Positions 1 to 60,738 are shown, numbered from the whole stretch's first letter. The stretch: 60,738 bases of DNA, filler included, from 4 parts of 4 records of this genome joined end to end with filler, not necessarily neighbours in it; one strand, 5' to 3'. The notes: generated by a model from the sequence alone, not told the origin. Numbers and translations are program-made.

Positions 1-29
1 CGCGGGTTCGAGTCCTGCAGCCGGCACCA
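1..29 (+). tRNA. 3' end of tRNA-Thr (T-arm, acceptor strand, CCA); left att junction
   Basis: CGCGGGTTCGAGTCCTGCAGCCGGCACCA has a GTTCGAG T-loop and CCA end. Identity inferred from the overlapping right-end copy with a TGT anticodon. Confidence 0.85.
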
Positions 30-101
30 TAGGAAACCTGTAGTAAATACTACAGATCGCGCCAGACGGCAAAATCCACAAAAATTGGGCCGCCCCAAGC
101 C

Positions 102-122
102 GCGTGCAGTTTGCGTGCAGTT
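102..122 (+). repeat. Tandem 11-bp repeat GCGTGCAGTTTGCGTGCAGTT, probable integrase arm-type site
   Basis: Identical 21-mer at 21183-21203, at the opposite end of the element. Confidence 0.75.
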
Positions 123-206
123 CTGGGCGGGGCAGCTTCGGCAAGACCGGACAATGGCTAGCCATCTGCGCGGACCCGCCGCGCGTCCTTGCGCCCCTCG
201 CAGGCA

Positions 207-242
207 AGAAAAAGCCCCGCACCCGGAAGGCCGGGGCGGGGC
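207..242 (-). terminator. Intrinsic terminator of the leftward operon
   Basis: On the minus strand, a GC-rich hairpin (GCCCCGC...GCGGGGC) followed by TTTTTCTT, just past the stop at 255. Confidence 0.7.
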
Positions 243-254
243 GTTATCGCAGGA

Positions 255-1076
255 TCAGGCACGCAGCTCTGTGTTGAACTCGATCACGTCAGCCAGTGTC
301 CTGGCTACCTCGTTTTCGAGCGCCTCGGCTCCTCGGTAAGCTTCGTCGAGTTCCGCAGCCTTCTTGCCGCCGATGACAAAGCCACCAATGAAGGACAGCG
401 CTGTCGAAAGAATGGTCAGCAAAGCTGCATAAAGCTCTGCCTCGCCCTTCCTGAAGGCGGCCTCGGTCACCGTGACGCCAGCGCCAACCGTGGCTGTGTG
501 GGCCGTCTCCTGCTCGCGTAGCGTCGCAAGACGCTGGCGAACCTCGCCGCCATAGTCTCGCATGGCTGCGAGCGTCAGCGGACCACGCTGGCCGTCTATG
601 GCGCCGCTATAAGCGTCCATCGCGGAGAGCAGCAATTGCGCCGCCTCCACCTCTGCTGGATCGCTGGCCAGCATGAGCTGTCGGTGCGATTCCAGCTCTG
701 CGATCTCGGCGCGTGTCAGCGACAGCGCTTCAGTCGCGGTGCTGAAAGCCTGGTCGCGGTCTGCGCCCGCCTGCGCGGCCTCGGCAACCGTGTTCAGGAA
801 GGCGATCCGGTTCGAGTACCAATCGAGCCCGCAGGCTCCGGCCAAGCAAATGGCCAGCACGCCAGCGGCGACAAACCTGCGGTCAGCAAGGTCTGCCGAG
901 ACTGCGACGCCAAGGCCGACGATGGAGACCGCAACAAGCGGGCCGAGCCATCCGGCAAAGGCGATGCCGATCAGCGAGCTGAAGCCGTCATAGGAGACGG
1001 AGCCGCTCACTGCCGAGAGGCCGAGGCTTGCTGCGATGAGCAGGCCACCGGCCAGTGGTCTGAGAATTGTGTTCAC
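255..1076 (-). CDS. Membrane protein with coiled coil and a peptidoglycan-binding-like motif
   Basis: GTG start after GGAGG. Three N-terminal and one C-terminal hydrophobic segments. YSGAIDGQRGPLTLAAMRDY resembles the PG_binding_1 consensus. Confidence 0.65.
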   Translation of the reverse strand: MNTILRPLAGGLLIAASLGLSAVSGSVSYDGFSSLIGIAFAGWLGPLVAVSIVGLGVAVSADLADRRFVAAGVLAICLAGACGLDWYSNRIAFLNTVAEAAQAGADRDQAFSTATEALSLTRAEIAELESHRQLMLASDPAEVEAAQLLLSAMDAYSGAIDGQRGPLTLAAMRDYGGEVRQRLATLREQETAHTATVGAGVTVTEAAFRKGEAELYAALLTILSTALSFIGGFVIGGKKAAELDEAYRGAEALENEVARTLADVIEFNTELRA

Positions 1077-1180
1077 GTAAGAACCTCCAAGGGTGATGGA
1101 TGCCCCTGATGCGGGGCGGTCGGTCGGATGACCGGGAAGGCCCACCCGCACGATGGCGAGTGGGCTAACCGAGTGATCCG

Positions 1181-1387
1181 TTAATTGGCTTTCGGGCTTT
1201 GCTTGTCGTCTGGCTGACCAGTGGTCAGCTCCTTGATCGCGTCTGCCGTGGCGACGACCTCCAGCGTGGTGCGCTCGACGTTGTCGTTGAGGCTGACGAT
1301 CATGTCCGTGTGAGCCTGCCGGAGTGCTGCGAGCAGTTCGCGGGTGCGGGCCAGTGACGCTTTAGCTTTTGCTGTTTTCGATGCCAT
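1181..1387 (-). CDS. Small helical hypothetical protein (MASKTAKAKA...)
   Basis: ATG preceded by GGAG; co-oriented with 255-1076. Confidence 0.6.
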   Translation of the reverse strand: MASKTAKAKASLARTRELLAALRQAHTDMIVSLNDNVERTTLEVVATADAIKELTTGQPDDKQSPKAN

Positions 1388-1701
1388 GAGGTGGAGTCTC
1401 CATGTGCCCCTGAAGCGGGGCGGCTTGCTGCGATATGCAGCGAGCGGCGCTCCATGAAGCGTCGTCCGCTGCACACCACCTGGGAGGAGGTTCCTGCGTG
1501 CCTGTTGTTCCTGCGATGTCAAACAACGATGGGAAGCTGTTCGCTCAGCGCCTTCCGGCCTGCTTCCTGCTGACCGTCTCAATATAGTGCAAAACGCTAT
1601 ATCAGGCAATCGGTGACGCTATATATTTCCGAATAAAGATACAGCGCCAAGCGATACAAAATCAGCCATATTCCGCTTCACGTCTTGTTAGGACATGAAA
1701 A

Positions 1702-2043
1702 ATGCTATACATCACTTGCATGATGACAGGTGAAGAACTCAGTGAAAATCGCGCGCGGCTTGGGCTGACGCAGGCAGAAATGGGCAAGTGGATTGCCGAC
1801 CAACTCGGTCTGACGCGGGCTTATGCGACCAGCGAAGTCTCGAACTGGGAGACAGGGCAGCGCGACGTCCCGGCCAAGGTTGCCGCCGCGCTGTGGCGAC
1901 ACAAGGCGCGGCGGCTTGAGGCCGAGAACAGGAAGCTAATGGCTGGTCAGCTTCCGCAAACCCAGTTTGACGCTATCGAGAAAATCGAGCTGTTGCTGAG
2001 CCAAGTCATGGACCTGCCGCGCGGCGACGATCCGCTGGAGTGA
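1702..2043 (+). CDS. XRE-family HTH regulator
   Basis: R..LGLTQAEMG...VSNWETG.R.VP is a typical HTH_3 pattern; divergent from the leftward operon. Confidence 0.8.
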   Translation: MLYITCMMTGEELSENRARLGLTQAEMGKWIADQLGLTRAYATSEVSNWETGQRDVPAKVAAALWRHKARRLEAENRKLMAGQLPQTQFDAIEKIELLLSQVMDLPRGDDPLE

Positions 2044-2125
2044 GCCTGGTCCGATTTATGAGGACATTTCCACCGGAGCAAGCTTAAACTAAGCTGAGCG
2101 AACGATCTGGGCGGGAACAGGAACG

Positions 2126-2665
2126 ATGAAGAAGCTTATAGCAGCCATCGCGGCGGCCTTGTGTGCAGCGCAGCCAGCTCTGGCCTATGAATGGGTCGGC
2201 AAGAAACACGGCTGCGTTACTGAGAGCGCCGACTACATTGACCAAAAGAACAAGACGACCGGGAAGTGGGTCGACTCGCCCGGGACGTTTTTTATTCACG
2301 TTCGCACATGCAGCCAGTTCGCCGCCGAGAAGGGGCTAACACCGGGCACGAAGCACGGATACGGCGCTGGTGTCGAACTTCTGCTGGATCAGGCTCGGCT
2401 GGACCTTTGCAGCGAACAAATTGAGGTGCTGGACAATGGCGTGATCCTTCAGGCCGAACGCCTCTTGGGGGAGGGGCGAATTGCGGACTTCAGCGCGAAA
2501 GCGATGGTGGGCCTCGAAAATGAAAAGCCATTTGTGGAGGAATGGCGCGGTCTGGTGCTTCGCCTGCATAAATCCGGTGAAGTGGACTTCAGCGAGCCAT
2601 CGTTTCTAAGCGGCGGCGGGCCAGCGTGGTTTATTCTTCACGCGACCTGCTCTCCGCTGGAATAG
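2126..2665 (+). CDS. Secreted hypothetical protein
   Basis: Sec signal MKKLIAAIAAALCAAQPALA; several cysteines. Confidence 0.7.
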   Translation: MKKLIAAIAAALCAAQPALAYEWVGKKHGCVTESADYIDQKNKTTGKWVDSPGTFFIHVRTCSQFAAEKGLTPGTKHGYGAGVELLLDQARLDLCSEQIEVLDNGVILQAERLLGEGRIADFSAKAMVGLENEKPFVEEWRGLVLRLHKSGEVDFSEPSFLSGGGPAWFILHATCSPLE

Positions 2666-2688
2666 GGCGAGGGGCGACAGCAAAACCA

Positions 2689-2910
2689 ATGGCCAGCGAC
2701 CTACCCACCGATCAGCAAGACGCCAAGCCGCCGCCCATGACCGGCGCGCAGCTGGACGCGATCCGGCGAGAGCTTGGCATGTCGTTCAACGAGCTGGCAG
2801 CCGCCATCGGTCGCGAAGGTCCGCACGCTGGCAAGCGCCTGCGCGAAATGGTTCGCGGATCGCGCAGGATAACGCTGCAGACAGCGCGCCTGGTTCGGAG
2901 CCTGCTGTGA
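2689..2910 (+). CDS. Small HTH (Cro/XRE-like) protein
   Basis: MTGAQLDAIRRELGMSFNELAAAIG...G.R.I pattern. Confidence 0.65.
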   Translation: MASDLPTDQQDAKPPPMTGAQLDAIRRELGMSFNELAAAIGREGPHAGKRLREMVRGSRRITLQTARLVRSLL

Positions 2911-3101
2911 AACCCCGACCCCGCCTAGAAGTCGTCTATATGGCTCTGCAGCGGCCAGCCAGCCGTGAAATTATGCGCAAGGTGGCCACGAAGGACTACA
3001 CCGAATACGGCGACGACAACGCCCTGCTGATGGAACTGGCGAAGATCGTGGACGCCGCTCTTCAGGCTGAGGTCCAACGGCGGCGGGCGAATGAGGATTA
3101 G
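2907..3101 (+). CDS. Small hypothetical protein
   Basis: GTGA overlap with the upstream stop; 64 aa. Confidence 0.45.
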   Translation: MKPRPRLEVVYMALQRPASREIMRKVATKDYTEYGDDNALLMELAKIVDAALQAEVQRRRANED

Positions 3102-3385
3102 CTAGCCATTTGCTAGCCCGCGTGGCGGACCCGGTTGTTTCGTACAAAAATCAGTACACGCCGTATAGCGGTTGACGCCCGCCGAGCTTGAGCGGCTGAA
3201 ACTGCGTGCTGCGGCTGAGATAGTAAACGCAGGATTAATTTATCGCGAAGCTGTGCACAACTCTGTGGGTAGACCGGCAAAAACGGCGTGTTTTTGCAAT
3301 AAATGCTGTTCACGGACGTTGTCGGCTGATTCGACATCGGGCATTTAAAGACTAGGCGATTAACTAATTGGAAAGGATTGCGCCG

Positions 3386-3643
3386 ATGTCCGAATGTCGA
3401 CACTCTCCCCAACAATTGCAAAAAATCGAAGCCATCGTCGCAGCGAAGCCGACATATCTGAGCCGCCGCGAAGCTGGCATCTATCTGCGCGTTGCAGAGC
3501 GCTCGCTGGGCCGCTGGGATAGCGGCGAGGACCGTCCAGCTGACTGGATTACCGCTTACCGTTTTGGCCGAAACGTCCGCTACCGCCTAGCGGATGTGCT
3601 CGCTTGGGCCGACGCTCAGCAGTCCAGCGCGGAGGCAAACTGA
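3386..3643 (+). CDS. Excisionase-like HTH_17 DNA-binding protein
   Basis: LSRREAGIYLRV..RSL.RW...YRFGRNVRYRLADVLAW; AAAGGA RBS. Confidence 0.75.
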   Translation: MSECRHSPQQLQKIEAIVAAKPTYLSRREAGIYLRVAERSLGRWDSGEDRPADWITAYRFGRNVRYRLADVLAWADAQQSSAEAN

Positions 3644-4149
3644 TGGGAATCATGAAACCCGCCTCTGACGTGATCTGGGCGCTCCGCAAGCATTACCGCA
3701 TAAGCCTGGTCGAGGCCGAGGCCATTATGGCTGACCCGGATTTCAAGGCAGCTGTCCGGTCTGGTCGCATGGCCGATGCCAATCGCACGCGCGTCTACGA
3801 CTATCCGAAGCTGCTGAAGTGGTGCGAGACCCACGACGTCGATGGCAACGTGCTGGAAGCGCCTGTAGAGCTGGCTGCGGCGCTGCAGGTTCCGCCGTCG
3901 GAGCACGAGGCCCGCGTCGTTGAGCGCGCAGGCCGCAAGGAGCTTATCGAACCGGGCAAGGCGCTTCCTGACCGGGCTCCGTATCTGGATGGCAACAGCG
4001 ACCCGGCGGCCTACAAGGCGTGGCTCGCCGCTCGCAAGCAGCGCGCAGCAGCAGCAGCGTCGGCGTCGGCCAAAGCGAGCGGGCGTCCGCCGAAGGGCTC
4101 CAAGGCCGACATGGATCGCAAGCGCGCAGCACGGAGGCCATTCAAATGA
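3643..4149 (+). CDS. Hypothetical protein with basic C-terminal tail
   Basis: TGATG coupling to the upstream gene. Confidence 0.6.
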   Translation: MGIMKPASDVIWALRKHYRISLVEAEAIMADPDFKAAVRSGRMADANRTRVYDYPKLLKWCETHDVDGNVLEAPVELAAALQVPPSEHEARVVERAGRKELIEPGKALPDRAPYLDGNSDPAAYKAWLAARKQRAAAAASASAKASGRPPKGSKADMDRKRAARRPFK

Positions 4150-4547
4150 GCTTCTTCTTGCCACCGGACGAACCGGAAGCGCGGCAGTTCGGCAAGACCC
4201 GCCAGATCGACCACCCGAGGGTCATTCCGTTTCCGAAACGACCGGCAGCGCGGCGCAAGGCGCTGCGGTCTGCGTCTGGCCTGACGCTGGAACATGCTTC
4301 CAGCCTGACGGATGGCTGGCGCTACGAAGTTTGCTGGCCATGCGCTGACCTGGCTGGCTACTCGATTTACATGACAAACGGCGACGGAGCAGGCTGCGAA
4401 TTCTTTACTGCTGACGAGATGCTTCTCTGGCTGGCTGACGGCGACCGACAGGGTCGGACCTACTATCTGACGGACCGAGAGCCTGCGGACCTTTACATTC
4501 CCTCTGGCTGCGAGCTTGAGCGCAACCGGCGGCGAAGCAGTGGCTAG
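4146..4547 (+). CDS. Hypothetical protein (MSFFLPPDEPEARQ...)
   Basis: ATGA coupling to the upstream gene. Confidence 0.55.
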   Translation: MSFFLPPDEPEARQFGKTRQIDHPRVIPFPKRPAARRKALRSASGLTLEHASSLTDGWRYEVCWPCADLAGYSIYMTNGDGAGCEFFTADEMLLWLADGDRQGRTYYLTDREPADLYIPSGCELERNRRRSSG

Positions 4548-4824
4548 CCATTGTCTCGTTCGAGACGCAGATTACGCCATTTAAGCCGGGCGGTGTGCTG
4601 GAAGCGCCGCCCGTTTTTTTTGCAGTAAACTTTCCTGTGGACAGAGTGGCCGCAAGCTCGGGCGGCTGGCGAGAATTTATCCAATTAAAACAGTCCGAAG
4701 GCGGACAGTGTAGCGATTTGCTACAGTTAACATGTTGTAAAACCACGAGTTTTTGGCAGGTGGTCGGGTTACATCGGAGGCAAATAGCTATAACTAAATT
4801 ACAAGTGCAAACAAAAAGGAGTGA

Positions 4825-5049
4825 ATGATGCACACTGACAATAACGACTTCAAACTGATCTCGCGGACCAAAGTTGCCGCGCGGCTTGGCGTCATGGACT
4901 ACACCGTCCGCGACATCGAGGCGTCGGACCCGACATTCCCGCGCGGTCGCCGCCTGGTCGCCAACAAGGACCGCGCCACGTTCTTCTATAGCCAGAAGGC
5001 TGTGGACGAATGGTTCGCCAAGAATTTCGGCAAGACCGAAACGGCTTAA
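4825..5049 (+). CDS. alpA: AlpA-like regulator/excisionase
   Basis: LISRTKVAARLGV...DPTFPRGRRL...YSQKAVDEW matches the AlpA pattern; AAGGAG RBS; directly upstream of the primase gene as in PICIs. Confidence 0.7.
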   Translation: MMHTDNNDFKLISRTKVAARLGVMDYTVRDIEASDPTFPRGRRLVANKDRATFFYSQKAVDEWFAKNFGKTETA

Positions 5050-5051
5050 AG

Positions 5052-5083
5052 AAAAAACCCGCCAGCGCGTCACTGGCGGGTTT
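5052..5083. terminator. Hairpin, possible bidirectional terminator or attenuator between alpA and the primase gene
   Basis: AAACCCGCCAG-N7-CTGGCGGGTTT perfect 11-bp inverted repeat. Confidence 0.55.
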
Positions 5084-5182
5084 CCTGACGTTTTCGCGGC
5101 CTGACGAACCGCTTCTCACACCTGAGCCGGACGTTTTTGGGAGACACCGACTGTTCTGCGCAGAATCAAAAGGAGAAATCCT

Positions 5183-8100
5183 GTGCGAGTTTCAGATAAC
5201 AACTCGAACGACGAAAAGCAAGACGCTTTTCAGCATACGAAGCAAAAAGCTTCAGCTGGCCTGTCTCCCAGTGGCCAGAATGCGTTGCTGTACGCTGAGC
5301 AATTTGGCGCGCGCCTGCTTCCGCTTGGCATTTATGACAAAGAGAAGTCCGAGGCTGACAACAAGTGCGCGAAGCAGCCGCTGAACGTCTGCACGAAATG
5401 CGCGTGTCGCCTGCCGCCCATGAAGCAGATGGCGAAGGTGTCCTGCCGGAAATGTGGCGCTAAATACGCTCGCGGCGAGACAGGCGTCCACCTCGCGACC
5501 AGCGATCCGCAGGTGCTTACGTCGATCTGGTCGACCTTTCCGAAGGCTGGCATCGGATGGGCGATGGGACCGCAAGACGATGGCCGGGTTCTTGTTGCTA
5601 TCGACGTCGACGTCGACAAGTCGACCGGCAAGCCGTCGGAGGAGTGGCTGGCGCTGCTGGCGAAGCATGGCGAGCTTCCCATGACGTTGCGCGCCGTGAC
5701 CGGCTCTGGCGGACAGCACTATGTTTTCGAAGTCGATGCTGCAGACGCTCTGCCGAAGAACTCGGTGCGGAAGCTGGCCGATGGCGTCGATACGCGAGGA
5801 GAGGGCGGATACATCGCTGTGTTTCCGACCGTTCATCCGAATGGAAATCAGTACAAGTGGCACAAGGAAGCGCTGCCGTCCAAGACCCCCATTGCGAAGC
5901 TGCCGGAATGGCTGGCTGAGCGCCTACGGCCTGCGCCGGTCGCTGCGCCGGAGCCAGTGACCGAGAGAACGCGGAGCCTGGTCGCCGAACTTGGCGATAA
6001 CCCGCAGCTCGCAAAGAAGCTGGACGCTTATGTTACAAGTGCGCTCGACGGCGAGGTCGGCAACCTTGCTGGCCAGCAAGTGGGCGGGCGCAACGATGCG
6101 CTGAACAAGGCCGCCTTCAGGCTCGGACATTTCGTAGGCGGCGGCCTGCTGAGCCGCGCCGATGTGGAAGCACGGCTGGAAAGCGCTGCTGCCGAAAATG
6201 GGTCGTGGTCCGACGATGGACCGGCGGTCTGCAAAACGACGATTGCGAGCGGCCTGACGGCTGGCATGGCTAAGCCGATTTCGCAGGAGGAAATCGTCCA
6301 GAAGCTCACCGCGGAGGACGAGGCCAAGCGCGCCAGCAGGCAACGTCCTGCGGCGGCGAGTGTGAAGCCTGTCCCGCGTGTCGCGCGCGCTGTGGGCGAG
6401 GCCGGTGGCGCTGCTGTGGGCCAGCATGGCCAGCAGGATGTGATCGACCCGGAAACGGGTGAGGTGCTGGAGGAGGCGGCGGTGGAGCGGGTGGCTGCTG
6501 CGGTTATCCCCTTCGCCCGCCCGGGCGAGGCCGGTGGCGCAGACGCCAGCGCTGTCGACGCGTGGGACCCGTGGGCCGATGAATGGCCGTGGGACGTTCT
6601 GAATGACCGCATGAGCGCGGACGCGCGCGAACGGCTGATTGACCGGTTGGCAGAGCTGCCGTCGCACCGCCTCGCACACTGGATGGAGCACTCCAAAAAA
6701 GTTCTGGCCATGACGAAGGCGGAACTCACAAACGCGGTTCGCGCCCGCGCAGCTGCCTTCCGCAAGGCAGCGCGTGAGGCCGCCATCGCTGACAGCGAGC
6801 AGGCGCGCGACGCAGCACGCGAAGCGCGCATGGCGGCGGGTGTAAATTCCATCGTCGCTGCCGCTCCCGAGGACATCGCTGGCGTCCACGAATGGACGAC
6901 CGGCTGCGACACGCAGATCGCCGGGTGCCTCATGGCGGACTTGAACCGCTTCTATGGCCAGCAGATCGTGACCGCCGACGGCGAGGCCTACGGCTGGACC
7001 GGCGAGCGCTGGGAGCCGGTTCGTCCAGAAATCCTGCGCACGTCGATCATGCGATACAGGGGCCAGGAGCGCGGCGATGGCGAGCTGGCCATGAACCGCG
7101 CACGCATCGACGGGTCTATGAAAAACGTGTGGGACGAAACGGGGCGGCCTGGCTTCTTCACCAACGCTGCGGTCGGTCTTAATACGAAGACCGGCTTCTG
7201 GACGCTCGGGCCGGACGGCAAGCTTCGCCGGGAAGACCCGCACCCAGAACAAGCGCAGCGGCATGTCATCGACGCCGATTTCGATGGCTCGCCATTGGTC
7301 TTTGCGCCGGATGGCTCGCTACTCAACAAGTTTCTTATGGGCTGCTTTGGCAACGACGACGATTGCGCTGAGAAGATCGACCTCCTGCAGGAGATTGCAG
7401 GCTGCCTGCTGTTCGACATGACCAGCACGCTGACCAGTCCGGCTGCCATCGTGCTTTATGGCCCATCTGCAGGAAACGGGAAGTCGGAGATCATCAAGCT
7501 GCTGACCGCCATGCTGCCGAGCGATGCGCATTCGGTCGTGAAGCCTAGCCAGTTTGGTGAAGCCTTCGCTGCCGCCGGTCTGGCTGGGTCGCGCTTTAAT
7601 TTCGCTGGCGAGCTTGAGCGCCACATCATGTCAGATGCATTCAAGACGGTCGTCTCGGGCGACGAGATCAGCGCACGCGAGCCATACAAGCCGCACTTCA
7701 TCGTGAAGCCTCGTGCGCTGCATATGTTCGCCGCGAACGAGCTGCCAAGCTTCACCAACGGCATGGATCAAGGCGTCCGACGTCGCCTTCTGGTGCTGAC
7801 CTTCAACCGCTCGATCCCAATAGCTGAGCGCATCGCCAATATCGGCGAGCTAATCGCCAGCACTGAGCGAAATATCCTTGTCGCATGGGCGGTCGCTGGC
7901 GCGATCAGGCTGGCCACGCAGGGCGGCTTTACGCGACCTGCGTCCAATGCCGAGGCGATGGATGAGTGGGTCGAGATCGCAGATTCCGTTAGCGCATGGT
8001 GTCAGCATCACCTGACCGTGACCGGCGAGCAGCACGACCGAGTGACAGTAAGCGACGCTTTTGACAGCTACGAGAAGTGGTGCGACCGCGAGCGGCTGGG

Positions 8101-8230
8101 CTCAGCTAGCCGCTGCCCCAAGAACCGTTTTTCCTCGCGGGTGGTCGCGGCCCTGCAGGGTGCTGAGCGTCAGAAGAGCGGGTCGACGAGGTTTGTTCGC
8201 TGTGTGCGGATGACCACCAAAGTCGACTGA
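5183..8230 (+). CDS. Bifunctional Prim-Pol primase fused to a D5-like SF3 helicase (replication initiator)
   Basis: Prim-Pol motifs VAIDVD, TGSGGQHYVF, DTRGEGGYI..PT.HPNG..Y.W; GGRNDALN (PriCT-like); Walker A GPSAGNGKS, motif C FAANELP, RRRLLV. Confidence 0.9.
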   Translation: MRVSDNNSNDEKQDAFQHTKQKASAGLSPSGQNALLYAEQFGARLLPLGIYDKEKSEADNKCAKQPLNVCTKCACRLPPMKQMAKVSCRKCGAKYARGETGVHLATSDPQVLTSIWSTFPKAGIGWAMGPQDDGRVLVAIDVDVDKSTGKPSEEWLALLAKHGELPMTLRAVTGSGGQHYVFEVDAADALPKNSVRKLADGVDTRGEGGYIAVFPTVHPNGNQYKWHKEALPSKTPIAKLPEWLAERLRPAPVAAPEPVTERTRSLVAELGDNPQLAKKLDAYVTSALDGEVGNLAGQQVGGRNDALNKAAFRLGHFVGGGLLSRADVEARLESAAAENGSWSDDGPAVCKTTIASGLTAGMAKPISQEEIVQKLTAEDEAKRASRQRPAAASVKPVPRVARAVGEAGGAAVGQHGQQDVIDPETGEVLEEAAVERVAAAVIPFARPGEAGGADASAVDAWDPWADEWPWDVLNDRMSADARERLIDRLAELPSHRLAHWMEHSKKVLAMTKAELTNAVRARAAAFRKAAREAAIADSEQARDAAREARMAAGVNSIVAAAPEDIAGVHEWTTGCDTQIAGCLMADLNRFYGQQIVTADGEAYGWTGERWEPVRPEILRTSIMRYRGQERGDGELAMNRARIDGSMKNVWDETGRPGFFTNAAVGLNTKTGFWTLGPDGKLRREDPHPEQAQRHVIDADFDGSPLVFAPDGSLLNKFLMGCFGNDDDCAEKIDLLQEIAGCLLFDMTSTLTSPAAIVLYGPSAGNGKSEIIKLLTAMLPSDAHSVVKPSQFGEAFAAAGLAGSRFNFAGELERHIMSDAFKTVVSGDEISAREPYKPHFIVKPRALHMFAANELPSFTNGMDQGVRRRLLVLTFNRSIPIAERIANIGELIASTERNILVAWAVAGAIRLATQGGFTRPASNAEAMDEWVEIADSVSAWCQHHLTVTGEQHDRVTVSDAFDSYEKWCDRERLGSASRCPKNRFSSRVVAALQGAERQKSGSTRFVRCVRMTTKVD

Positions 8231-8249
8231 CAGGTCGAAATAAAGCAGA

Positions 8250-8620
8250 TCGCTTTGGTACAGTGATGGGGCAGTGGAATTTACCACTGTCCCTTTTTTA
8301 TGTGCTTGTTTTTAAAGTATTTATTTCCTCTTTGGGACAATGGTACAGTGAAAATAGTATTAAAGACATATATACCACTAACATTTATTGATAATCAATA
8401 AACAGCGGAGCCGTATAAGAAAAGTTTGGGAAGTTCACTGCCCCAAGCCCAAAATATCGACACCGCATTGAATTTATTCAGAAATACGTGGGCTCGTGCC
8501 TTTTTGCACTGTACCACGCACTGTACCAAACCGTCCCAAATCCCGGATTGAGCACAAAACCGACCCGGTGAGGCGAACCAATGGCTGGCTTTTTGAGACG
8601 GGCAATTTGGTACAGTGGAA
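8250..8620. other. Putative replication origin with iterons
   Basis: TGGTACAGTG at 8256, 8341, 8608 and reverse-complemented at 8507, 8519, plus variants, around an AT-rich core immediately after the replicase. Confidence 0.75.
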
Positions 8621-8900
8621 AGAAACCCTCAGCTCCGTATAGCAACGTTGTAGCACCGACTTTGCCGGGCAGCCTGCGAAGCGATGCGCTTTGGTTTGTG
8701 CCGGGAAGGTCGGCAGGCGGAAGCCTGGTGAGGGGCTGGCAACTGGCTGGTGAGGGAGGCGGGAAAAAGGCCGGGAAGAGACTGGTGAGGGGGAAGCCAC
8801 CCGGACCAGCTCCAAGCGTCCTGCGCACGCGCGTACCCGCGTGGCTGGCAAAAATCGGCGAATAACGATACGCAAGCGGAACGAAATCCGAGGAGCAACC

Positions 8901-9560
8901 ATGCCGACCACAGGGACAGAATCTGCGACAGAAGATCGCAAGCTGACGCAGGCCGAGCGCCGCGAGCGCAACCGGGCCGCACATTACGAGAAGCGCGCGC
9001 GCGAGGAGGCCGAGCGCAGACTTCGTGGCAAGCTGAAGTCTCGACACGCTGAGCGAGAGTACGACCGCCAGGCCGCGAAGAAGGCTGCAGAGGAAGTTCT
9101 TGCGCCGACGCCGTATCGGCAGCGCCCGGCTGTACATTATACGCCAGAGATCTGGGACGAGCTGCTAGAGCGGCTCACCAATGGCGAGAGCCTCACGGAT
9201 ATCTGCCAGATGGATCACATGCCGACCGCATCGGCGGTCTTCAAATGGGTGGCCGCCGACCCTGAGCGCGGTTTTCAATATCAGGAAGCCATGCGTGTCC
9301 GCGCCAGCCGCGACGTCGACATGCTCCTGAAGGCCGCAGTCCTCGGCACGGGCGACATCGCACGGGACCGCCTGATCGTGGAAACCCTCCGATGGGCCGC
9401 CGGGAAGCGCGACCCGCATCGCTACAGCGACAAGCTGCAGATTGCCGCTGATGTTCGCGCGCTTAATCACACGGTCGTGGAGACGAAGCTGACACCAGAC
9501 ATGTCGCCGGAGGAACTGGCGGTCAACTACGCCAAGCTGATCGGACGGGCAGATGGCTAG
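8901..9560 (+). CDS. terS: Terminase small subunit (Sf6 gp1-like)
   Basis: YTPEI.DE..ERL..GESL..IC....MP....VFKW...Y..A...RDRL.VET.RW.A.K..P.RYSDK; AGGAG RBS. Confidence 0.8.
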   Translation: MPTTGTESATEDRKLTQAERRERNRAAHYEKRAREEAERRLRGKLKSRHAEREYDRQAAKKAAEEVLAPTPYRQRPAVHYTPEIWDELLERLTNGESLTDICQMDHMPTASAVFKWVAADPERGFQYQEAMRVRASRDVDMLLKAAVLGTGDIARDRLIVETLRWAAGKRDPHRYSDKLQIAADVRALNHTVVETKLTPDMSPEELAVNYAKLIGRADG

Positions 9561-9876
9561 CGACAACACCCTCCCGAAGCCGGAAGAGATGGCCAGCCTC
9601 GACGACCGCCAACGCGCGACGGCGGAGCAGACGGCGGCTGGCCTGGTCGAGATGTTCCCGCATCTGCACGTCCGAGATGGCCAGCTTTGGAGCCACCCCG
9701 CCAATCCGGCGACAGGGCGCAGGCCGCAGGAGCGGGCCATGTTTGCCGATATGGCGAAGATCGCAGGTTTGCCAGTCAAGGCGGGCGGCGCTGCGATCAT
9801 GCTCCTGACCGCGATCTATGCCGCGCAGGCGGAGGCCGAGTATGGCCCGCGAAACTTTCTTGGACGTCCGATTTAA
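9553..9876 (+). CDS. Hypothetical protein coupled to terS
   Basis: Overlaps the terS stop; 107 aa with GC3-rich codons. Confidence 0.6.
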   Translation: MASDNTLPKPEEMASLDDRQRATAEQTAAGLVEMFPHLHVRDGQLWSHPANPATGRRPQERAMFADMAKIAGLPVKAGGAAIMLLTAIYAAQAEAEYGPRNFLGRPI

Positions 9877-10234
9877 AGCCCGATTTTGCGACCGCCTGTT
9901 ATGCAAACAGTGGGTCGCAGGACTTAGGACGTTGAAACCATTCGGAAACGCGCCAGCCCGGCTGCAAAAATCGCAGTTTGCGGACTCTTTGCCGCCTCCT
10001 GCCCCAGCGTAAACCGCCGATTTCGGCACTGGTCCGCACACATGCAAAAAAAATTGCAGTTCGGCCTTAAAGCGGTTCGCTAGAAGCCGGGGCTGTTATT
10101 GCGTGGCTTTTTCATCCGCCCGCCGACGTTTTAAAGCGGGTCGCTTTAACCCTGCCAGAAGCTGCCCGACCCGCCCCCTTGCGCGGTTCAAAAATCGTTG
10201 CAACATCCGTAGTCCCACAAACGGAGAAAGACAC

Positions 10235-10570
10235 ATGAACATCACACCAGAGACCACCATCACCGAACTTCGCATGGACACGCTTCGGGAGCGTGCAATC
10301 GAAATCGGCGACAACAAGCTGGCCAGCCAGATTAGCGCGCTGATGAACAGCTTTGAGCCAACCGATGGCCCGCAACTGACGCCGTCGGCGGACTGGCTGC
10401 AGCATGAACCGGCAGCCCTGCGGAGCGCCTGGTTGAATGCATTCATGCAAACTGTTCTGCGTCAGACGATGCCCGATATCCCTTGCAATGACGGGGCGGA
10501 CCATACATTTTTCCGAGGGCGTCCCGGCGCAACTCATTCTGCATCGCCAATTCTGCGTACATCTTTTTGA
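10235..10570 (+). CDS. Hypothetical protein, 3' end probably replaced by IS-derived sequence
   Basis: GGAG RBS, MNITPETT... start; the reading frame runs into the IS remnant. Confidence 0.45.
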   Translation: MNITPETTITELRMDTLRERAIEIGDNKLASQISALMNSFEPTDGPQLTPSADWLQHEPAALRSAWLNAFMQTVLRQTMPDIPCNDGADHTFFRGRPGATHSASPILRTSF

Positions 10571-10838
10571 GGTGACGGTTTTCATCCGCCATTGCTTTCA
10601 TTTCGCCCATCAGCGAGGCGTCCATGCCGCCATACTTGCTTCGCCAGTTATAGTTCGTGGCATTGCTGATCCCGTGCTCCCGGCAGAGGTCTGCCACGGA
10701 AACACCACTCTCGCCCTGCTTCAGAATCGCAAGGATCTGAGCGTCGCTAAATCTCGATTTCTTCATTCTCGTCTCCGTCGATAGTCAACGCCGGAGAAGT
10801 CCAGTTTTCAAGCCGATTGTTTTCAGGGAGGATTACCA
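10508..10838 (-). mobile_element. IS3-family (IS407-like) remnant: left end and orfA only
   Basis: MKKSRFSDAQILAILKQGESGVSVADLCREHGIS.AT.YNWRSKYGGMDAS is a typical IS3 OrfA; TGGTAATCC end at 10838; no orfB. Confidence 0.85.
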
Positions 10839-10872
10839 CGGTACGGAACCTTTCCGAAAATCTGGCCTGTCA

Positions 10873-11406
10873 TCACTTTGGGCGCCTTATAGTCATCCGA
10901 GATTGCTTGAATCCTTCGACATAATCGACACAAGCCTCATCTCCAAATGTACTCTTGAAACATGCAGAATTTGGACCCGTACGGCGCCTTTCATGCTCAG
11001 GCTTGAATACCCCCGCTTTGGCGAGCCGCATGATCACATCCCGGGTCTCTATCGGTTGCCGCCAACCGCAACGGCTTTCACCAAGAACGTCTGCGATGGC
11101 TAGGCAGCTTAGTGCAATTTCAGTTGAGGCGCGTCGGACTTCAATGCTGGCATAACCTCCACCCCAGGAATTCTTGTATATGTTCTTGGAGCAGACGAGC
11201 TTGGCCAGACGCGGGATATTTTCATCCTGCAGCGAGCATTTGTATCCGCTTTTATTCAGGGTTGCCTCCAGCTCAGGCTCCGACATGAAGGCATTGATGC
11301 CGAGAATAGTGATCGGTTTCTCAGCACTATTTTTCTGCGCGCTGGCACCTGCTGTGGCGCCCATTATGATGACAACTCCGATCCAGAAATTCCGAATGAA
11401 TGACAT
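10873..11406 (-). CDS. Secreted cysteine-rich hypothetical protein
   Basis: Signal peptide ending ASA-Q; multiple Cys. Confidence 0.6.
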   Translation of the reverse strand: MSFIRNFWIGVVIIMGATAGASAQKNSAEKPITILGINAFMSEPELEATLNKSGYKCSLQDENIPRLAKLVCSKNIYKNSWGGGYASIEVRRASTEIALSCLAIADVLGESRCGWRQPIETRDVIMRLAKAGVFKPEHERRRTGPNSACFKSTFGDEACVDYVEGFKQSRMTIRRPK

Positions 11407-11695
11407 GTTTCTGGTTTCCTTTTGTAACTTCTGATCTGCTCCCGGTCGAATGCCCCACTGGCTTCCGTCACCTTTGCTTGACCGACAGACGACAGATCAG
11501 GTCTACTTCAGCGCGCTGCAGTCCATGCCGGTTGCCGTATCATCCCAAGGGCAAAAATCCACTTATCGAGCGACCTGAATCTGTTCAGATAAACCGAGCC
11601 ACCTCTACGACCATTCGTTCGCTTCCCCGGAATTGCTATGATATGATGGTCGCTCTCAATCGATTCAACGGATCAATTTGAAGAGAACCTATCGG

Positions 11696-12955
11696 TCACG
11701 GACTATACTGCAAAATTAGTTCGCTCAATAGGTCGTCAATACCCTGATACCGCACTAGCTGAACGGCAGGAAACATCGATTCCAGGAACATGAGGTTATC
11801 GGGAGCCTCATCCGCCAGAGCTGGTCGCTCCCTGTAAGAGATGCCCCAACCCGGCGGATCATTGCCCATATAAGTCGCAAGCGGAATTGCATCGACGGAT
11901 GAAACGCCGGCAAGGGCCTGAGCCGGAAGCGAGCCAAAAATCTTCACTGTACGGGCATCTATGAAGATAGTCAGATGCTCGGATTGTTTCGGATAGGGAT
12001 TGTTTTCCCAAGCGCTTGAAAATCCTGTCCCCGCATAGGCCAAATCAAGAAGTCGACCATCCGTCACAAGGGCCGAGGAAAATTCACCAGAGACACACAC
12101 GCCGGTAGGACATGAGAACCACGCGAGACCGTCCTTCCCGTTCTCCGGTTTCCCAAAGTGCGCCAAGTCCACAGGCGCCAAGAGATAGCAGTCAGCGGCG
12201 AGCGATCTAATGCTCAGGGGGCGGACATAACCGCCCTCATTCATGCGCCAATCTTCGTGCGACAGACACACCTGAAGAGAATTTGACGTGTAGGACCTGC
12301 CACAATGCACCTGTATTCGACAATCTGAATACTCGGCACCGAGCGCCCGCAATCCCTCAGTCAGGCTAGCAAGAAATCCTGGGGCCCATCGGATATCAAT
12401 GGAATAATCGACCAGGTCGGGATCATTGGCATTAAGGGCAAAGGTTGGCGCCGACACTTCAAGGGCACGCGATGGGAAATCCTGAAACAGAGCAGCAGCT
12501 ACTTCCGCGCGAGCCTTGCGTGAAAGCGTTTCTGCCTGCGCAGCTGCGAGAATACTATCTGAATCAATGCTTGCCCGCCCGCCCTGAACGAGACCAACAA
12601 AGTTTTTTAACCGGCTTTGAGACACATGGATATCGGCTTCAACTACAAACCACTCACCGTCTTTGTAGGTACGGACCGGAGCGAAAAAATCAACAAAGCC
12701 ATTCATTGTGCTTGAGATCTTGTCCAGCGCAAGTTCATCATCAATTACAGTTTGATTGCTGATGACCAGTTGCTGGACGGATTGCTGCATGGCCTGTCGT
12801 ATTGCGTCCTGGCGCGCAGCATAGGGCGACTGACCTTGGCCAATTACCCGCACTGGCGGCAGGGCACTTGCATTGCTTTGAGCTGCAGCTGTAAGGAACG
12901 GTGCGTAAACAGCGAGGCACAAGGCAATCAGGCACCACTTAATACTAAGGCGCAA
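11696..12955 (-). CDS. Secreted protein with N-terminal LPP20/FlgT-N-like domain
   Basis: Signal peptide; V.G.G.S...AR.DA..QA..Q.V...V.S.Q.V..D pattern. Confidence 0.55.
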   Translation of the reverse strand: MRLSIKWCLIALCLAVYAPFLTAAAQSNASALPPVRVIGQGQSPYAARQDAIRQAMQQSVQQLVISNQTVIDDELALDKISSTMNGFVDFFAPVRTYKDGEWFVVEADIHVSQSRLKNFVGLVQGGRASIDSDSILAAAQAETLSRKARAEVAAALFQDFPSRALEVSAPTFALNANDPDLVDYSIDIRWAPGFLASLTEGLRALGAEYSDCRIQVHCGRSYTSNSLQVCLSHEDWRMNEGGYVRPLSIRSLAADCYLLAPVDLAHFGKPENGKDGLAWFSCPTGVCVSGEFSSALVTDGRLLDLAYAGTGFSSAWENNPYPKQSEHLTIFIDARTVKIFGSLPAQALAGVSSVDAIPLATYMGNDPPGWGISYRERPALADEAPDNLMFLESMFPAVQLVRYQGIDDLLSELILQYSP

Positions 12956-13053
12956 GGTTCGATTCCCTATGATTTAGTACCCTTTGTGATGCTGACTGGT
13001 TACCAACATCAGGCGAACGAAGAAGAGCCTGTCTCGACTCAATCTCCCTCGGT

Positions 13054-13704
13054 TTATGGAAACGGCGAGCGTCTTCGAACCTCACTCGGCTGCGAACTGG
13101 AGCCCTGAGCTGATTTGTCGGCCTTGGCGCTGATGGATGACTGCTGGCTCGCCGGCTCGACCGTCATAGCACCTTTTGCCGACGATGCCATTGCAATGCT
13201 GGTTCGAGTTATGCCTACTTTGACCCAGGCCTCCTCCCTCACTTCATCATAACCCGCCTCAAGGATCATGACGCCGCGTAGATTGCTGCTGCTGTAGGAG
13301 CGCATGACTTCGCTGAGAGAATTAGCGAGGGTGCGCTGAGATTCCTTAGACGCACCATCATTCCCAGCCCCCTCACGCCGGATGGAAACCTGACTTGTTG
13401 CCTCAAGCTCGCTGAAAATGGTTTCGGCAGACATGTCCTGATCGAAAAACTTGACGATCTCGGCCTTGGCGCGCTGCTCGGCAATCTTTTGGGCGGTACT
13501 GATGCCGCGACGATCTGTAAATTCAACCGGCTGAAGTCCAGTTGCATATATACGGTCCCACTCACCAGACGCATCAAAATCTATCTCGATGCCCTGTAGT
13601 GGCAATTGGAATACTAGCTCCTCTGCAGTCGCTTGTGCTGGAAGGATTACTGAAGCTGCAACGGAGACCGCTGCAATGATCGTGGAAAGTCGAACTCTCA
13701 CCAC
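13054..13704 (-). CDS. Secreted LPP20-like protein
   Basis: GTG start after GAGG; signal peptide; A.K.AE.RAKAEIVKF...LRGV pattern. Confidence 0.55.
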   Translation of the reverse strand: MVRVRLSTIIAAVSVAASVILPAQATAEELVFQLPLQGIEIDFDASGEWDRIYATGLQPVEFTDRRGISTAQKIAEQRAKAEIVKFFDQDMSAETIFSELEATSQVSIRREGAGNDGASKESQRTLANSLSEVMRSYSSSNLRGVMILEAGYDEVREEAWVKVGITRTSIAMASSAKGAMTVEPASQQSSISAKADKSAQGSSSQPSEVRRRSPFP

Positions 13705-13795
13705 CTTAAAAGTCCTCTCTATCAAAACACGGAACAATAGCCTGGTTGCCTGATGAAATGTAACAGCTTGCTTGGGCACGCCATGCCTCAATTTG

Positions 13796-14245
13796 CTAAA
13801 CCCCCAACGAACAGGTTGCCTTCGGTGCGTCTCCGAATGTTTCAACAAATTCGCCGTCTTCGGCCAACACTACTTTGTTCGCAAACCTTGGGCGAACATG
13901 ACCTTCTTCGACGACATATGGCAGCGGTCCGGAGCGGATATGCTCTTGCCCAGACAAATCCAGTATACGTGCAGTGACTTCGAGCACGCCTTTTGCAGAA
14001 TCGCTTCCAGCTGCAATCAACTCGCCACTTTGGGCAAGGGCATCCCAATCAATATCCACGAAAATATTGAGGTATCCGTTCCCCGTGGTTCGCCCGACAG
14101 ACCAAGTCACGCTGCATTTGGGGCCCCGCCAATCCGTTGCGTCAGTTGTCTGATCGCCAGCGCCAATCGAACCGCCACACGCCGAAAAAGCAAAGGCGCT
14201 GATGAGCGATACAAGTGGGAGCATGAACGGAACATTTTTCATCAA
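13796..14245 (-). CDS. Lipoprotein, hypothetical
   Basis: Lipobox-like FSAC after a hydrophobic signal. Confidence 0.6.
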   Translation of the reverse strand: MMKNVPFMLPLVSLISAFAFSACGGSIGAGDQTTDATDWRGPKCSVTWSVGRTTGNGYLNIFVDIDWDALAQSGELIAAGSDSAKGVLEVTARILDLSGQEHIRSGPLPYVVEEGHVRPRFANKVVLAEDGEFVETFGDAPKATCSLGV

Positions 14246-14282
14246 TGATCCCTTCTGATCTTGAGCAGGTTTGCCCTCCGGA

Positions 14283-14597
14283 TCAGCCCTTCATTGAATC
14301 GCGAATTGATCGGGCGGCTTCAATACTCTTACCACGGGCAACGCCGCCGATCAGAAACATGTCGACCAGCACCCAGATGCCAAATCCGCCCAAACTGATC
14401 AGCTTGAGAATTCCAAGCAGGGTCTGTCCAACATAGAAGCGGTCAATTCCGAGGCTACCCAACCAGGCATTGAAGCCGAATGCCAAAACCGGGTTCTTTT
14501 CCCTTTCGGAAAAGATAGAAGAGAAATCGGAGCGCCGATCTTCGGGGATGCTCAGATAGATCGACATCAATTCACGAGTGTAGGCCTTGCGATTCAT
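14283..14597 (-). CDS. TM2-domain membrane protein
   Basis: KNPVLA.....LG.LGIDRFY.G....GILKL..LGG.GIW..VD is the TM2 signature; GAGAGGA RBS. Confidence 0.85.
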   Translation of the reverse strand: MNRKAYTRELMSIYLSIPEDRRSDFSSIFSEREKNPVLAFGFNAWLGSLGIDRFYVGQTLLGILKLISLGGFGIWVLVDMFLIGGVARGKSIEAARSIRDSMKG

Positions 14598-14779
14598 TGG
14601 TGGTTTCCTCTCATAAAGAGGGGAGCCGGCTCTTTTTCCCATCCGACATCAACCCACCCATATGGGGTAGATGGGGTAATCATCCCATTTTTAGGCGGCC
14701 GGATTCTTAGACTTTACGCGGCAAGTATCAGTTTAATGGCGGGGGCAGACCAACTGATGCGCCACTTGCAATTTACGCC

Positions 14780-16258
14780 ATGCTGCTCCTTATGAACCAA
14801 CGAGTGCATTGGGTCGGGAGACGCTGGCAGGTGGTTGTTGAAGCTCTGAAAAAACTGTTTCGGCCTCGGCATGATTATCTCCCGGGCGTGCAGGTTTTCA
14901 GTCCGATTGACGTGAACCGCATCAAGGACGAAATGAAGCTCGTTCAGCGTGGAAAAGAGGACGGCAGCAACGAGGTGCCGGCTTCAGATGCCACGGGCCT
15001 TTCGGGCGCGGAAATCGAAATCGTGCGCAAGTGCGAGAACTGGCGGGGAACGGCGCTGGCTGAGGCGCGCCAAACGATGGAGGTCTATACCAGCCGTCTC
15101 ACGACCGGCATGCAGGGGCTCCAACTGGCGCAACTGCGGCCTATGGCGCAGGAAGCGACATACGACCTTCAGCAGGTGGCCGAGGAAGAGATCGGCGAGC
15201 TGTCGGAGCCTATTCTGGAAGTCAAGCGCCGGCGCGCGGATTTCGATCTCTTCCGGTCCCAGCAGAAGATTCCGCGCGCGCCGCATCCGGAGGCCAGTTT
15301 CTGGCGTACTGCGATGATCGTCTCGCTCGTCGCTCTAATCGAAGTGGCCGGGAACTCGTTCTTCTTTGCCGATGCCGGGAACCAGTTCGGTATCCTCGGG
15401 GCCGTGGTGGAAGCGGTCGTGATCCCGATTGCGAATATCGGCGTCGCGACGCTGCTGGTCTTCTTCGGGGTCCGGCAATTGTGGCGGCGGGAATGGACGC
15501 GCAAATTTGTCGGCCTGCTCGCCTTGCTGGCATTCATCGGTTTTGCCGTGGGATTCAACCTCGCGGTCGCGCATTATCGGGATGGGTTGGGCGTTGCCGG
15601 TCATGATACGGCATCGGCCTACGCGCTCGGCACGCTGACCACGACGCCTTTCAAGCTGGAAAGCCTGACCTCCTGGCTGTTGTTTTGTCTCGGTGTTCTG
15701 GTGACGGTCGTGACGCTTTACGAAGTCATAAGTTTCCGCGATCCGATCCCCGGATACTCGCGGGTGGAGCGCCGGCGCAGCGATGCGGTTGCCGCCTTCA
15801 ACAATGCCCGGATCGATGCAATCGGCGGGATCCAGTCGCAATATGACGACCGGCGGGACGAGCTGGTGAAGTTGCGCCGCAGGCTGGCTGAAACCATGGC
15901 AGATGCCTCCCTGATGTCGGAGCGTGTGGATCACCTGCAGAAGGACCTCGATGAATACCAGAACTATCTGGCGCTGACTGCTCATGAACTGAGCGAGACC
16001 TATCGCGAGAACAACCGGCACAGCAGGCAATCTCCTCCGCCGAACCATTTCAGCCAGCCGATCTGGTACCCGGAGGACATGAGAATCGAATTGGCGGCCC
16101 TGAATGCCTTCAAGAACGAACTGGCCGAGCTGCAGTCGTTGGAGGACGGGAAGGATATTCTCGAAACAGGGCTCAACAATCTGAACGTTGCGTTGGATGA
16201 AAATTTGGAGCGCATCAAGGTGCTTGCCGACATTGAAGAGATGGAGCCGCCGCGATGA
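14780..16258 (+). CDS. Four-TM membrane protein with N- and C-terminal coiled coils (operon gene 1)
   Basis: Four hydrophobic helices with embedded polar residues (IEVAGNSFF, NLAVAHYRD), followed by DPIPGY; heptad-rich flanks. True start may be the GTG near 14830. Confidence 0.75.
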   Translation: MLLLMNQRVHWVGRRWQVVVEALKKLFRPRHDYLPGVQVFSPIDVNRIKDEMKLVQRGKEDGSNEVPASDATGLSGAEIEIVRKCENWRGTALAEARQTMEVYTSRLTTGMQGLQLAQLRPMAQEATYDLQQVAEEEIGELSEPILEVKRRRADFDLFRSQQKIPRAPHPEASFWRTAMIVSLVALIEVAGNSFFFADAGNQFGILGAVVEAVVIPIANIGVATLLVFFGVRQLWRREWTRKFVGLLALLAFIGFAVGFNLAVAHYRDGLGVAGHDTASAYALGTLTTTPFKLESLTSWLLFCLGVLVTVVTLYEVISFRDPIPGYSRVERRRSDAVAAFNNARIDAIGGIQSQYDDRRDELVKLRRRLAETMADASLMSERVDHLQKDLDEYQNYLALTAHELSETYRENNRHSRQSPPPNHFSQPIWYPEDMRIELAALNAFKNELAELQSLEDGKDILETGLNNLNVALDENLERIKVLADIEEMEPPR

Positions 16259-17079
16259 GCCGGCGAAACCGTGACCGGCGGCGCAGACCCCGTAAGAAAG
16301 ATAGCCAGCTTCTATACATCATCCTGACAGGTGTTTTCGTCCTCAGCATCTTCGGCATGGTGGGCGGCAGCGTTTACTTGCGCCAGTCTCAGGAAGCGGT
16401 GGACGAGGTCACGCTATGCCCGGAGCGGGCGCCAGAGCGGGCCTTTGTCGTGCTCGTTGATGTGTCGAGCCCGATCAATGCCGTCCAGCAGCAATCGATC
16501 CTGAACCAGGTGGAGAAACTGAAATCGCGGCTGCGCGCCGGTGATAAGCTGATGCTGTATGCGCTGGAGCCGACGTCTGACCTTCTGAAACCACGGCTGA
16601 CGATGTGCCGGCCGAAGTCCGGCCAGGAAGTCAGCAGCCTGACGGGCGATCAGAAGTCGGCAGGCCAGCTGTTCAAGGACCGGTTCGAAACGCCGTTCGA
16701 GGCAATGGCGAGGGACCTGCTTGAGGCAAAGCCGGCGAAGTCATCGCCCATCATGCGCGGCGTGCAGGCGGCGGTCGTCAGCGGTTTCGGCGCGCTGCCG
16801 GACACGACGGACAAGCACCTTATCGTCGTTTCGGATATGCTGGAGTTCGACGGGGGACGGTCGCACTACGACAGTTCCAACCCTCCGGATGCCGCGGACC
16901 TGGACGGTCCCGGCTATGCGTCCCTCTTTGCCGATATGCGCGGCGTGGATGTGGAGGTCTGGTACGTTCAGCGCCCGGGTGACGAGACACATCAGGGTAT
17001 TGCGCACGTCGCATTCTGGGAAGCTTTCTTCGCGAAAAGCGGCGGCGCGCTGGTCCGCGTCTACAAGGTTGAGGGATAG
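16255..17079 (+). CDS. Membrane-anchored vWA-like domain protein (operon gene 2)
   Basis: Basic N-terminus, one TM, then VVLVDVSS (MIDAS-like), SPI and LIVVSDMLE; ATGA coupling. Confidence 0.7.
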   Translation: MSRRNRDRRRRPRKKDSQLLYIILTGVFVLSIFGMVGGSVYLRQSQEAVDEVTLCPERAPERAFVVLVDVSSPINAVQQQSILNQVEKLKSRLRAGDKLMLYALEPTSDLLKPRLTMCRPKSGQEVSSLTGDQKSAGQLFKDRFETPFEAMARDLLEAKPAKSSPIMRGVQAAVVSGFGALPDTTDKHLIVVSDMLEFDGGRSHYDSSNPPDAADLDGPGYASLFADMRGVDVEVWYVQRPGDETHQGIAHVAFWEAFFAKSGGALVRVYKVEG

Positions 17080-17087
17080 GTCCGGCG

Positions 17088-18140
17088 ATGGCGCTTTCAA
17101 AAGCACAGGAAGTCTCGCGCTCGCCGAACCGCAGCCAGGACCGGACGGGGAAGTGGGCTTTTGCCGTGTTCGCGGCCTTCGGCCTGGGCGTGATTATCCT
17201 CATCGAGGCGACCAATTCGCCGAAGCTGTTCTCGATGTCGATCTGCGCGGCGCTGATGATCACCTATGCCGGGCTGACATATGTGATGCCGGCCATGCGG
17301 GCACGTGCGGACCAGATCGGTGACAATGTCTATTATCTCGGGCTGCTGTACACGCTGCTGAGCCTTGCGGCCTCAATCGTCCGCCTGGCGGATGATCCGA
17401 ATGCGGCCGAAGCGATCCTTCGCAATTTCGGTATCGCGCTGGTGACGACAATCCTTGGTATCACGTTGCGCGTGATCATCTCCCAGATGCGCGACGACCC
17501 GGTCGACATCGAACGTGAGACGAGAGCCACCCTGCTGGAGGCGACGCGCCAATTCCGCGAGGAGTTGCAGCAAAGCGCCACCGAGATGCGCCACTTCCAT
17601 CTTTCGCTGCGCCAGCGCGTTGAGGAAACTGTCGAGGAGAGCCTTAAGACCCTAAAGGGCGGATTCGACGAAGTCACGAAGCTCGACGGCGTCATGACGT
17701 CTTTTGCCGAGACGATCCGGAAGACGGCCGAAGCTGGCCAGCGGATTGACGCCTCCGTCAGATCGTTTGAAGAAAATTCCGGCGCGCTTGAAACGATCAA
17801 CCAGCAACTCACGGAATTGGCGAAGTCCCTGGAAGGGTCGAATGTCGCCGTTGCTCGGTTCAAGTCTCAATTCGGCGACATCGGTAGCGAATTGACCGGT
17901 TCCATCGGCAAGGGGCTCGGCGAAGCCTATGCGACAAGTGCTAAGGCGAGCGCCGACGTGGCCAAGGCGCTGGAGCAGCTGCGCGGCAGCGTCAAGGAGC
18001 TGGATGAGCTTTCCAGGTCGCTGGCCAAAACGGGCAAGGCGTTCACCAGCGAGTTCGGAGAGACACGCGAGACCATCGCGAAGGTGCGGGAAGAGCTGGC
18101 GGACCTCGCCCAGTATATCCTGAAGCGGCTTGAGGCATGA
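17088..18140 (+). CDS. MotA/TolQ/ExbB(ZorA)-like channel protein with long helical tail (operon gene 3)
   Basis: YYLGLLYTLLSL and FGIALVTTILG resemble the LG..GT and AL.TT..G pore helices; about 215-aa heptad-rich C-terminal tail. Confidence 0.65.
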   Translation: MALSKAQEVSRSPNRSQDRTGKWAFAVFAAFGLGVIILIEATNSPKLFSMSICAALMITYAGLTYVMPAMRARADQIGDNVYYLGLLYTLLSLAASIVRLADDPNAAEAILRNFGIALVTTILGITLRVIISQMRDDPVDIERETRATLLEATRQFREELQQSATEMRHFHLSLRQRVEETVEESLKTLKGGFDEVTKLDGVMTSFAETIRKTAEAGQRIDASVRSFEENSGALETINQQLTELAKSLEGSNVAVARFKSQFGDIGSELTGSIGKGLGEAYATSAKASADVAKALEQLRGSVKELDELSRSLAKTGKAFTSEFGETRETIAKVREELADLAQYILKRLEA

Positions 18141-18141
18141 G

Positions 18142-19179
18142 GTGGCGGAGCTAATCAACGACCAGCGCCAGGCATACCGACGGGGACTCATCCTGGGCTT
18201 CACGGTTGCCGAAGCGTTGCTGCTCATCCTGTTCGGATTGCTGCTGGCGCTCGGCTCCATCCTAGTCAAGGTCAAGGATCGCGAGGAGGCGCAACAGAGG
18301 GAACTGGACGAAGCCAATCTGAAGCTCGCGGCCTATGCCTATCTCGAACCGGAGATCGCCCTGCTGCGTGGCCGCACAACGAATGATTTCTTCCGCGAAC
18401 TCGGGATCCTCAAGGTCGAGAACGACTCGCTGCGGCTGGAAGTGAAGCAGCTTCAGACGCAGCTTGTCGAAACCGAAATAGTTTCAGACATCGCCAAGGC
18501 CGCAAAAGCGGAGAAGACCACACCGGAGGCACTGCGCAAGGCGGCGGCGCGAGGCCAACTGGTGGACGGCGTCTTCGGCGAAGAGTTTGAAATTGAGAAG
18601 GTCGAGCGGGTCCTCGAAATCGCGAAGCAGATCGACGAGGCGATCCCTGCGGAGGAAGGCGAAAAGCTGGAGGCGCTCTCCAATCTGGAAGGCCTCTCGG
18701 CAGACCTTGCCAAGAAGGAAAAGGAGAACCGGGACCTCAAGGCCCAGGTGACGAACGCGACCCGCCGCCTGGAGCAACAGGGGCTCGGCAAGCTGGCCTG
18801 CTGGGCGATGGATGCCGGCACGCCGGACTATCTGTTCGATGTGGCATTGCTCAGCAATGGCATCCGCGTGCGCAATTCGGTGCGGGCAGAGCGGCTTGAG
18901 GACTACAAATCCCTGCCGATTGCGTCCTCCCTGTACGGACGCACGTTGTCGCCGGCTGAATTCCGCGATGCGACCCATGATCTTTATGAGTATTCCGAGG
19001 CGCGGGACTGCCGCTTTTTCGTGAGGGTCTACGACTTCACCGCGGCAAACCAGAAGGTGATCTACAAACGGAATCTCAGCACCGTGGAGGGACATTTCTA
19101 CAAGTATGAAATGACAAACCCCCTCTCTTGGGGACCAGAGGCGCAGAATTGGGTCCAGACGGCGGCGATGAAACCATGA
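18142..19179 (+). CDS. MotB/ExbD(ZorB)-like single-TM protein with long coiled coil (operon gene 4)
   Basis: One N-terminal TM with an intramembrane acidic residue (GFTVAEALLLILF); coiled coil; C-terminal domain with two Cys; GTG start just after the upstream stop; no OmpA motif seen. Confidence 0.55.
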   Translation: MAELINDQRQAYRRGLILGFTVAEALLLILFGLLLALGSILVKVKDREEAQQRELDEANLKLAAYAYLEPEIALLRGRTTNDFFRELGILKVENDSLRLEVKQLQTQLVETEIVSDIAKAAKAEKTTPEALRKAAARGQLVDGVFGEEFEIEKVERVLEIAKQIDEAIPAEEGEKLEALSNLEGLSADLAKKEKENRDLKAQVTNATRRLEQQGLGKLACWAMDAGTPDYLFDVALLSNGIRVRNSVRAERLEDYKSLPIASSLYGRTLSPAEFRDATHDLYEYSEARDCRFFVRVYDFTAANQKVIYKRNLSTVEGHFYKYEMTNPLSWGPEAQNWVQTAAMKP

Positions 19180-19432
19180 CACCCCCATGCGGAAGAGGTG
19201 ATCTGTCATGAGCTCCAGTACTAAATCCTTGAGGCGTGCGATCAGGCAGATACGCCACGCCGGTCGGTCGCGTGCCGATCGCATTTTCAGGACACCTAGG
19301 CAGTCCATGATTCAGCGTTTGCTTAGTTGGTCGCGGCGCTTGTTGCGGCGTCGCTGACCAGGTCATTGTCAGAGTAGGAATTGTCAGACTAACGGGCCTT
19401 TAGGAGGTGATTTCGGAGGCGTAGCACTGCGA

Positions 19433-19854
19433 AATCACCCAATCAGCTTTCCGCTACGTCAAAACCTCGCCCGAGAGCATCCGGCTTGCGGTCATGATCT
19501 ATGTTCGATTTCCGCGGTTATTGGGGAAAGTTGAAGACCTGCTCCAGGAACGCGGGATCGACGTCTGCCACGAAACAGTCCGCCACTGGGTTGACCGTTT
19601 CGGCACTTACTTCGCGCACATGATCCGCAAACGCCGATCTGAAAGAATGAGACAATCGCCGCATTGGCAGTGGCACCTGGACGAGGTGTTCATAAGCCGA
19701 AGGCAGGCGACGCCAACGTCCGTGGGCTGACTCACTATTTATGGCGTGTGGTCTATCATGAAGGCGAATTCTTGGAGTCGTTTGTGACAGAGATACGCGA
19801 CAAGGCTTCAGCAATGGAATTTTTACGAACAGCCATAAAGAGGAACGACCGGCG
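19433..19854 (+). pseudogene. IS6-family transposase remnant (frameshifted, truncated)
   Basis: YVRFP...VEDLL.ERGID.CHETVR.WV.RFG...WHLDEVF, continued in another frame by HYLWR.V.HEGE.LES.VT..RD...A. Confidence 0.85.
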
Positions 19855-21165
19855 TCACTTCGCAGCGAAGGCCGGTCGCAGTGGCGTGACATTGGAGCCT
19901 GCGCCAGCGTCTCCTTCGCGCACCAGCTGCGCAAGGTATTCGAGCGCGTGGCGACGCTGTTTCAGGAAGCTGAAGCTCGTGTACGTCGAGAAGGTGATGC
20001 CCGTTGGCTGGTGACCCAGAAGCGCGGGCGCAATGGCTGGCTCTACGTCGCGTGCCAGCAGGATGTTTAGCCCGGTGGCGCGCAGCCGGTGCAGTGTCGC
20101 TTCGTTGTCGATGCCTGCGCGTTTTTTCGCACGGCTGTAGGCCTTGCTGATGGCACTGGGTGTCAGCGCCTCACCGCCTATGGACGGAGACGGGAAGACA
20201 TAAGTTTGCGCGCCATCGTGGCGAGCGCGGTGCCCGCTGTCCAGCTCGCGCTGGATGATTGCGTAAGCGTCGCCGCTGAGTGGCACGCGGTCCTCGCGGC
20301 GTTTCTTCACCCGCTCGGGCGGGATGACCCAAACCGGTTCGCCGTCGACCATTTCGATTTCACTCATGCGGATGCCAGCAATTTCACCTGCGCGCTTGAG
20401 CGTCAGGGCTGCGAGGCGAACAGCGTTCAGCGTGGTCGGGTGGCTGCGACGGCTGTTGCTAGTGTCGCTGGCCAGCCATTCTGCCTCCATTTCGTCGAGC
20501 GCGGCGAACAGGGCTCGCAGCTCGTCGAGACTGAGGGCTGTCGCCTTGGGCTTCTCGGTGGTCTTCTCTGCATTCTTGAGAGCGTTTGGGTTCACGCTCT
20601 TGAAGAGCGGGCCAAGCGTGCTGACCAAACGATTGTGCGACGTCGGCGCTCGCTCGGCGAGTGGGACCAGGATGGCGTCGACCTGCGCTGGCGTGACGCT
20701 TTCGATGGCCAGCCCCGCGATTGGGCCGCAGTGCTTTTTGAACTGCCATTTCAGATCGGTGAGATATTTCTCTGACCGCTTTTTGCGCTTCAGCTTTTTG
20801 ATGTGACGGTCGAAGTGGGCTTGGACCGTATCGACACGCTCGTCAGGAGGGGTGAGCGCTGCCTTGCGCTCTGCGGCAGGGTCGATGCCTTTCGCGACCT
20901 GGGCTTTCAGTTCGTGGACGCGCTCGCGGGCGGCCTTGAGGGTGATCTGGCTAGCTTCCTTTCCGTATTCGCCGAGCGCGATGCTGCGCTGTTTTCCGTG
21001 CAGGCTGTAGCGGAACAAAAACGAGCGGCTCCCGCTGGCGTGAACACGCAGGACGAGGCCTCGCAGCGACTTGTCGGAGTAGTCCTTGGCTTTCGCCCCC
21101 TCCGCCGGTCCGGGCAGCGTCCGGATTTGCGAGTCCGTCAGTCCAGTTTTCATCTTTTGTCCCAT
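19855..21165 (-). CDS. int: Tyrosine integrase with P4-type arm-binding domain
   Basis: N-terminal GL.LRV..SG.RSF.FRY...GK.R...LG.Y...L..AR...GIDP; catalytic R (KRAGEI), HRLR, LGH and Y. Confidence 0.92.
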   Translation of the reverse strand: MGQKMKTGLTDSQIRTLPGPAEGAKAKDYSDKSLRGLVLRVHASGSRSFLFRYSLHGKQRSIALGEYGKEASQITLKAARERVHELKAQVAKGIDPAAERKAALTPPDERVDTVQAHFDRHIKKLKRKKRSEKYLTDLKWQFKKHCGPIAGLAIESVTPAQVDAILVPLAERAPTSHNRLVSTLGPLFKSVNPNALKNAEKTTEKPKATALSLDELRALFAALDEMEAEWLASDTSNSRRSHPTTLNAVRLAALTLKRAGEIAGIRMSEIEMVDGEPVWVIPPERVKKRREDRVPLSGDAYAIIQRELDSGHRARHDGAQTYVFPSPSIGGEALTPSAISKAYSRAKKRAGIDNEATLHRLRATGLNILLARDVEPAIAPALLGHQPTGITFSTYTSFSFLKQRRHALEYLAQLVREGDAGAGSNVTPLRPAFAAK

Positions 21166-21182
21166 CCAAATTTTAACGCGAT

Positions 21183-21203
21183 GCGTGCAGTTTGCGTGCA
21201 GTT
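21183..21203 (+). repeat. Second copy of the GCGTGCAGTTTGCGTGCAGTT arm-type repeat
   Basis: Identical to 102-122. Confidence 0.75.
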
Positions 21204-21351
21204 TTTGCGTTGGTACCGCTTGATTCTTTTTGCGCCGATTGCGCCGGAAGCGCAACAGGAAAACTCGTCAAAACGCTGTATTTATTGAGAAAAAGAAGTT
21301 TTCCCGAAAATCCGATCGGCAGGATTGGCGCACGGGGAAATACAGGTGCAA

Positions 21352-21385
21352 CTGTTTTGTAATCAGAGGGTCGCGGGTTCGAGTC
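21352..21385 (+). repeat. att repeat: tRNA-Thr(TGT) from the anticodon loop to the T-arm, no 5' half
   Basis: CTGT-TTTGTAA-TCAGAGGGTCGCGGGTTCGAGTC; upstream sequence has no D-arm or acceptor 5' strand. Confidence 0.8.
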
Positions 21386-21485
21386 NNNNNNNNNNNNNNN
21401 NNNNNNNNNNNNNNNNNNNNNNNNNNNNNTTAATTAATTAANNNNNNNNNNNNNNNNNNNNNNNNNNNNNNNNNNNNNNNNNNNN
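21386..21485. other. Artificial contig linker
   Basis: N-run, TTAATTAATTAA, N-run; 100 nt. Confidence 0.99.
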
Positions 21486-21723
21486 TTGACGCGCAGCGGC
21501 AAGACCGGGATCCAGCAACCCCTGTGCTCGCTGGAACCGCAAACCTCTGGGGTTCCTGAAATCTGTCGCGGCTTTGTCAAAGGAGGCGGCCTCACGCAGT
21601 TGCCGGTTCAAATAAGAAAAGCCCGCTTCTTGTCCCCACCAAATCGGTCATTCCTGCCTCGCCAGCGCAGGTATGTTGCTATATTGTTCTCAAAACAAGC
21701 GCTTGAAACCGGACCAGTAAACC

Positions 21724-24162
21724 ATGACCGACCCGGACGGGTACGACGATTCCTTTGACGATCCATTCCAGCCTATCGGCACGCGGGCGGAGTCCGCGCC
21801 TGCACCCGTGCGGCCGCAAGGAGGGATCGCGGCCAGGGCGATGGCGGCACGGCGGGCACCGGACTATCTGACGGGGCTGAACCCGGAGCAGCGGCTGGCG
21901 GTGGAAACAACCGAAGGACCGGTTCTGGTGCTGGCTGGTGCCGGTACGGGCAAGACCCGCGTGCTGACAACACGCATTGCCCATATCCTGGCAACCGGCT
22001 TGGCGCGGCCGTCCGAAATTCTGGCTGTCACGTTCACCAACAAGGCTTCGCGCGAGATGAAGGAACGCATTGCCGGTTTTGTCGGCGGCAATGTGGAAGG
22101 CATGGCGTGGCTCGGCACGTTCCACTCCATTTGTGTGAAGATCCTGCGCAAGCATGCCGAACTTGTCGGCTTGAAATCGTCCTTCTCGATCCTCGACACC
22201 GATGATCAGATCCGCCTTATCAAGCAGATCATCCAGGCCGAAGGGCTGGACGACAAGCGCTGGACGGCCAAGGCCTTTGCCGGGATGCTGGATGGTTGGA
22301 AAAACCGGGCTCTTGGGCCAAAGGATATCCCGGAAGGCGAGGCGCGGGCGTTTGCCAACGGCAAGGGCCGAAAGCTCTACGAGGAATATCAGGAGCGCCT
22401 GTCGATCCTGAACGCGGCCGATTTCGGTGACCTGCTTTTGCATGTCATCACGCTGTTCAAGACCCAGCCGGATGTCCTCAAGGAATATCAGCGCCGCTTC
22501 CGCTACATGCTGGTGGACGAATATCAGGACACCAACATCGCGCAATACCTGTGGCTGCGCCTGCTGGCCCAGGGCAACCCGAATGTCTGCTGTGTCGGTG
22601 ATGATGACCAGTCGATCTACGGCTGGCGCGGCGCAGAAGTCGATAACATCCTGCGCTTCGAACATGACTTCAAGGGCGCCACCGTCATTCGCCTGGAGCG
22701 CAATTACCGCTCAACCAGCCATATCCTGGCTGCCGCTTCCCACCTGATTGCCTTCAACGAAGGCCGGCTCGGCAAGACGCTGTTCACCGATTTCGAAGAA
22801 CCCGACCACGACCTGGTGTCGGTGGCCTCCGTCTGGGACAGCGAAGAAGAAGCGCGCACCATCGGCGACGAGATCGAGACGCTTCAGTCGCGAGGTCATT
22901 CGCTCAATGAAATGGCGGTTCTGGTGCGGGCATCCTTCCAGATGCGCGAGTTCGAAGACCGGTTTGTCACGCTGGGGCTTAATTACAGGGTCATCGGCGG
23001 TCCGCGCTTTTATGAGCGCATGGAAATCCGCGATGCCATGGCCTATTTCCGCTGTGTCGCGCAGCCTGCGGACGATCTGGCGTTTGAGCGCATCGTCAAC
23101 ACGCCGAAGCGTGGTCTTGGCGATGCGACGCTGAAACTGGTTCATGGCGTTGCCCGGGCAGAGCGTATTCCACTGATGCAGGCGGCAAGCCAGCTTATCG
23201 ATACCGAAGAACTGAAGCCGAAGCCGCGTAACGCGCTGAAGTCCGTGCTCGACAACTTCGAGCGCTGGCGGCGTCAGCTTGACCAGATGAAACACACCGA
23301 ACTGGCGGAAATCATCCTCGATGAGAGCGGCTACACCGAGATGTGGCGGCAGGACCGCTCGGCGGAAGCGCCCGGACGGCTCGACAACCTGAAGGAACTG
23401 ATCCGGTCTATGGACGAATTTGAATCCATGGCCGGTTTCCTGGAGCATATTTCCCTCGTCATGGACCGGGACAGCGCGGATGCGACCGACGCCGTATCCA
23501 TCATGACGCTACACTCGGCCAAGGGGCTGGAATTCGACACGGTTTTCCTGCCCGGCTGGGAAGAGGGGCTGTTTCCCCACCAGCGCGCGCTGGATGAATC
23601 CGGTCGCGCCGGTCTGGAGGAAGAGCGCCGGCTGGCCTATGTCGGCATCACCCGGGCGAAGAAACGCGCAAAGCTCTATTTCGCGTCCAACCGGCGCATT
23701 CACGGCCTCTGGCAGTCCACTGTTCCCTCACGGTTTCTGGATGAACTGCCGCCGGACCATGTCGAGATTGCCGAAGCTTCGTCCAGCTATGGCGGCTATG
23801 GCGGTGGCGGTTACGGACCGTCCCGGTTCGACAGTCATGATCCCTTCGACAAGGGCAGTTACTCCACGCCGGGCTGGCAACGTGCGCAGCGTGCCAAGCA
23901 GTCCTCCAGCGGATTTTCCGATGGCGGTGGCCGTGGGTATCAGTCCGCGCGGCAAAAGCGTCAGGGGCCGTTGACCATCGAAGGAGAGCTGGTGGCGAAA
24001 TCCGTCAGTGACGTGCCATCGCAATTCTCTCTGGGCGAGCGCGTGTTCCACATCAAGTTCGGCTATGGCGCCATCAAGTCGATCGAGGGAAACAAGCTGA
24101 CCATCGACTTTGAAAAGGCAGGGGTGAAGAAGGTCATCGACAGTTTCGTCGAACGGCACTGA
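21724..24162 (+). CDS. uvrD: ATP-dependent DNA helicase UvrD/PcrA
   Basis: AGAGTGKT, TFTNKA, VDEYQDTN, VGDDDQSIYGWRGA, LERNYRS, TLHSAKGLEF, EEERRLAYVGITRA. Confidence 0.96.
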   Translation: MTDPDGYDDSFDDPFQPIGTRAESAPAPVRPQGGIAARAMAARRAPDYLTGLNPEQRLAVETTEGPVLVLAGAGTGKTRVLTTRIAHILATGLARPSEILAVTFTNKASREMKERIAGFVGGNVEGMAWLGTFHSICVKILRKHAELVGLKSSFSILDTDDQIRLIKQIIQAEGLDDKRWTAKAFAGMLDGWKNRALGPKDIPEGEARAFANGKGRKLYEEYQERLSILNAADFGDLLLHVITLFKTQPDVLKEYQRRFRYMLVDEYQDTNIAQYLWLRLLAQGNPNVCCVGDDDQSIYGWRGAEVDNILRFEHDFKGATVIRLERNYRSTSHILAAASHLIAFNEGRLGKTLFTDFEEPDHDLVSVASVWDSEEEARTIGDEIETLQSRGHSLNEMAVLVRASFQMREFEDRFVTLGLNYRVIGGPRFYERMEIRDAMAYFRCVAQPADDLAFERIVNTPKRGLGDATLKLVHGVARAERIPLMQAASQLIDTEELKPKPRNALKSVLDNFERWRRQLDQMKHTELAEIILDESGYTEMWRQDRSAEAPGRLDNLKELIRSMDEFESMAGFLEHISLVMDRDSADATDAVSIMTLHSAKGLEFDTVFLPGWEEGLFPHQRALDESGRAGLEEERRLAYVGITRAKKRAKLYFASNRRIHGLWQSTVPSRFLDELPPDHVEIAEASSSYGGYGGGGYGPSRFDSHDPFDKGSYSTPGWQRAQRAKQSSSGFSDGGGRGYQSARQKRQGPLTIEGELVAKSVSDVPSQFSLGERVFHIKFGYGAIKSIEGNKLTIDFEKAGVKKVIDSFVERH

Positions 24163-24297
24163 CCGGCTGGTTGCAAAAACCAGTCCGGTGAACTGCTTCT
24201 GACGTCTACGCTCCAATGGAACCGGGAATGTGGTCTCGCACCTGATGTATCTTTGGGTTGGCCCCAGAGCCTGAGACACTTTGCCCCTGGGGCCGTT

Positions 24298-24864
24298 CTA
24301 GAGATCGACACCTTGGGGTTTGATCAGCATGTCGCGTTCCTTCAGGTAGGGATGTATACCGACGGCCTCACGCAGCACTTCCTGCCCCAATTGCACCCTG
24401 CCGAGCGTCATGAAGATGATTGCCTTGCCGGACAAGGCGCCAAAGTGCCTCGGTTCCAGAGCAAGGGCGCGTTCGATATCTTTAAGGCTGCCTTCGTAAT
24501 TACCCTGCAGGAAGAGGATGAAGGCACGCTGGTTCCAGCCTTCAGAGTAATCCGGTGCTTCTTCCACGACCGTGTCGAGCAGATCCTTCGCACCCTGAAA
24601 GTCATAGGATCCTCGTTTACGCATGGCCTCGTCCACCTTCTGCCGGATCCCCGGCGTGGGGGCGGCATCCAGCCAGGTGTGCCAGATACTATCCTCGATC
24701 TTGCTGGCCACCTCTTCATTCGGAGCGTTCTTCAAGGCTTCAAACAGTTGATCCTGCTCGGACGTTGCCCAAGCGGGGAGGATGAGAAGCTGGAGGCAAA
24801 GAAGGGCAGCAACCAGACATCCGGTCACTTGCAGCCAGTTTAGGTGCGAACGGGGGCAAGTCAT
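24298..24864 (-). CDS. Secreted TPR-repeat protein
   Basis: Signal peptide; P.YSEGWNQRA...AL.LEPRHFGAL.G TPR pattern. Confidence 0.85.
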   Translation of the reverse strand: MTCPRSHLNWLQVTGCLVAALLCLQLLILPAWATSEQDQLFEALKNAPNEEVASKIEDSIWHTWLDAAPTPGIRQKVDEAMRKRGSYDFQGAKDLLDTVVEEAPDYSEGWNQRAFILFLQGNYEGSLKDIERALALEPRHFGALSGKAIIFMTLGRVQLGQEVLREAVGIHPYLKERDMLIKPQGVDL

Positions 24865-25003
24865 GGGTGTTTCCTCGCATTTCCCAATGAAATGGGGCAC
24901 AGACCCGGTTTGCCCAGTCCCGGGACCGTTTCAAGCTGGCATCGCTGGCCGCTTCCCGCTATACCGCACGCCTTGACCCCAATAACCACAGGCGCGAGCG
25001 GCG

Positions 25004-25894
25004 ATGAAAACCATCCGGGTGCGGATCACGGCTGAAGAACTGGAAGCCAAGCGGATCTCCGAGATCCTTGAACGGGCGTTTGAGGACGACGGCAATCCGG
25101 TGACCATCTACGAAGCAACGCCGGACGGACGCCTGTGGGCGGCTGAAATTCTTCTGTTCGACATGGAGCCGGAAGAGGCGGCTGCGACGGTGCGCGACCG
25201 TGTCGGCGCCGATGCATTTGCCGCGCCGCTGGAAGCAGAAGAACTGCCGGATATCAATTGGGTCGAGAAGAGCCTGGAAGGGCTGAAGCCGGTAAAGGCC
25301 GGTCGTTTCGTTGTTCACGGCAGCCACGATAGGGACAAGGTTCCAGGTGGGGCTATCGGCATCGAGATCGAAGCAGCGCTTGCCTTCGGAACCGGCCACC
25401 ATGGCACGACCGCGGGTTGCCTGGAGGAAATCGACAGGCTTTTGTCCATGCGCGCGTATGACAGCATTCTCGATCTTGGAACGGGAACAGGCGTGCTGGC
25501 AATCGCCGCTGCACTTCAATCCCGCCAGTTGGTTCTTGCAACCGATATCGACCCTGTTGCGACGAAAACGGCGCTGGAAAACGCCCGGCTAAACGGTGCG
25601 GGGCATCTTGTTCGTGGCTTTACCGCCAACGGAATTGAAGACCGACGCTTTCGTCTCTTTGGTCCGTTCGATCTGGTGATCGCCAACATCCTGGCGCGGC
25701 CGCTGATGAAGATGGCGAAGTCGATCGGTGAACGCATGACGCCGACCGCAACCCTCGTGCTGTCCGGCCTCAGGGTGGAAGACGGCCCCCGGATCCTGTT
25801 CGCCTACGGCTGTCAGGGGTTCATTTTGGACAGGCGCGGTGAAAAGGACGGCTGGTTGACGCTTACTCTTGTGCGGGGACGTAAACAGGCCTGA
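25004..25894 (+). CDS. prmA: Ribosomal protein L11 methyltransferase
   Basis: AFGTGHHGTT, LDLGTGTGVL, DIDP, VIANILA, LSGL. Confidence 0.93.
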   Translation: MKTIRVRITAEELEAKRISEILERAFEDDGNPVTIYEATPDGRLWAAEILLFDMEPEEAAATVRDRVGADAFAAPLEAEELPDINWVEKSLEGLKPVKAGRFVVHGSHDRDKVPGGAIGIEIEAALAFGTGHHGTTAGCLEEIDRLLSMRAYDSILDLGTGTGVLAIAAALQSRQLVLATDIDPVATKTALENARLNGAGHLVRGFTANGIEDRRFRLFGPFDLVIANILARPLMKMAKSIGERMTPTATLVLSGLRVEDGPRILFAYGCQGFILDRRGEKDGWLTLTLVRGRKQA

Positions 25895-25931
25895 CTGCGT
25901 CCGCCACCTGCCAGGAAGCAGCAACGATCAT

Positions 25932-25979
25932 GTCCTCGCCCGCAAGACGCTTGTCGACGCCAAGCTCCGCAGGATGAGG
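25932..25979 (-). repeat. Degenerate intergenic palindromic (REP-like) repeat
   Basis: Minus strand CCTCATCCTGCGGAG matches CCTCATCCTGAGGA at 39521. Confidence 0.4.
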
Positions 25980-26034
25980 GAAGGGGAGAGCCGTTTCTAT
26001 TATTCTGGTGCCCGGAAATCTTGACTGCAGATAC

Positions 26035-26068
26035 AAAAAGACCCGCCGAAATTTTCGGCGGGTCTTTT
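26035..26068. terminator. Bidirectional intrinsic terminator
   Basis: AAAAAGACCCGCCGAA-ATT-TTCGGCGGGTCTTTT between convergent genes. Confidence 0.85.
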
Positions 26069-26108
26069 CTTGTGCACAGTGGTCTTTACTTAAACCGTCC
26101 TGAGCCCC

Positions 26109-26312
26109 TTAGAACGCGCTGGTAGAGGTGCCTTCGCGCTCGAGCTGGGCGCGGTCATAGCCGTGGGAGGCCAAGGTCGCGTCGTCCAGTGACAGCAGGT
26201 AGCCGTTGACATAGCGGCGTGCCTGGATGGAGCGGGCTTCAATCATGCGGTCGAATGCGCGGCGCATGAAGCTGCCGCCAGCGCGGGTCGAAGTGGTCGT
26301 TTTCATGGTCAT
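26109..26312 (-). CDS. Small DUF1127-like protein
   Basis: Arg-rich helix followed by LLSLDDATLASHGYDR, resembling the DUF1127 L..L.D..L.D.G..R pattern. Confidence 0.6.
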   Translation of the reverse strand: MTMKTTTSTRAGGSFMRRAFDRMIEARSIQARRYVNGYLLSLDDATLASHGYDRAQLEREGTSTSAF

Positions 26313-26558
26313 CGTGATCAATCCCATTTGAAGGTTAAGAGCTTCCCTAGGGAGAACGTCTTTTTCTTGTGTGACCTCTATATGCGCTTTTGCCGGGACC
26401 TCAGGTAGGCCTCGAAACGCATGCCAGCCTTGCGCTCTTCGCATATGCGAAAGATTTTGCTGCAGTGCGAAATATAGGGAAGATTATGCTGCTGAACCAA
26501 TTCAAGTGGAATAATTATCCAGCTTGATCGGATGGGGTCGCGAAATTATCTTGCGGCC

Positions 26559-28373
26559 ATGTTCCAGACCTTTGACGATCTCAGTGATCCTTCCTGTGGT
26601 GCGCCGCATGCGGCGCTTCTCAGAGCCGAACTCTCCCGCCGTGGTCTTGACGGCTTTCTCGTGCCGCGCGCCGATGCGCATCAGGGCGAATATGTGCCGC
26701 CGCATGATTGCCGCCTCCAGTGGCTGACAGGTTTTACGGGATCTGCCGGCATGGCGGGGGTTCTGGGGGAAGAAGCCGCGATTTTCGTTGACGGCCGATA
26801 CACCATTCAGGTGCGTGACCAGGTCGACATGGCGGTCTTTCCGGCGCGCCATCTTGTCAATGAGCCCGTGACCGACTGGCTGGCCGAACGACTGCAACCG
26901 GGGCAGAAACTGGGCATCGATGCCATGCTGCACACGGTGCGAGAGGTTCGCCGTCTCGAGGAGATTTGTGAGTCGGCCGGCGCCACTTTGGTCAAGCTGA
27001 ACGACAACCCGGTTGACAGTGTCTGGAAGGACCGTCCGGAGCCGCCGCTTGGTCAGGTTTTTCTCTATCCGGTTGAGCTTGCCGGACGCGGTGCAAAGGA
27101 CAAGATTGCCGAAATCCAGTCGGCCCTCGCAGACAAGAAGGCGGATGCCTGCGTGCTGACGCAGCCCGACTCGATTGCCTGGCTGTTCAACATCCGTGGG
27201 TCTGACGTCAACCATACGCCGTTGCCGCTCTCCTTTGCCACGGTTCCGGCAGAAGGCAAGCCGTCCCTGTTCATTGATGGCCGCAAGTTGTCCAATTCCG
27301 TTCGCGATGCACTCGCCGATCTGACGGACCTCAGTGAACCGGCTGATTTCAAGCCGGGGCTGGAGGGTCTCGGCAAGGCTGGTGCCAGGGTGATGATTGA
27401 TCCGGGCCTGGCGGGGGTCGGCATCGCCGACGCCATCACCAAGGCAGGTGGAACCTTGCTGGAAGCGCAAGACCCGATCCTGCTGCCGAAGGCGATCAAG
27501 AACGAGACGGAACTGAAAGGCGCGCGCACCGCACATGTCCGCGATGCAGCTGCTTTCGTCAATTTTCTGTGCTGGTTTGACGAAGTTGCCCCCAAGGGCG
27601 ATCTCGATGAGATCACCGCTGCGGAAAAGCTTGAACAGTTCCGCCGGGAAACCGGTGTTCTAAAAGATATTTCCTTCGACACGATTTCCGGTGCGGGCCC
27701 GAACGGGGCGATTTGCCATTACAGGGTCAGCCGGTCCAGCAATCTCAAGATCCCGGTCGGCAAACCGTTCCTGATCGATTCGGGGGCCCAGTACGAAGAC
27801 GGTACCACCGACATCACCCGCACACTTGCGGTCGGGGAAGTCGGCACGGAGATGAAGAAGCACTACACGCTGGTGCTGAAGGGACATATTGCGATCTCGA
27901 CGGCAAAGTTCCCGGAAGGCACCACGGGTGCGCAGCTCGATACGCTTGCCCGGATCGACCTGTGGAAGGCCGGTCTTGATTTCGACCATGGCACCGGTCA
28001 CGGCGTCGGTGCCTACCTCAGCGTTCACGAAGGACCACAGCGCATTGCCAAAACCGGCACGGTGCCGCTGAAACCGGGCATGATCCTGTCGAATGAGCCG
28101 GGCTACTATCCGGCGGGCGAATACGGCATCCGGATCGAAAACCTGGAAGTCGTCACGCCTGCGCGTGATTTGCCGGGTGGGGAACGCCCGATGCTCGGCT
28201 TCGAAACGATTACGCTTTTGCCCATGGATCTTCGGTTGATTGAGCCTGCTCTGTTGACGGTGGCCGAGCGCGACTGGTTGAACCGGTATCATGAGAGGGT
28301 CCGGGCCGAGATCGGCCCCCTTGTGGGCGCGAAAGAGCGGATCTGGCTGGAACAGGCGACAAAAGCGATCTAA
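26559..28373 (+). CDS. Xaa-Pro aminopeptidase (aminopeptidase P, M24B)
   Basis: LTGFTGSAG, DGRY, DSGAQY.DGTTDITRT, HGTGHGVG, HEGP, NEPGYY, GIRIEN. Confidence 0.95.
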   Translation: MFQTFDDLSDPSCGAPHAALLRAELSRRGLDGFLVPRADAHQGEYVPPHDCRLQWLTGFTGSAGMAGVLGEEAAIFVDGRYTIQVRDQVDMAVFPARHLVNEPVTDWLAERLQPGQKLGIDAMLHTVREVRRLEEICESAGATLVKLNDNPVDSVWKDRPEPPLGQVFLYPVELAGRGAKDKIAEIQSALADKKADACVLTQPDSIAWLFNIRGSDVNHTPLPLSFATVPAEGKPSLFIDGRKLSNSVRDALADLTDLSEPADFKPGLEGLGKAGARVMIDPGLAGVGIADAITKAGGTLLEAQDPILLPKAIKNETELKGARTAHVRDAAAFVNFLCWFDEVAPKGDLDEITAAEKLEQFRRETGVLKDISFDTISGAGPNGAICHYRVSRSSNLKIPVGKPFLIDSGAQYEDGTTDITRTLAVGEVGTEMKKHYTLVLKGHIAISTAKFPEGTTGAQLDTLARIDLWKAGLDFDHGTGHGVGAYLSVHEGPQRIAKTGTVPLKPGMILSNEPGYYPAGEYGIRIENLEVVTPARDLPGGERPMLGFETITLLPMDLRLIEPALLTVAERDWLNRYHERVRAEIGPLVGAKERIWLEQATKAI

Positions 28374-28443
28374 AAGATCCTGAAGGCCGGTTTCGACCGG
28401 CCTTCCTATTTTGAATTCTTGTTTATCGAGCTGAGGTTTTTCA

Positions 28444-29478
28444 ATGCGCGCCGCGGATGTTCTCAAGATGCCGCTCTACGCTGCCGAGCTGGCAACCGGA
28501 GCCAAGTCGTTTCGGGACAACCCGCTGATTGGCAGCCGCCGGCTGAACGAGGCCGGGTTGCACGCCAAGCGCATCAAGCTGGCGGAATCCATGGCGGATT
28601 CGCGCCGCCGCAGGTTGGAGCACCTGCTGCCGGAAGCTGATCGCGCTGCTTATGCAAGAGACGGATTTATCGCCACCCGCAATCTTCTGCCGGAAGATGA
28701 ACTGGCGGCGCTGCGTAAGGAAGTCGAAACAACGCGCTTCGATGCCTGGGACATGCGCCAGGGCAATGCCGTCACGCGGTTCGTTCCCCTGCCGCCCAGT
28801 GTGCTTGCAGATTTGCCGCATCTGAAGGCCTTCGTCTGGAGCAAGCCGTTCCAGAACGGTCTGCGTTATGTCGGTTCGACCAATGGTGATCCACTGGTCT
28901 ACCTGCATATCGTCATGACCAATCCGGACACCAAGCGGAAGGCTGACCCGCAAACGGCGTTCCATTCCGACACCTTCCACCAGACCGCGAAATCGTGGTT
29001 CTTCCTCTATGACATCGATGATGCGGAGGGACCGTTCACGTATATTCCCGGATCGCACCGGCTGACGCCGGAACGGCTGGAATGGGAACGTGAACAGAGC
29101 CTGTCGGCCTGTGGCGACAAGAATACGCTGCATGCTCGTGGTTCCTTCCGCCTTGCTCCGGAAGAACTGGGTCGGCTGAAATATCCCGAGCCGGTGAGAT
29201 TCGCGGTTCCCGGCAACACGCTGGTCGTTGCCGATACCCACGGCTTTCATGCCCGTGCCGCCAGTAAGCGGCCGTCGGTACGCGTGGGCATTTATGGCTC
29301 GCTGCGTCGAAATCCATTCCTGCCGTGGGCGGGGCTTGACCCGTTCGATCTGCCAGGCCTCAGGGGGCGCCAGGCCCGGTTCTACATGGCCCAGAAGGAT
29401 CTGCAATTCCGCCTGAAAGGCAAGGCATCGCATCGCTATTCGGGCAAGATCCTGGTAACGGAACCTTCGAAATTCTGA
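28444..29478 (+). CDS. Phytanoyl-CoA dioxygenase-like (Fe/2OG) protein
   Basis: H.D motif (FHSDTFH), GPF.Y.PGSH, DT.GFH. Confidence 0.85.
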   Translation: MRAADVLKMPLYAAELATGAKSFRDNPLIGSRRLNEAGLHAKRIKLAESMADSRRRRLEHLLPEADRAAYARDGFIATRNLLPEDELAALRKEVETTRFDAWDMRQGNAVTRFVPLPPSVLADLPHLKAFVWSKPFQNGLRYVGSTNGDPLVYLHIVMTNPDTKRKADPQTAFHSDTFHQTAKSWFFLYDIDDAEGPFTYIPGSHRLTPERLEWEREQSLSACGDKNTLHARGSFRLAPEELGRLKYPEPVRFAVPGNTLVVADTHGFHARAASKRPSVRVGIYGSLRRNPFLPWAGLDPFDLPGLRGRQARFYMAQKDLQFRLKGKASHRYSGKILVTEPSKF

Positions 29479-29520
29479 CCTTGCGGACAATCCTGCAGGC
29501 GGAATTCCTGCTGGTGTCCG

Positions 29521-31185
29521 TTAGTGGTGCTCTTCCTCGTTGGCCTTGATCAGCTCCGAGTTGAAGTGATTGAGCGCCTTTACGTGGCGCGCCTGTCCGA
29601 CGATCCTGGTTGCATCTTTGGTGCTGACGACGGGAAGCGAGGCTTCTCCGCAGGAATCGAAGCTTTTCAGTGCGCTTTCAAGCGAGTCGGTATCATGAAG
29701 GTAGCTGCCGTCCTGACCGGGCCGGAAAATGCAATCCTCCTCATTGGCCGGGGGAGGGTCCATGAAATCCTTCACCTTGACCGTTTCTCCCAGAAAGCGG
29801 TGGATGCCGTCATTCACGAAATAGCCGCGCAAGCCAAGCAGCCAGTGGAAATAGGATTTGCCATGAACGGCCTGTGTCAGGCCCGTTGCAATCGACACGG
29901 TCAGCAGCAGGGCGATCGAGAGCGTGTAGCCGCCGGTCAATTCGAAAACGATCATGGTTGTTGAAAAGGGCGCGCCGAGAACCGCTGCTGCAACGGCCCC
30001 CATTCCCAGGATCGCGTAAAGCCCCTCGCTTGAAGCCAGTTCGGGAAAGACGGAGGCGGCAATCAGCCCGAAGGCGCCTCCGGTCATTGCCCCCAGATAG
30101 AGCGATGGCGAGAAGATGCCGCCGCCAAAACGGGACGCCAGCGTGATCGCGGTCGCGGCCGTTTTCGCAAACAGCAGAGCGAACAGCATCGCCAGGGGCA
30201 ACTGGTCCTTGAGGGCAGCGTCCGTGGTCTCGTAGCCGACGCCAAGTACGTCGGGAAAGACCAGAGCAATGAGCCCGACCGCGAAACCGCCGATAACAGG
30301 TCGCAGCCAGACCGGCATCGAAATGTTGCGGGCAACCCAATCCGTTCCGATCAATGCAAACTGGAACAGGATTGCAACGAGGGCGGAAACCAGGCCCAGA
30401 AGCGCAAAGGCCGGAAATTCCCAATAGGAGGTAATCTGGTGTCCCGGGATCACGAAGGCGGCAACGTCGCCGAACCAGAGCCGGGAGAAAACGGTTCCCG
30501 TAACGGCGGCAATCGCGATGGGCGAAATGGCCGACATCGCATAGTGCCCGAGAATGACCTCATGTGCGAACAGAACGCCTGCGATAGGTGCGTTGAAAGA
30601 GGCGGACACCGCACTGGCAACGCCGCAGGCCAGCAGAATGCGATGCGCGGAATCCGGCAGCTGAAACAGGCGCCCGACCGATGCACCGATGGTTGCTCCC
30701 AGGTGCACGACGGGGCCTTCACGCCCGGCACTGGCGCCGGAGCCGAGCGATAGCGCCGTGATAAGGGCTGATGATATGCCCGGCCAGAACGGCAGCCCGC
30801 GTCCGCCCTTGACACGAGCCTCGATCACGTCCGCCACGCTGAACGTTCTCTGCATCGGTTGCATGTACTGAAGCAGCAGGCCAACCAGCAATCCGCCAAT
30901 GGTGGGCCCGGCAACGATCATGTACCACGGAAGTGTCGCGGCGGCGCTGACGACACGTTCCGTCGCCGTGCCGAGCCAGGGCAGCTGCACCAGGCTGATG
31001 ATCTCACGGAAGATAATGGCCGCCCAGGAGACGAAAGAGCCGATCAGAAGGGCCAGCAGCCAGACGATATGGCTTTTCTGACGCAGAAATTCCCTGAAGT
31101 TGAACCCGATGCCAGCGAGAAGCCCGGCGATGCCGGAACGAATGGAAGGGGCGAGCCTGTAAAGAAAGTTCAATCGGTCTGGCAT
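29521..31185 (-). CDS. ClC-family chloride channel/antiporter with CBS-like tail
   Basis: GREGP, FNAPIAG, GGIFSP, FELTG. Confidence 0.92.
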   Translation of the reverse strand: MPDRLNFLYRLAPSIRSGIAGLLAGIGFNFREFLRQKSHIVWLLALLIGSFVSWAAIIFREIISLVQLPWLGTATERVVSAAATLPWYMIVAGPTIGGLLVGLLLQYMQPMQRTFSVADVIEARVKGGRGLPFWPGISSALITALSLGSGASAGREGPVVHLGATIGASVGRLFQLPDSAHRILLACGVASAVSASFNAPIAGVLFAHEVILGHYAMSAISPIAIAAVTGTVFSRLWFGDVAAFVIPGHQITSYWEFPAFALLGLVSALVAILFQFALIGTDWVARNISMPVWLRPVIGGFAVGLIALVFPDVLGVGYETTDAALKDQLPLAMLFALLFAKTAATAITLASRFGGGIFSPSLYLGAMTGGAFGLIAASVFPELASSEGLYAILGMGAVAAAVLGAPFSTTMIVFELTGGYTLSIALLLTVSIATGLTQAVHGKSYFHWLLGLRGYFVNDGIHRFLGETVKVKDFMDPPPANEEDCIFRPGQDGSYLHDTDSLESALKSFDSCGEASLPVVSTKDATRIVGQARHVKALNHFNSELIKANEEEHH

Positions 31186-31435
31186 TTGGTCGGCGTGACT
31201 CAACTGAGATTAAAAGCCAATCTGAATTACGGCCCCATTTTACGGAGGAACCGCGTCACTTCACCGTCAAAATTGAAAAAATCCGGCTTGTCCCTTGATT
31301 TTCATGTGTTCAGGTTTATGGAGAGGGGGTCGAAGCCTTCAGGCCATGTCGCCATCCCGGTCGCCTAGACCGGCTGTTTTGGGCTCCGGCAAATCGCCAG
31401 AAGTAGCCCTCTCAGCCAAGAAGTGTTGGCCTGCC

Positions 31436-33250
31436 ATGTCCGTTGTTGAACCGTCCGATACCCCGTCACTGTCCGGTGATGGCTCCCCAGACGCGCGCGA
31501 AGAGCGCGTATTTTCTGTGCCCATGTTGTGTCTTGTGGCGTTCTTTATCGGGATCGTCGCAGCCATTGGCGCGGTTTTCTTCCGATATCTGATCTCGGTC
31601 GTTCACAATCTTTTCTACTACGGAAAATTTTCGACCGTTTACGACGCCAACCAGTTTGCCGATGCCAGTCCGCTTGGCGCTCTGGTCATTCTCGTACCCG
31701 TCGTTGGCGGTTTGATCGTGGTGTTCCTGGTGAAGACCTTCGCTCCGGAGGCCAAGGGACACGGCGTGCCGGAGGTGATGTTCGCGGTCTACCACAAGAA
31801 GGGCGACGTTCGCGGCGTGGTGGCGCTGGTGAAATCCTTTGCCTCTGCGATTTCCATCGGAACCGGTGCATCCGTCGGCCGCGAGGGGCCAATCATCCAG
31901 ATCGGAGCTTCCTTCGGTTCGACGATCGCCCGGGCGCTGCATCTGCCGCGCTGGCAAAAGATCACGCTGCTTTCTGCTGGGGCAGGGGCGGGGATTGCCG
32001 CCACCTTCAATACGCCGCTTGGCGGGGTGCTCTTTGCTGTCGAGATGCTGTTGCCCGAGGTCAGCAACCGGACATTCCTGCCCGTGGTCGTTGCCACGGC
32101 GACAGCCACATACGTTGGCCGGATTGCCTTTGGTCTCGACCCGGCCTTTATCGTGCCGATCTCCGCGGAAGAGGCTATCGAAGCCATCGCGCCGATCCAG
32201 CTGGGCGCCTATGCACTGCTCGGTGTCCTGGCCGGCATTGCCTCCTGGGCTTTCATTCGCACGCTTGCCTGGTGCGAGGACCTGTTCCCCAAGCTCCCGG
32301 GCAATGATTACACCCAGAACATCATCGGCATGCTGATCATCGGCACGCTCAGCTATGTCCTGATGCTCACCACCGGGCATTACCACACCGCAGGTGTTGG
32401 CTATGCCACGATCCAGGATATCCTGAACTCGACCCCTTACACATTCATACTGCTGGCTGTTCTCTTCATTGCGAAAATCATCGCGACATCGATCAGCCTT
32501 GGTGCGGGGGCCTCCGGCGGTGTCTTCTCGCCGTCGCTGTTTATCGGTGCGACGCTTGGCGGCATGGTCGGTGTCCTGTGTTCCTACCTGTTCCCGGACA
32601 GCGGATTTACAGCGGTGGAATTCGCCCTTGTTGGCATGGGAGCGCTCGTGGGCGGTGCAACCGGCGCATCGATGACTGCTATCGTGATGATCTTCGAGAT
32701 GACCCGGGACTATAACGTCATCGTGCCGCTGGTTCTGGCGGTCGCGATTGCGGTTGGTGTCCGGCGCTGGCTGATCAAGGACAACATCTACACGGTCAAG
32801 CTGCGCCATCGCGGCAAACCGATCCCGCTCAACCGGCACACCAACATGTATCTGGTGCAGCCGATCAAGGAAGTGATGGCAAAGAACTTCGTGATCCTGC
32901 CGCTCGATACGCCTGTCCAGGAAGCGATTTCCGCCGTGAGTGCCGATGGCGGATCCCACATCATCGCGTCCGACGGGCCCCGGATTGCCGGCTTTGTGCG
33001 CCTCGGCACCATTCCTTACCAGGCCGACCGGTTCGCCGGGCAAACGCTGCGCGCGATCCTCTCAAACGATTTCGTGATTGCACCGGCAACCAACATCATG
33101 AATTCGGTGATCACGCGCATGAACAACCGCAACCGCAGTTGCGCGATCATCGTGTCGGGGGACGGCCGTATTCCGCGGCCGGATGATGTGGTCGGGGTGG
33201 TCGATTCCAAGGAAATCGCCGGCGTCGTCGTCTCCAACCACTACGGCTGA
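31436..33250 (+). CDS. ClC-family chloride channel/antiporter with CBS domains
   Basis: GHGVPEV, GREGP, FNTPLGG, GGVFSP, FEMT, IYT.KL. Confidence 0.92.
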   Translation: MSVVEPSDTPSLSGDGSPDAREERVFSVPMLCLVAFFIGIVAAIGAVFFRYLISVVHNLFYYGKFSTVYDANQFADASPLGALVILVPVVGGLIVVFLVKTFAPEAKGHGVPEVMFAVYHKKGDVRGVVALVKSFASAISIGTGASVGREGPIIQIGASFGSTIARALHLPRWQKITLLSAGAGAGIAATFNTPLGGVLFAVEMLLPEVSNRTFLPVVVATATATYVGRIAFGLDPAFIVPISAEEAIEAIAPIQLGAYALLGVLAGIASWAFIRTLAWCEDLFPKLPGNDYTQNIIGMLIIGTLSYVLMLTTGHYHTAGVGYATIQDILNSTPYTFILLAVLFIAKIIATSISLGAGASGGVFSPSLFIGATLGGMVGVLCSYLFPDSGFTAVEFALVGMGALVGGATGASMTAIVMIFEMTRDYNVIVPLVLAVAIAVGVRRWLIKDNIYTVKLRHRGKPIPLNRHTNMYLVQPIKEVMAKNFVILPLDTPVQEAISAVSADGGSHIIASDGPRIAGFVRLGTIPYQADRFAGQTLRAILSNDFVIAPATNIMNSVITRMNNRNRSCAIIVSGDGRIPRPDDVVGVVDSKEIAGVVVSNHYG

Positions 33251-33325
33251 GGCCATCGGTTCGGATGTCAGCCCGTGGAGTGGTTTGCCGCTCCACGGGC
33301 TTTCGTTTTCGCGTCGATCAGTTGC

Positions 33326-33865
33326 TCAGGGCTTCTTGCGGATCTCGATATGGCGTCCCGCCCGTTCCGGGCGCGGCAGACTGGCATGAGCTTGCGACAG
33401 GGCCGTCAGGTTGGCCGCAATGTCCTCCGGCCAGGGAGCGACCTTGCGGGCGTTCATGTCGACATGAAGACTCAGTTGTTCTGATGTCGCCGACAGCCAG
33501 CCTTCCTCGGCGTGGCGCAGTTCCTGATAGAAATGCGCGCGCTTGGCGTCGAAATCGACAAGCTGAAGCGTCGCGATCACCTTCATGCCGGCGCTGAGTT
33601 CGCGCAGGTAGCACACATGCACCTCTGCGGTGAAGAACGAGCCACCACGGGTCTTCACATAGTCGGGACCCATGCCGAGACGGTGAAAGACCTCATCGAC
33701 AGACGTATCGAACAGGACGTTGTAATAGGCCATGTTCAGATGGCCGTTGTAATCGATCCAGTCGTCCTTGACCGTCATGATTTCGCTTTCCACCGGCTTT
33801 GCGTCCCAAGTCACCTTCACAATCCTCCTTGCGCCATTGTGTCCAACCTTGCGGGAAATGCCCAT
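33326..33865 (-). CDS. Hotdog-fold thioesterase (4HBT-like)
   Basis: WIDYNGHLNMAYY..LFD; true start probably further downstream. Confidence 0.88.
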   Translation of the reverse strand: MGISRKVGHNGARRIVKVTWDAKPVESEIMTVKDDWIDYNGHLNMAYYNVLFDTSVDEVFHRLGMGPDYVKTRGGSFFTAEVHVCYLRELSAGMKVIATLQLVDFDAKRAHFYQELRHAEEGWLSATSEQLSLHVDMNARKVAPWPEDIAANLTALSQAHASLPRPERAGRHIEIRKKP

Positions 33866-33947
33866 TAGGCTTTGACCTTTCGGGCCGGGGCTAACATATT
33901 CGGTTTTTTACCGCGCAGACAAAAGCGCGGCCCCAGGAGGAAAGAGA

Positions 33948-35372
33948 ATGCCGGAATTGGCAACCGCGTCCGACGGAGCGCAAGTCCTTGAAAAGAATGG
34001 CGCGATCGGTGCTGCCATCGAAAAGCTGACGGGCCTGTTCAAGGACCGTTGCTCCACGTCCATGGCTCTGCGGGAACAGCATGGCCACACCACCACCTGG
34101 TTGAAGAATCAGCCGCCCGATGCAGTTGTCTTTGCGGAGACGACCGAGGAAGTTGCCGAAGCCGTCAAGATTTGCGCAGCTCACAAGGTTCCCGTGATCG
34201 CGTTCGGCACGGGGTCCTCGCTTGAAGGGCATGTGAATGCACCGTTCGGCGGCGTTTCCATAGACCTGTCCCGCATGAACAACATTCTGGAGGTCAATGC
34301 GCAGGATCTGGATTGCCGGGTCGAGGCCGGGGTAACGCGCAAGCAGCTCAACAGCTTTATTCGCGACACCGGCCTGTTCTTTCCGATCGACCCGGGGGCG
34401 GATGCCAGCATCGGCGGCATGGCGGCGACCCGTGCATCGGGCACCAACGCCGTTCGATACGGCACGATGAAAGATGCAGTCCTCGGCCTCACCGTGGTGA
34501 CCGCGGACGGACGGATCATCAAGACGGGTGGCCGGGCGAAGAAGTCCTCGGCGGGTTATGATCTGACGCGGCTTTTTGTCGGCTCGGAAGGCACGCTCGG
34601 CATCATCACCGAGTTGACCTTGCGCCTGAACGGTCAGCCGGAAGCAATTTCCGGTGGCGTCTGCCCGTTCCCGGATGTGGCGTCCGCCTGTAATGCTGTG
34701 ATCACCACCATCCAGATGGGTCTGCCTGTCGCGCGTATCGAGCTTCTGGATGAAGTTCAGGTGCGCGGCTGCAACATCTATTCCAAGCTGGATCTGCCTG
34801 AAACTCCGACGCTTTTCCTTGAGTTCCACGGATCTGAAGCCGGCGTGCAAGAGCAGTCGGAAACTTTTTCGGCGATTGCCGAGGAGTTTGGCGGCGGGCC
34901 GTTCAAATGGGCGACGGCGGCCGAGGACCGGACGAAACTTTGGGCAGCCCGGCATGACGCCTATTGGGCGGGCAAGTCGCTGAAGCCTGAAGCCAGCATC
35001 ATGGTGACGGATGTGTGTGTGCCGATCTCGCGGCTTGCGGACTGCGTTGCCGCCACGGCCGAGGATATCCGCAACGAAGGTTTCCTGGCGCCGATCGTTG
35101 GGCACGTGGGTGACGGTAATTTCCACGTTCAGATCCTGGTCAACCTGGACGATCCGGAAGAAAAGCAGCGGACGGAAGACTTTGTCGGACGGCTTGCGCT
35201 CAGGGCGATCGCCATGGGGGGGACCTGCACCGGCGAACACGGTGTCGGCCAGGGCAAGCAGAAATACATGGCCAAGGAACATGGCGAGGCGCTTGACGTG
35301 ATGCGCGCTGTCAAACAGGCGCTCGATCCTGATAATTTGATGAATCCCGGCAAGATCCTGCCGCAGTCATGA
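33948..35372 (+). CDS. FAD-linked oxidase (D-lactate dehydrogenase/GlcD family)
   Basis: G.GSSLEG, PIDPG, SAGYDLTRLFVGSEGTLG, GHVGDGNFH, GEHGVG, DP.N.MNPGK. Confidence 0.93.
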   Translation: MPELATASDGAQVLEKNGAIGAAIEKLTGLFKDRCSTSMALREQHGHTTTWLKNQPPDAVVFAETTEEVAEAVKICAAHKVPVIAFGTGSSLEGHVNAPFGGVSIDLSRMNNILEVNAQDLDCRVEAGVTRKQLNSFIRDTGLFFPIDPGADASIGGMAATRASGTNAVRYGTMKDAVLGLTVVTADGRIIKTGGRAKKSSAGYDLTRLFVGSEGTLGIITELTLRLNGQPEAISGGVCPFPDVASACNAVITTIQMGLPVARIELLDEVQVRGCNIYSKLDLPETPTLFLEFHGSEAGVQEQSETFSAIAEEFGGGPFKWATAAEDRTKLWAARHDAYWAGKSLKPEASIMVTDVCVPISRLADCVAATAEDIRNEGFLAPIVGHVGDGNFHVQILVNLDDPEEKQRTEDFVGRLALRAIAMGGTCTGEHGVGQGKQKYMAKEHGEALDVMRAVKQALDPDNLMNPGKILPQS

Positions 35373-35532
35373 TATTGTATCGAATCAGTTCAATAAGCTC
35401 GTTTTGCTCCGCCGGACGCCGCAGGGCAGCGATCCGGCCGGCGCCGGAAATCCTGTGTTTGCACTGCAGCAGGGATCGGCTACATCTATCCGGTACGATA
35501 TCCGGTGACTTTGGAGAACAAGGAGACAAGGC

Positions 35533-38500
35533 CTGAACTCCGTCTACATCACGTTGGGTGTAACAGTCATTCTGGTGCTGGTGGCAGCGCTGGTCGGGCC
35601 GTTCTTTATCGACTGGACCGTCTACCGGTCGACTTTCGAAAGCTATGCGGAGCGCGCGCTCGGGCACAGGGTGACTGTGTTGGGGGAGGCGGATCTGCGG
35701 CTTCTGCCTGCGCCCTCCATCAGTTTTTCCGACGTGCGTGTCGGTGGTGCCGAAGATCCGCTGCTGGTGGTCTCGCGCTTCGACATGCGCATCGAGCTTC
35801 CGTCGCTGCTGAAGGGCGAGATTCGGGTTCTCGACATGGAGCTCGATCGTCCGCACCTGTCACTTTCACTTGATGAGGCTGGTCGACTGGACTGGCTGAC
35901 GGCGATGACGTCGAGCGGCGCCATAGCCAAACTGGCACCGGATGACCTGTCCTTCGAAAAGGTGACGATCCGTGACGGCGCATTGACGATCGTCGATGCG
36001 CGGTCCGGCGAAATCAACCGGATCGATGACGGAAATCTGGTCGTGTCCGCACGCTCGCTGGAAGGCCCGTTCCGGGGCGCCGGCAGCCTCACGCTGAATG
36101 GTGCGCCCTATACGGTCAGTCTTGCGACAGGCCGCGCACAGGAAAACGCCGGACTGCGCGTCAAAGGCGAAGTCACGCCCACTGACAGGCCGGTGAACTT
36201 TGCTTTCGACGGTCAGCTTCAGGTGGCCGACGCCGCGCCTGAGTTCGACGGCCGCTTCACCATCGCCTCTGTTGCGCTGGAAGAAAACGATCCGAACATC
36301 TGGCAGGCGGAAGGGCAGTTCACCGCCGATATCGCCGAGGTCGCGGTTCCTGAATTCGAGTTCCGCTATGGTCCCGAAGACCGGCGCCTGAGCATGACCG
36401 GCAATGCGGATCTGATCTATGCCGGCGAAAAGCGTTTTGAAATCCGTGCTAAGTCAAAGCAGGTCGATCTGGACAGGTTGCTGGGCGGCGGACCGCAATC
36501 GCCTGTCGACATCAACGAGGCGGCGACACGGCTGATTGCTGCCCTGCGTGTCGTGCCGCTGCCGTCCATCGACGGTGCCGTATCCATGGATGTTCCGGCG
36601 CTGGTGGCCGGTGGCGGCATCATCCAGAATGTTCGCCTGGATCTTGAAACCATGCTGGGCGGCTGGCGCGTCGCGCGCCTTGCCGGACGCCTGCCGGGCC
36701 GCACGACGGTTGCCACCCAGGGCGACCTCGGCCTCGAGCCGTCTTTGACCTATCGCGGTGCGGTGTCTATCAGCTCGGACCAGCCGGGGTCGCTTCTCAG
36801 CTGGTGGCGGCAGAAGGAAGCCGGCGTCGGTACTATCGAACCAGTTTCCCTGGAAGGACGCTTGAACCTGGTGCCCGAAGGAGCGGCGCTGGACAATCTG
36901 CGTCTGACCATCGCCGGTTCCGAAGCCCGCGGCGGCCTGGCTTACCGCATTCCACGCAGCGGCAATTCGGAATTCTCGCTCTCTCTGGAAGCTGACCGGC
37001 TCGATCTGGATCAGATCGAAAACCTGGCTGCCCTGCTTCACCCTCAGGCTGTCGAAGCGGGGGAACCGGCAGATCCCAAAGGCCTCGATGTTTCCTTGCG
37101 CCTTCGTGCCAAACAGGTGGTGGCGCGCGGTGTCGAGGGCGAAGGTCTGGCGCTGGAGGCAGAGTATTCGGACGGCGGTGTCAGGATCGACAGGCTGTTT
37201 GCAAATGACCTTGCAGGCGCCCGGCTCGATGTCTCCGGCGATATCCGCAATCTCTTTTCAGCACCTGAGGGAGCTGTGTCCGGAACGCTCGACGCCCGGG
37301 ACCTGTCCGGTCTTGTTGCGCTGGCAGGCGGGTTGTTTCCCGAAACCGTCTTTGTTGAACGGCTGGAGCGCGCAGCCGCAAGTCTGGTGCCTGCCAAGTT
37401 CGATGCCGAGTTGAAGGCGGCTGCGGTTGGCGAAGCAACGGACATGACACTGCGCCTGGATGGGAGCGCGGGCGGCGCCGACGCTGCGATCAATGCCGAG
37501 CTCAAGGGCCGGGTCGACCAGTGGCACGATGCCGAAGTTGCTGTCGGTGTGGAACTGAAGGGCCCGGATGGCGGCCGGCTTCTGCAGCAGCTCGGGTTTG
37601 ATGTCATTCCTCTGGAAGCTGCCGGAACAGGCCATCTGGCGCTGAATGTTTCCGGCATTCCGGCAAAGGGGCTGGCGACCGACCTTTCCACGGAGATCGG
37701 CGGATCCAGCGTTGAAGCCAACGGAACCTTGACCCTGAAAAAGGATGAGGCGCCGGAATACCTTGTTTCGGTGAACGCAGAGACAGCGGACCTTGGCCCA
37801 CTGGCGTTGATGGCCGGCCGGGTCCTGCCGGTCATGAGCGGCACGATCCCTGCAGCGCTTTCGGTCGATGTCGAAGGGATTGGCAGCTCGATGGCTGTCA
37901 GCAGGGCCGAAGGCTCGCTCGGAACGACGACGTTCGAAGGTCGTCTGGAAGGCGACCTTGAACCGGCACCGGGCGAACGTAACAGACGTTTCTCCGGTGA
38001 GATAACGGTGTCCGAGGCCGATCTGCGCACAATGACGGAACTGGTCCTTGGTCCCGATCAGTGGTTCTCGGCGGGGGACGGTTCAAGCATCTGGCCGACA
38101 ACCCCGTTCGGATCGCCGCTTCTGGATGGCCTCGACCTGACCATGCAGTTCAAGGCAGATAAAATGCTGCTGGACGAGGACACCGCCATTACGGGTCCGA
38201 GTGCCGAAATTCGTCTGTCTCCCAGCCTGTTCCGCCTCGACGGTCTGCAGGGGGCCTTTGCCGGTGGTCAGCTTGACGGCAGCCTCTCGATACGCCGGAC
38301 CGAGGCGGAGGCCGCGGCTTCCGGCCGGGTGAAACTGGACAATGCCGATCTGAGGCAGGTGTCCTGGCGGCCGGACAACAGGGCGGTCGCTTCCGGCACG
38401 CTCGATCTTTATCTGGAATTCGAAGGGGCGGGACGCTCGATCTCGGCAATCGTGTCAGGCCTCAACGGCGGCGGCACGTTCTCGATGGAAAACGGCGACT

Positions 38501-39402
38501 TCCGCGGTCTAAATCCGCAGGCCTTCCCGCTGGTGACACGCGCGGTGGATGCGGGACTGGATCTTCAGGAGAACAAGATCCGTGACGTTTTCGTCAGCCA
38601 CATGGCGGCGGGAAGTCTTCCGTTCAAGCGCGTTGACGGCACGCTGACAATGGTGGGCGGACGACTGAGCGCCCGCAACGTTGTTGTCGATGCCGAAAAG
38701 GCGGAGATCTTCGGCAGTGCCGAAGTCAATCTCGCCAGTTACGATCTCGATGCGGATTTCTCGTTGAAAGTCGATCCGGGCGAGGACGCGGTCACCGGTG
38801 CTGAACCACAGGTCGGACTGTTGTTCGAAGGGGCGGTCGAGGCTCCGGAACGCCGCATCGACATCGCGCCGTTTACCGCCTATCTCACCCTGCGTGCCTT
38901 TGAGCGGGAGGTTGAACGCGTCGAGAAGCTACAGGCGGAAATTCTGGAACGTGACCGGCTTGTGCGGGAACTGAAAAACCAGCGGGAAGGCGAAGCCCGC
39001 CGGGAACGTCAGGCAGCCCGGGCGGCCGAAGAAGAGCAGCTTCGTCTTGAGCAAGAGCAGTCCGGCGAAGACATTCAGCCTCAGCCTGATCCGGACAAGC
39101 AGGAAAATTCAGCCCTTCCGCAAAAGACCGACGATGCGCCGCGCAGGGAAACCCGCGCCGCGCCGCCGCCAGTGCCTGCGCCAGCCCCGGCACCGGCCCC
39201 GGCTGTTGCCGCGGCTCCCTTTGCAGAGCGCATTCGGGCCGTGTTGGAGACGCCGGATCTGGAAGACCTGACCGCAGCGCCAGATACTGCCCCGGTCACC
39301 AATCCTTCGAACAGCCTGCCACCCCTGGACCCGCCGGTTTCCATTGAAGACCTTCTGACACGCGACGTCGGCTCGCCGCTGGTCCTGCCCGGCGCGCAGT
39401 GA
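35533..39402 (+). CDS. AsmA-family protein
   Basis: N-terminal anchor AALVGPFFIDW..YR..FE; Gly-rich beta repeats; Pro-rich tail. CTG start inferred from AGGAG at 35521-35525. Confidence 0.85.
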   Translation: MNSVYITLGVTVILVLVAALVGPFFIDWTVYRSTFESYAERALGHRVTVLGEADLRLLPAPSISFSDVRVGGAEDPLLVVSRFDMRIELPSLLKGEIRVLDMELDRPHLSLSLDEAGRLDWLTAMTSSGAIAKLAPDDLSFEKVTIRDGALTIVDARSGEINRIDDGNLVVSARSLEGPFRGAGSLTLNGAPYTVSLATGRAQENAGLRVKGEVTPTDRPVNFAFDGQLQVADAAPEFDGRFTIASVALEENDPNIWQAEGQFTADIAEVAVPEFEFRYGPEDRRLSMTGNADLIYAGEKRFEIRAKSKQVDLDRLLGGGPQSPVDINEAATRLIAALRVVPLPSIDGAVSMDVPALVAGGGIIQNVRLDLETMLGGWRVARLAGRLPGRTTVATQGDLGLEPSLTYRGAVSISSDQPGSLLSWWRQKEAGVGTIEPVSLEGRLNLVPEGAALDNLRLTIAGSEARGGLAYRIPRSGNSEFSLSLEADRLDLDQIENLAALLHPQAVEAGEPADPKGLDVSLRLRAKQVVARGVEGEGLALEAEYSDGGVRIDRLFANDLAGARLDVSGDIRNLFSAPEGAVSGTLDARDLSGLVALAGGLFPETVFVERLERAAASLVPAKFDAELKAAAVGEATDMTLRLDGSAGGADAAINAELKGRVDQWHDAEVAVGVELKGPDGGRLLQQLGFDVIPLEAAGTGHLALNVSGIPAKGLATDLSTEIGGSSVEANGTLTLKKDEAPEYLVSVNAETADLGPLALMAGRVLPVMSGTIPAALSVDVEGIGSSMAVSRAEGSLGTTTFEGRLEGDLEPAPGERNRRFSGEITVSEADLRTMTELVLGPDQWFSAGDGSSIWPTTPFGSPLLDGLDLTMQFKADKMLLDEDTAITGPSAEIRLSPSLFRLDGLQGAFAGGQLDGSLSIRRTEAEAAASGRVKLDNADLRQVSWRPDNRAVASGTLDLYLEFEGAGRSISAIVSGLNGGGTFSMENGDFRGLNPQAFPLVTRAVDAGLDLQENKIRDVFVSHMAAGSLPFKRVDGTLTMVGGRLSARNVVVDAEKAEIFGSAEVNLASYDLDADFSLKVDPGEDAVTGAEPQVGLLFEGAVEAPERRIDIAPFTAYLTLRAFEREVERVEKLQAEILERDRLVRELKNQREGEARRERQAARAAEEEQLRLEQEQSGEDIQPQPDPDKQENSALPQKTDDAPRRETRAAPPPVPAPAPAPAPAVAAAPFAERIRAVLETPDLEDLTAAPDTAPVTNPSNSLPPLDPPVSIEDLLTRDVGSPLVLPGAQ

Positions 39403-39520
39403 CAGGCTGGTACGACGGGCCTTCGCTCGTCGATTTTGGGCAGGTGTTGCCTGAAGCCCATTGAACGGCGATCGGAAAAGAAGCCGCCAGTCCTTTTCAC
39501 TCAAAGTTTCAGCAATCTCT

Positions 39521-39548
39521 CCTCATCCTGAGGAAGCGCGCAGCGCTG
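39521..39548 (+). repeat. Start of an intergenic palindromic (REP-like) repeat at the contig end
   Basis: CCTCATCCTGAGGAAGCGCGCAGCGC; a related copy lies at 25932-25979, and the contig breaks here. Confidence 0.45.
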
Positions 39549-39648
39549 NNNNNNNNNNNNNNNNNNNNNNNNNNNNNNNNNNNNNNNNNNNNTTAATTAA
39601 TTAANNNNNNNNNNNNNNNNNNNNNNNNNNNNNNNNNNNNNNNNNNNN
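39549..39648. other. Artificial contig linker
   Basis: N-run, TTAATTAATTAA, N-run. Confidence 0.99.
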
Positions 39649-39649
39649 A

Positions 39650-40324
39650 AGCGTCTACAAATCTAGGGGCACCTCAGTTGGACTGAGCCGGGCAGTGACC
39701 GATCTGCTGGATCTGTACGGCATCAGCTACAACAGCAGCACCAGCCTGGCGCTGAAGATTGTGCGGCTTGTATTCGTCGGCAAGGGTCGCGAGACCAAGA
39801 TCGCCAATCGCGCGTACACCTACACCCGTGTTCTTACCGTTGCAGCTGAAGCGGGCATCACAGGCGAACAGCTACCTCAGTTCATCACTGACAACAACGG
39901 CATCGACGAACTGCGTCGCCAAGACAAAGACGGCCAAACTGACACGCAGAAGGCCAAGCGTGCTCGTGACTATGCTGAAGCAGCCCTGGTTAACCAAAAC
40001 ACTGTCGCGGCCGTGGCGATGACGGATGAGCTGCAGCCCGCCGATGGCGCTCGCTACAGCTTAGCTCTGGTTCGCAAAAACGAGGACGGCTCTGGCAGCA
40101 TTGTGTTCGGGACCAACAACCAAGCCGCAGTGAACACTGTGCTGACCCTCGCAGGCAAAGCACTGAAAGAACGTGCTGCACAAGCTGTCGAGCAGAATGT
40201 TGCAAAGCACGACGCTGAACAGCGTGCTGAGAATACAGAACGACTAGCACAGGAATTGTTGTCCACTAGCTTCGAGCCGCAGGTGCAGGTCAACGTGCCT
40301 GAAACGGAACAAGCGTCCGTTTAA
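39650..40324 (+). CDS. Hypothetical protein, 5'-truncated by the contig edge
   Basis: Frame is open back to the contig start. Confidence 0.7.
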   Translation, partial: SVYKSRGTSVGLSRAVTDLLDLYGISYNSSTSLALKIVRLVFVGKGRETKIANRAYTYTRVLTVAAEAGITGEQLPQFITDNNGIDELRRQDKDGQTDTQKAKRARDYAEAALVNQNTVAAVAMTDELQPADGARYSLALVRKNEDGSGSIVFGTNNQAAVNTVLTLAGKALKERAAQAVEQNVAKHDAEQRAENTERLAQELLSTSFEPQVQVNVPETEQASV

Positions 40325-40395
40325 TCCAGAGCAATGCAGCAGGCAGAAATTCAGCTGTCTGCTAACCCCCATCATTTTCATTGAAAGGAAAGAAC

Positions 40396-41106
40396 ATGAA
40401 GTTCGACAAGAAGCATCGCCCCCAAACGCTCAACGACGTGATCTTCGCAGACGCGGACGTAAAGCAGACGCTTGAAGACTACGCCAACAATCAGCGCGAC
40501 AAACATCTCTTACTCTACGGCCCCAAAGGTACTGGCAAGTCAGTGTCAGCTCAGTTGGTGCTGAAAGAGCGTATGGGTGTGATTTGTCAGACAGGACTTG
40601 GTGATCCATGGAACGCCAAAGCCTATCAGGAACGGAATGACAGTTTTAATCCTGCACTGCGTCAATGGGACTGTCAGCTGTCGATGGGTGCTCGCACTGG
40701 CTGTTCCGTGTTCGACGAATTGGACCAGTTCACCCTGCCCATGCAGCACAAGCTGCGGGCATTCATCGATCAGTACGAGCAGGGTATGATCATTGCGACG
40801 ACGAACAACCTGCATCTGATTGATGGGCCCCTCAAGGACCGCTTTCGTCCCCTTTTTGTAGATTACCCCAGCATCACGCAATGGGTGCCACGTGTGATGT
40901 CTGTGATGGCCAGTGAAGGTATTTCCGTCACACCCTCACAAGCAGCAGGATTGCTCAAAGGCTTTGAAGGCAGCGGGCGCAAACTGGACGACTGGATGGA
41001 AGATTGCGTGTTTCGCCTTCAGCGCCTCATGACGCAGGTCACAACGTCTGCACCTGCCCATATGCAGCCCTGTGCTCAAACAATCAATGGCGCGGGAATA
41101 GCATAA
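40396..41106 (+). CDS. Clamp-loader-clade (RFC/gp44-like) AAA+ ATPase
   Basis: KHRPQTLNDVI, LLLYGPKGTGKS, FDELD, ATTN, LKDRF (SRC-like). Confidence 0.8.
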   Translation: MKFDKKHRPQTLNDVIFADADVKQTLEDYANNQRDKHLLLYGPKGTGKSVSAQLVLKERMGVICQTGLGDPWNAKAYQERNDSFNPALRQWDCQLSMGARTGCSVFDELDQFTLPMQHKLRAFIDQYEQGMIIATTNNLHLIDGPLKDRFRPLFVDYPSITQWVPRVMSVMASEGISVTPSQAAGLLKGFEGSGRKLDDWMEDCVFRLQRLMTQVTTSAPAHMQPCAQTINGAGIA

Positions 41107-41246
41107 TGGAAGTGCCGCCTGATCTTATCATGCGTAAAGCCGATGAACATTTGCCAGAGGCAAAGGCTGACCGGTTCAAGGCGTTGTGGCAGCAGCTGAA
41201 TATGTCTCAACAAATGCTAATCGTTTTAACGCTGCATAACAGCTGA
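41106..41246 (+). CDS. Small hypothetical protein (46 aa)
   Basis: TAATG coupling to the ATPase gene. Confidence 0.4.
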   Translation: MEVPPDLIMRKADEHLPEAKADRFKALWQQLNMSQQMLIVLTLHNS

Positions 41247-41313
41247 AAGAAAGTGTCGCTGGTGAAAATCGGCGATACATCCCCTTCCCGCATCACAATA
41301 GGAGAACAGCACC

Positions 41314-41637
41314 ATGTACATGGATACCGTACTGCGCCTTTTTAATATCGATCGGCTGGTCACTGATCGCGTGTTTAAAGCATTAGAGCGGCAAGAACAG
41401 ATCGATGACTTGCAAGACTGGTACGACAGCTTCAGCCCGTTTCCCATGCTGCAAGAATTGGCAGCAACTGACTTCAAAGCTGCTGTAGAAGCCGCGGCAC
41501 TGACGCAAATGACAGACGCCGAGTATACGGGATTTCGTCGTCAATGGCATCAATTGGACCCTGCCCAGCAACGTAAGTACCTGTGCGAGCTTGCTGGACT
41601 ACCAGAGTCTGAGCGCGACAGAGATTTCGACGTATAA
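41314..41637 (+). CDS. Hypothetical protein
   Basis: AGGAG RBS; followed by a terminator. Confidence 0.7.
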   Translation: MYMDTVLRLFNIDRLVTDRVFKALERQEQIDDLQDWYDSFSPFPMLQELAATDFKAAVEAAALTQMTDAEYTGFRRQWHQLDPAQQRKYLCELAGLPESERDRDFDV

Positions 41638-41658
41638 GCGAAGTCTTTGAACACCATG

Positions 41659-41688
41659 GCTGTCAGCGCTCGTGCTGGCGGCTTTTTT
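41659..41688 (+). terminator. Intrinsic terminator
   Basis: GCTGTCAGC-N6-GCTGGCGGC followed by TTTTTT. Confidence 0.7.
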
Positions 41689-41868
41689 GTGTACCGAACT
41701 TGGTTGCCCCAAAAACACTTGGGACACTGTCTCCGCTACATAGTCGATGACACAGTGTCGGCAGAACCTGTGGAAACACAAAAACGGCCATAACTTCCGG
41801 CACACAGTGCTTGCCACATCGAATGCGAGTTTCCTGCCCCGTTGATAAATACACGGGAAAGGATTGAG

Positions 41869-42489
41869 ATGGCGGATTGGCGACGCGAACGACAAGAACT
41901 AATGACACACCTGCTTGAACAAGACTGGGACGTGTTTGGCACGCTCAAGTTTGTTGACGGCAGAACTATTGGTAGTACCACTGCCAACAAATTGCTACGT
42001 TCATACTGGAACAGAGTTGACCGCGTGTTCTTTGGTCACGCCGCAGAACGACAAAATATTCGTGTGCCACGCTGGTGCTTCGCGCACGAAGGCTCAGACA
42101 GCGAAAACTTCCATATCCACTTCGTGTTGAAATCCCCTATCGCCGAAACAGAACACGCCTGCACCGTGCTCAACGCGATTTGGGCACAGCACTATCAGCA
42201 GACCGGACCGATTGAGAAGAACTGGGTCATGCCGGTGATCAGTCGTTGGGGCACGGTGAACTATGTGACTCGCGAGTACTGGCGCATGGGCAGCGCCACG
42301 GTGTTAGACGACATCAGTTGGGACGGTACAAATTCCGTTGAAATGGCTAAATACGAACATGACGCTCAGCGTCACAGAATACAAAGGGCAGCCAGCCCAA
42401 TCTGGCTTAGGCAAGCACAACAGGCATTAACAGCTCAGCTAGCAGCGTATGCTGCAGACGACGGAAACCTCGTAGCGAAGCGTGGCTAG
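41869..42489 (+). CDS. HUH-endonuclease-like protein (rolling-circle Rep-like)
   Basis: Motif I FGTLKF, motif II HIHFVL and motif III-like NYVTRE, in canonical Rep order. Confidence 0.6.
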   Translation: MADWRRERQELMTHLLEQDWDVFGTLKFVDGRTIGSTTANKLLRSYWNRVDRVFFGHAAERQNIRVPRWCFAHEGSDSENFHIHFVLKSPIAETEHACTVLNAIWAQHYQQTGPIEKNWVMPVISRWGTVNYVTREYWRMGSATVLDDISWDGTNSVEMAKYEHDAQRHRIQRAASPIWLRQAQQALTAQLAAYAADDGNLVAKRG

Positions 42490-42926
42490 GCCCCTTCGCA
42501 CTGCAGCATATCAGACAACCAAAATCGAATCGTGACCAAGATGAATTTCTTGGCACATCCTTGTTCAGTGGCAGCACACAAAGCAATCAATCCAAATGCA
42601 CAAATTGGCAACACACAAAGCGATCAATCCAAACAAGTATTATAAAATACATACAATCTATGATTGATTAACAAGTTTCAAACAAAGAGCTCAGCGAGCA
42701 ACAGAGAAACACTACCACTTGACTGACACTGAGATTATAGAAAGCAACACATATACAGTAACATAGCGTCAGCGATACATACCGTTAGACGCTTTTTTTG
42801 TGAGCGCTGGATCGGTTCTCTCCCGCATCTCCCTTTCCTGCCACAGCCTCCGCCTTTTCGGTCGTCCATGTGATTTTGTGATCATATATTCTCGTCATAG
42901 GTGTATTTAAAGGAGGCATTTGACCA

Positions 42927-43385
42927 ATGACCGCACTCACAAAACTCAACTTCAAATCGGTAACACGCAGTACAACACGTGATCCGGTTCTGGCTCGTCG
43001 TGACAAGCTCGTGGCGGGGTTAAAAGAGCAGCAGTTGGTTCATGCCGCTGCGCTTAAAGGCGAAGATCATCGCATTGAGCGATCCAAATGGATGAACAAC
43101 GAGCACGGCGAACGAGTTTCTGTCAAAACCTATCGCCGCATACGCCCCTGGTTCTTTGAACAAGACGGCGGGTGGTATGTGCAGTGTCGTTATGGGGCAC
43201 GTGTGATTGCAGCTGATGGCACCAACAACGCTGTGTTCGTCAAATCACTCAAAGACGTGGCGGCTGTACTGGACGTGTTCTTGTCAGCGGCATCTGCAGG
43301 GGAATTGGACGCAGCGGCTTCCAAAGCCACTGAACGAAAGCCCCGAATCAAAGCGGGTGCAGCGCGGGCCACGACAAATGGTTGA
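42927..43385 (+). CDS. Hypothetical protein (DUF6641-like)
   Basis: AGGAGG RBS; DP...RR.KL...L.EQ and R.RPWF...G.W....RYG pattern, recalled from mobile-element proteins. Confidence 0.55.
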   Translation: MTALTKLNFKSVTRSTTRDPVLARRDKLVAGLKEQQLVHAAALKGEDHRIERSKWMNNEHGERVSVKTYRRIRPWFFEQDGGWYVQCRYGARVIAADGTNNAVFVKSLKDVAAVLDVFLSAASAGELDAAASKATERKPRIKAGAARATTNG

Positions 43386-43710
43386 TTGCAGCACAGCTCG
43401 CATAAGGGAACTCAATGACCGGGCACGGCAGTCCTTCACTGGCTGTCGTGTTGTCATTACACGAGGTATCGCTGAGCTGGATGAAGCTGTGCGTGACGAT
43501 ATCATCCGCCAAGTGAAAACCTATGACCGTTTCACGCCAGCAAATGACCCATATGGCGAACATGACTTTGGTGCCTTCCATGCAGGGCTGCATCATGTGT
43601 TTTGGAAATGGGATTATTACGACGTGGATTTCACCATGCAGTCACCTGATGCAAGTGATGCAGGTGTCACAGCTCGTGTGCTTACCATAATGCTTGCCGA
43701 TGAATACTGA
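43378..43710 (+). CDS. DUF3768-family protein
   Basis: I.ELND..R...NDPYGEHDFG...FWK.DYYD...T.RVLTIMLA.EY. Confidence 0.85.
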   Translation: MVDCSTARIRELNDRARQSFTGCRVVITRGIAELDEAVRDDIIRQVKTYDRFTPANDPYGEHDFGAFHAGLHHVFWKWDYYDVDFTMQSPDASDAGVTARVLTIMLADEY

Positions 43711-43912
43711 CAACATCGTTGATATTGTTGCCTTTGCGTTTTGGCCGCTTGTGTCAAAAATATCAGTTTGAAATAAAGCTAGTGCGAACTAAGTGACACG
43801 TGGTCGTCAATCATGCAACGCAACCCTCCGCAGTCCATTTACTAAATTTATGCGCTGCAAATGACTGAGCTACACAGCACAGATCGAACAAGGGCTGTCA
43901 CACCAATTCTAG

Positions 43913-44743
43913 GTGAATAGAATGTTCAAGTATCAAAAGCATCATTCGCAAAGGAACTTATTCAACAAGCTTTATGCTTTGGTTGCGCTCTGTGCTACAT
44001 TATCTTTTTGGCAGCCTTCGACAGTACAAGCTTCCGAAAATAACTGGCGTCCTGTGTCGGCAGGATGGAAAATTTCTTGCGGCGTGGATCGCGGCAGTAT
44101 CGTACGAAAATCAAGCACGAGCTATGTGTTCAAAAACAGTTCGAACAAATGCGTCAGCCGAGGCACCTATAACCAACGTGCTGAGCTGAGTGGCCTATAT
44201 TTTTCAGCACAGCAATCCGTGAGTTATCAGTTCGCAGCCACGGTGCAAATGGAAACAGCTACCTCAGAAAAGTTCACAGTCTTCCAAGTGCATGACGGAC
44301 GGGGCTCTTGTGCCCCTCCTTTGAAAATTCATTGGAACCCGAACAATACTCTCAGCTTCTACAGTGCATATTCGTTGGATAAAGGGGCTCACGATTGCGT
44401 AGAAAACGTAGCACTGGTGAAACAGCGGTATACTGGGCCGCGGCTACGTCGTGATGGGACGGCTTACAAGCTTCAGGTCATGATGAACTTTGACGGCAGT
44501 GGCGGCTTCAGTGCGGACGTTTACATTGATGGTAAGAAAAGTCTGTCCGGAAATTATACGCCACCAAATGACAGACGCTTTTTCCGTTCGAACCGATTTT
44601 TCTTTAAACACGGTATCTATTCGAAAAATCAATTCCCGTACCAGTTTACGTCTTCCGATATTGCTACCTACCGCTATGTGCAGGGCGGGGTGAGATCCAT
44701 GAAACAGTCGAATGCCGCTGGTGCCGCTTATACTGGGCGCTAG
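43913..44743 (+). CDS. Secreted polysaccharide-lyase-like (beta-jelly-roll) protein
   Basis: Signal peptide; QRAEL, FQVH and FFKHGIY parallel the PL7-type R.EL, QIH and YFK.G.Y motifs. Confidence 0.65.
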   Translation: MNRMFKYQKHHSQRNLFNKLYALVALCATLSFWQPSTVQASENNWRPVSAGWKISCGVDRGSIVRKSSTSYVFKNSSNKCVSRGTYNQRAELSGLYFSAQQSVSYQFAATVQMETATSEKFTVFQVHDGRGSCAPPLKIHWNPNNTLSFYSAYSLDKGAHDCVENVALVKQRYTGPRLRRDGTAYKLQVMMNFDGSGGFSADVYIDGKKSLSGNYTPPNDRRFFRSNRFFFKHGIYSKNQFPYQFTSSDIATYRYVQGGVRSMKQSNAAGAAYTGR

Positions 44744-44799
44744 CGGGGGTCAAAGATGCGGCAGAGACACTTTTAGCTTAGTAGTGGCGTCTACTCCGG

Positions 44800-45100
44800 T
44801 GTCCTGGTGTAGAAAACACGACTAACCCCTGCACTGACAACGCTGACCCGACGACGGAGTGCCATCGAGCCCGAGATCGGACACATGAAAGGCGACGGCT
44901 GTCTAGGTGCAAGCCCTCATAAGGAACCCAGCAGCGATGCAATCTTTGCCGTTCCATGCGGATGTGACCACAACGTACGCAAAATCCTGCGGCCTCTCAG
45001 GTCTCTTTTCGTCTCCTTATTGGCCGCAACGCTGTCCGCAATCCAAATTTTTGCAGCCAATACGACCCACAATCAGCCGCTATACACACCACTCATAGCT
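44800..45100 (+). pseudogene. IS5-family transposase C-terminal relic
   Basis: RRRSAIEPEIGHMK.DG.L...DAIFAV.CGC.HN.RKIL. Confidence 0.75.
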
Positions 45101-45159
45101 TGACTAGCATAGTTTAAGATCGGCGATCTTTAGAAGATGCACGGAAGCAACTCATAACA

Positions 45160-45882
45160 TCATCGGCTGTAGTAATACCTGTGGTCCAAGTAAGATTCCA
45201 ACATGCATCGAACAATGTCACGCCTAACGGGAACAGGATGTTTTCCTATTTCATCATAAAGCTCTTTTCCATTACTCCCACTTCGTTCTTTTTTACACTT
45301 CAAGAACAATCTCGGAAACTTATCGTGATGTTTCTTCTGAAGGCTTTTCAGGAGATCACAATTTGGCCTCTGCTCTAGCAATCGATCTACAAGGCATAAG
45401 TCCTGCGACCATTCCATAAGTCCGGATAGCTTGATGCTTTCGAAGGACAACATCAGCAGGGAGGCATATTTTCCTCCTGTCTTCGCAACTTGATCTGGCA
45501 GGGAAAGTGTCTTGATTGGAGAAATCGAAGCTGACCCTTGCTGGATATCCATCAGTTTTCTGGCGACAAAATTGCTTTTTTCATAACGTGTAAATTCCTT
45601 GTCCCAATATTGCTCCATAAATCGTTTCGTTGCGGGATGCCCCTCACTATTTAATAGATTTGTAGACTCTAACAGAAATAACCCATGAAGTTTTTCTTCT
45701 TGTCTTAGGTAGCCACCGTCATTGTCCGCCAAAATTTTTCTCATTTTGAAAAAAATATCTGTATGGCGTAGCTCTCGAGCAAACTGGTCAAAACCACAGT
45801 GGTCTAAAAACCACATGTAATCAGCCTGATCAGTTGTCATTTCTAAGCTGTAGTAACCGTCTTCTTGAAACGCAGGTTTCAT
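45160..45882 (-). CDS. AT-rich orphan hypothetical protein
   Basis: AAGGAG RBS before MKPAFQED; about 240-aa ORF in low-GC DNA. Confidence 0.65.
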   Translation of the reverse strand: MKPAFQEDGYYSLEMTTDQADYMWFLDHCGFDQFARELRHTDIFFKMRKILADNDGGYLRQEEKLHGLFLLESTNLLNSEGHPATKRFMEQYWDKEFTRYEKSNFVARKLMDIQQGSASISPIKTLSLPDQVAKTGGKYASLLMLSFESIKLSGLMEWSQDLCLVDRLLEQRPNCDLLKSLQKKHHDKFPRLFLKCKKERSGSNGKELYDEIGKHPVPVRRDIVRCMLESYLDHRYYYSR

Positions 45883-46173
45883 TTTAATCTCCTTCTTCTT
45901 ATATTGGTGCATCCGATAGTTTGAGTAATTGGGGTGGATCACTGCACCAGTCTACGCTGTATCGTTTTGTTCAATATTTAGTATTTGCGTACTTAGTTCC
46001 GGAGCAGAAATGATAAAGAAGCAAAAACCTCATACAAACAGCATTCTATGAGATTTTCGCCTAAGTCATTGAAAAATATATAAGTCAGGTAAGGCGTGAT
46101 TTCGGTCGACCAACTAAAACCTCAGACTTTACAGTCATTTGTAGCAAATGATTATGTTTTGAGGGGATCGACC

Positions 46174-46740
46174 ATGCGCCAAGCACAGACACTCAACGAA
46201 GCCCAACTGCGTCGGGTAATACAGTACTGCCGTAGCCGCCGTCATCCAGTTCGTGACGAAACCATCATCCTGTTCAGCTTTTACGCAGGACTCAGGGCTA
46301 AGGAAATTGCCGCGCTCAAACGTGGGGATGTGTTTGATGAAACAGGAACCGTATGTGACCAGTTCATTCTGTCAGCCGCACAGAGCAAAGGTGGCAAGAC
46401 ACGCACGGTGTACTTGAACCAACGCTTGCGTCGGGCACTGGCTGATTATGCGGCGGGCTTAAACCTCAGCGATCCCAACCGTGCCCTGTTCGAAAGTCAG
46501 AAGGGCGGGCATTTCTCAGCCAACACTATGTGTCAGTTGTTCTTGGACATTTATAAAGCGGTGGGCCTTAAGGATGCCAGCAGCCATTCAGGCAGACGCA
46601 CGTACATCACCAGGCTGGCAAACAAGGGCGTCGGCGTGCGTTTGCTCGCCGAACTGGCAGGGCATTCTCATATCTCAACAACGCAAAGGTACATCGACGT
46701 GAACGCGGAGCAGTTAAGCGCGGCTGTCGAACTGCTTTGA
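46174..46740 (+). CDS. Short tyrosine recombinase (catalytic domain only)
   Basis: AGLRAKEI, SKGG, SHSGRRT, LAGH..ISTTQRY; 188 aa. Confidence 0.9.
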   Translation: MRQAQTLNEAQLRRVIQYCRSRRHPVRDETIILFSFYAGLRAKEIAALKRGDVFDETGTVCDQFILSAAQSKGGKTRTVYLNQRLRRALADYAAGLNLSDPNRALFESQKGGHFSANTMCQLFLDIYKAVGLKDASSHSGRRTYITRLANKGVGVRLLAELAGHSHISTTQRYIDVNAEQLSAAVELL

Positions 46741-46851
46741 AAGGCATCCATACAACCAAAACCAGCTTACCTTCTTGATAAATGGAGCTCGAATACTAAC
46801 GTCTTTGGAGAAATTTGATTTATTTATCCACCTCACGACAAGGCATAACTT

Positions 46852-47700
46852 ATGTTTCGATTTATTCCTGCAGGTTTGGTGTGCTTGAGCTTAGCCATAC
46901 CCTGCATTGCACAGGCTGACAGGGCCCCACGAGGCTATCAATTAAATCAAAGCAATCCAAAGCATTCTTTTCGATATTCACAGCCTGGTGAACCAGTACG
47001 TCGCGGGAAAGTCTCTGAACGCTTCGAGATACGCGACGGCTTCTGCTACGGCACCGATTGCGCTCCCGACCGCCTTCGCAGCGAAATACGGATACCCAAA
47101 AATAGAGACCGAGTTCTCAAAGGGCAAGATACTTGGTTTGGATGGAGCTTCCGGGTTGAGAGCTTCTCTTCACAACTCCGCAGGGATGGCGTTTATCCCT
47201 TTTTGGGTCAATGGAAAACCGCACCAGAGAACAGCCCCACTTTGTACCTTGTAATGGGTGGAGGTGGTGGTTCTGGTAGTGTGTATTTAAGCCTAGGGGA
47301 CATGGCCAAGAGGAATAATCAAGTCGTTTCCGGCGCAAAATGGGGCCACGTTTGCAAAAACCTCTTTACAATAGAACAAGCAAAAAAGCAGTGGATTGAC
47401 ATCGTCATCAACACAAATTTCTCTGACAAATCAGACGGATATGTTAGAGCCTGGATAAATGGCAGGCTAGCCTGTAACTATGAAGGCCAGATCGTAGCAA
47501 CCAAAACGAACGAAGACTATATTGGCCCAAATCACAGACGAGGCATCTACATTGGCAACATGTCTCGTTGGCGTGCCGCAAATGGCGACAAGCGTCTGCC
47601 GCCAGTGATTGTTTATTACGACGAATTCCTCATGGGCAGATCGCGCGATGAAGTAGACACTCGCCTAAGAGAAGCTGCAGGCCTTCGCCCAAAAGACTGA
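46852..47700 (+). CDS. Secreted polysaccharide-lyase-like (heparin lyase I/PL13-like fold) protein
   Basis: Signal peptide; RFEIR.G, RSEI, WFGWSF, GQWK, DG.V..WING, GIY, VYYDE. Confidence 0.65.
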   Translation: MFRFIPAGLVCLSLAIPCIAQADRAPRGYQLNQSNPKHSFRYSQPGEPVRRGKVSERFEIRDGFCYGTDCAPDRLRSEIRIPKNRDRVLKGQDTWFGWSFRVESFSSQLRRDGVYPFLGQWKTAPENSPTLYLVMGGGGGSGSVYLSLGDMAKRNNQVVSGAKWGHVCKNLFTIEQAKKQWIDIVINTNFSDKSDGYVRAWINGRLACNYEGQIVATKTNEDYIGPNHRRGIYIGNMSRWRAANGDKRLPPVIVYYDEFLMGRSRDEVDTRLREAAGLRPKD

Positions 47701-48082
47701 CGGTGGCAGTATTAAGATTCAGTAAATTTACTCAGTTTGTCTCTACCAGAAGATTTATCTAAGCCACTGTATTTGTTGGCTATAAAAACTTATCTGAAAA
47801 AGGTATGCTGTTTCACCCCCGATGCCGGCTAGTTCATAGGCGGTCCACGTCAGTGCAAGTTCTCCCATCAAGAAGGATACCCGTTGATAAGGGACAACCT
47901 CGATTGATACAAAATCACTTGAAGCCAGGGATTTGCAAAGCAATGTTATTTTTTAGGAAAAAGTAATTGCTTCGAGATGACTTCCGAAAGGCTGCCTAAA
48001 TATTTGACATAGGTTCGATTTTATTGGTCTCGCCAGATTGCCAGTTGGGCAATGATCAACGACAAGACATAAAGGATTAGAA

Positions 48083-48199
48083 ATGCTCAGACTTGCCATC
48101 CTGCTTACGGCTGTTCTTTCGCTCAGCGCTTGTGAGGCCACCAAAGGTTTAGGTCGTGATTTGCAAAATCTAGGGCAGGCCATTGATGATGCAGTATGA
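48083..48199 (+). CDS. Entericidin A/B-family lipoprotein (38 aa; not in the ORF track)
   Basis: MLRLAILLTAVLSLSACEATKGLGRDLQNLGQAIDDAV: lipobox LSAC and G.G.D....G.AI; AAGGA RBS. Confidence 0.8.
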   Translation: MLRLAILLTAVLSLSACEATKGLGRDLQNLGQAIDDAV

Positions 48200-48230
48200 T
48201 CATGCCTGACCTGCACAGCGCCGCCCCCGG

Positions 48231-48602
48231 ATGTCCGTGCTGTATTTGGCGCCTGTGGCTTTAGCTTCGCATTGGGTCAGAATGGGCGGTTCCAGTTTTC
48301 AATGGGACTGGAGTGCAGCATTGATGCCTATGTTTGGCGTGATTTGCGTGCCAGCAGTCTTTGACATTGCAGCGCGATTGGGCGCCGACCTCAGATTACA
48401 GTCAGGTAAAATAGCGAATTGGAAAGACGTGATATTGGTTGGCTGCTTTGCATCTGCCATCAGTGCGGTTGGGGCCAACCTGCTTGCAGGCAACACCCTG
48501 ACCACCATGTCCTACTACTTGATAGGCGACATTGTGGGAATGCTGGTTTTGCTGCTGGGGCTAATGGTTTTGTTTCGCGTCATGCGCCAGTTTGGATTTT
48601 AA
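48231..48602 (+). CDS. Small membrane protein, possibly N-terminally truncated
   Basis: Three to four hydrophobic segments. Confidence 0.45.
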   Translation: MSVLYLAPVALASHWVRMGGSSFQWDWSAALMPMFGVICVPAVFDIAARLGADLRLQSGKIANWKDVILVGCFASAISAVGANLLAGNTLTTMSYYLIGDIVGMLVLLLGLMVLFRVMRQFGF

Positions 48603-48656
48603 ATCTGCCGCCACTTTTTTAGCATAAAAAGCGTAAATTGTTGATGTTATTGAAAA

Positions 48657-50228
48657 CTAACCAATAATTTTAATTAATCCATCCTCACTAAGCCTGCCTT
48701 GGTCTACCGCATCCAGCGCCCGATGCGTGATAGCTTCACTTGGCACATATCCGTCACGTGATACGCCCACGGCAGCTAATAGTGCGGCTTCACCAATCTT
48801 GCCTGCATCAAACAGATCAAAGGCGCGATCAGCAGGCGACTTTTGAGGGTCATCTGTTTCAACCTGCGTTTCGACCTGGTCGCCCGCGTCAGCGTTGACA
48901 CCCTCTTCCATCTCAGGTTCTGCCGGCAACTCTGCCTCAATCACCGCATCGGGATCAGCGGTGGTTAAGTTATCACCTGTTACTGCATGAGACTGCACGT
49001 TGTAGCGTTTGCGGAACTCATCGGGCGGCAAATCATGACGCTTGCCGGTGAGCACCTCCTTACGCAGCCGCGGCGTGAGATGGCTGTAATGCTGTTCAAT
49101 CATCTGAATGGATGTTCCCATCTGTATGGCCAGCGTGTGGATGTCCATGCCATCGTTCAACAGTGCAAACGTGGCGTAGGTATGCCGGAAGCTGTAGAGC
49201 GTCCTGCTCTGCCCTGTACGTGGGCATTTGAGTAGCCCTGTATCCTCCATCAACAACCGAAATGTCTGACGCAAGTTCTTGGTCACAGTGCCATCAGGCA
49301 GGCGAAAAACTGGCTTGTCCACCTGCGCTTTTAGCAGCTCTTCAAACGTCATATCCGCAATGTCGGGCGAGCGGCTCTGAATACGTTTGAGATAGTTGAT
49401 CACGCCAATCCGGCACATCAGGTCACGAGGACCCGTTTTGCCATTCACATGCATTTCCAAGTAGGTCAGCCCATCTTCTTTAAACAGATGAATATGCTTC
49501 CAACGCAGGTTCTGCGCCTCAGTGCCATGTCGAATTCCGGTATTGGCAAGGATTAGAATGTAATCACGCAACAGATACCGCATATCGCGTGACTTGCCAT
49601 CACGCCCCTTGTCGATCCACGAGGGCAACGTGGCAATCATCTTGCGATATTCTTCGCGTCGAAAATCTGGCCTGCGTTCGCTGTCCTTGCCCTTGTTGAT
49701 CAGCACGGGCACATGGGTGCGGTTCATGTATCCACGGGCCACAGCTTCATCAAAAACTCTGTTCAATGCCGAATTATGAGTATTCAGCGTCGAGGCACGC
49801 GGCTCGTGTCCCATCTTGTGTTCACGCCATTTGGCGAACTGCTGCAGGTCTTCATAGGTGATGCTGGTAATGAACCGATCACCGAAATAGGGGATGAAAT
49901 ACCGTTCCAGCACGATCTTGTAGTCACGGTAGCTTTTCTTCCCCGCGCCTGCCTCAACCTGCTTGTCCATCTCTGCAATGGCCACAGCCGCAACATCAGC
50001 AAATCGCTTACTGATCACCGGCAAGCCATTCTTAAGCCGCACCTGATACTCAACATACAGTTCGCGGGCCTTGGTCTTGGCTTCACTCAGCTGCTTGCAT
50101 TTAGTGCTTAAGCGTACCCAGCGCCCGTCAATCTTGAACGTTGCCTGCCATGCCCTGCTGCGGTCACGCTTGAAGAGGCGCACATCGCCATCCAGCAGTG
50201 TCACAGTTTGGGAGCTAAGCTTGGGCAT
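48657..50228 (-). CDS. int: Tyrosine integrase with acidic C-terminal extension
   Basis: ANTGIRHGTEA, GKTG.R, YSFRHTYAT, MGTS..MIE.HY; adjacent to a tRNA 3' end. Confidence 0.92.
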   Translation of the reverse strand: MPKLSSQTVTLLDGDVRLFKRDRSRAWQATFKIDGRWVRLSTKCKQLSEAKTKARELYVEYQVRLKNGLPVISKRFADVAAVAIAEMDKQVEAGAGKKSYRDYKIVLERYFIPYFGDRFITSITYEDLQQFAKWREHKMGHEPRASTLNTHNSALNRVFDEAVARGYMNRTHVPVLINKGKDSERRPDFRREEYRKMIATLPSWIDKGRDGKSRDMRYLLRDYILILANTGIRHGTEAQNLRWKHIHLFKEDGLTYLEMHVNGKTGPRDLMCRIGVINYLKRIQSRSPDIADMTFEELLKAQVDKPVFRLPDGTVTKNLRQTFRLLMEDTGLLKCPRTGQSRTLYSFRHTYATFALLNDGMDIHTLAIQMGTSIQMIEQHYSHLTPRLRKEVLTGKRHDLPPDEFRKRYNVQSHAVTGDNLTTADPDAVIEAELPAEPEMEEGVNADAGDQVETQVETDDPQKSPADRAFDLFDAGKIGEAALLAAVGVSRDGYVPSEAITHRALDAVDQGRLSEDGLIKIIG

Positions 50229-50437
50229 GTTTTTTGTTTTTGCGAGACTTTCAAAACGCTGTGTTGCGACAGTTCCAGCAAACACTGTGTTCCGAAACGA
50301 TGTCGCAAACACTGTGTTCAACACAGTTGATTCTACGCTCAGCAGCCAAGCAATGCGACTGAAAAAGTGCGCTACAGGTGCGCTACGCAAAAACTGCGTC
50401 AACCAAAAAATTAAGTCACTGTTTTATATGGAGAAAA

Positions 50438-50467
50438 TGGTAGCGGAGGAGGGACTTGAACCCCCGA
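50438..50467 (-). tRNA. 3' end of a tRNA, probably tRNA-Met; integration site
   Basis: Minus strand TCGGGGGTTCAAGTCCCTCCTCCGCTACCA. The anticodon is outside the contig, so identity comes from recalled similarity only. Confidence 0.7.
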
Positions 50468-50567
50468 NNNNNNNNNNNNNNNNNNNNNNNNNNNNNNNNN
50501 NNNNNNNNNNNTTAATTAATTAANNNNNNNNNNNNNNNNNNNNNNNNNNNNNNNNNNNNNNNNNNNN
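50468..50567. other. Artificial contig linker
   Basis: N-run, TTAATTAATTAA, N-run. Confidence 0.99.
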
Positions 50568-50741
50568 CCCGCCATCCGGGAAGGCAAGTTAACGATCGTC
50601 CTGCCGGAACATGAACCGGAGCCGCTGGGGCTTTACGCCGTCTACGCTCACCGCCAGTTACTGGCAAGCAAGGTCCGCAGCTTCATCGACTTCATTGACG
50701 GTTATTTTGGTGATCCGCCCTACTGGGACAGGTTTGAGTAG
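50568..50741 (+). CDS. LysR-family regulator, C-terminal fragment
   Basis: G.L..VLP.....LGLYAVYAHRQLLASKVRSFIDF. Confidence 0.8.
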   Translation, partial: PAIREGKLTIVLPEHEPEPLGLYAVYAHRQLLASKVRSFIDFIDGYFGDPPYWDRFE

Positions 50742-50863
50742 CTGCAATGCACCGTCAATCAAAAGACGCGCGGATATACACCGAGCACAACGTCATTGGA
50801 CATTTTCAAGTTGTTGGAAAGCGGATATTTAAGGAGATTCTGAGATATTTGCGGGGATCAACC

Positions 50864-50937
50864 TGGAGCGGGCGATGGGAATCGAACCCACGTCGTAGGC
50901 TTGGGAAGCCTCTGCTCTACCATTGAGCTACGCCCGC
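50864..50937 (-). tRNA. tRNA-Gly(CCC)
   Basis: GCGGGCGTAGCTCAATGGTAGAGC...AGGC-TTCCCAA-GCCT...GGTTCGATTCCC...CGCCCGCTCCA; 74-nt cloverleaf. Confidence 0.96.
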
Positions 50938-51009
50938 CTGCATAATGATTGCCACAGCAATATAAGCCCGGGCCCTGCGTTCGGGCAAGCCCCTTTGGTC
51001 TGGAGTCTG

Positions 51010-52722
51010 ATGGATCCCACACTTACCCTGATTGGCGCCTTGATGCTGGTGATCAGCATCGTTCTCAGCCCGCTTTCCAGCCGCGTTGGCATGCCCGTGC
51101 TGCTGATCTTCCTGGTCGTGGGCATGATGATGGGGGAAGACGGCCCGGGTGGTATCGAATTCGACAACTTCGAGCTGGCCTTCCTGATCGCCAATCTGGC
51201 GCTGGGTGTGATTCTGCTGGATGGCGGCATGCGTACCCGGGTGGAAACGTTCCGGGTAGGTCTGCGGCCGGCACTGGTACTGGCCACCCTTGGCGTTGGC
51301 CTGACCGCCGGTGGCGCCGCACTGGTTGCCTGGTGGGTGTTCGACCTGCACTGGCTGATGGCCTTGCTGGTCGGCGCCATTATTTCCTCCACCGATGCCG
51401 CCGCCGTCTTCTCACTGCTCCAGGGCCGGGGCCTGCATCTGAACGAGCGGGTCAGCGCCACGCTGGAAATCGAGTCCGGCAGTAACGACCCCATGGCCAT
51501 TTTCCTGACTCTGCTGCTGGTTACCCTGATTGGCAGTTACGAAGAGGGGGCATTGGCCAAAGGCCTGATGATGCTGGTACAGCAGTTCGGCATCGGCACT
51601 GTGGCCGGCCTCCTTGGTGGCTTTGCCGTGGTTCAGCTGGTCAACCGGATACGACTGACCCCGTCGCTTTACCCGTTGTTGGTAGCCGCTGCCGGCATCG
51701 CCGTGTTCTCCGCAACCAACGCCATCGGCGGCAGCGGCTTTCTGGCGATTTACCTCACCGGGGTGGTGATTGGTAACCGACATGTTCGGATGATGCCGAT
51801 GATTCTTCAGGTGCATGATGGTCTGGCCTGGCTGGCGCAGCTTTGCCTGTTCCTGATGCTGGGCCTGCTGGTTAATCCATCGGATCTGGTGCCGCTGGCC
51901 GGTGGCGGTCTGATTCTGGCACTGGCGCTGATTTTCGTGATCCGGCCGGCCACCGTGCTACTCACGCTTTGGCCTTTCGCGTTCAATCGGCGGGAGTTGG
52001 GGTTTATCAGTTGGGTGGGCCTGCGTGGCGCAGTGCCGATCGTGCTCGCCCTGTTTCCGATTATTGCAGACCTCCCGGATGCCCAACTGGTATTCCATGC
52101 CGCCTTCTTTATTGTGCTGGTATCGCTGCTGGTACAGGGCACCACCATGGCACCACTGGCGCGCAAACTGAAACTGGAGGTGCCTGCAGGGGAAGATCCG
52201 TACCGCAGGCTACCTCTGGATGTGCCTGCCGCAGGTGATCACGAACTGATGCTGTTTCCGCTGCGCGGCAAGAATTGGGAAAGCCCCCGGGCCCTCGGCC
52301 AGCTCAGGCTACCCGACAATACCGCCGTTGCCGGTATCTTCCGGGATCGCAAATGCCTGCAACCAACCCGGGAACTGGAAGTTGCCTCAGGCGATGTGGT
52401 GGCCATGTTTGCCACGCCAGCCTTGCTGCCGGATCTTGGCAAGGCCCTTAGCGGCAGGCAGGCGCCGAAGCATCTGGCAGAACGGGCATTCTTTGGGGAT
52501 TTTGTGCTCAATGGCGATGCCCTGCTGGGGGATGTTGAACAGGTGTACGGCATCGAATTTGACGAGCTGCCGCCCGAACTCTCCCTGGCTGAGTGTTTTG
52601 CCAGGCGTACCAAGGGCCACCCGGTGGTTGGTGACAAGGTTGTGCTGGGGCCCGTTACCCTGGTCGCCAGGGCCACCGACGCTGACCGGGTGACCAAAGT
52701 AGGCATGAAAATGGATTCCTGA
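51010..52722 (+). CDS. cvrA: K+/H+ antiporter NhaP2/CvrA
   Basis: STDAAAVF, LEIESGSNDPMA, WVGLRGAVPI, TrkA-C and CorC-like tail. Confidence 0.92.
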   Translation: MDPTLTLIGALMLVISIVLSPLSSRVGMPVLLIFLVVGMMMGEDGPGGIEFDNFELAFLIANLALGVILLDGGMRTRVETFRVGLRPALVLATLGVGLTAGGAALVAWWVFDLHWLMALLVGAIISSTDAAAVFSLLQGRGLHLNERVSATLEIESGSNDPMAIFLTLLLVTLIGSYEEGALAKGLMMLVQQFGIGTVAGLLGGFAVVQLVNRIRLTPSLYPLLVAAAGIAVFSATNAIGGSGFLAIYLTGVVIGNRHVRMMPMILQVHDGLAWLAQLCLFLMLGLLVNPSDLVPLAGGGLILALALIFVIRPATVLLTLWPFAFNRRELGFISWVGLRGAVPIVLALFPIIADLPDAQLVFHAAFFIVLVSLLVQGTTMAPLARKLKLEVPAGEDPYRRLPLDVPAAGDHELMLFPLRGKNWESPRALGQLRLPDNTAVAGIFRDRKCLQPTRELEVASGDVVAMFATPALLPDLGKALSGRQAPKHLAERAFFGDFVLNGDALLGDVEQVYGIEFDELPPELSLAECFARRTKGHPVVGDKVVLGPVTLVARATDADRVTKVGMKMDS

Positions 52723-52841
52723 ATGGGATCCCGGTCAAGAAAAGCCAAACTCTGTAACAGAACCCCTTATCACCCCGTTACCAGGCTATGGTATAAACAG
52801 CATGAACAAAGTTTAACCATTTACCGATTTGTGCGAGTTTC

Positions 52842-53399
52842 ATGATTGTTCGAGTTCTACTGACCATCGCCCTGATTGCCTCCCCTCTGCTGGCGTCAGC
52901 CTCTGAGCTTCTGGCCCGGGCCGACACCCGCATGATGCCGAGCCCACCGGAACCGGCGTTAATGGAAGGCCTGCTGGAGATTACCCAGGTACTGGTCAAC
53001 AAAGGAGAACGTCGCCTTTACCTGCTCAGCGGTGATGAAACCGTACGCCAGTACCGGATCTCCCTCGGCGACAATCCCGTCGGCCACAAGCTGTACGAGG
53101 GGGATGAACGCACACCCGAGGGTGACTATGTACTGGACTGGCGCAATGCCAGCAGCGACTTCTATAAATCCATCCACATTTCCTACCCCAGCCCCCGCGA
53201 CCGGGAACTGGCTGAAGCCTGGGGTCTTGATCCCGGCGGCAGCATCATGATCCATGGCCTGCCCAACAATGCCGGCGACATGGCCTTTGCCTACACCGGG
53301 CTGGACTGGACCAATGGCTGCATTGCAGTGAGCAACGAAGCCATGGATGAAATCTGGCAACTGGTCCAGAATGGAACCCCCATCCGCATCGTTCCGTGA
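52842..53399 (+). CDS. L,D-transpeptidase-family (YkuD) protein
   Basis: GD.RTPEG.Y, IMIHG...WTNGCIA. Confidence 0.9.
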   Translation: MIVRVLLTIALIASPLLASASELLARADTRMMPSPPEPALMEGLLEITQVLVNKGERRLYLLSGDETVRQYRISLGDNPVGHKLYEGDERTPEGDYVLDWRNASSDFYKSIHISYPSPRDRELAEAWGLDPGGSIMIHGLPNNAGDMAFAYTGLDWTNGCIAVSNEAMDEIWQLVQNGTPIRIVP

Positions 53400-53611
53400 T
53401 TCTTTCTGCTTGGTGACAACGCCATGAAAGCCGGATTAAGTTGTTGTCATAAGCTAAGAAAATTTACGTATCCTTAGTTAACATTTTGTCTCTGAGTGTT
53501 TTACACTGTTTAACGACTCCGGTAGTCACTGCCTATCGGGCCTAGCAGAAGGGAGCTGTCTGACCGGCTTCCGGATCACAGGAAATAAAACGACCAATAA
53601 GGGGATTTACA

Positions 53612-53893
53612 ATGCGTAAACTGACGATCGCCGGGTTTGCACTGGCTACTGCTCTGACTGCAGGTTGTGCCACTACTGAACAAGCTGCTATCGACGAAGC
53701 AAATGCAACTGCCAGCTCCGCTGAGCAGACTGCCAACAACGCCCTGAACACAGCTAACAGCGCCGCCAGCAGTGCACGCACTGCCCAGCAGACTGCTGAA
53801 GAAGCTCTGGCTGCAGCCCGTGCTGCCCAGAAAGCTGCTGACGAAGCAAACGAGCGCGCCAAGCGTATGCTCGAGCGTGCCAGCCAGAAGTAA
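53612..53893 (+). CDS. Lpp/OprI-family alanine-zipper lipoprotein
   Basis: Lipobox TAGC, Ala heptads, A.EANERA.RMLE, C-terminal Lys. Confidence 0.88.
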   Translation: MRKLTIAGFALATALTAGCATTEQAAIDEANATASSAEQTANNALNTANSAASSARTAQQTAEEALAAARAAQKAADEANERAKRMLERASQK

Positions 53894-53907
53894 GGCTGTC
53901 AGCTAGC

Positions 53908-53937
53908 AAAAAAGGCCGGTTAATCCGGCCTTTTTTT
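53908..53937. terminator. Bidirectional intrinsic terminator
   Basis: AAAAAAGGCCGG-TTAAT-CCGGCCTTTTTTT. Confidence 0.9.
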
Positions 53938-53959
53938 ATGTCTGCAGAACCCTTTGGTA

Positions 53960-54751
53960 TTAGGGTTTCGGCTCTTCCTGCCCAGCCTTGTCCGGCCCCT
54001 GGTTCTGAATGAAGGTCTTGACCAGATCCATCGGCAACGGGAACACAATGGTCGAGGAGTTGTTGTTACTCATGTCCGCCAGCGTTTGCAGATAACGCAA
54101 TTGCATGGCACCGGAGTTGACAGACATCACCTCAGCCGCTTCCACCAGTTTCTTCGACGCCTGAAGCTCGCCTTCAGCGTGGATAACCTTGGCCCGGCGC
54201 TCCCGCTCGGCTTCCGCCTGACGGGCGATGGCGCGGATCATGGATTCGTTCAGATCCACATGCTTGATTTCCACATTCGCCACCTTGATACCCCATTCTT
54301 CGGTCTGGGCATCAATGATCTCCTGAATGTCGGCGTTCAGCTTGTCCCGTTCGGATAACATCTCGTCCAGGTCGTGCTTGCCCAGTACAGATCGCAGTGT
54401 CGTCTGGGCCAACTGGCTGGTAGCGGCACCATAATCTTCAACCCGGATGATGGCTTTTTCCGGATCCACCACCCGGAAGTACAGCACCGCATTTACCCGC
54501 ACGGTAACGTTGTCTTTGGAGATCACGTCCTGGCTGGGGACATCCAGGGTGATCACCCGAAGGTCAACTCGCACTATCTGCTGGATACCAGGAATGACGA
54601 TGATCAAGCCCGGGCCTTTCACGCCCTGGAACCGACCCAGAAAGAAGACCACGCCACGCTCGTATTCCGGCAGGATCTTGATTGCTGACCCCAGGATCAG
54701 CAGCAGCACCACCGTCGGTGCAATATAGGGAATAATGTCACCGAGATTCAT
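53960..54751 (-). CDS. Stomatin-like SPFH protein
   Basis: [47 protein letters not shown]. Confidence 0.93.
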
Positions 54752-54778
54752 ACGGCCTCCTTGATTTGCCGTTGATGT

Positions 54779-56245
54779 TTAATCTGTGCGCTCTGCCGGT
54801 TCGTCGTTGCCGGGCTCCACCAGCAGAGTCAGGCCGTCCATACCATTTACCCGCACTTGCGATCGGGCGGCAATGGCCACCTGACTCCGGGCGTTCCAGC
54901 GTTCGCCGCTGACCCGTACATGGCCCGAGTAGGCATCATACGTGGGGACAAAATCATCCAGTGCCATACCGTGCTCGTGGACCAGCTGCTCACTACCCGA
55001 GACCGGGTGGCGCCGCCGAAGACCGATGAACCGGGTAACGGTCCAGAGAATAAAGCCCCCAGCCACCACCGCCGTGCCACCAATCGTGGGCAGCGAAATG
55101 TCCTGATGGCTGCCGTCCATCAGGATGACGGAGCCAGTGACAAACGCCACGATGCCACCGATGCCGAGGATGCCGAAACTGGGCACAAACGCCTCGCCGA
55201 CAATGAAGGCCAGCCCCAACAGGATCAGCGCCAGGCCCGCGTAATTCACCGACAATACCTGGAAGGCGAAGAGGGCCAGAATCAGACTGATTGCGCCAAT
55301 CACCCCAGGCACTACGGCGCCGGGATTGGCCAGTTCGAAAAGAATGCCGTAAAAACCGATGATCATCAGGAAATAGGCCACATTCGGGTCAGTAATCACC
55401 GACAGCAGTTTGGTGCGCCAGTCCGGCTCGGCCCGCACCAATTCCAGTTGCGCGGTTTCCAGTACCCGATCACCGGCGGCCATGCGCACAGTGCGACCAT
55501 CAATTTCGCTTAACAACGCCCGGAGGTTCGGCACCACCACGTCCACCACGTTACGCTCAAGGGCTTCGGTAGCCCCGAGATTGACCGCCTCCCGAACCGC
55601 CTCTTCCGCCCAGTCGGCATTACGACCGTGGCGCTCTGCCAGGCCGCGGATGTAGCTCACAGCATCTTCCAGTACCTTGCGCTCCATAGCAGTGTCGCCA
55701 CGACGTTTGTCGGCCGATTCGCTCTGGTCGGTGTCCTCCGAAGATTCTTCAGGGGCAGATTCAGAAGGGGATTCAGGTTCTGTGGCGCCGGGCAGGCCGC
55801 CCATTTGCACGGGTGTGGCTGAGCCGAGGTTGGTAGCCGGAGCCATGGCGGCAATGTGGCTGCCGTAGAGGATATAGGTGCCGGCACTGGCCGCCCGGGC
55901 ACCCTGGGGTGAAACGTAGGTCGCCACCGGCACATCGGAAGCGAGGATCGTCTTGATGATTTCCCGCATGGAATCCATCAAACCGCCCGGGGTGTCCATT
56001 TCAATCACCACCAGGCCGGCGCTTTCCCGCTCCGCCCGGCGAATACCGCGGGTCAAATAGTCCATGGTGGCCGGGCCAATCGCACCTTCCACCGAAAGCA
56101 CCAGGGCCTGACGGGGCGATTCCTGTTGCGCAAAGACTTTCAGGGAAAGACTGAACAGGGCCAGCAAGGCTCCGGCTACAAACACCAGCGCCCAGAGATT
56201 TACGCTGGGGGTGAGTGTCGATGTCCTGAATTGGCTTGCACGCAT
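54779..56245 (-). CDS. nfeD: NfeD-family membrane-bound serine protease
   Basis: DTPGG, AASAG, N.GSATP, C-terminal OB-fold V.GE.W.A; paired with stomatin. Confidence 0.92.
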   Translation of the reverse strand: MRASQFRTSTLTPSVNLWALVFVAGALLALFSLSLKVFAQQESPRQALVLSVEGAIGPATMDYLTRGIRRAERESAGLVVIEMDTPGGLMDSMREIIKTILASDVPVATYVSPQGARAASAGTYILYGSHIAAMAPATNLGSATPVQMGGLPGATEPESPSESAPEESSEDTDQSESADKRRGDTAMERKVLEDAVSYIRGLAERHGRNADWAEEAVREAVNLGATEALERNVVDVVVPNLRALLSEIDGRTVRMAAGDRVLETAQLELVRAEPDWRTKLLSVITDPNVAYFLMIIGFYGILFELANPGAVVPGVIGAISLILALFAFQVLSVNYAGLALILLGLAFIVGEAFVPSFGILGIGGIVAFVTGSVILMDGSHQDISLPTIGGTAVVAGGFILWTVTRFIGLRRRHPVSGSEQLVHEHGMALDDFVPTYDAYSGHVRVSGERWNARSQVAIAARSQVRVNGMDGLTLLVEPGNDEPAERTD

Positions 56246-56266
56246 CTCAACCTCCCACGGGAGTGA

Positions 56267-57019
56267 TCAGAACAGCTTTGCCAGAACCGACTCTGGTAAC
56301 CGCCTGAGCACAAAACCGATCGGGGCCCAGGGCCAGGCGGGCACAAAATGCTCGGCTTTTCCGGCTTCTATGGCTTTCACCATAGCACGACAGCCGGTTT
56401 GTGCGTCGACGATGAACGGTGTGTTTTTAACCTTCTCATTGATTTCAGTGCGAATATAGCCCGGATACAGGGTAGTCACACGGATCGGGGACCGGCGTTT
56501 TTTCAACTCGATGCGCAGTCCTTTACAGAGTGCTGCCAACCCGGCCTTGGTGGCGGCATAGGTGGTAACGTTGCCCGGCATACCGCGCACTGCCGTTACC
56601 GATGATACGGCCACCAGGTGGCCCCGGTTCTGTTCCCTGAAAATTTCCATCGCCGCTTCAATCTGGGCGAGGGCGGCGACAAAGTTGGTTTCTGCGGTCT
56701 GCCGGTTAGCATCAAAGCGCCCGGTTCCGAGTGGCTGGCCCTTACCGATACCGGCATTCACAATAATCCGGTCCAGTGCTCCAAAGTGCGCCTGAAAAGC
56801 CCGGAACACCTCCTGCACCTGAACATGATCATTCACGTCGAGTGCCATCACCTGAATCCGGATACCCGGATACTGTTTTTCAAGCTCCGCTTTCAGCACC
56901 TCGAGCCGCTCAGTTCTTCGGGCGCAGAGCGCCAGGTTATCTCCGCGGGCGGCAAACTCTCGGGCCATGCCCTCGCCAAGGCCAGAACTGGCGCCGGTGA
57001 TCAGAATGCTCCTGCTCAT
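56267..57019 (-). CDS. Short-chain dehydrogenase/reductase
   Basis: TGASSGLG, NAG, YAATK, PGYIRT. Confidence 0.93.
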   Translation of the reverse strand: MSRSILITGASSGLGEGMAREFAARGDNLALCARRTERLEVLKAELEKQYPGIRIQVMALDVNDHVQVQEVFRAFQAHFGALDRIIVNAGIGKGQPLGTGRFDANRQTAETNFVAALAQIEAAMEIFREQNRGHLVAVSSVTAVRGMPGNVTTYAATKAGLAALCKGLRIELKKRRSPIRVTTLYPGYIRTEINEKVKNTPFIVDAQTGCRAMVKAIEAGKAEHFVPAWPWAPIGFVLRRLPESVLAKLF

Positions 57020-57043
57020 TGCGGTGTTCCTTTACCAGGGGGT

Positions 57044-58117
57044 CTAGAAATACAGGGTCTGTTCCGGCTTGCCCTGTTTCTCGGATTCTGCCGGTTCAAC
57101 CGAATCCTCGGATGCCATCCGGGTCAGCTTCTCGCCGATCATTGTGGGCAGACCATCGGCCTGATCCACCGCCAGCTCAATGGAACGGCGACGAAGATCC
57201 ACATCCGGATGCTGCTGGCGGAAGCTCTCTACTTTTTCAAATACCTGAGCCCACAGGCGCTCCCGGTCGCGGGCCGAATAGTCCTCATGGGGTCGATGCA
57301 CTTCCAGCCACACCTCACCACCGGACATGCCGATCTTGACCGGCTCACGAATCACCTGAACCGGCGTGCCTTTCTCCACCTGATAGACAAACCGTGAAAT
57401 ATCTTCGTTGTACATGCGGAAACAGCCGTGACTGACCGGCATACCGACACCGAACTGTTTGTTGGTGCCGTGAATGAGGTAGCCTTTCTCGCTCAGCATG
57501 AGGGCATGGGTACCCAGGGGATTGCCCGGGCCTGGCGGGATCATTTTCGGCAGATAGTCTCCCGACGCCTCATATTCGGCACGAATGCTCGCTGGCGGGT
57601 ACCAGGCCGGGGACTCCAGTGGCATGGTTACTTTGGCATTGGTCAGCGGCGACGGGTTTTCCTCAGTGCCCACACCAACCGGGTACACCTGCACCCCGCC
57701 ATCCGGTGTGAAGTAATACAGCCGGTATTCAGCCAGATTAATCACGATGCCCTCGCGCTCAACATCGGGCAACACATACATGCGGGGCAGAGTGATCATG
57801 GTGCCTTCGCCCGGCAGCCAGGGATCAATACCAGGATTGGCCTTCACCAACTCCAGGTACCCCAGGGCCAACTTGTTACCAATGCCGGCAAAGGTGTCCT
57901 CATAGACGGTATTGAACACCTGCAGCTCTCCCGCCAGGTCACCGTCGGGCTGAAAGGTAGGAACCCGCGGGGAGCGGTCCGGCACCCGTTCTGATGCCTC
58001 CGGCCCGTTTGTGTCCCGGGCGGCCTGCACTGAGGAAAACGGCCACAGCAGACTGACACCAATGACAACAAGCAACCAGCTTTTCCACCGCATAAGATTG
58101 GGTTCCCGTAACAACAT
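57044..58117 (-). CDS. L,D-transpeptidase (ErfK/YbiS/YcfS type)
   Basis: ANPG.DPWLP, INLAE.RLYY, P.WYPP.SIR, PGP.NPLG, IHGTN...SHGC.RM. Confidence 0.93.
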   Translation of the reverse strand: MLLREPNLMRWKSWLLVVIGVSLLWPFSSVQAARDTNGPEASERVPDRSPRVPTFQPDGDLAGELQVFNTVYEDTFAGIGNKLALGYLELVKANPGIDPWLPGEGTMITLPRMYVLPDVEREGIVINLAEYRLYYFTPDGGVQVYPVGVGTEENPSPLTNAKVTMPLESPAWYPPASIRAEYEASGDYLPKMIPPGPGNPLGTHALMLSEKGYLIHGTNKQFGVGMPVSHGCFRMYNEDISRFVYQVEKGTPVQVIREPVKIGMSGGEVWLEVHRPHEDYSARDRERLWAQVFEKVESFRQQHPDVDLRRRSIELAVDQADGLPTMIGEKLTRMASEDSVEPAESEKQGKPEQTLYF

Positions 58118-58145
58118 TTCTCACACTCAATGACCGGCGTCCGGC

Positions 58146-58715
58146 TCAGGAGTTCATTACCGTGGCCCAGACCGTCACCACGGCCAGGGCCACAAACAGA
58201 ATACTCGCACTGATTCGCGCCATGGCCAGCGGCAGGCGTTCCATCAGCCAGCGACCCGCCATGATAACCGGCACATTGGCCAACAGCATACCCACCGTTG
58301 TACCCATGATAACCCAGAACGTGTCGGTATACCGTGCGGCCAGGACCACCGTGGCAATCTGGGTTTTATCACCAATTTCCGCCAGGAAGAACATGATGGT
58401 CGTGGCCATGAAGGCACCCATACCCAGGAATTTCGAGTCCTCCGAATCATCCTTGTCTGGAATCAACAGCCACAGGGCAATGGCAACAAAGCTGACGGCC
58501 AGGATCCAGGGCAGCCAGGCCTCCGGAATCCATTGCGCAACCCAGGCGCCCAGCCAGGCGGACAGGGCATGGTTAAGCACGGTAGCAATCAGAATCCCGA
58601 GGATGATAGGGGTACGTTTGGCGTATCTGGCAACCAGAAAGAGAGACAACAGCTGGGTTTTATCGCCAATTTCAGCGATGGCAACGGCAAGCGTCGAAGC
58701 GAGAAAAGCATCCAT
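58146..58715 (-). CDS. UPF0016 (TMEM165/GDT1) Mn2+/Ca2+ transporter
   Basis: Two copies of AEIGDKTQ. Confidence 0.93.
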   Translation of the reverse strand: MDAFLASTLAVAIAEIGDKTQLLSLFLVARYAKRTPIILGILIATVLNHALSAWLGAWVAQWIPEAWLPWILAVSFVAIALWLLIPDKDDSEDSKFLGMGAFMATTIMFFLAEIGDKTQIATVVLAARYTDTFWVIMGTTVGMLLANVPVIMAGRWLMERLPLAMARISASILFVALAVVTVWATVMNS

Positions 58716-58785
58716 TCAGCAGAACCTCAGGGCGGAGACAATTCAGACATGAGACAGCCCACCTTCCGCCCATTGGAGGTGATCT

Positions 58786-58902
58786 GCCTCAGGTCTTGCC
58801 AGTTCCTGTTCAGGAACACGATGGCCATGCAGATTGAGCTGCAAGTATGTTGACCACCGTCTGCCCCGGATCACCGGTGCAGAGGCTACTCCCCCGAAGG
58901 TG
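58786..58902 (-). ncRNA. yybP-ykoY (Mn2+) riboswitch
   Basis: Minus strand GGGGAGTAGCC...GTCAACATACTT...GGCAAGACC, upstream of a UPF0016 gene. Confidence 0.85.
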
Positions 58903-58945
58903 CGGCCATAGTAATGAATAGCGGCAAACAAGGCAACTCCCGGCC

Positions 58946-60337
58946 TCAGGCCCGCATTTTCCAGATCGGCACCGCCGCCAGCGCCACGCATACCGCAACC
59001 AGCCACCAGGCCGAGGCAAAGGCTGAAACGGTTGGCAGCCCGCCTTCGTGTTCGCCGAACTCGATGGTGAGGGCAACGATATTCACCCCGAGCGCACCAC
59101 CCAGCTGACGGGCGAAATTGATCGTACTGGAACCTGCACCCAGCTGTTCCGGCGCGAGCGGGTTCAGAGCTCCCGTCGACAGCGCCGGCAACATAAAACC
59201 TATACCGATTCGGCCCACAACTGCCCACAATGCCAGCCAGACAAACCCGACCAGCGCCCCGGTAGCGGCAAACAACACCGCCGAACAGGCAAACATGGCA
59301 ATGCCAAACAACACCAGCCCACGGGCACTGCGTTTGTCGGCAAGCCGGCCGGCGACGGGGAACACCATGCCCAGTACGACGCCTGCGGGTAACATCAGCA
59401 AGCCCGCTTCTGTGGCCGAGAAGCCCAGCGAAGTCTGCACAAATAACGGGATCAGATAGGTAGAGCCGAACAGCGCCAGACCCAGTGCCATGGCGCCCAG
59501 GGTTGCGTACAGAAACACCGGCTCTCGCAGTAACGCCAATCGGACAAGCGGATGGGCGGCACGACGTTCACGTACGATAAATCCAATAATCAGAATCGCA
59601 GCCAATGCGCCCTGCCAGGCAATACGCACAGAGTCTCCGGGCCAGTCCTGCAGACGGTTAAGCGTTTCCAGGGTGACCGCAACCGCGGCCCCCAGCAGAA
59701 CCATACCGGACAGATCGAACATGTAGGGAGCCGGACGGGACCGTGGTGACGGCAGAAAGCGCAAGGCCATCCACACACCCAGCAGGGTGACCGGAGCCGG
59801 GGCAAACATCACCCAGCGCCAGTGGAACTGATCCACCAGAAAACCACCGAGGACCGGGCCCAGAGCCGGCGCGAGAATCACACCCATGCCATAGATGCCC
59901 ATGGCGCGGCCGCGCTGGTCCGCCGGAAAAATCCGGAACACCAGATACATGCCCATGGGCTGCATCAACCCGGCCATGGCCCCTTGCCCAATCCGGGCGG
60001 CAATCAACAATTCTGGCGTGGGCGCCAAGCCACCGGCGAGGGAAATCAGCGTGAACATGGCCATGGCGGTACTGAGGGTCTTGCGGACACCGAAGCGGTC
60101 CAGCAGCCACGCCGAAGCCAGCATGGTGGTGGTCATGGCGGCAATGAAACCGGTCGCCAGCCAGTGAACCTGGCCCTGGCGGATACCGAACTCCACCATG
60201 ATATCGTGCAGGGCAACGTTGACCACCGTGGCACTGAGCACCGTGGCCATGGTGCCGAGCACCACGGTAAGCACCGCCAGCCAGCGCCAGCGGTCACCAT
60301 ATCGGGCCCGCAGGCCCTCTACGGATTGATCAGCCAA
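58946..60337 (-). CDS. DHA2/EmrB-like MFS efflux transporter
   Basis: VVNVAL..I, W..T.F, LDRFG.R, RIGQG, APALGP.LGG; about 14 TMs. Confidence 0.92.
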   Translation of the reverse strand: MADQSVEGLRARYGDRWRWLAVLTVVLGTMATVLSATVVNVALHDIMVEFGIRQGQVHWLATGFIAAMTTTMLASAWLLDRFGVRKTLSTAMAMFTLISLAGGLAPTPELLIAARIGQGAMAGLMQPMGMYLVFRIFPADQRGRAMGIYGMGVILAPALGPVLGGFLVDQFHWRWVMFAPAPVTLLGVWMALRFLPSPRSRPAPYMFDLSGMVLLGAAVAVTLETLNRLQDWPGDSVRIAWQGALAAILIIGFIVRERRAAHPLVRLALLREPVFLYATLGAMALGLALFGSTYLIPLFVQTSLGFSATEAGLLMLPAGVVLGMVFPVAGRLADKRSARGLVLFGIAMFACSAVLFAATGALVGFVWLALWAVVGRIGIGFMLPALSTGALNPLAPEQLGAGSSTINFARQLGGALGVNIVALTIEFGEHEGGLPTVSAFASAWWLVAVCVALAAVPIWKMRA

Positions 60338-60340
60338 GAC

Positions 60341-60738
60341 TCACTTCTGCTTCTCGGCGTTTTCCATGATCTTGTGGAAAACCTTGAGCGATGCCTCAAT
60401 GTCTTTGTCGGAAATGCCGTCAAGCATCTCCTCTCGGAGCGTGGCCGCGCGCTCGGACAACTCATCCATGAACTCGACACCGGCCTTGGTCAGGTGAAGG
60501 CGACGGGCGCGACGATCGTTGGGGCATGGGCGGCGCTCAATCAGCCCCTGTTGCTCGAGACTGTCCAGCAAACGTACCAGGGTCGGGTTTTCAATGGCCA
60601 TCAGGCTGGCCAGTTCGCGCTGGGTCAGGCCTTCACCACCTTGCTGCAGATACACCATGGTGCTCCAACGCGCCTGGGTAACACCCAGATCTTTCAGGCG
60701 TTCATCGAGCATTTTGCGCCAGCGGCGGGTTACCCGGG
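60341..60738 (-). CDS. slyA: MarR-family regulator SlyA-like (5'-truncated)
   Basis: D.RLK.LG.TQ..W, IE.PTLVR.LD.LE..GLI.R..C..DRRA.R..LT. Confidence 0.8.
   Translation of the reverse strand, partial: RVTRRWRKMLDERLKDLGVTQARWSTMVYLQQGGEGLTQRELASLMAIENPTLVRLLDSLEQQGLIERRPCPNDRRARRLHLTKAGVEFMDELSERAATLREEMLDGISDKDIEASLKVFHKIMENAEKQK

Follow-up and report, generated by a model that had tools for sequence, protein, structure and literature searches.

A widespread, unnamed four-gene membrane cassette with a putative, very divergent MotA/ExbB-type stator on a satellite-like element

Gene content of the locus and its carrier

The window analysed here, a 60,738-nucleotide stretch made by joining parts of four records of one genome with filler, includes a contig of 21,385 bases (contig A), cut at both ends, on which four genes form one operon (14780-19179; Table 1). 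Read directly from the sequence, g1 and g2 overlap by an ATGA, an 8-nt gap separates g2 from g3, and the TGA stop codon of g3 (18138-18140) is followed, after a single base, by the GTG at 18142, which is the start used by the closest g4 homologues (alignment A2). TM helices were assigned in all four proteins by a hydropathy script, in keeping with the initial annotation of the locus as four tightly coupled membrane-protein genes.

Upstream lie a Prim-Pol/DUF5906 primase gene and a small-terminase-like gene (TerS). On the other side, fragments of an IS6/IS240-type transposase, matched by PF13610 with an E of 4.5e-10 in the ORF at 19664-20011, stand between the operon and a tyrosine integrase gene, and the contig ends in a tRNA-like sequence which is likely the integration site of the element. 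Because ARAGORN makes no call there, we infer its tRNA identity; its last 18 bases occur nowhere else in the window. Capsid, portal and tail families are absent from the 29 ORFs scanned on this contig (21.4 kb). Judged by this gene content, with an integrase, a primase and TerS and no structural families, the carrier is probably a satellite-like integrative element, as had first been suggested.

Table 1. Features of contig A, in window coordinates
Feature	Position	Strand	Description
Prim-Pol/DUF5906 primase	5183-8230	+	PF09250 + PF19263; phrog_1156 and phrog_1482 for the primase and TerS-like genes taken together
Small-terminase-like gene (TerS)	8841-9560	+	PF20901; PHROGs matches as in the primase row
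g1	14780-16258	+	ORF, 492 aa
g2	16255-17079	+	ORF, 274 aa
g3	17088-18140	+	ORF, 350 aa
g4	18142 (GTG)-19179 or 18130 (TTG)-19179	+	ORF, 345 or 349 aa
IS6/IS240-type transposase fragments	19494-20014	+	PF13610 DDE_Tnp_IS240
Tyrosine integrase	19855-21255	-	PF13356 Arm-DNA-bind_3 + PF00589; phrog_1 integrase
tRNA-like sequence	21320-21385	+	T-arm GGTTCGAGTC, direct reading

The putative stator proteins g3 and g4

Three to four TM helices are predicted in g3 (24-42, 83-101, about 112-134 and a weaker one at 49-69), with a signature hairpin at 83-134, after which about 215 aa form a helical C-terminal tail. The two motifs singled out at the start, LGLLYT (residues 84-89) and ALVTTILG (117-124), are both there, and the TM hairpin signature G-x-x-G-T plus A-L-x-T-T-x-x-G, with a Thr in each helix, is present. 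Invariant residues are D75, D79, Y82, Y83, G85, T89, T121, G124 and R128, with G85, T89, T121 and G124 found in 21/21 relatives. Compared with 14 canonical ExbB, TolQ and MotA proteins, the hairpin gives an hhalign P of 0.0015, at a probability of only 17%, with the G..GT and A..TT..G columns aligned. The window copy scores 16.4 bits with PF01618 (E 0.0076, residues 76-128), below the gathering cut-off of 22.9; a Pelagibacteraceae homologue (genome G004) reaches 26.8 bits, above the cut-off, and 15 of 35 g3 homologues carry a precomputed match to this family, with none at E<=0.01 for the g3 homologues of the other four genomes searched. In the Atlas, no named family other than MotA/TolQ/ExbB lies near a g3 homologue (score 0.88, to be taken as a lead only), and a profile search of PDB sequences with g3 gave nothing significant (best MotA-type chain, E 0.26). 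PADLOC yields a ZorA1 match (E 2e-7) that covers tail residues 130-344 only and not the motor part. The tail had been described as made of heptads; its coiled-coil character is indicated only by many weak matches to coiled-coil families, from which it may be regarded as a putative coiled coil. On these sequence comparisons, the assignment of g3 as a very divergent A subunit of the MotA/ExbB/TolQ type is supported.

Directly 3' of g3, in the same order in every locus holding both genes, lies g4. Its N-terminus, short and cytoplasmic, leads into a single TM helix; on the periplasmic side follow a helical stalk (about 150 aa) and a head (about 130 aa) that has two conserved Cys. The TM helix contains a Glu (Glu24 counted from the GTG, Glu28 from the TTG) that is invariant in two alignments (34/34 and 21/21). 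When the N-terminal module was compared with 11 ExbD, TolR and MotB proteins, hhalign gave a P of 0.0089 over 18 columns, with this Glu aligned to their invariant Asp. To our knowledge, Asp occupies the acidic position in the TM helix of all characterised B subunits; g4 differs in that its single N-terminal TM helix carries an invariant Glu in place of the invariant Asp by which B subunits are recognised.

A model of the g4 head (pLDDT 91) found no Foldseek match at E<=1e-3. The best among 48,161 PDB representatives is E. coli TolR, with a Z of 5.5 that is weak and lies under the tool's caution line, and further TolR (Z 4.7) and ExbD (Z 3.6) periplasmic domains, likewise weak, stand within the top 11. 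PADLOC returned 0 families for g4, and no OmpA match was found in the window copy, which accords with the original description of one TM helix with an embedded Glu and no OmpA motif. Among relatives, PF00691 scores above its cut-off in one of the five scanned with Pfam (L007), a custom HMM detects an OmpA-like g4 head in 8 genome, 17 metagenome and 3 IMG/VR loci, and the Rhizobium g4 on pRL11 is named 'OmpA family protein' in RefSeq. The early reading of g3 and g4 as a MotA/B- or ZorA/B-like pair is thus upheld by PF01618 and hhalign for g3, and by the invariant TM Glu, hhalign and the OmpA-like or weakly TolR-like heads for g4.

The partner proteins g1 and g2

The hydropathy script places a single TM helix at residues 19-37 of g2, with nine K/R ahead of it, and the protein is predicted to comprise an Arg-rich cytoplasmic N-terminus, the helix, and a periplasmic domain of vWA fold that bears a conserved Cys pair and MIDAS-like residues. 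Across 22 sequences (alignment A3), C55, D69, C118, P120, S164, P165 and D194 are invariant, and the TM helix has no conserved residue. In terms of the MIDAS pattern DxSxS...T...D, read from the alignment alone, D69 is invariant, position 71 is S or T among the sequences listed, the fifth position varies, and S164 and D194 stand invariant at the later positions expected. No sequence family was matched in Pfam (vWA models included), NCBIfam or PADLOC. The g2 model (pLDDT 83.5), however, had 157 Foldseek matches in the PDB at E<=1e-3, headed by integrin I and vWA domains (E about 5e-6); the best VIA match is the bacterial vWA domain 4fx5 (Z 12.8, 159 residues aligned, rmsd 2.8), and every one of the best 50 (Z 12.8 to 11.4) is of vWA type. 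The proposal that g2 is a TM-anchored vWA partner is therefore supported by its predicted fold, in spite of the lack of a Pfam match.

In g1, four TM helices, all between residues 178 and 318, separate an N-terminal region (about 175 aa) from a helical C-terminal one (about 170 aa), both apparently cytoplasmic, the whole being an inner-membrane protein. Its TM core holds conserved polar residues; N192, N219, N260, H265, R267, D321, Y408, N412, R416 and P421 are invariant and E188 is nearly so (alignment A8). No family was matched in Pfam, NCBIfam, PADLOC or PHROGs, a Pfam domain occurs in none of 12 sampled relatives, and in the Atlas g1 matches its own unnamed clusters only, though the family is large (3935 representative clusters at E<=1e-3). 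The "4-TM coiled-coil protein" of the initial annotation accordingly does have its four helices and belongs to no known family by Pfam, the sampled relatives or the Atlas. Kinship of g1 itself with MotA/ExbB was considered and ruled out (hhalign P 0.23).

Recurrence, neighbourhoods and the nuclease partner

The cassette is widespread. The order g1-g2-g3-g4 was found in 19 of 25 genome loci seeded with g3, 13 of 20 seeded with g1, 3 of 3 IMG/VR contigs and 35 of 80 metagenome loci, or 70 of the 128 loci obtained outside the window, which is far beyond chance; no inverted order was seen among them. The four genes are not strictly obligate, since some loci hold one pair only: g1-g2 without detectable g3-g4 in 5 of 20, and g3(-g4) without g1-g2 in 2 of 25. 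Within one class, g1 occurs in 22 of 401 genomes, as a single copy in each; it is present in 24 plasmid records, and no match was found in 50,697 phage genomes. Five genome loci with the cassette belong to streamlined Pelagibacteraceae (L019-L022, L025).

The cassette has an integrase, IS element or prophage edge as its neighbour in the window and in L003, L015, L069, L072, L089, L090 and L115. Thoeris and TIR genes are found in L010, type III CRISPR flanks the cassette on both sides in L074, and RM, Mrr, GmrSD, AbiEii or TA genes accompany it in L001, L002, L012, L019, L020, L070, L079, L082, L084, L085 and L148; by plain count such neighbours are frequent among the fetched loci, and any enrichment is putative. 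Ordinary metabolic or envelope genes surround it in L004-L006, L017, L018, L075, L077, L080, L081, L083, L086, L087, L104 and L141; PBP1A adjoins it on pRL11, and M23 peptidases do so in L104 and L141.

In about half of the well-flanked loci a nuclease gene with an apparent signal peptide abuts the cassette, usually SNase and otherwise S1-P1, PLD, Endonuclease_NS or MBL+LTD. Among 25 genome loci, SNase is adjacent in 12, S1-P1 in 1 and MBL+LTD in 2, and of the 23 metagenome loci with at least 1 kb on each side, 12 have an SNase that adjoins the cassette, overlaps it by 4 nt or is fused to it. Endonuclease_NS (L109) and PLDc_2 (L072) take the same position as SNase, three loci encode g4-OmpA-SNase fusions (L068, L116, L117), and the five Pelagibacteraceae loci have SNase beside the cassette wherever the flank reaches. 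All ten SNase neighbours examined begin with a hydrophobic, signal-peptide-like N-terminus, as judged by eye. As comparison of the loci shows, the family's usual fifth component is a non-specific nuclease of the secreted kind, which in some members forms one protein with g4, at its tip. No nuclease gene adjoins the cassette in the window or in roughly half of the well-flanked loci; an SNase HMM search of contig A gave no match (best E 2.7), no helicase, HNH or other nuclease domain was found among the 27 contig A ORFs scanned with Pfam, and the IS fragment stands downstream of g4, where many relatives place the nuclease gene.

Relation to known motors and defence systems

PADLOC, run on g1-g4, found no match to a named defence system. 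The closest comparison is with Zorya, in which, according to PMC11946911, ZorA and ZorB form a 5:2 proton motor whose cytoplasmic tail recruits the ZorC/ZorD nuclease. Like ZorA, g3 has a MotA/ExbB-type TM hairpin and then a long helical cytoplasmic tail; the B subunit has one TM helix with an acidic residue, essential in ZorB, and a periplasmic head, peptidoglycan-binding in g4 relatives; and both systems have a nuclease partner and a location in defence islands and mobile elements. The ZorA and ZorB models, however, miss the motor parts (ZorA matches only the tail, and g4 has 0 matches), the g3 tail has about 215 aa against the 70-nm ZorA tail of several hundred residues, and g4 has a Glu and a long stalk where ZorB has an Asp and almost no linker. 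In addition, the place of ZorC-G is taken by g1, with its four TM helices, and by the periplasmic vWA protein g2, and the cassette nuclease, which appears to have a signal peptide, is predicted to be periplasmic, whereas that of Zorya is cytosolic. No ZorC/D, ZorE or ZorF/G effector gene was recognised by Pfam among the 27 ORFs, and the differences from Zorya I-III listed initially (Glu for Asp, an extra vWA partner, no recognised ZorC-G) all hold. The further remark that there is no recognisable nuclease is right for the window copy but not for the family, in which an extracytoplasmic nuclease is a frequent component; the logic is therefore closer to that of Zorya than first thought, with the nuclease predicted to be in the periplasm.

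With MotAB, ExbBD and TolQR the cassette shares the A-then-B gene order, the two conserved hairpin Thr, the invariant acidic residue in the B helix, and the OmpA-like or weakly TolR-like periplasmic heads of the g4 family. It differs in that the window g3 falls below the PF01618 cut-off, in having Glu for Asp, in lacking flagellar, TonB/TolA or Pal partners, and in its cytoplasmic, putatively coiled-coil tail and patchy accessory distribution. For vWA proteins tethered in the inner membrane next to TolQR-like motors, a role as force transducers has been proposed (PMC12204202), and g2, likewise a TM-anchored periplasmic vWA protein, is encoded directly beside TolQ/ExbB-like motor genes. Compared with those transducers, g2 has neither the SHLS/His motif nor a conserved TM residue, only about 15-20 residues between helix and domain with no proline-rich linker, and no Asp-bearing trans-pore helix replacing TolR, g4 being a separate B subunit.

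Proposed function

With a probability of about one half, we regard the operon as an envelope machine built on a very divergent ion stator of the 5:2 type, most likely serving Zorya-like surveillance against incoming phage or mobile-element DNA. A g3 pentamer (the A subunit) and a g4 dimer (the B subunit) would together form a proton or ion channel, with the invariant Glu of g4 as the ion-binding site between the invariant Thr89 and Thr121 of g3. The coiled-coil stalk of g4 would reach into the periplasm, ending in the window copy in a TolR-like head that may be stabilised by a disulfide, and in other members in an OmpA-like peptidoglycan-binding head; g2 would present a metal-dependent vWA binding domain on the periplasmic side of the inner membrane. 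In the cytoplasm, the motor may be coupled to g1 through the coiled-coil tail of g3 and two coiled-coil arms of g1 itself, and the polar TM core of g1 is probably where the output arises. On a disturbance of the envelope, the head of the B subunit would become able to bind the wall, the motor would be driven by the flow of ions, and DNA exposed to the periplasm would be cleaved. Having no nuclease gene, the copy in the window would therefore have to work through g1 and g2 alone, or with a nuclease from another locus.

A difficulty concerns the path of the DNA: phage DNA lies inside a conduit, and this has to be set against access by a periplasmic nuclease.

The same stator machine might instead have a non-immune, housekeeping-type role in the envelope, which we think unlikely. 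Extracellular DNA could be taken up as a nutrient by means of the periplasmic nuclease and a Ton-like energy motor, or the function could be Tol-like, at the wall or outer membrane, with the vWA protein as force transducer. Every partner nuclease family found is indeed of the secreted, non-specific kind, the cassette with its SNase occurs in the streamlined Pelagibacteraceae, PBP1A, M23 peptidases and many core-like flanks are found near it, and the proposal made for vWA proteins beside TolQR-like motors (PMC12204202) would fit. The patchy single-copy distribution argues the other way, however, as do carriage on the satellite-like island, at prophage edges and on plasmids, and the defence genes often listed nearby; no conserved neighbour of the cassette is a nucleoside or phosphate transporter, and g2 lacks the motif and long linker of the proposed transducers. 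A setting among TonB-dependent uptake genes, which the initial annotation held would count against its proposal, is rare: of the 128 loci, only 4 (L012, L018, L083, L144) have a TonB-dependent receptor gene at a distance of up to about 5 kb, and in none is it adjacent.

Somewhat less probable again is a device for abortive infection or exclusion that cleaves no DNA, in which the motor or g1, once signalled from the envelope, would dissipate the membrane potential or block the injection channel, the nuclease being optional. Blocking of injection by membrane proteins that prophages and satellites carry is well known, and such a role would suit the conserved polar TM core of g1, the lack of a nuclease in the window copy and about half of its relatives, and the lone g1-g2 pairs of L082 and L084, which adjoin RM systems. 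Against it, nothing above cut-off was matched among pore-former or holin families, and the recurrence of non-homologous nucleases at one position, together with their fusion to g4, argues that DNA cutting is central where they are present. It is very improbable that g3, instead of being a motor subunit, is some other membrane protein, such as a holin-like one, in an operon for lysis or for release of a mobile element: PF23778 ('Putative phage holin family 2') matches g3 51-136 below threshold (22.2 bits, cut-off 32) and has precomputed matches in three g3 homologues, but most loci lie outside phages, with none in the phage genomes searched, g3 has the PF01618 signature with both conserved Thr, a B-type partner with OmpA-like heads exists, and no endolysin is conserved beside the cassette.

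Within the preferred reading of surveillance by an ion-driven stator, the cassette may, more tentatively, represent a new class of periplasmic immunity in which a rotary stator senses a breach of the envelope and, together with the vWA protein as catcher and the 4-TM protein for output, brings a non-specific nuclease, tethered or fused to the wall-binding arm of the stator, onto incoming DNA. If this is true, phage or plasmid DNA would be met before it reaches the cytoplasm, and self would be told from non-self by compartment alone, with no need of sequence or modification marks.

Organization of the four-gene cassette

The interval 14780-19179 is filled by four plus-strand ORFs, g1 to g4, and hydropathy places TM helices in all four products. 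The g1 stop and g2 start overlap as ATGA, 8 nt separate g2 from g3, and a single nucleotide lies between the g3 stop and the GTG at 18142, which is the start shared by the closest g4 homologues. The sequence details listed in the initial annotation are all present: these three junctions, the LGLLYT and ALVTTILG helices and the tail of g3, the single TM helix of g4 with its embedded Glu, the lack of an OmpA motif in g4, and the MIDAS-like motifs following the TM anchor of g2. The closest relatives are 93% identical, and for the window's genes taken together the nearest ones range from 83 to 97% identity. A promoter and terminator scan of 14400-19600 gave nothing on the plus strand, and fewer sites than shuffled sequences.

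The window is assembled from four contigs joined by linkers of the form N44-TTAATTAATTAA-N44, so that features flanking a linker are not genomic neighbours. Contig A (positions 1-21385), which carries the cassette, also encodes a tyrosine integrase, a Prim-Pol/DUF5906 primase, a small-terminase-like protein and HTH regulators. Capsid, portal and tail families found no match among its ORFs (27 searched against Pfam, 29 against PHROGs). This gene content has a P4/PICI-like satellite make-up, in keeping with the original view of the cassette as satellite cargo; satellite status is likely rather than established, since contig A is cut at both ends. A repeat of the tRNA end that could be the other att site was looked for and not found.

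Upstream of the operon lies a minus-strand region of lower G+C (about 0.53), whose TM2-domain, lipoprotein-like and secreted-looking genes were found beside the cassette in none of the other loci. The third contig has a G+C of 0.45-0.51, far below the value of about 0.59 for the others, and may come from another replicon or a foreign island.

Coordinates of features in the window and in homologous loci (L numbers)
Feature	Location	Strand	Remarks
g1	14780-16258	+	492 aa, 4-TM protein
g2	16255-17079	+	274 aa, vWA fold
g3	17088-18140	+	350 aa, A subunit
g4	18142-19179	+	345 aa, B subunit
PF23778 match in g3	17238-17495	+	g3 residues 51-136
Prim-Pol/DUF5906 primase	5183-8230		contig A
Small-terminase-like gene	8841-9560		contig A
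HTH regulators			contig A
Low-G+C region	10873-14642	-	upstream of operon
Secreted-looking ORF	11696-12955	-	no family match
Secreted-looking ORF	13054-13848	-	no family match
Lipoprotein-like ORF	13796-14245	-	no family match
TM2-domain protein	14283-14642	-	upstream of operon
IS6/IS240 transposase fragments	19494-20014		contig A, downstream of g4
Tyrosine integrase	19855-21255	-	adjoins truncated tRNA-like end of contig A
Linkers	21386-21485, 39549-39648, 50468-50567
Third contig	39649-50467
g4-SNase fusions	L068:11370-12833; L116:2829-4217; L117:5206-6594		TM module, stalk, OmpA-like domain, C-terminal SNase
Distant g1-g2 pairs	L082:7512-9961; L084:7590-10063
Locus with second g1	L165:1-5477
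Cassette within type III CRISPR-Cas	L074:6917-16507
pRL11 copy (L171)	NC_008384.1 285192-290347		RL_RS31080-RL_RS31100

The A and B subunits

Against Pfam, g3 residues 76-128 gave a sub-threshold MotA_ExbB match (16.4 bits, cut-off 22.9), and PADLOC ZorA matches were confined to the tail. A word-indexed search identified 35 relatives, 15 of which (324-aa proteins, 24-26% identical) have a precomputed PF01618 match. The homologue in one Pelagibacteraceae genome scores 26.8 bits, above the MotA_ExbB cut-off; those in four other genomes had no match to this family at E ≤ 0.01. Using hhalign, the g3 TM-region profile (21 sequences) was aligned to 14 canonical ExbB/TolQ/MotA proteins from the same genomes with P 0.0015, the alignment falling on the G..GT and A..TT..G columns and placing the invariant T89 and T121 of g3 at the two pore threonines. 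The Atlas also points, weakly, to this family. From these sequence comparisons g3 is read as a genuine but very divergent MotA/ExbB-family member. An invariant stretch before the hairpin, D75-Q-x-G-D79-N-x-Y-Y, has no nameable counterpart. Against PDB sequences, the window g3 alone returned only coiled-coil noise, and its TM-region profile had no significant match, the best MotA-type chain being 8vvn_C (E 0.26). There is also a sub-threshold match in g3 to PF23778, "Putative phage holin family 2", which is a precomputed match in three g3 homologues; the family may be one of MotA-like hairpins, not of holins.

No part of the cassette is more conserved than the N-terminal module of g4, YRRGLxLGxTxAExxLLxLF, in which the TM Glu is invariant. 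When compared by hhalign with 11 ExbD/TolR/MotB proteins encoded beside canonical A genes, this Glu falls on their invariant Asp and the F on their F (P 0.0089, 18 columns). Together with the hairpin-signature alignment of g3, this supports the earlier reading of the pair as a MotAB/ZorAB-like motor. A predicted complex of four g3(1-150) and two g4(1-62) chains, not a 5:2 assembly and run in ESMFold2 without custom alignments, reached ipSAE values of 0.21 and 0.18, where the mark is 0.34, and speaks neither way.

Behind a helical stalk, g4 ends in a head of some 130 aa in which two Cys are invariant; the head is modelled confidently (pLDDT 91). Foldseek found no PDB match for it at E ≤ 1e-3. 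The best of 48,161 PDB representatives is E. coli TolR, at a weak Z of 5.5, and the top 11 also include another TolR (Z 4.7) and ExbD (Z 3.6); the likeness of the modelled head to TolR is weak, no more than a suggestion. Elsewhere in the family an OmpA-like domain takes the place of this head: PF00691 scores above cut-off in one of five g4 relatives scanned with Pfam (L007), and the Rhizobium g4 is called "OmpA family protein" in RefSeq. As counted with our own HMMs, TolR-like, OmpA-like and OmpA plus SNase heads number 23, 8 and 1 in genome loci, 27, 17 and 2 in metagenome loci, and 0, 3 and 0 in IMG/VR. Among the metagenome contigs, no close relative of the window g4 was confirmed.

The partner proteins g2 and g1

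No sequence-family match was obtained for g2. Its model (pLDDT 83.5) has a vWA fold: 157 Foldseek matches in the PDB reach E ≤ 1e-3, with integrin I domains and BatB-type bacterial proteins at the top, and VIA gives a Z of 12.8 against a bacterial vWA domain. The Arg-rich N-terminus and one TM helix place the vWA domain in the periplasm, a location that two invariant Cys fit. D69, S/T71, S164 and D194 are conserved at the MIDAS positions, in a non-canonical motif.

In g1, a helical cytoplasmic region lies on either side of four TM helices, which carry conserved polar residues (E188, N192, N219, N260, H265 and R267). Searches of Pfam, NCBIfam, PADLOC, PHROGs and the Atlas found no relative. The possibility that g1 is a second MotA-like subunit was rejected, hhalign giving P 0.23 against ExbB/TolQ/MotA and P 0.018 against g3 over 12 columns.

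Distribution

Seeding with g3 on one-genome-per-species contigs gave 25 loci, from Alphaproteobacteria of many orders, including Pelagibacteraceae, and two Longimicrobiales. The surveyed neighbourhoods answer the question of four-gene conservation raised at the outset: g1-g2-g3-g4 occur in this order in 19 of the 25 loci (four others are cut by contig ends), and the full set is present in 13 of 20 g1-seeded loci, 3 of 3 IMG/VR contigs and 35 of 80 metagenome loci, with the order broken in none of the last. The remaining metagenome loci look truncated at contig ends. The other g1-seeded loci comprise one with g1-g3, five with g1-g2 only and one with g1 only, and two g3-seeded loci (L016, L017) have no detectable g1-g2. 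On these counts the cassette seems to consist of two linked pairs, g1-g2 and g3-g4, which almost always occur together.

The g1 profile matches 3935 representative clusters at E ≤ 1e-3, and 2045 remain at E ≤ 1e-30. In one class, of which 401 genomes were sampled, 22 have the gene, in one copy each. It is also present on 24 plasmid records, where it is unannotated or a "hypothetical protein"; it was not found in 50,697 phage genomes. Distant g1-g2 pairs without detectable g3-g4 occur at L078, L083 and L087, and at L082 and L084; at the last two they adjoin an alpha/beta hydrolase together with a restriction system of type ISP or type III. In L165 a g2-g3-g4 set is followed, about 1.8 kb further along that strand, by the start of a second g1; these may be two tandem cassettes.

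A nuclease beside the cassette

A staphylococcal-nuclease-type (SNase) gene is often the immediate neighbour of the cassette, placed upstream in divergent orientation or else downstream. It is present in 12 of the 25 g3-seeded loci (L001, L003-L007, L010, L011, L019-L022); L002 has an S1-P1 nuclease, and L023 and L024 a metallo-beta-lactamase+LTD protein. The 20 g1-seeded loci include an SNase (L073), a fragment (L071), a PLDc_2 protein (L072) and a fusion (L068), and two of the three IMG/VR contigs (L089, L090) have an adjacent or fused nuclease. An SNase occurs in 14 of the 80 metagenome loci, and is adjacent or fused in 12 of the 23 whose flanks measure at least 1 kb each; two of these metagenome genes overlap the g4 stop by 4 nt. 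SNase-less metagenome loci include one with Endonuclease_NS (L109) and one with a fragment (L114). In L068, L116 and L117 the SNase is fused to the g4 C-terminus, behind the OmpA-like domain. All 10 SNase proteins examined have a signal-peptide-like hydrophobic N-terminus, as judged by eye.

One genomic position is thus shared by five unrelated families of secreted, non-specific nucleases, and this, with the g4 fusion, is the strongest functional clue. The remark that no nuclease was recognisable holds for the window copy: no SNase or remnant was found in contig A (best E 2.7). An IS fragment lies downstream of g4. The remark does not extend to the relatives, which often have a nuclease adjacent or fused.

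Genomic neighbourhoods

In 7 of the 25 g3-seeded and 7 of the 20 g1-seeded loci, defence genes are found no more than about 5 kb away, and so they are in 6 of 27 SNase-less metagenome loci with scanned flanks; these counts give an impression of enrichment rather than a statistical measure. The defence genes include Thoeris, TIR-SLOG and PD-(D/E)XK genes (L010), REase-ARP (L001), Mrr/ResIII (L019, L020), type I, type ISP and type III RM (L079, L082, L084), GmrSD (L085), AbiEii (L070), BrnTA (L002), MazF (L012) and HNH (L011, L073). In L074 type III CRISPR-Cas genes lie on both sides of the cassette, with Cas6 upstream and Cas_NE0113 and Cas10 downstream. Many other loci are flanked by integrases, IS elements, serine recombinases, prophage regulators or plasmid partition genes; about a third of the loci have ordinary-gene surroundings.

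A full five-gene version is found on plasmid pRL11 of Rhizobium johnstonii 3841, with a convergent thermonuclease gene and a PBP1A gene just upstream; its g1-g3 are "hypothetical protein" in RefSeq. Sphingomonas, Thalassospira and Phenylobacterium also have loci.

Discussion

The feature is real, its motor-like reading is sound, and it is worth experiments. That it is a conserved stator-based envelope cassette is given a probability of about 0.85; for the full statement, defence role included, the chances are about even. In the scheme envisaged, g3 and g4 would form a 5:2 ion channel with the g4 Glu as ion site, the g4 stalk and head would reach the wall, the g3 tail would interact with the coiled-coil arms of g1, and g2 would use its MIDAS-like site for ligand binding. 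The nuclease would cut DNA exposed in the periplasm, and the whole assembly would protect against incoming DNA. The proposed defence role is plausible and gains strength from the nuclease link.

Ion-driven 5:2 motors power flagella, Ton/Tol, gliding and Zorya. Closest in working is Zorya, with its tailed A subunit, wall-sensing B subunit and nuclease (PMC11946911); the cassette falls outside Zorya by its membership tests, and differs in its partners and in where the nuclease is located. A computational study of 2025 (PMC12204202) noted vWA proteins of the inner membrane next to TolQR-like motors and distinguished two types of TM helix, neither of which occurs in g2. Full-text literature searches, and the articles PMC12632615 and PMC12505986, yielded no published description of the cassette; the supplements of PMC12204202 and PMC11946911 might list related gene clusters.

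With this cassette the 5:2 motors would gain an accessory member that is widespread and whose partners are new, unlike those of any described system: a 4-TM protein of an orphan family, a vWA domain tethered to the membrane, and a nuclease, probably periplasmic, that is in some loci fused to the B subunit. The pRL11 copy, in a model strain, is tractable and puts the cassette within experimental reach. Its study would test how stator-type motors sense envelope damage and, if it is a defence system, foreign DNA would be told apart by compartment.
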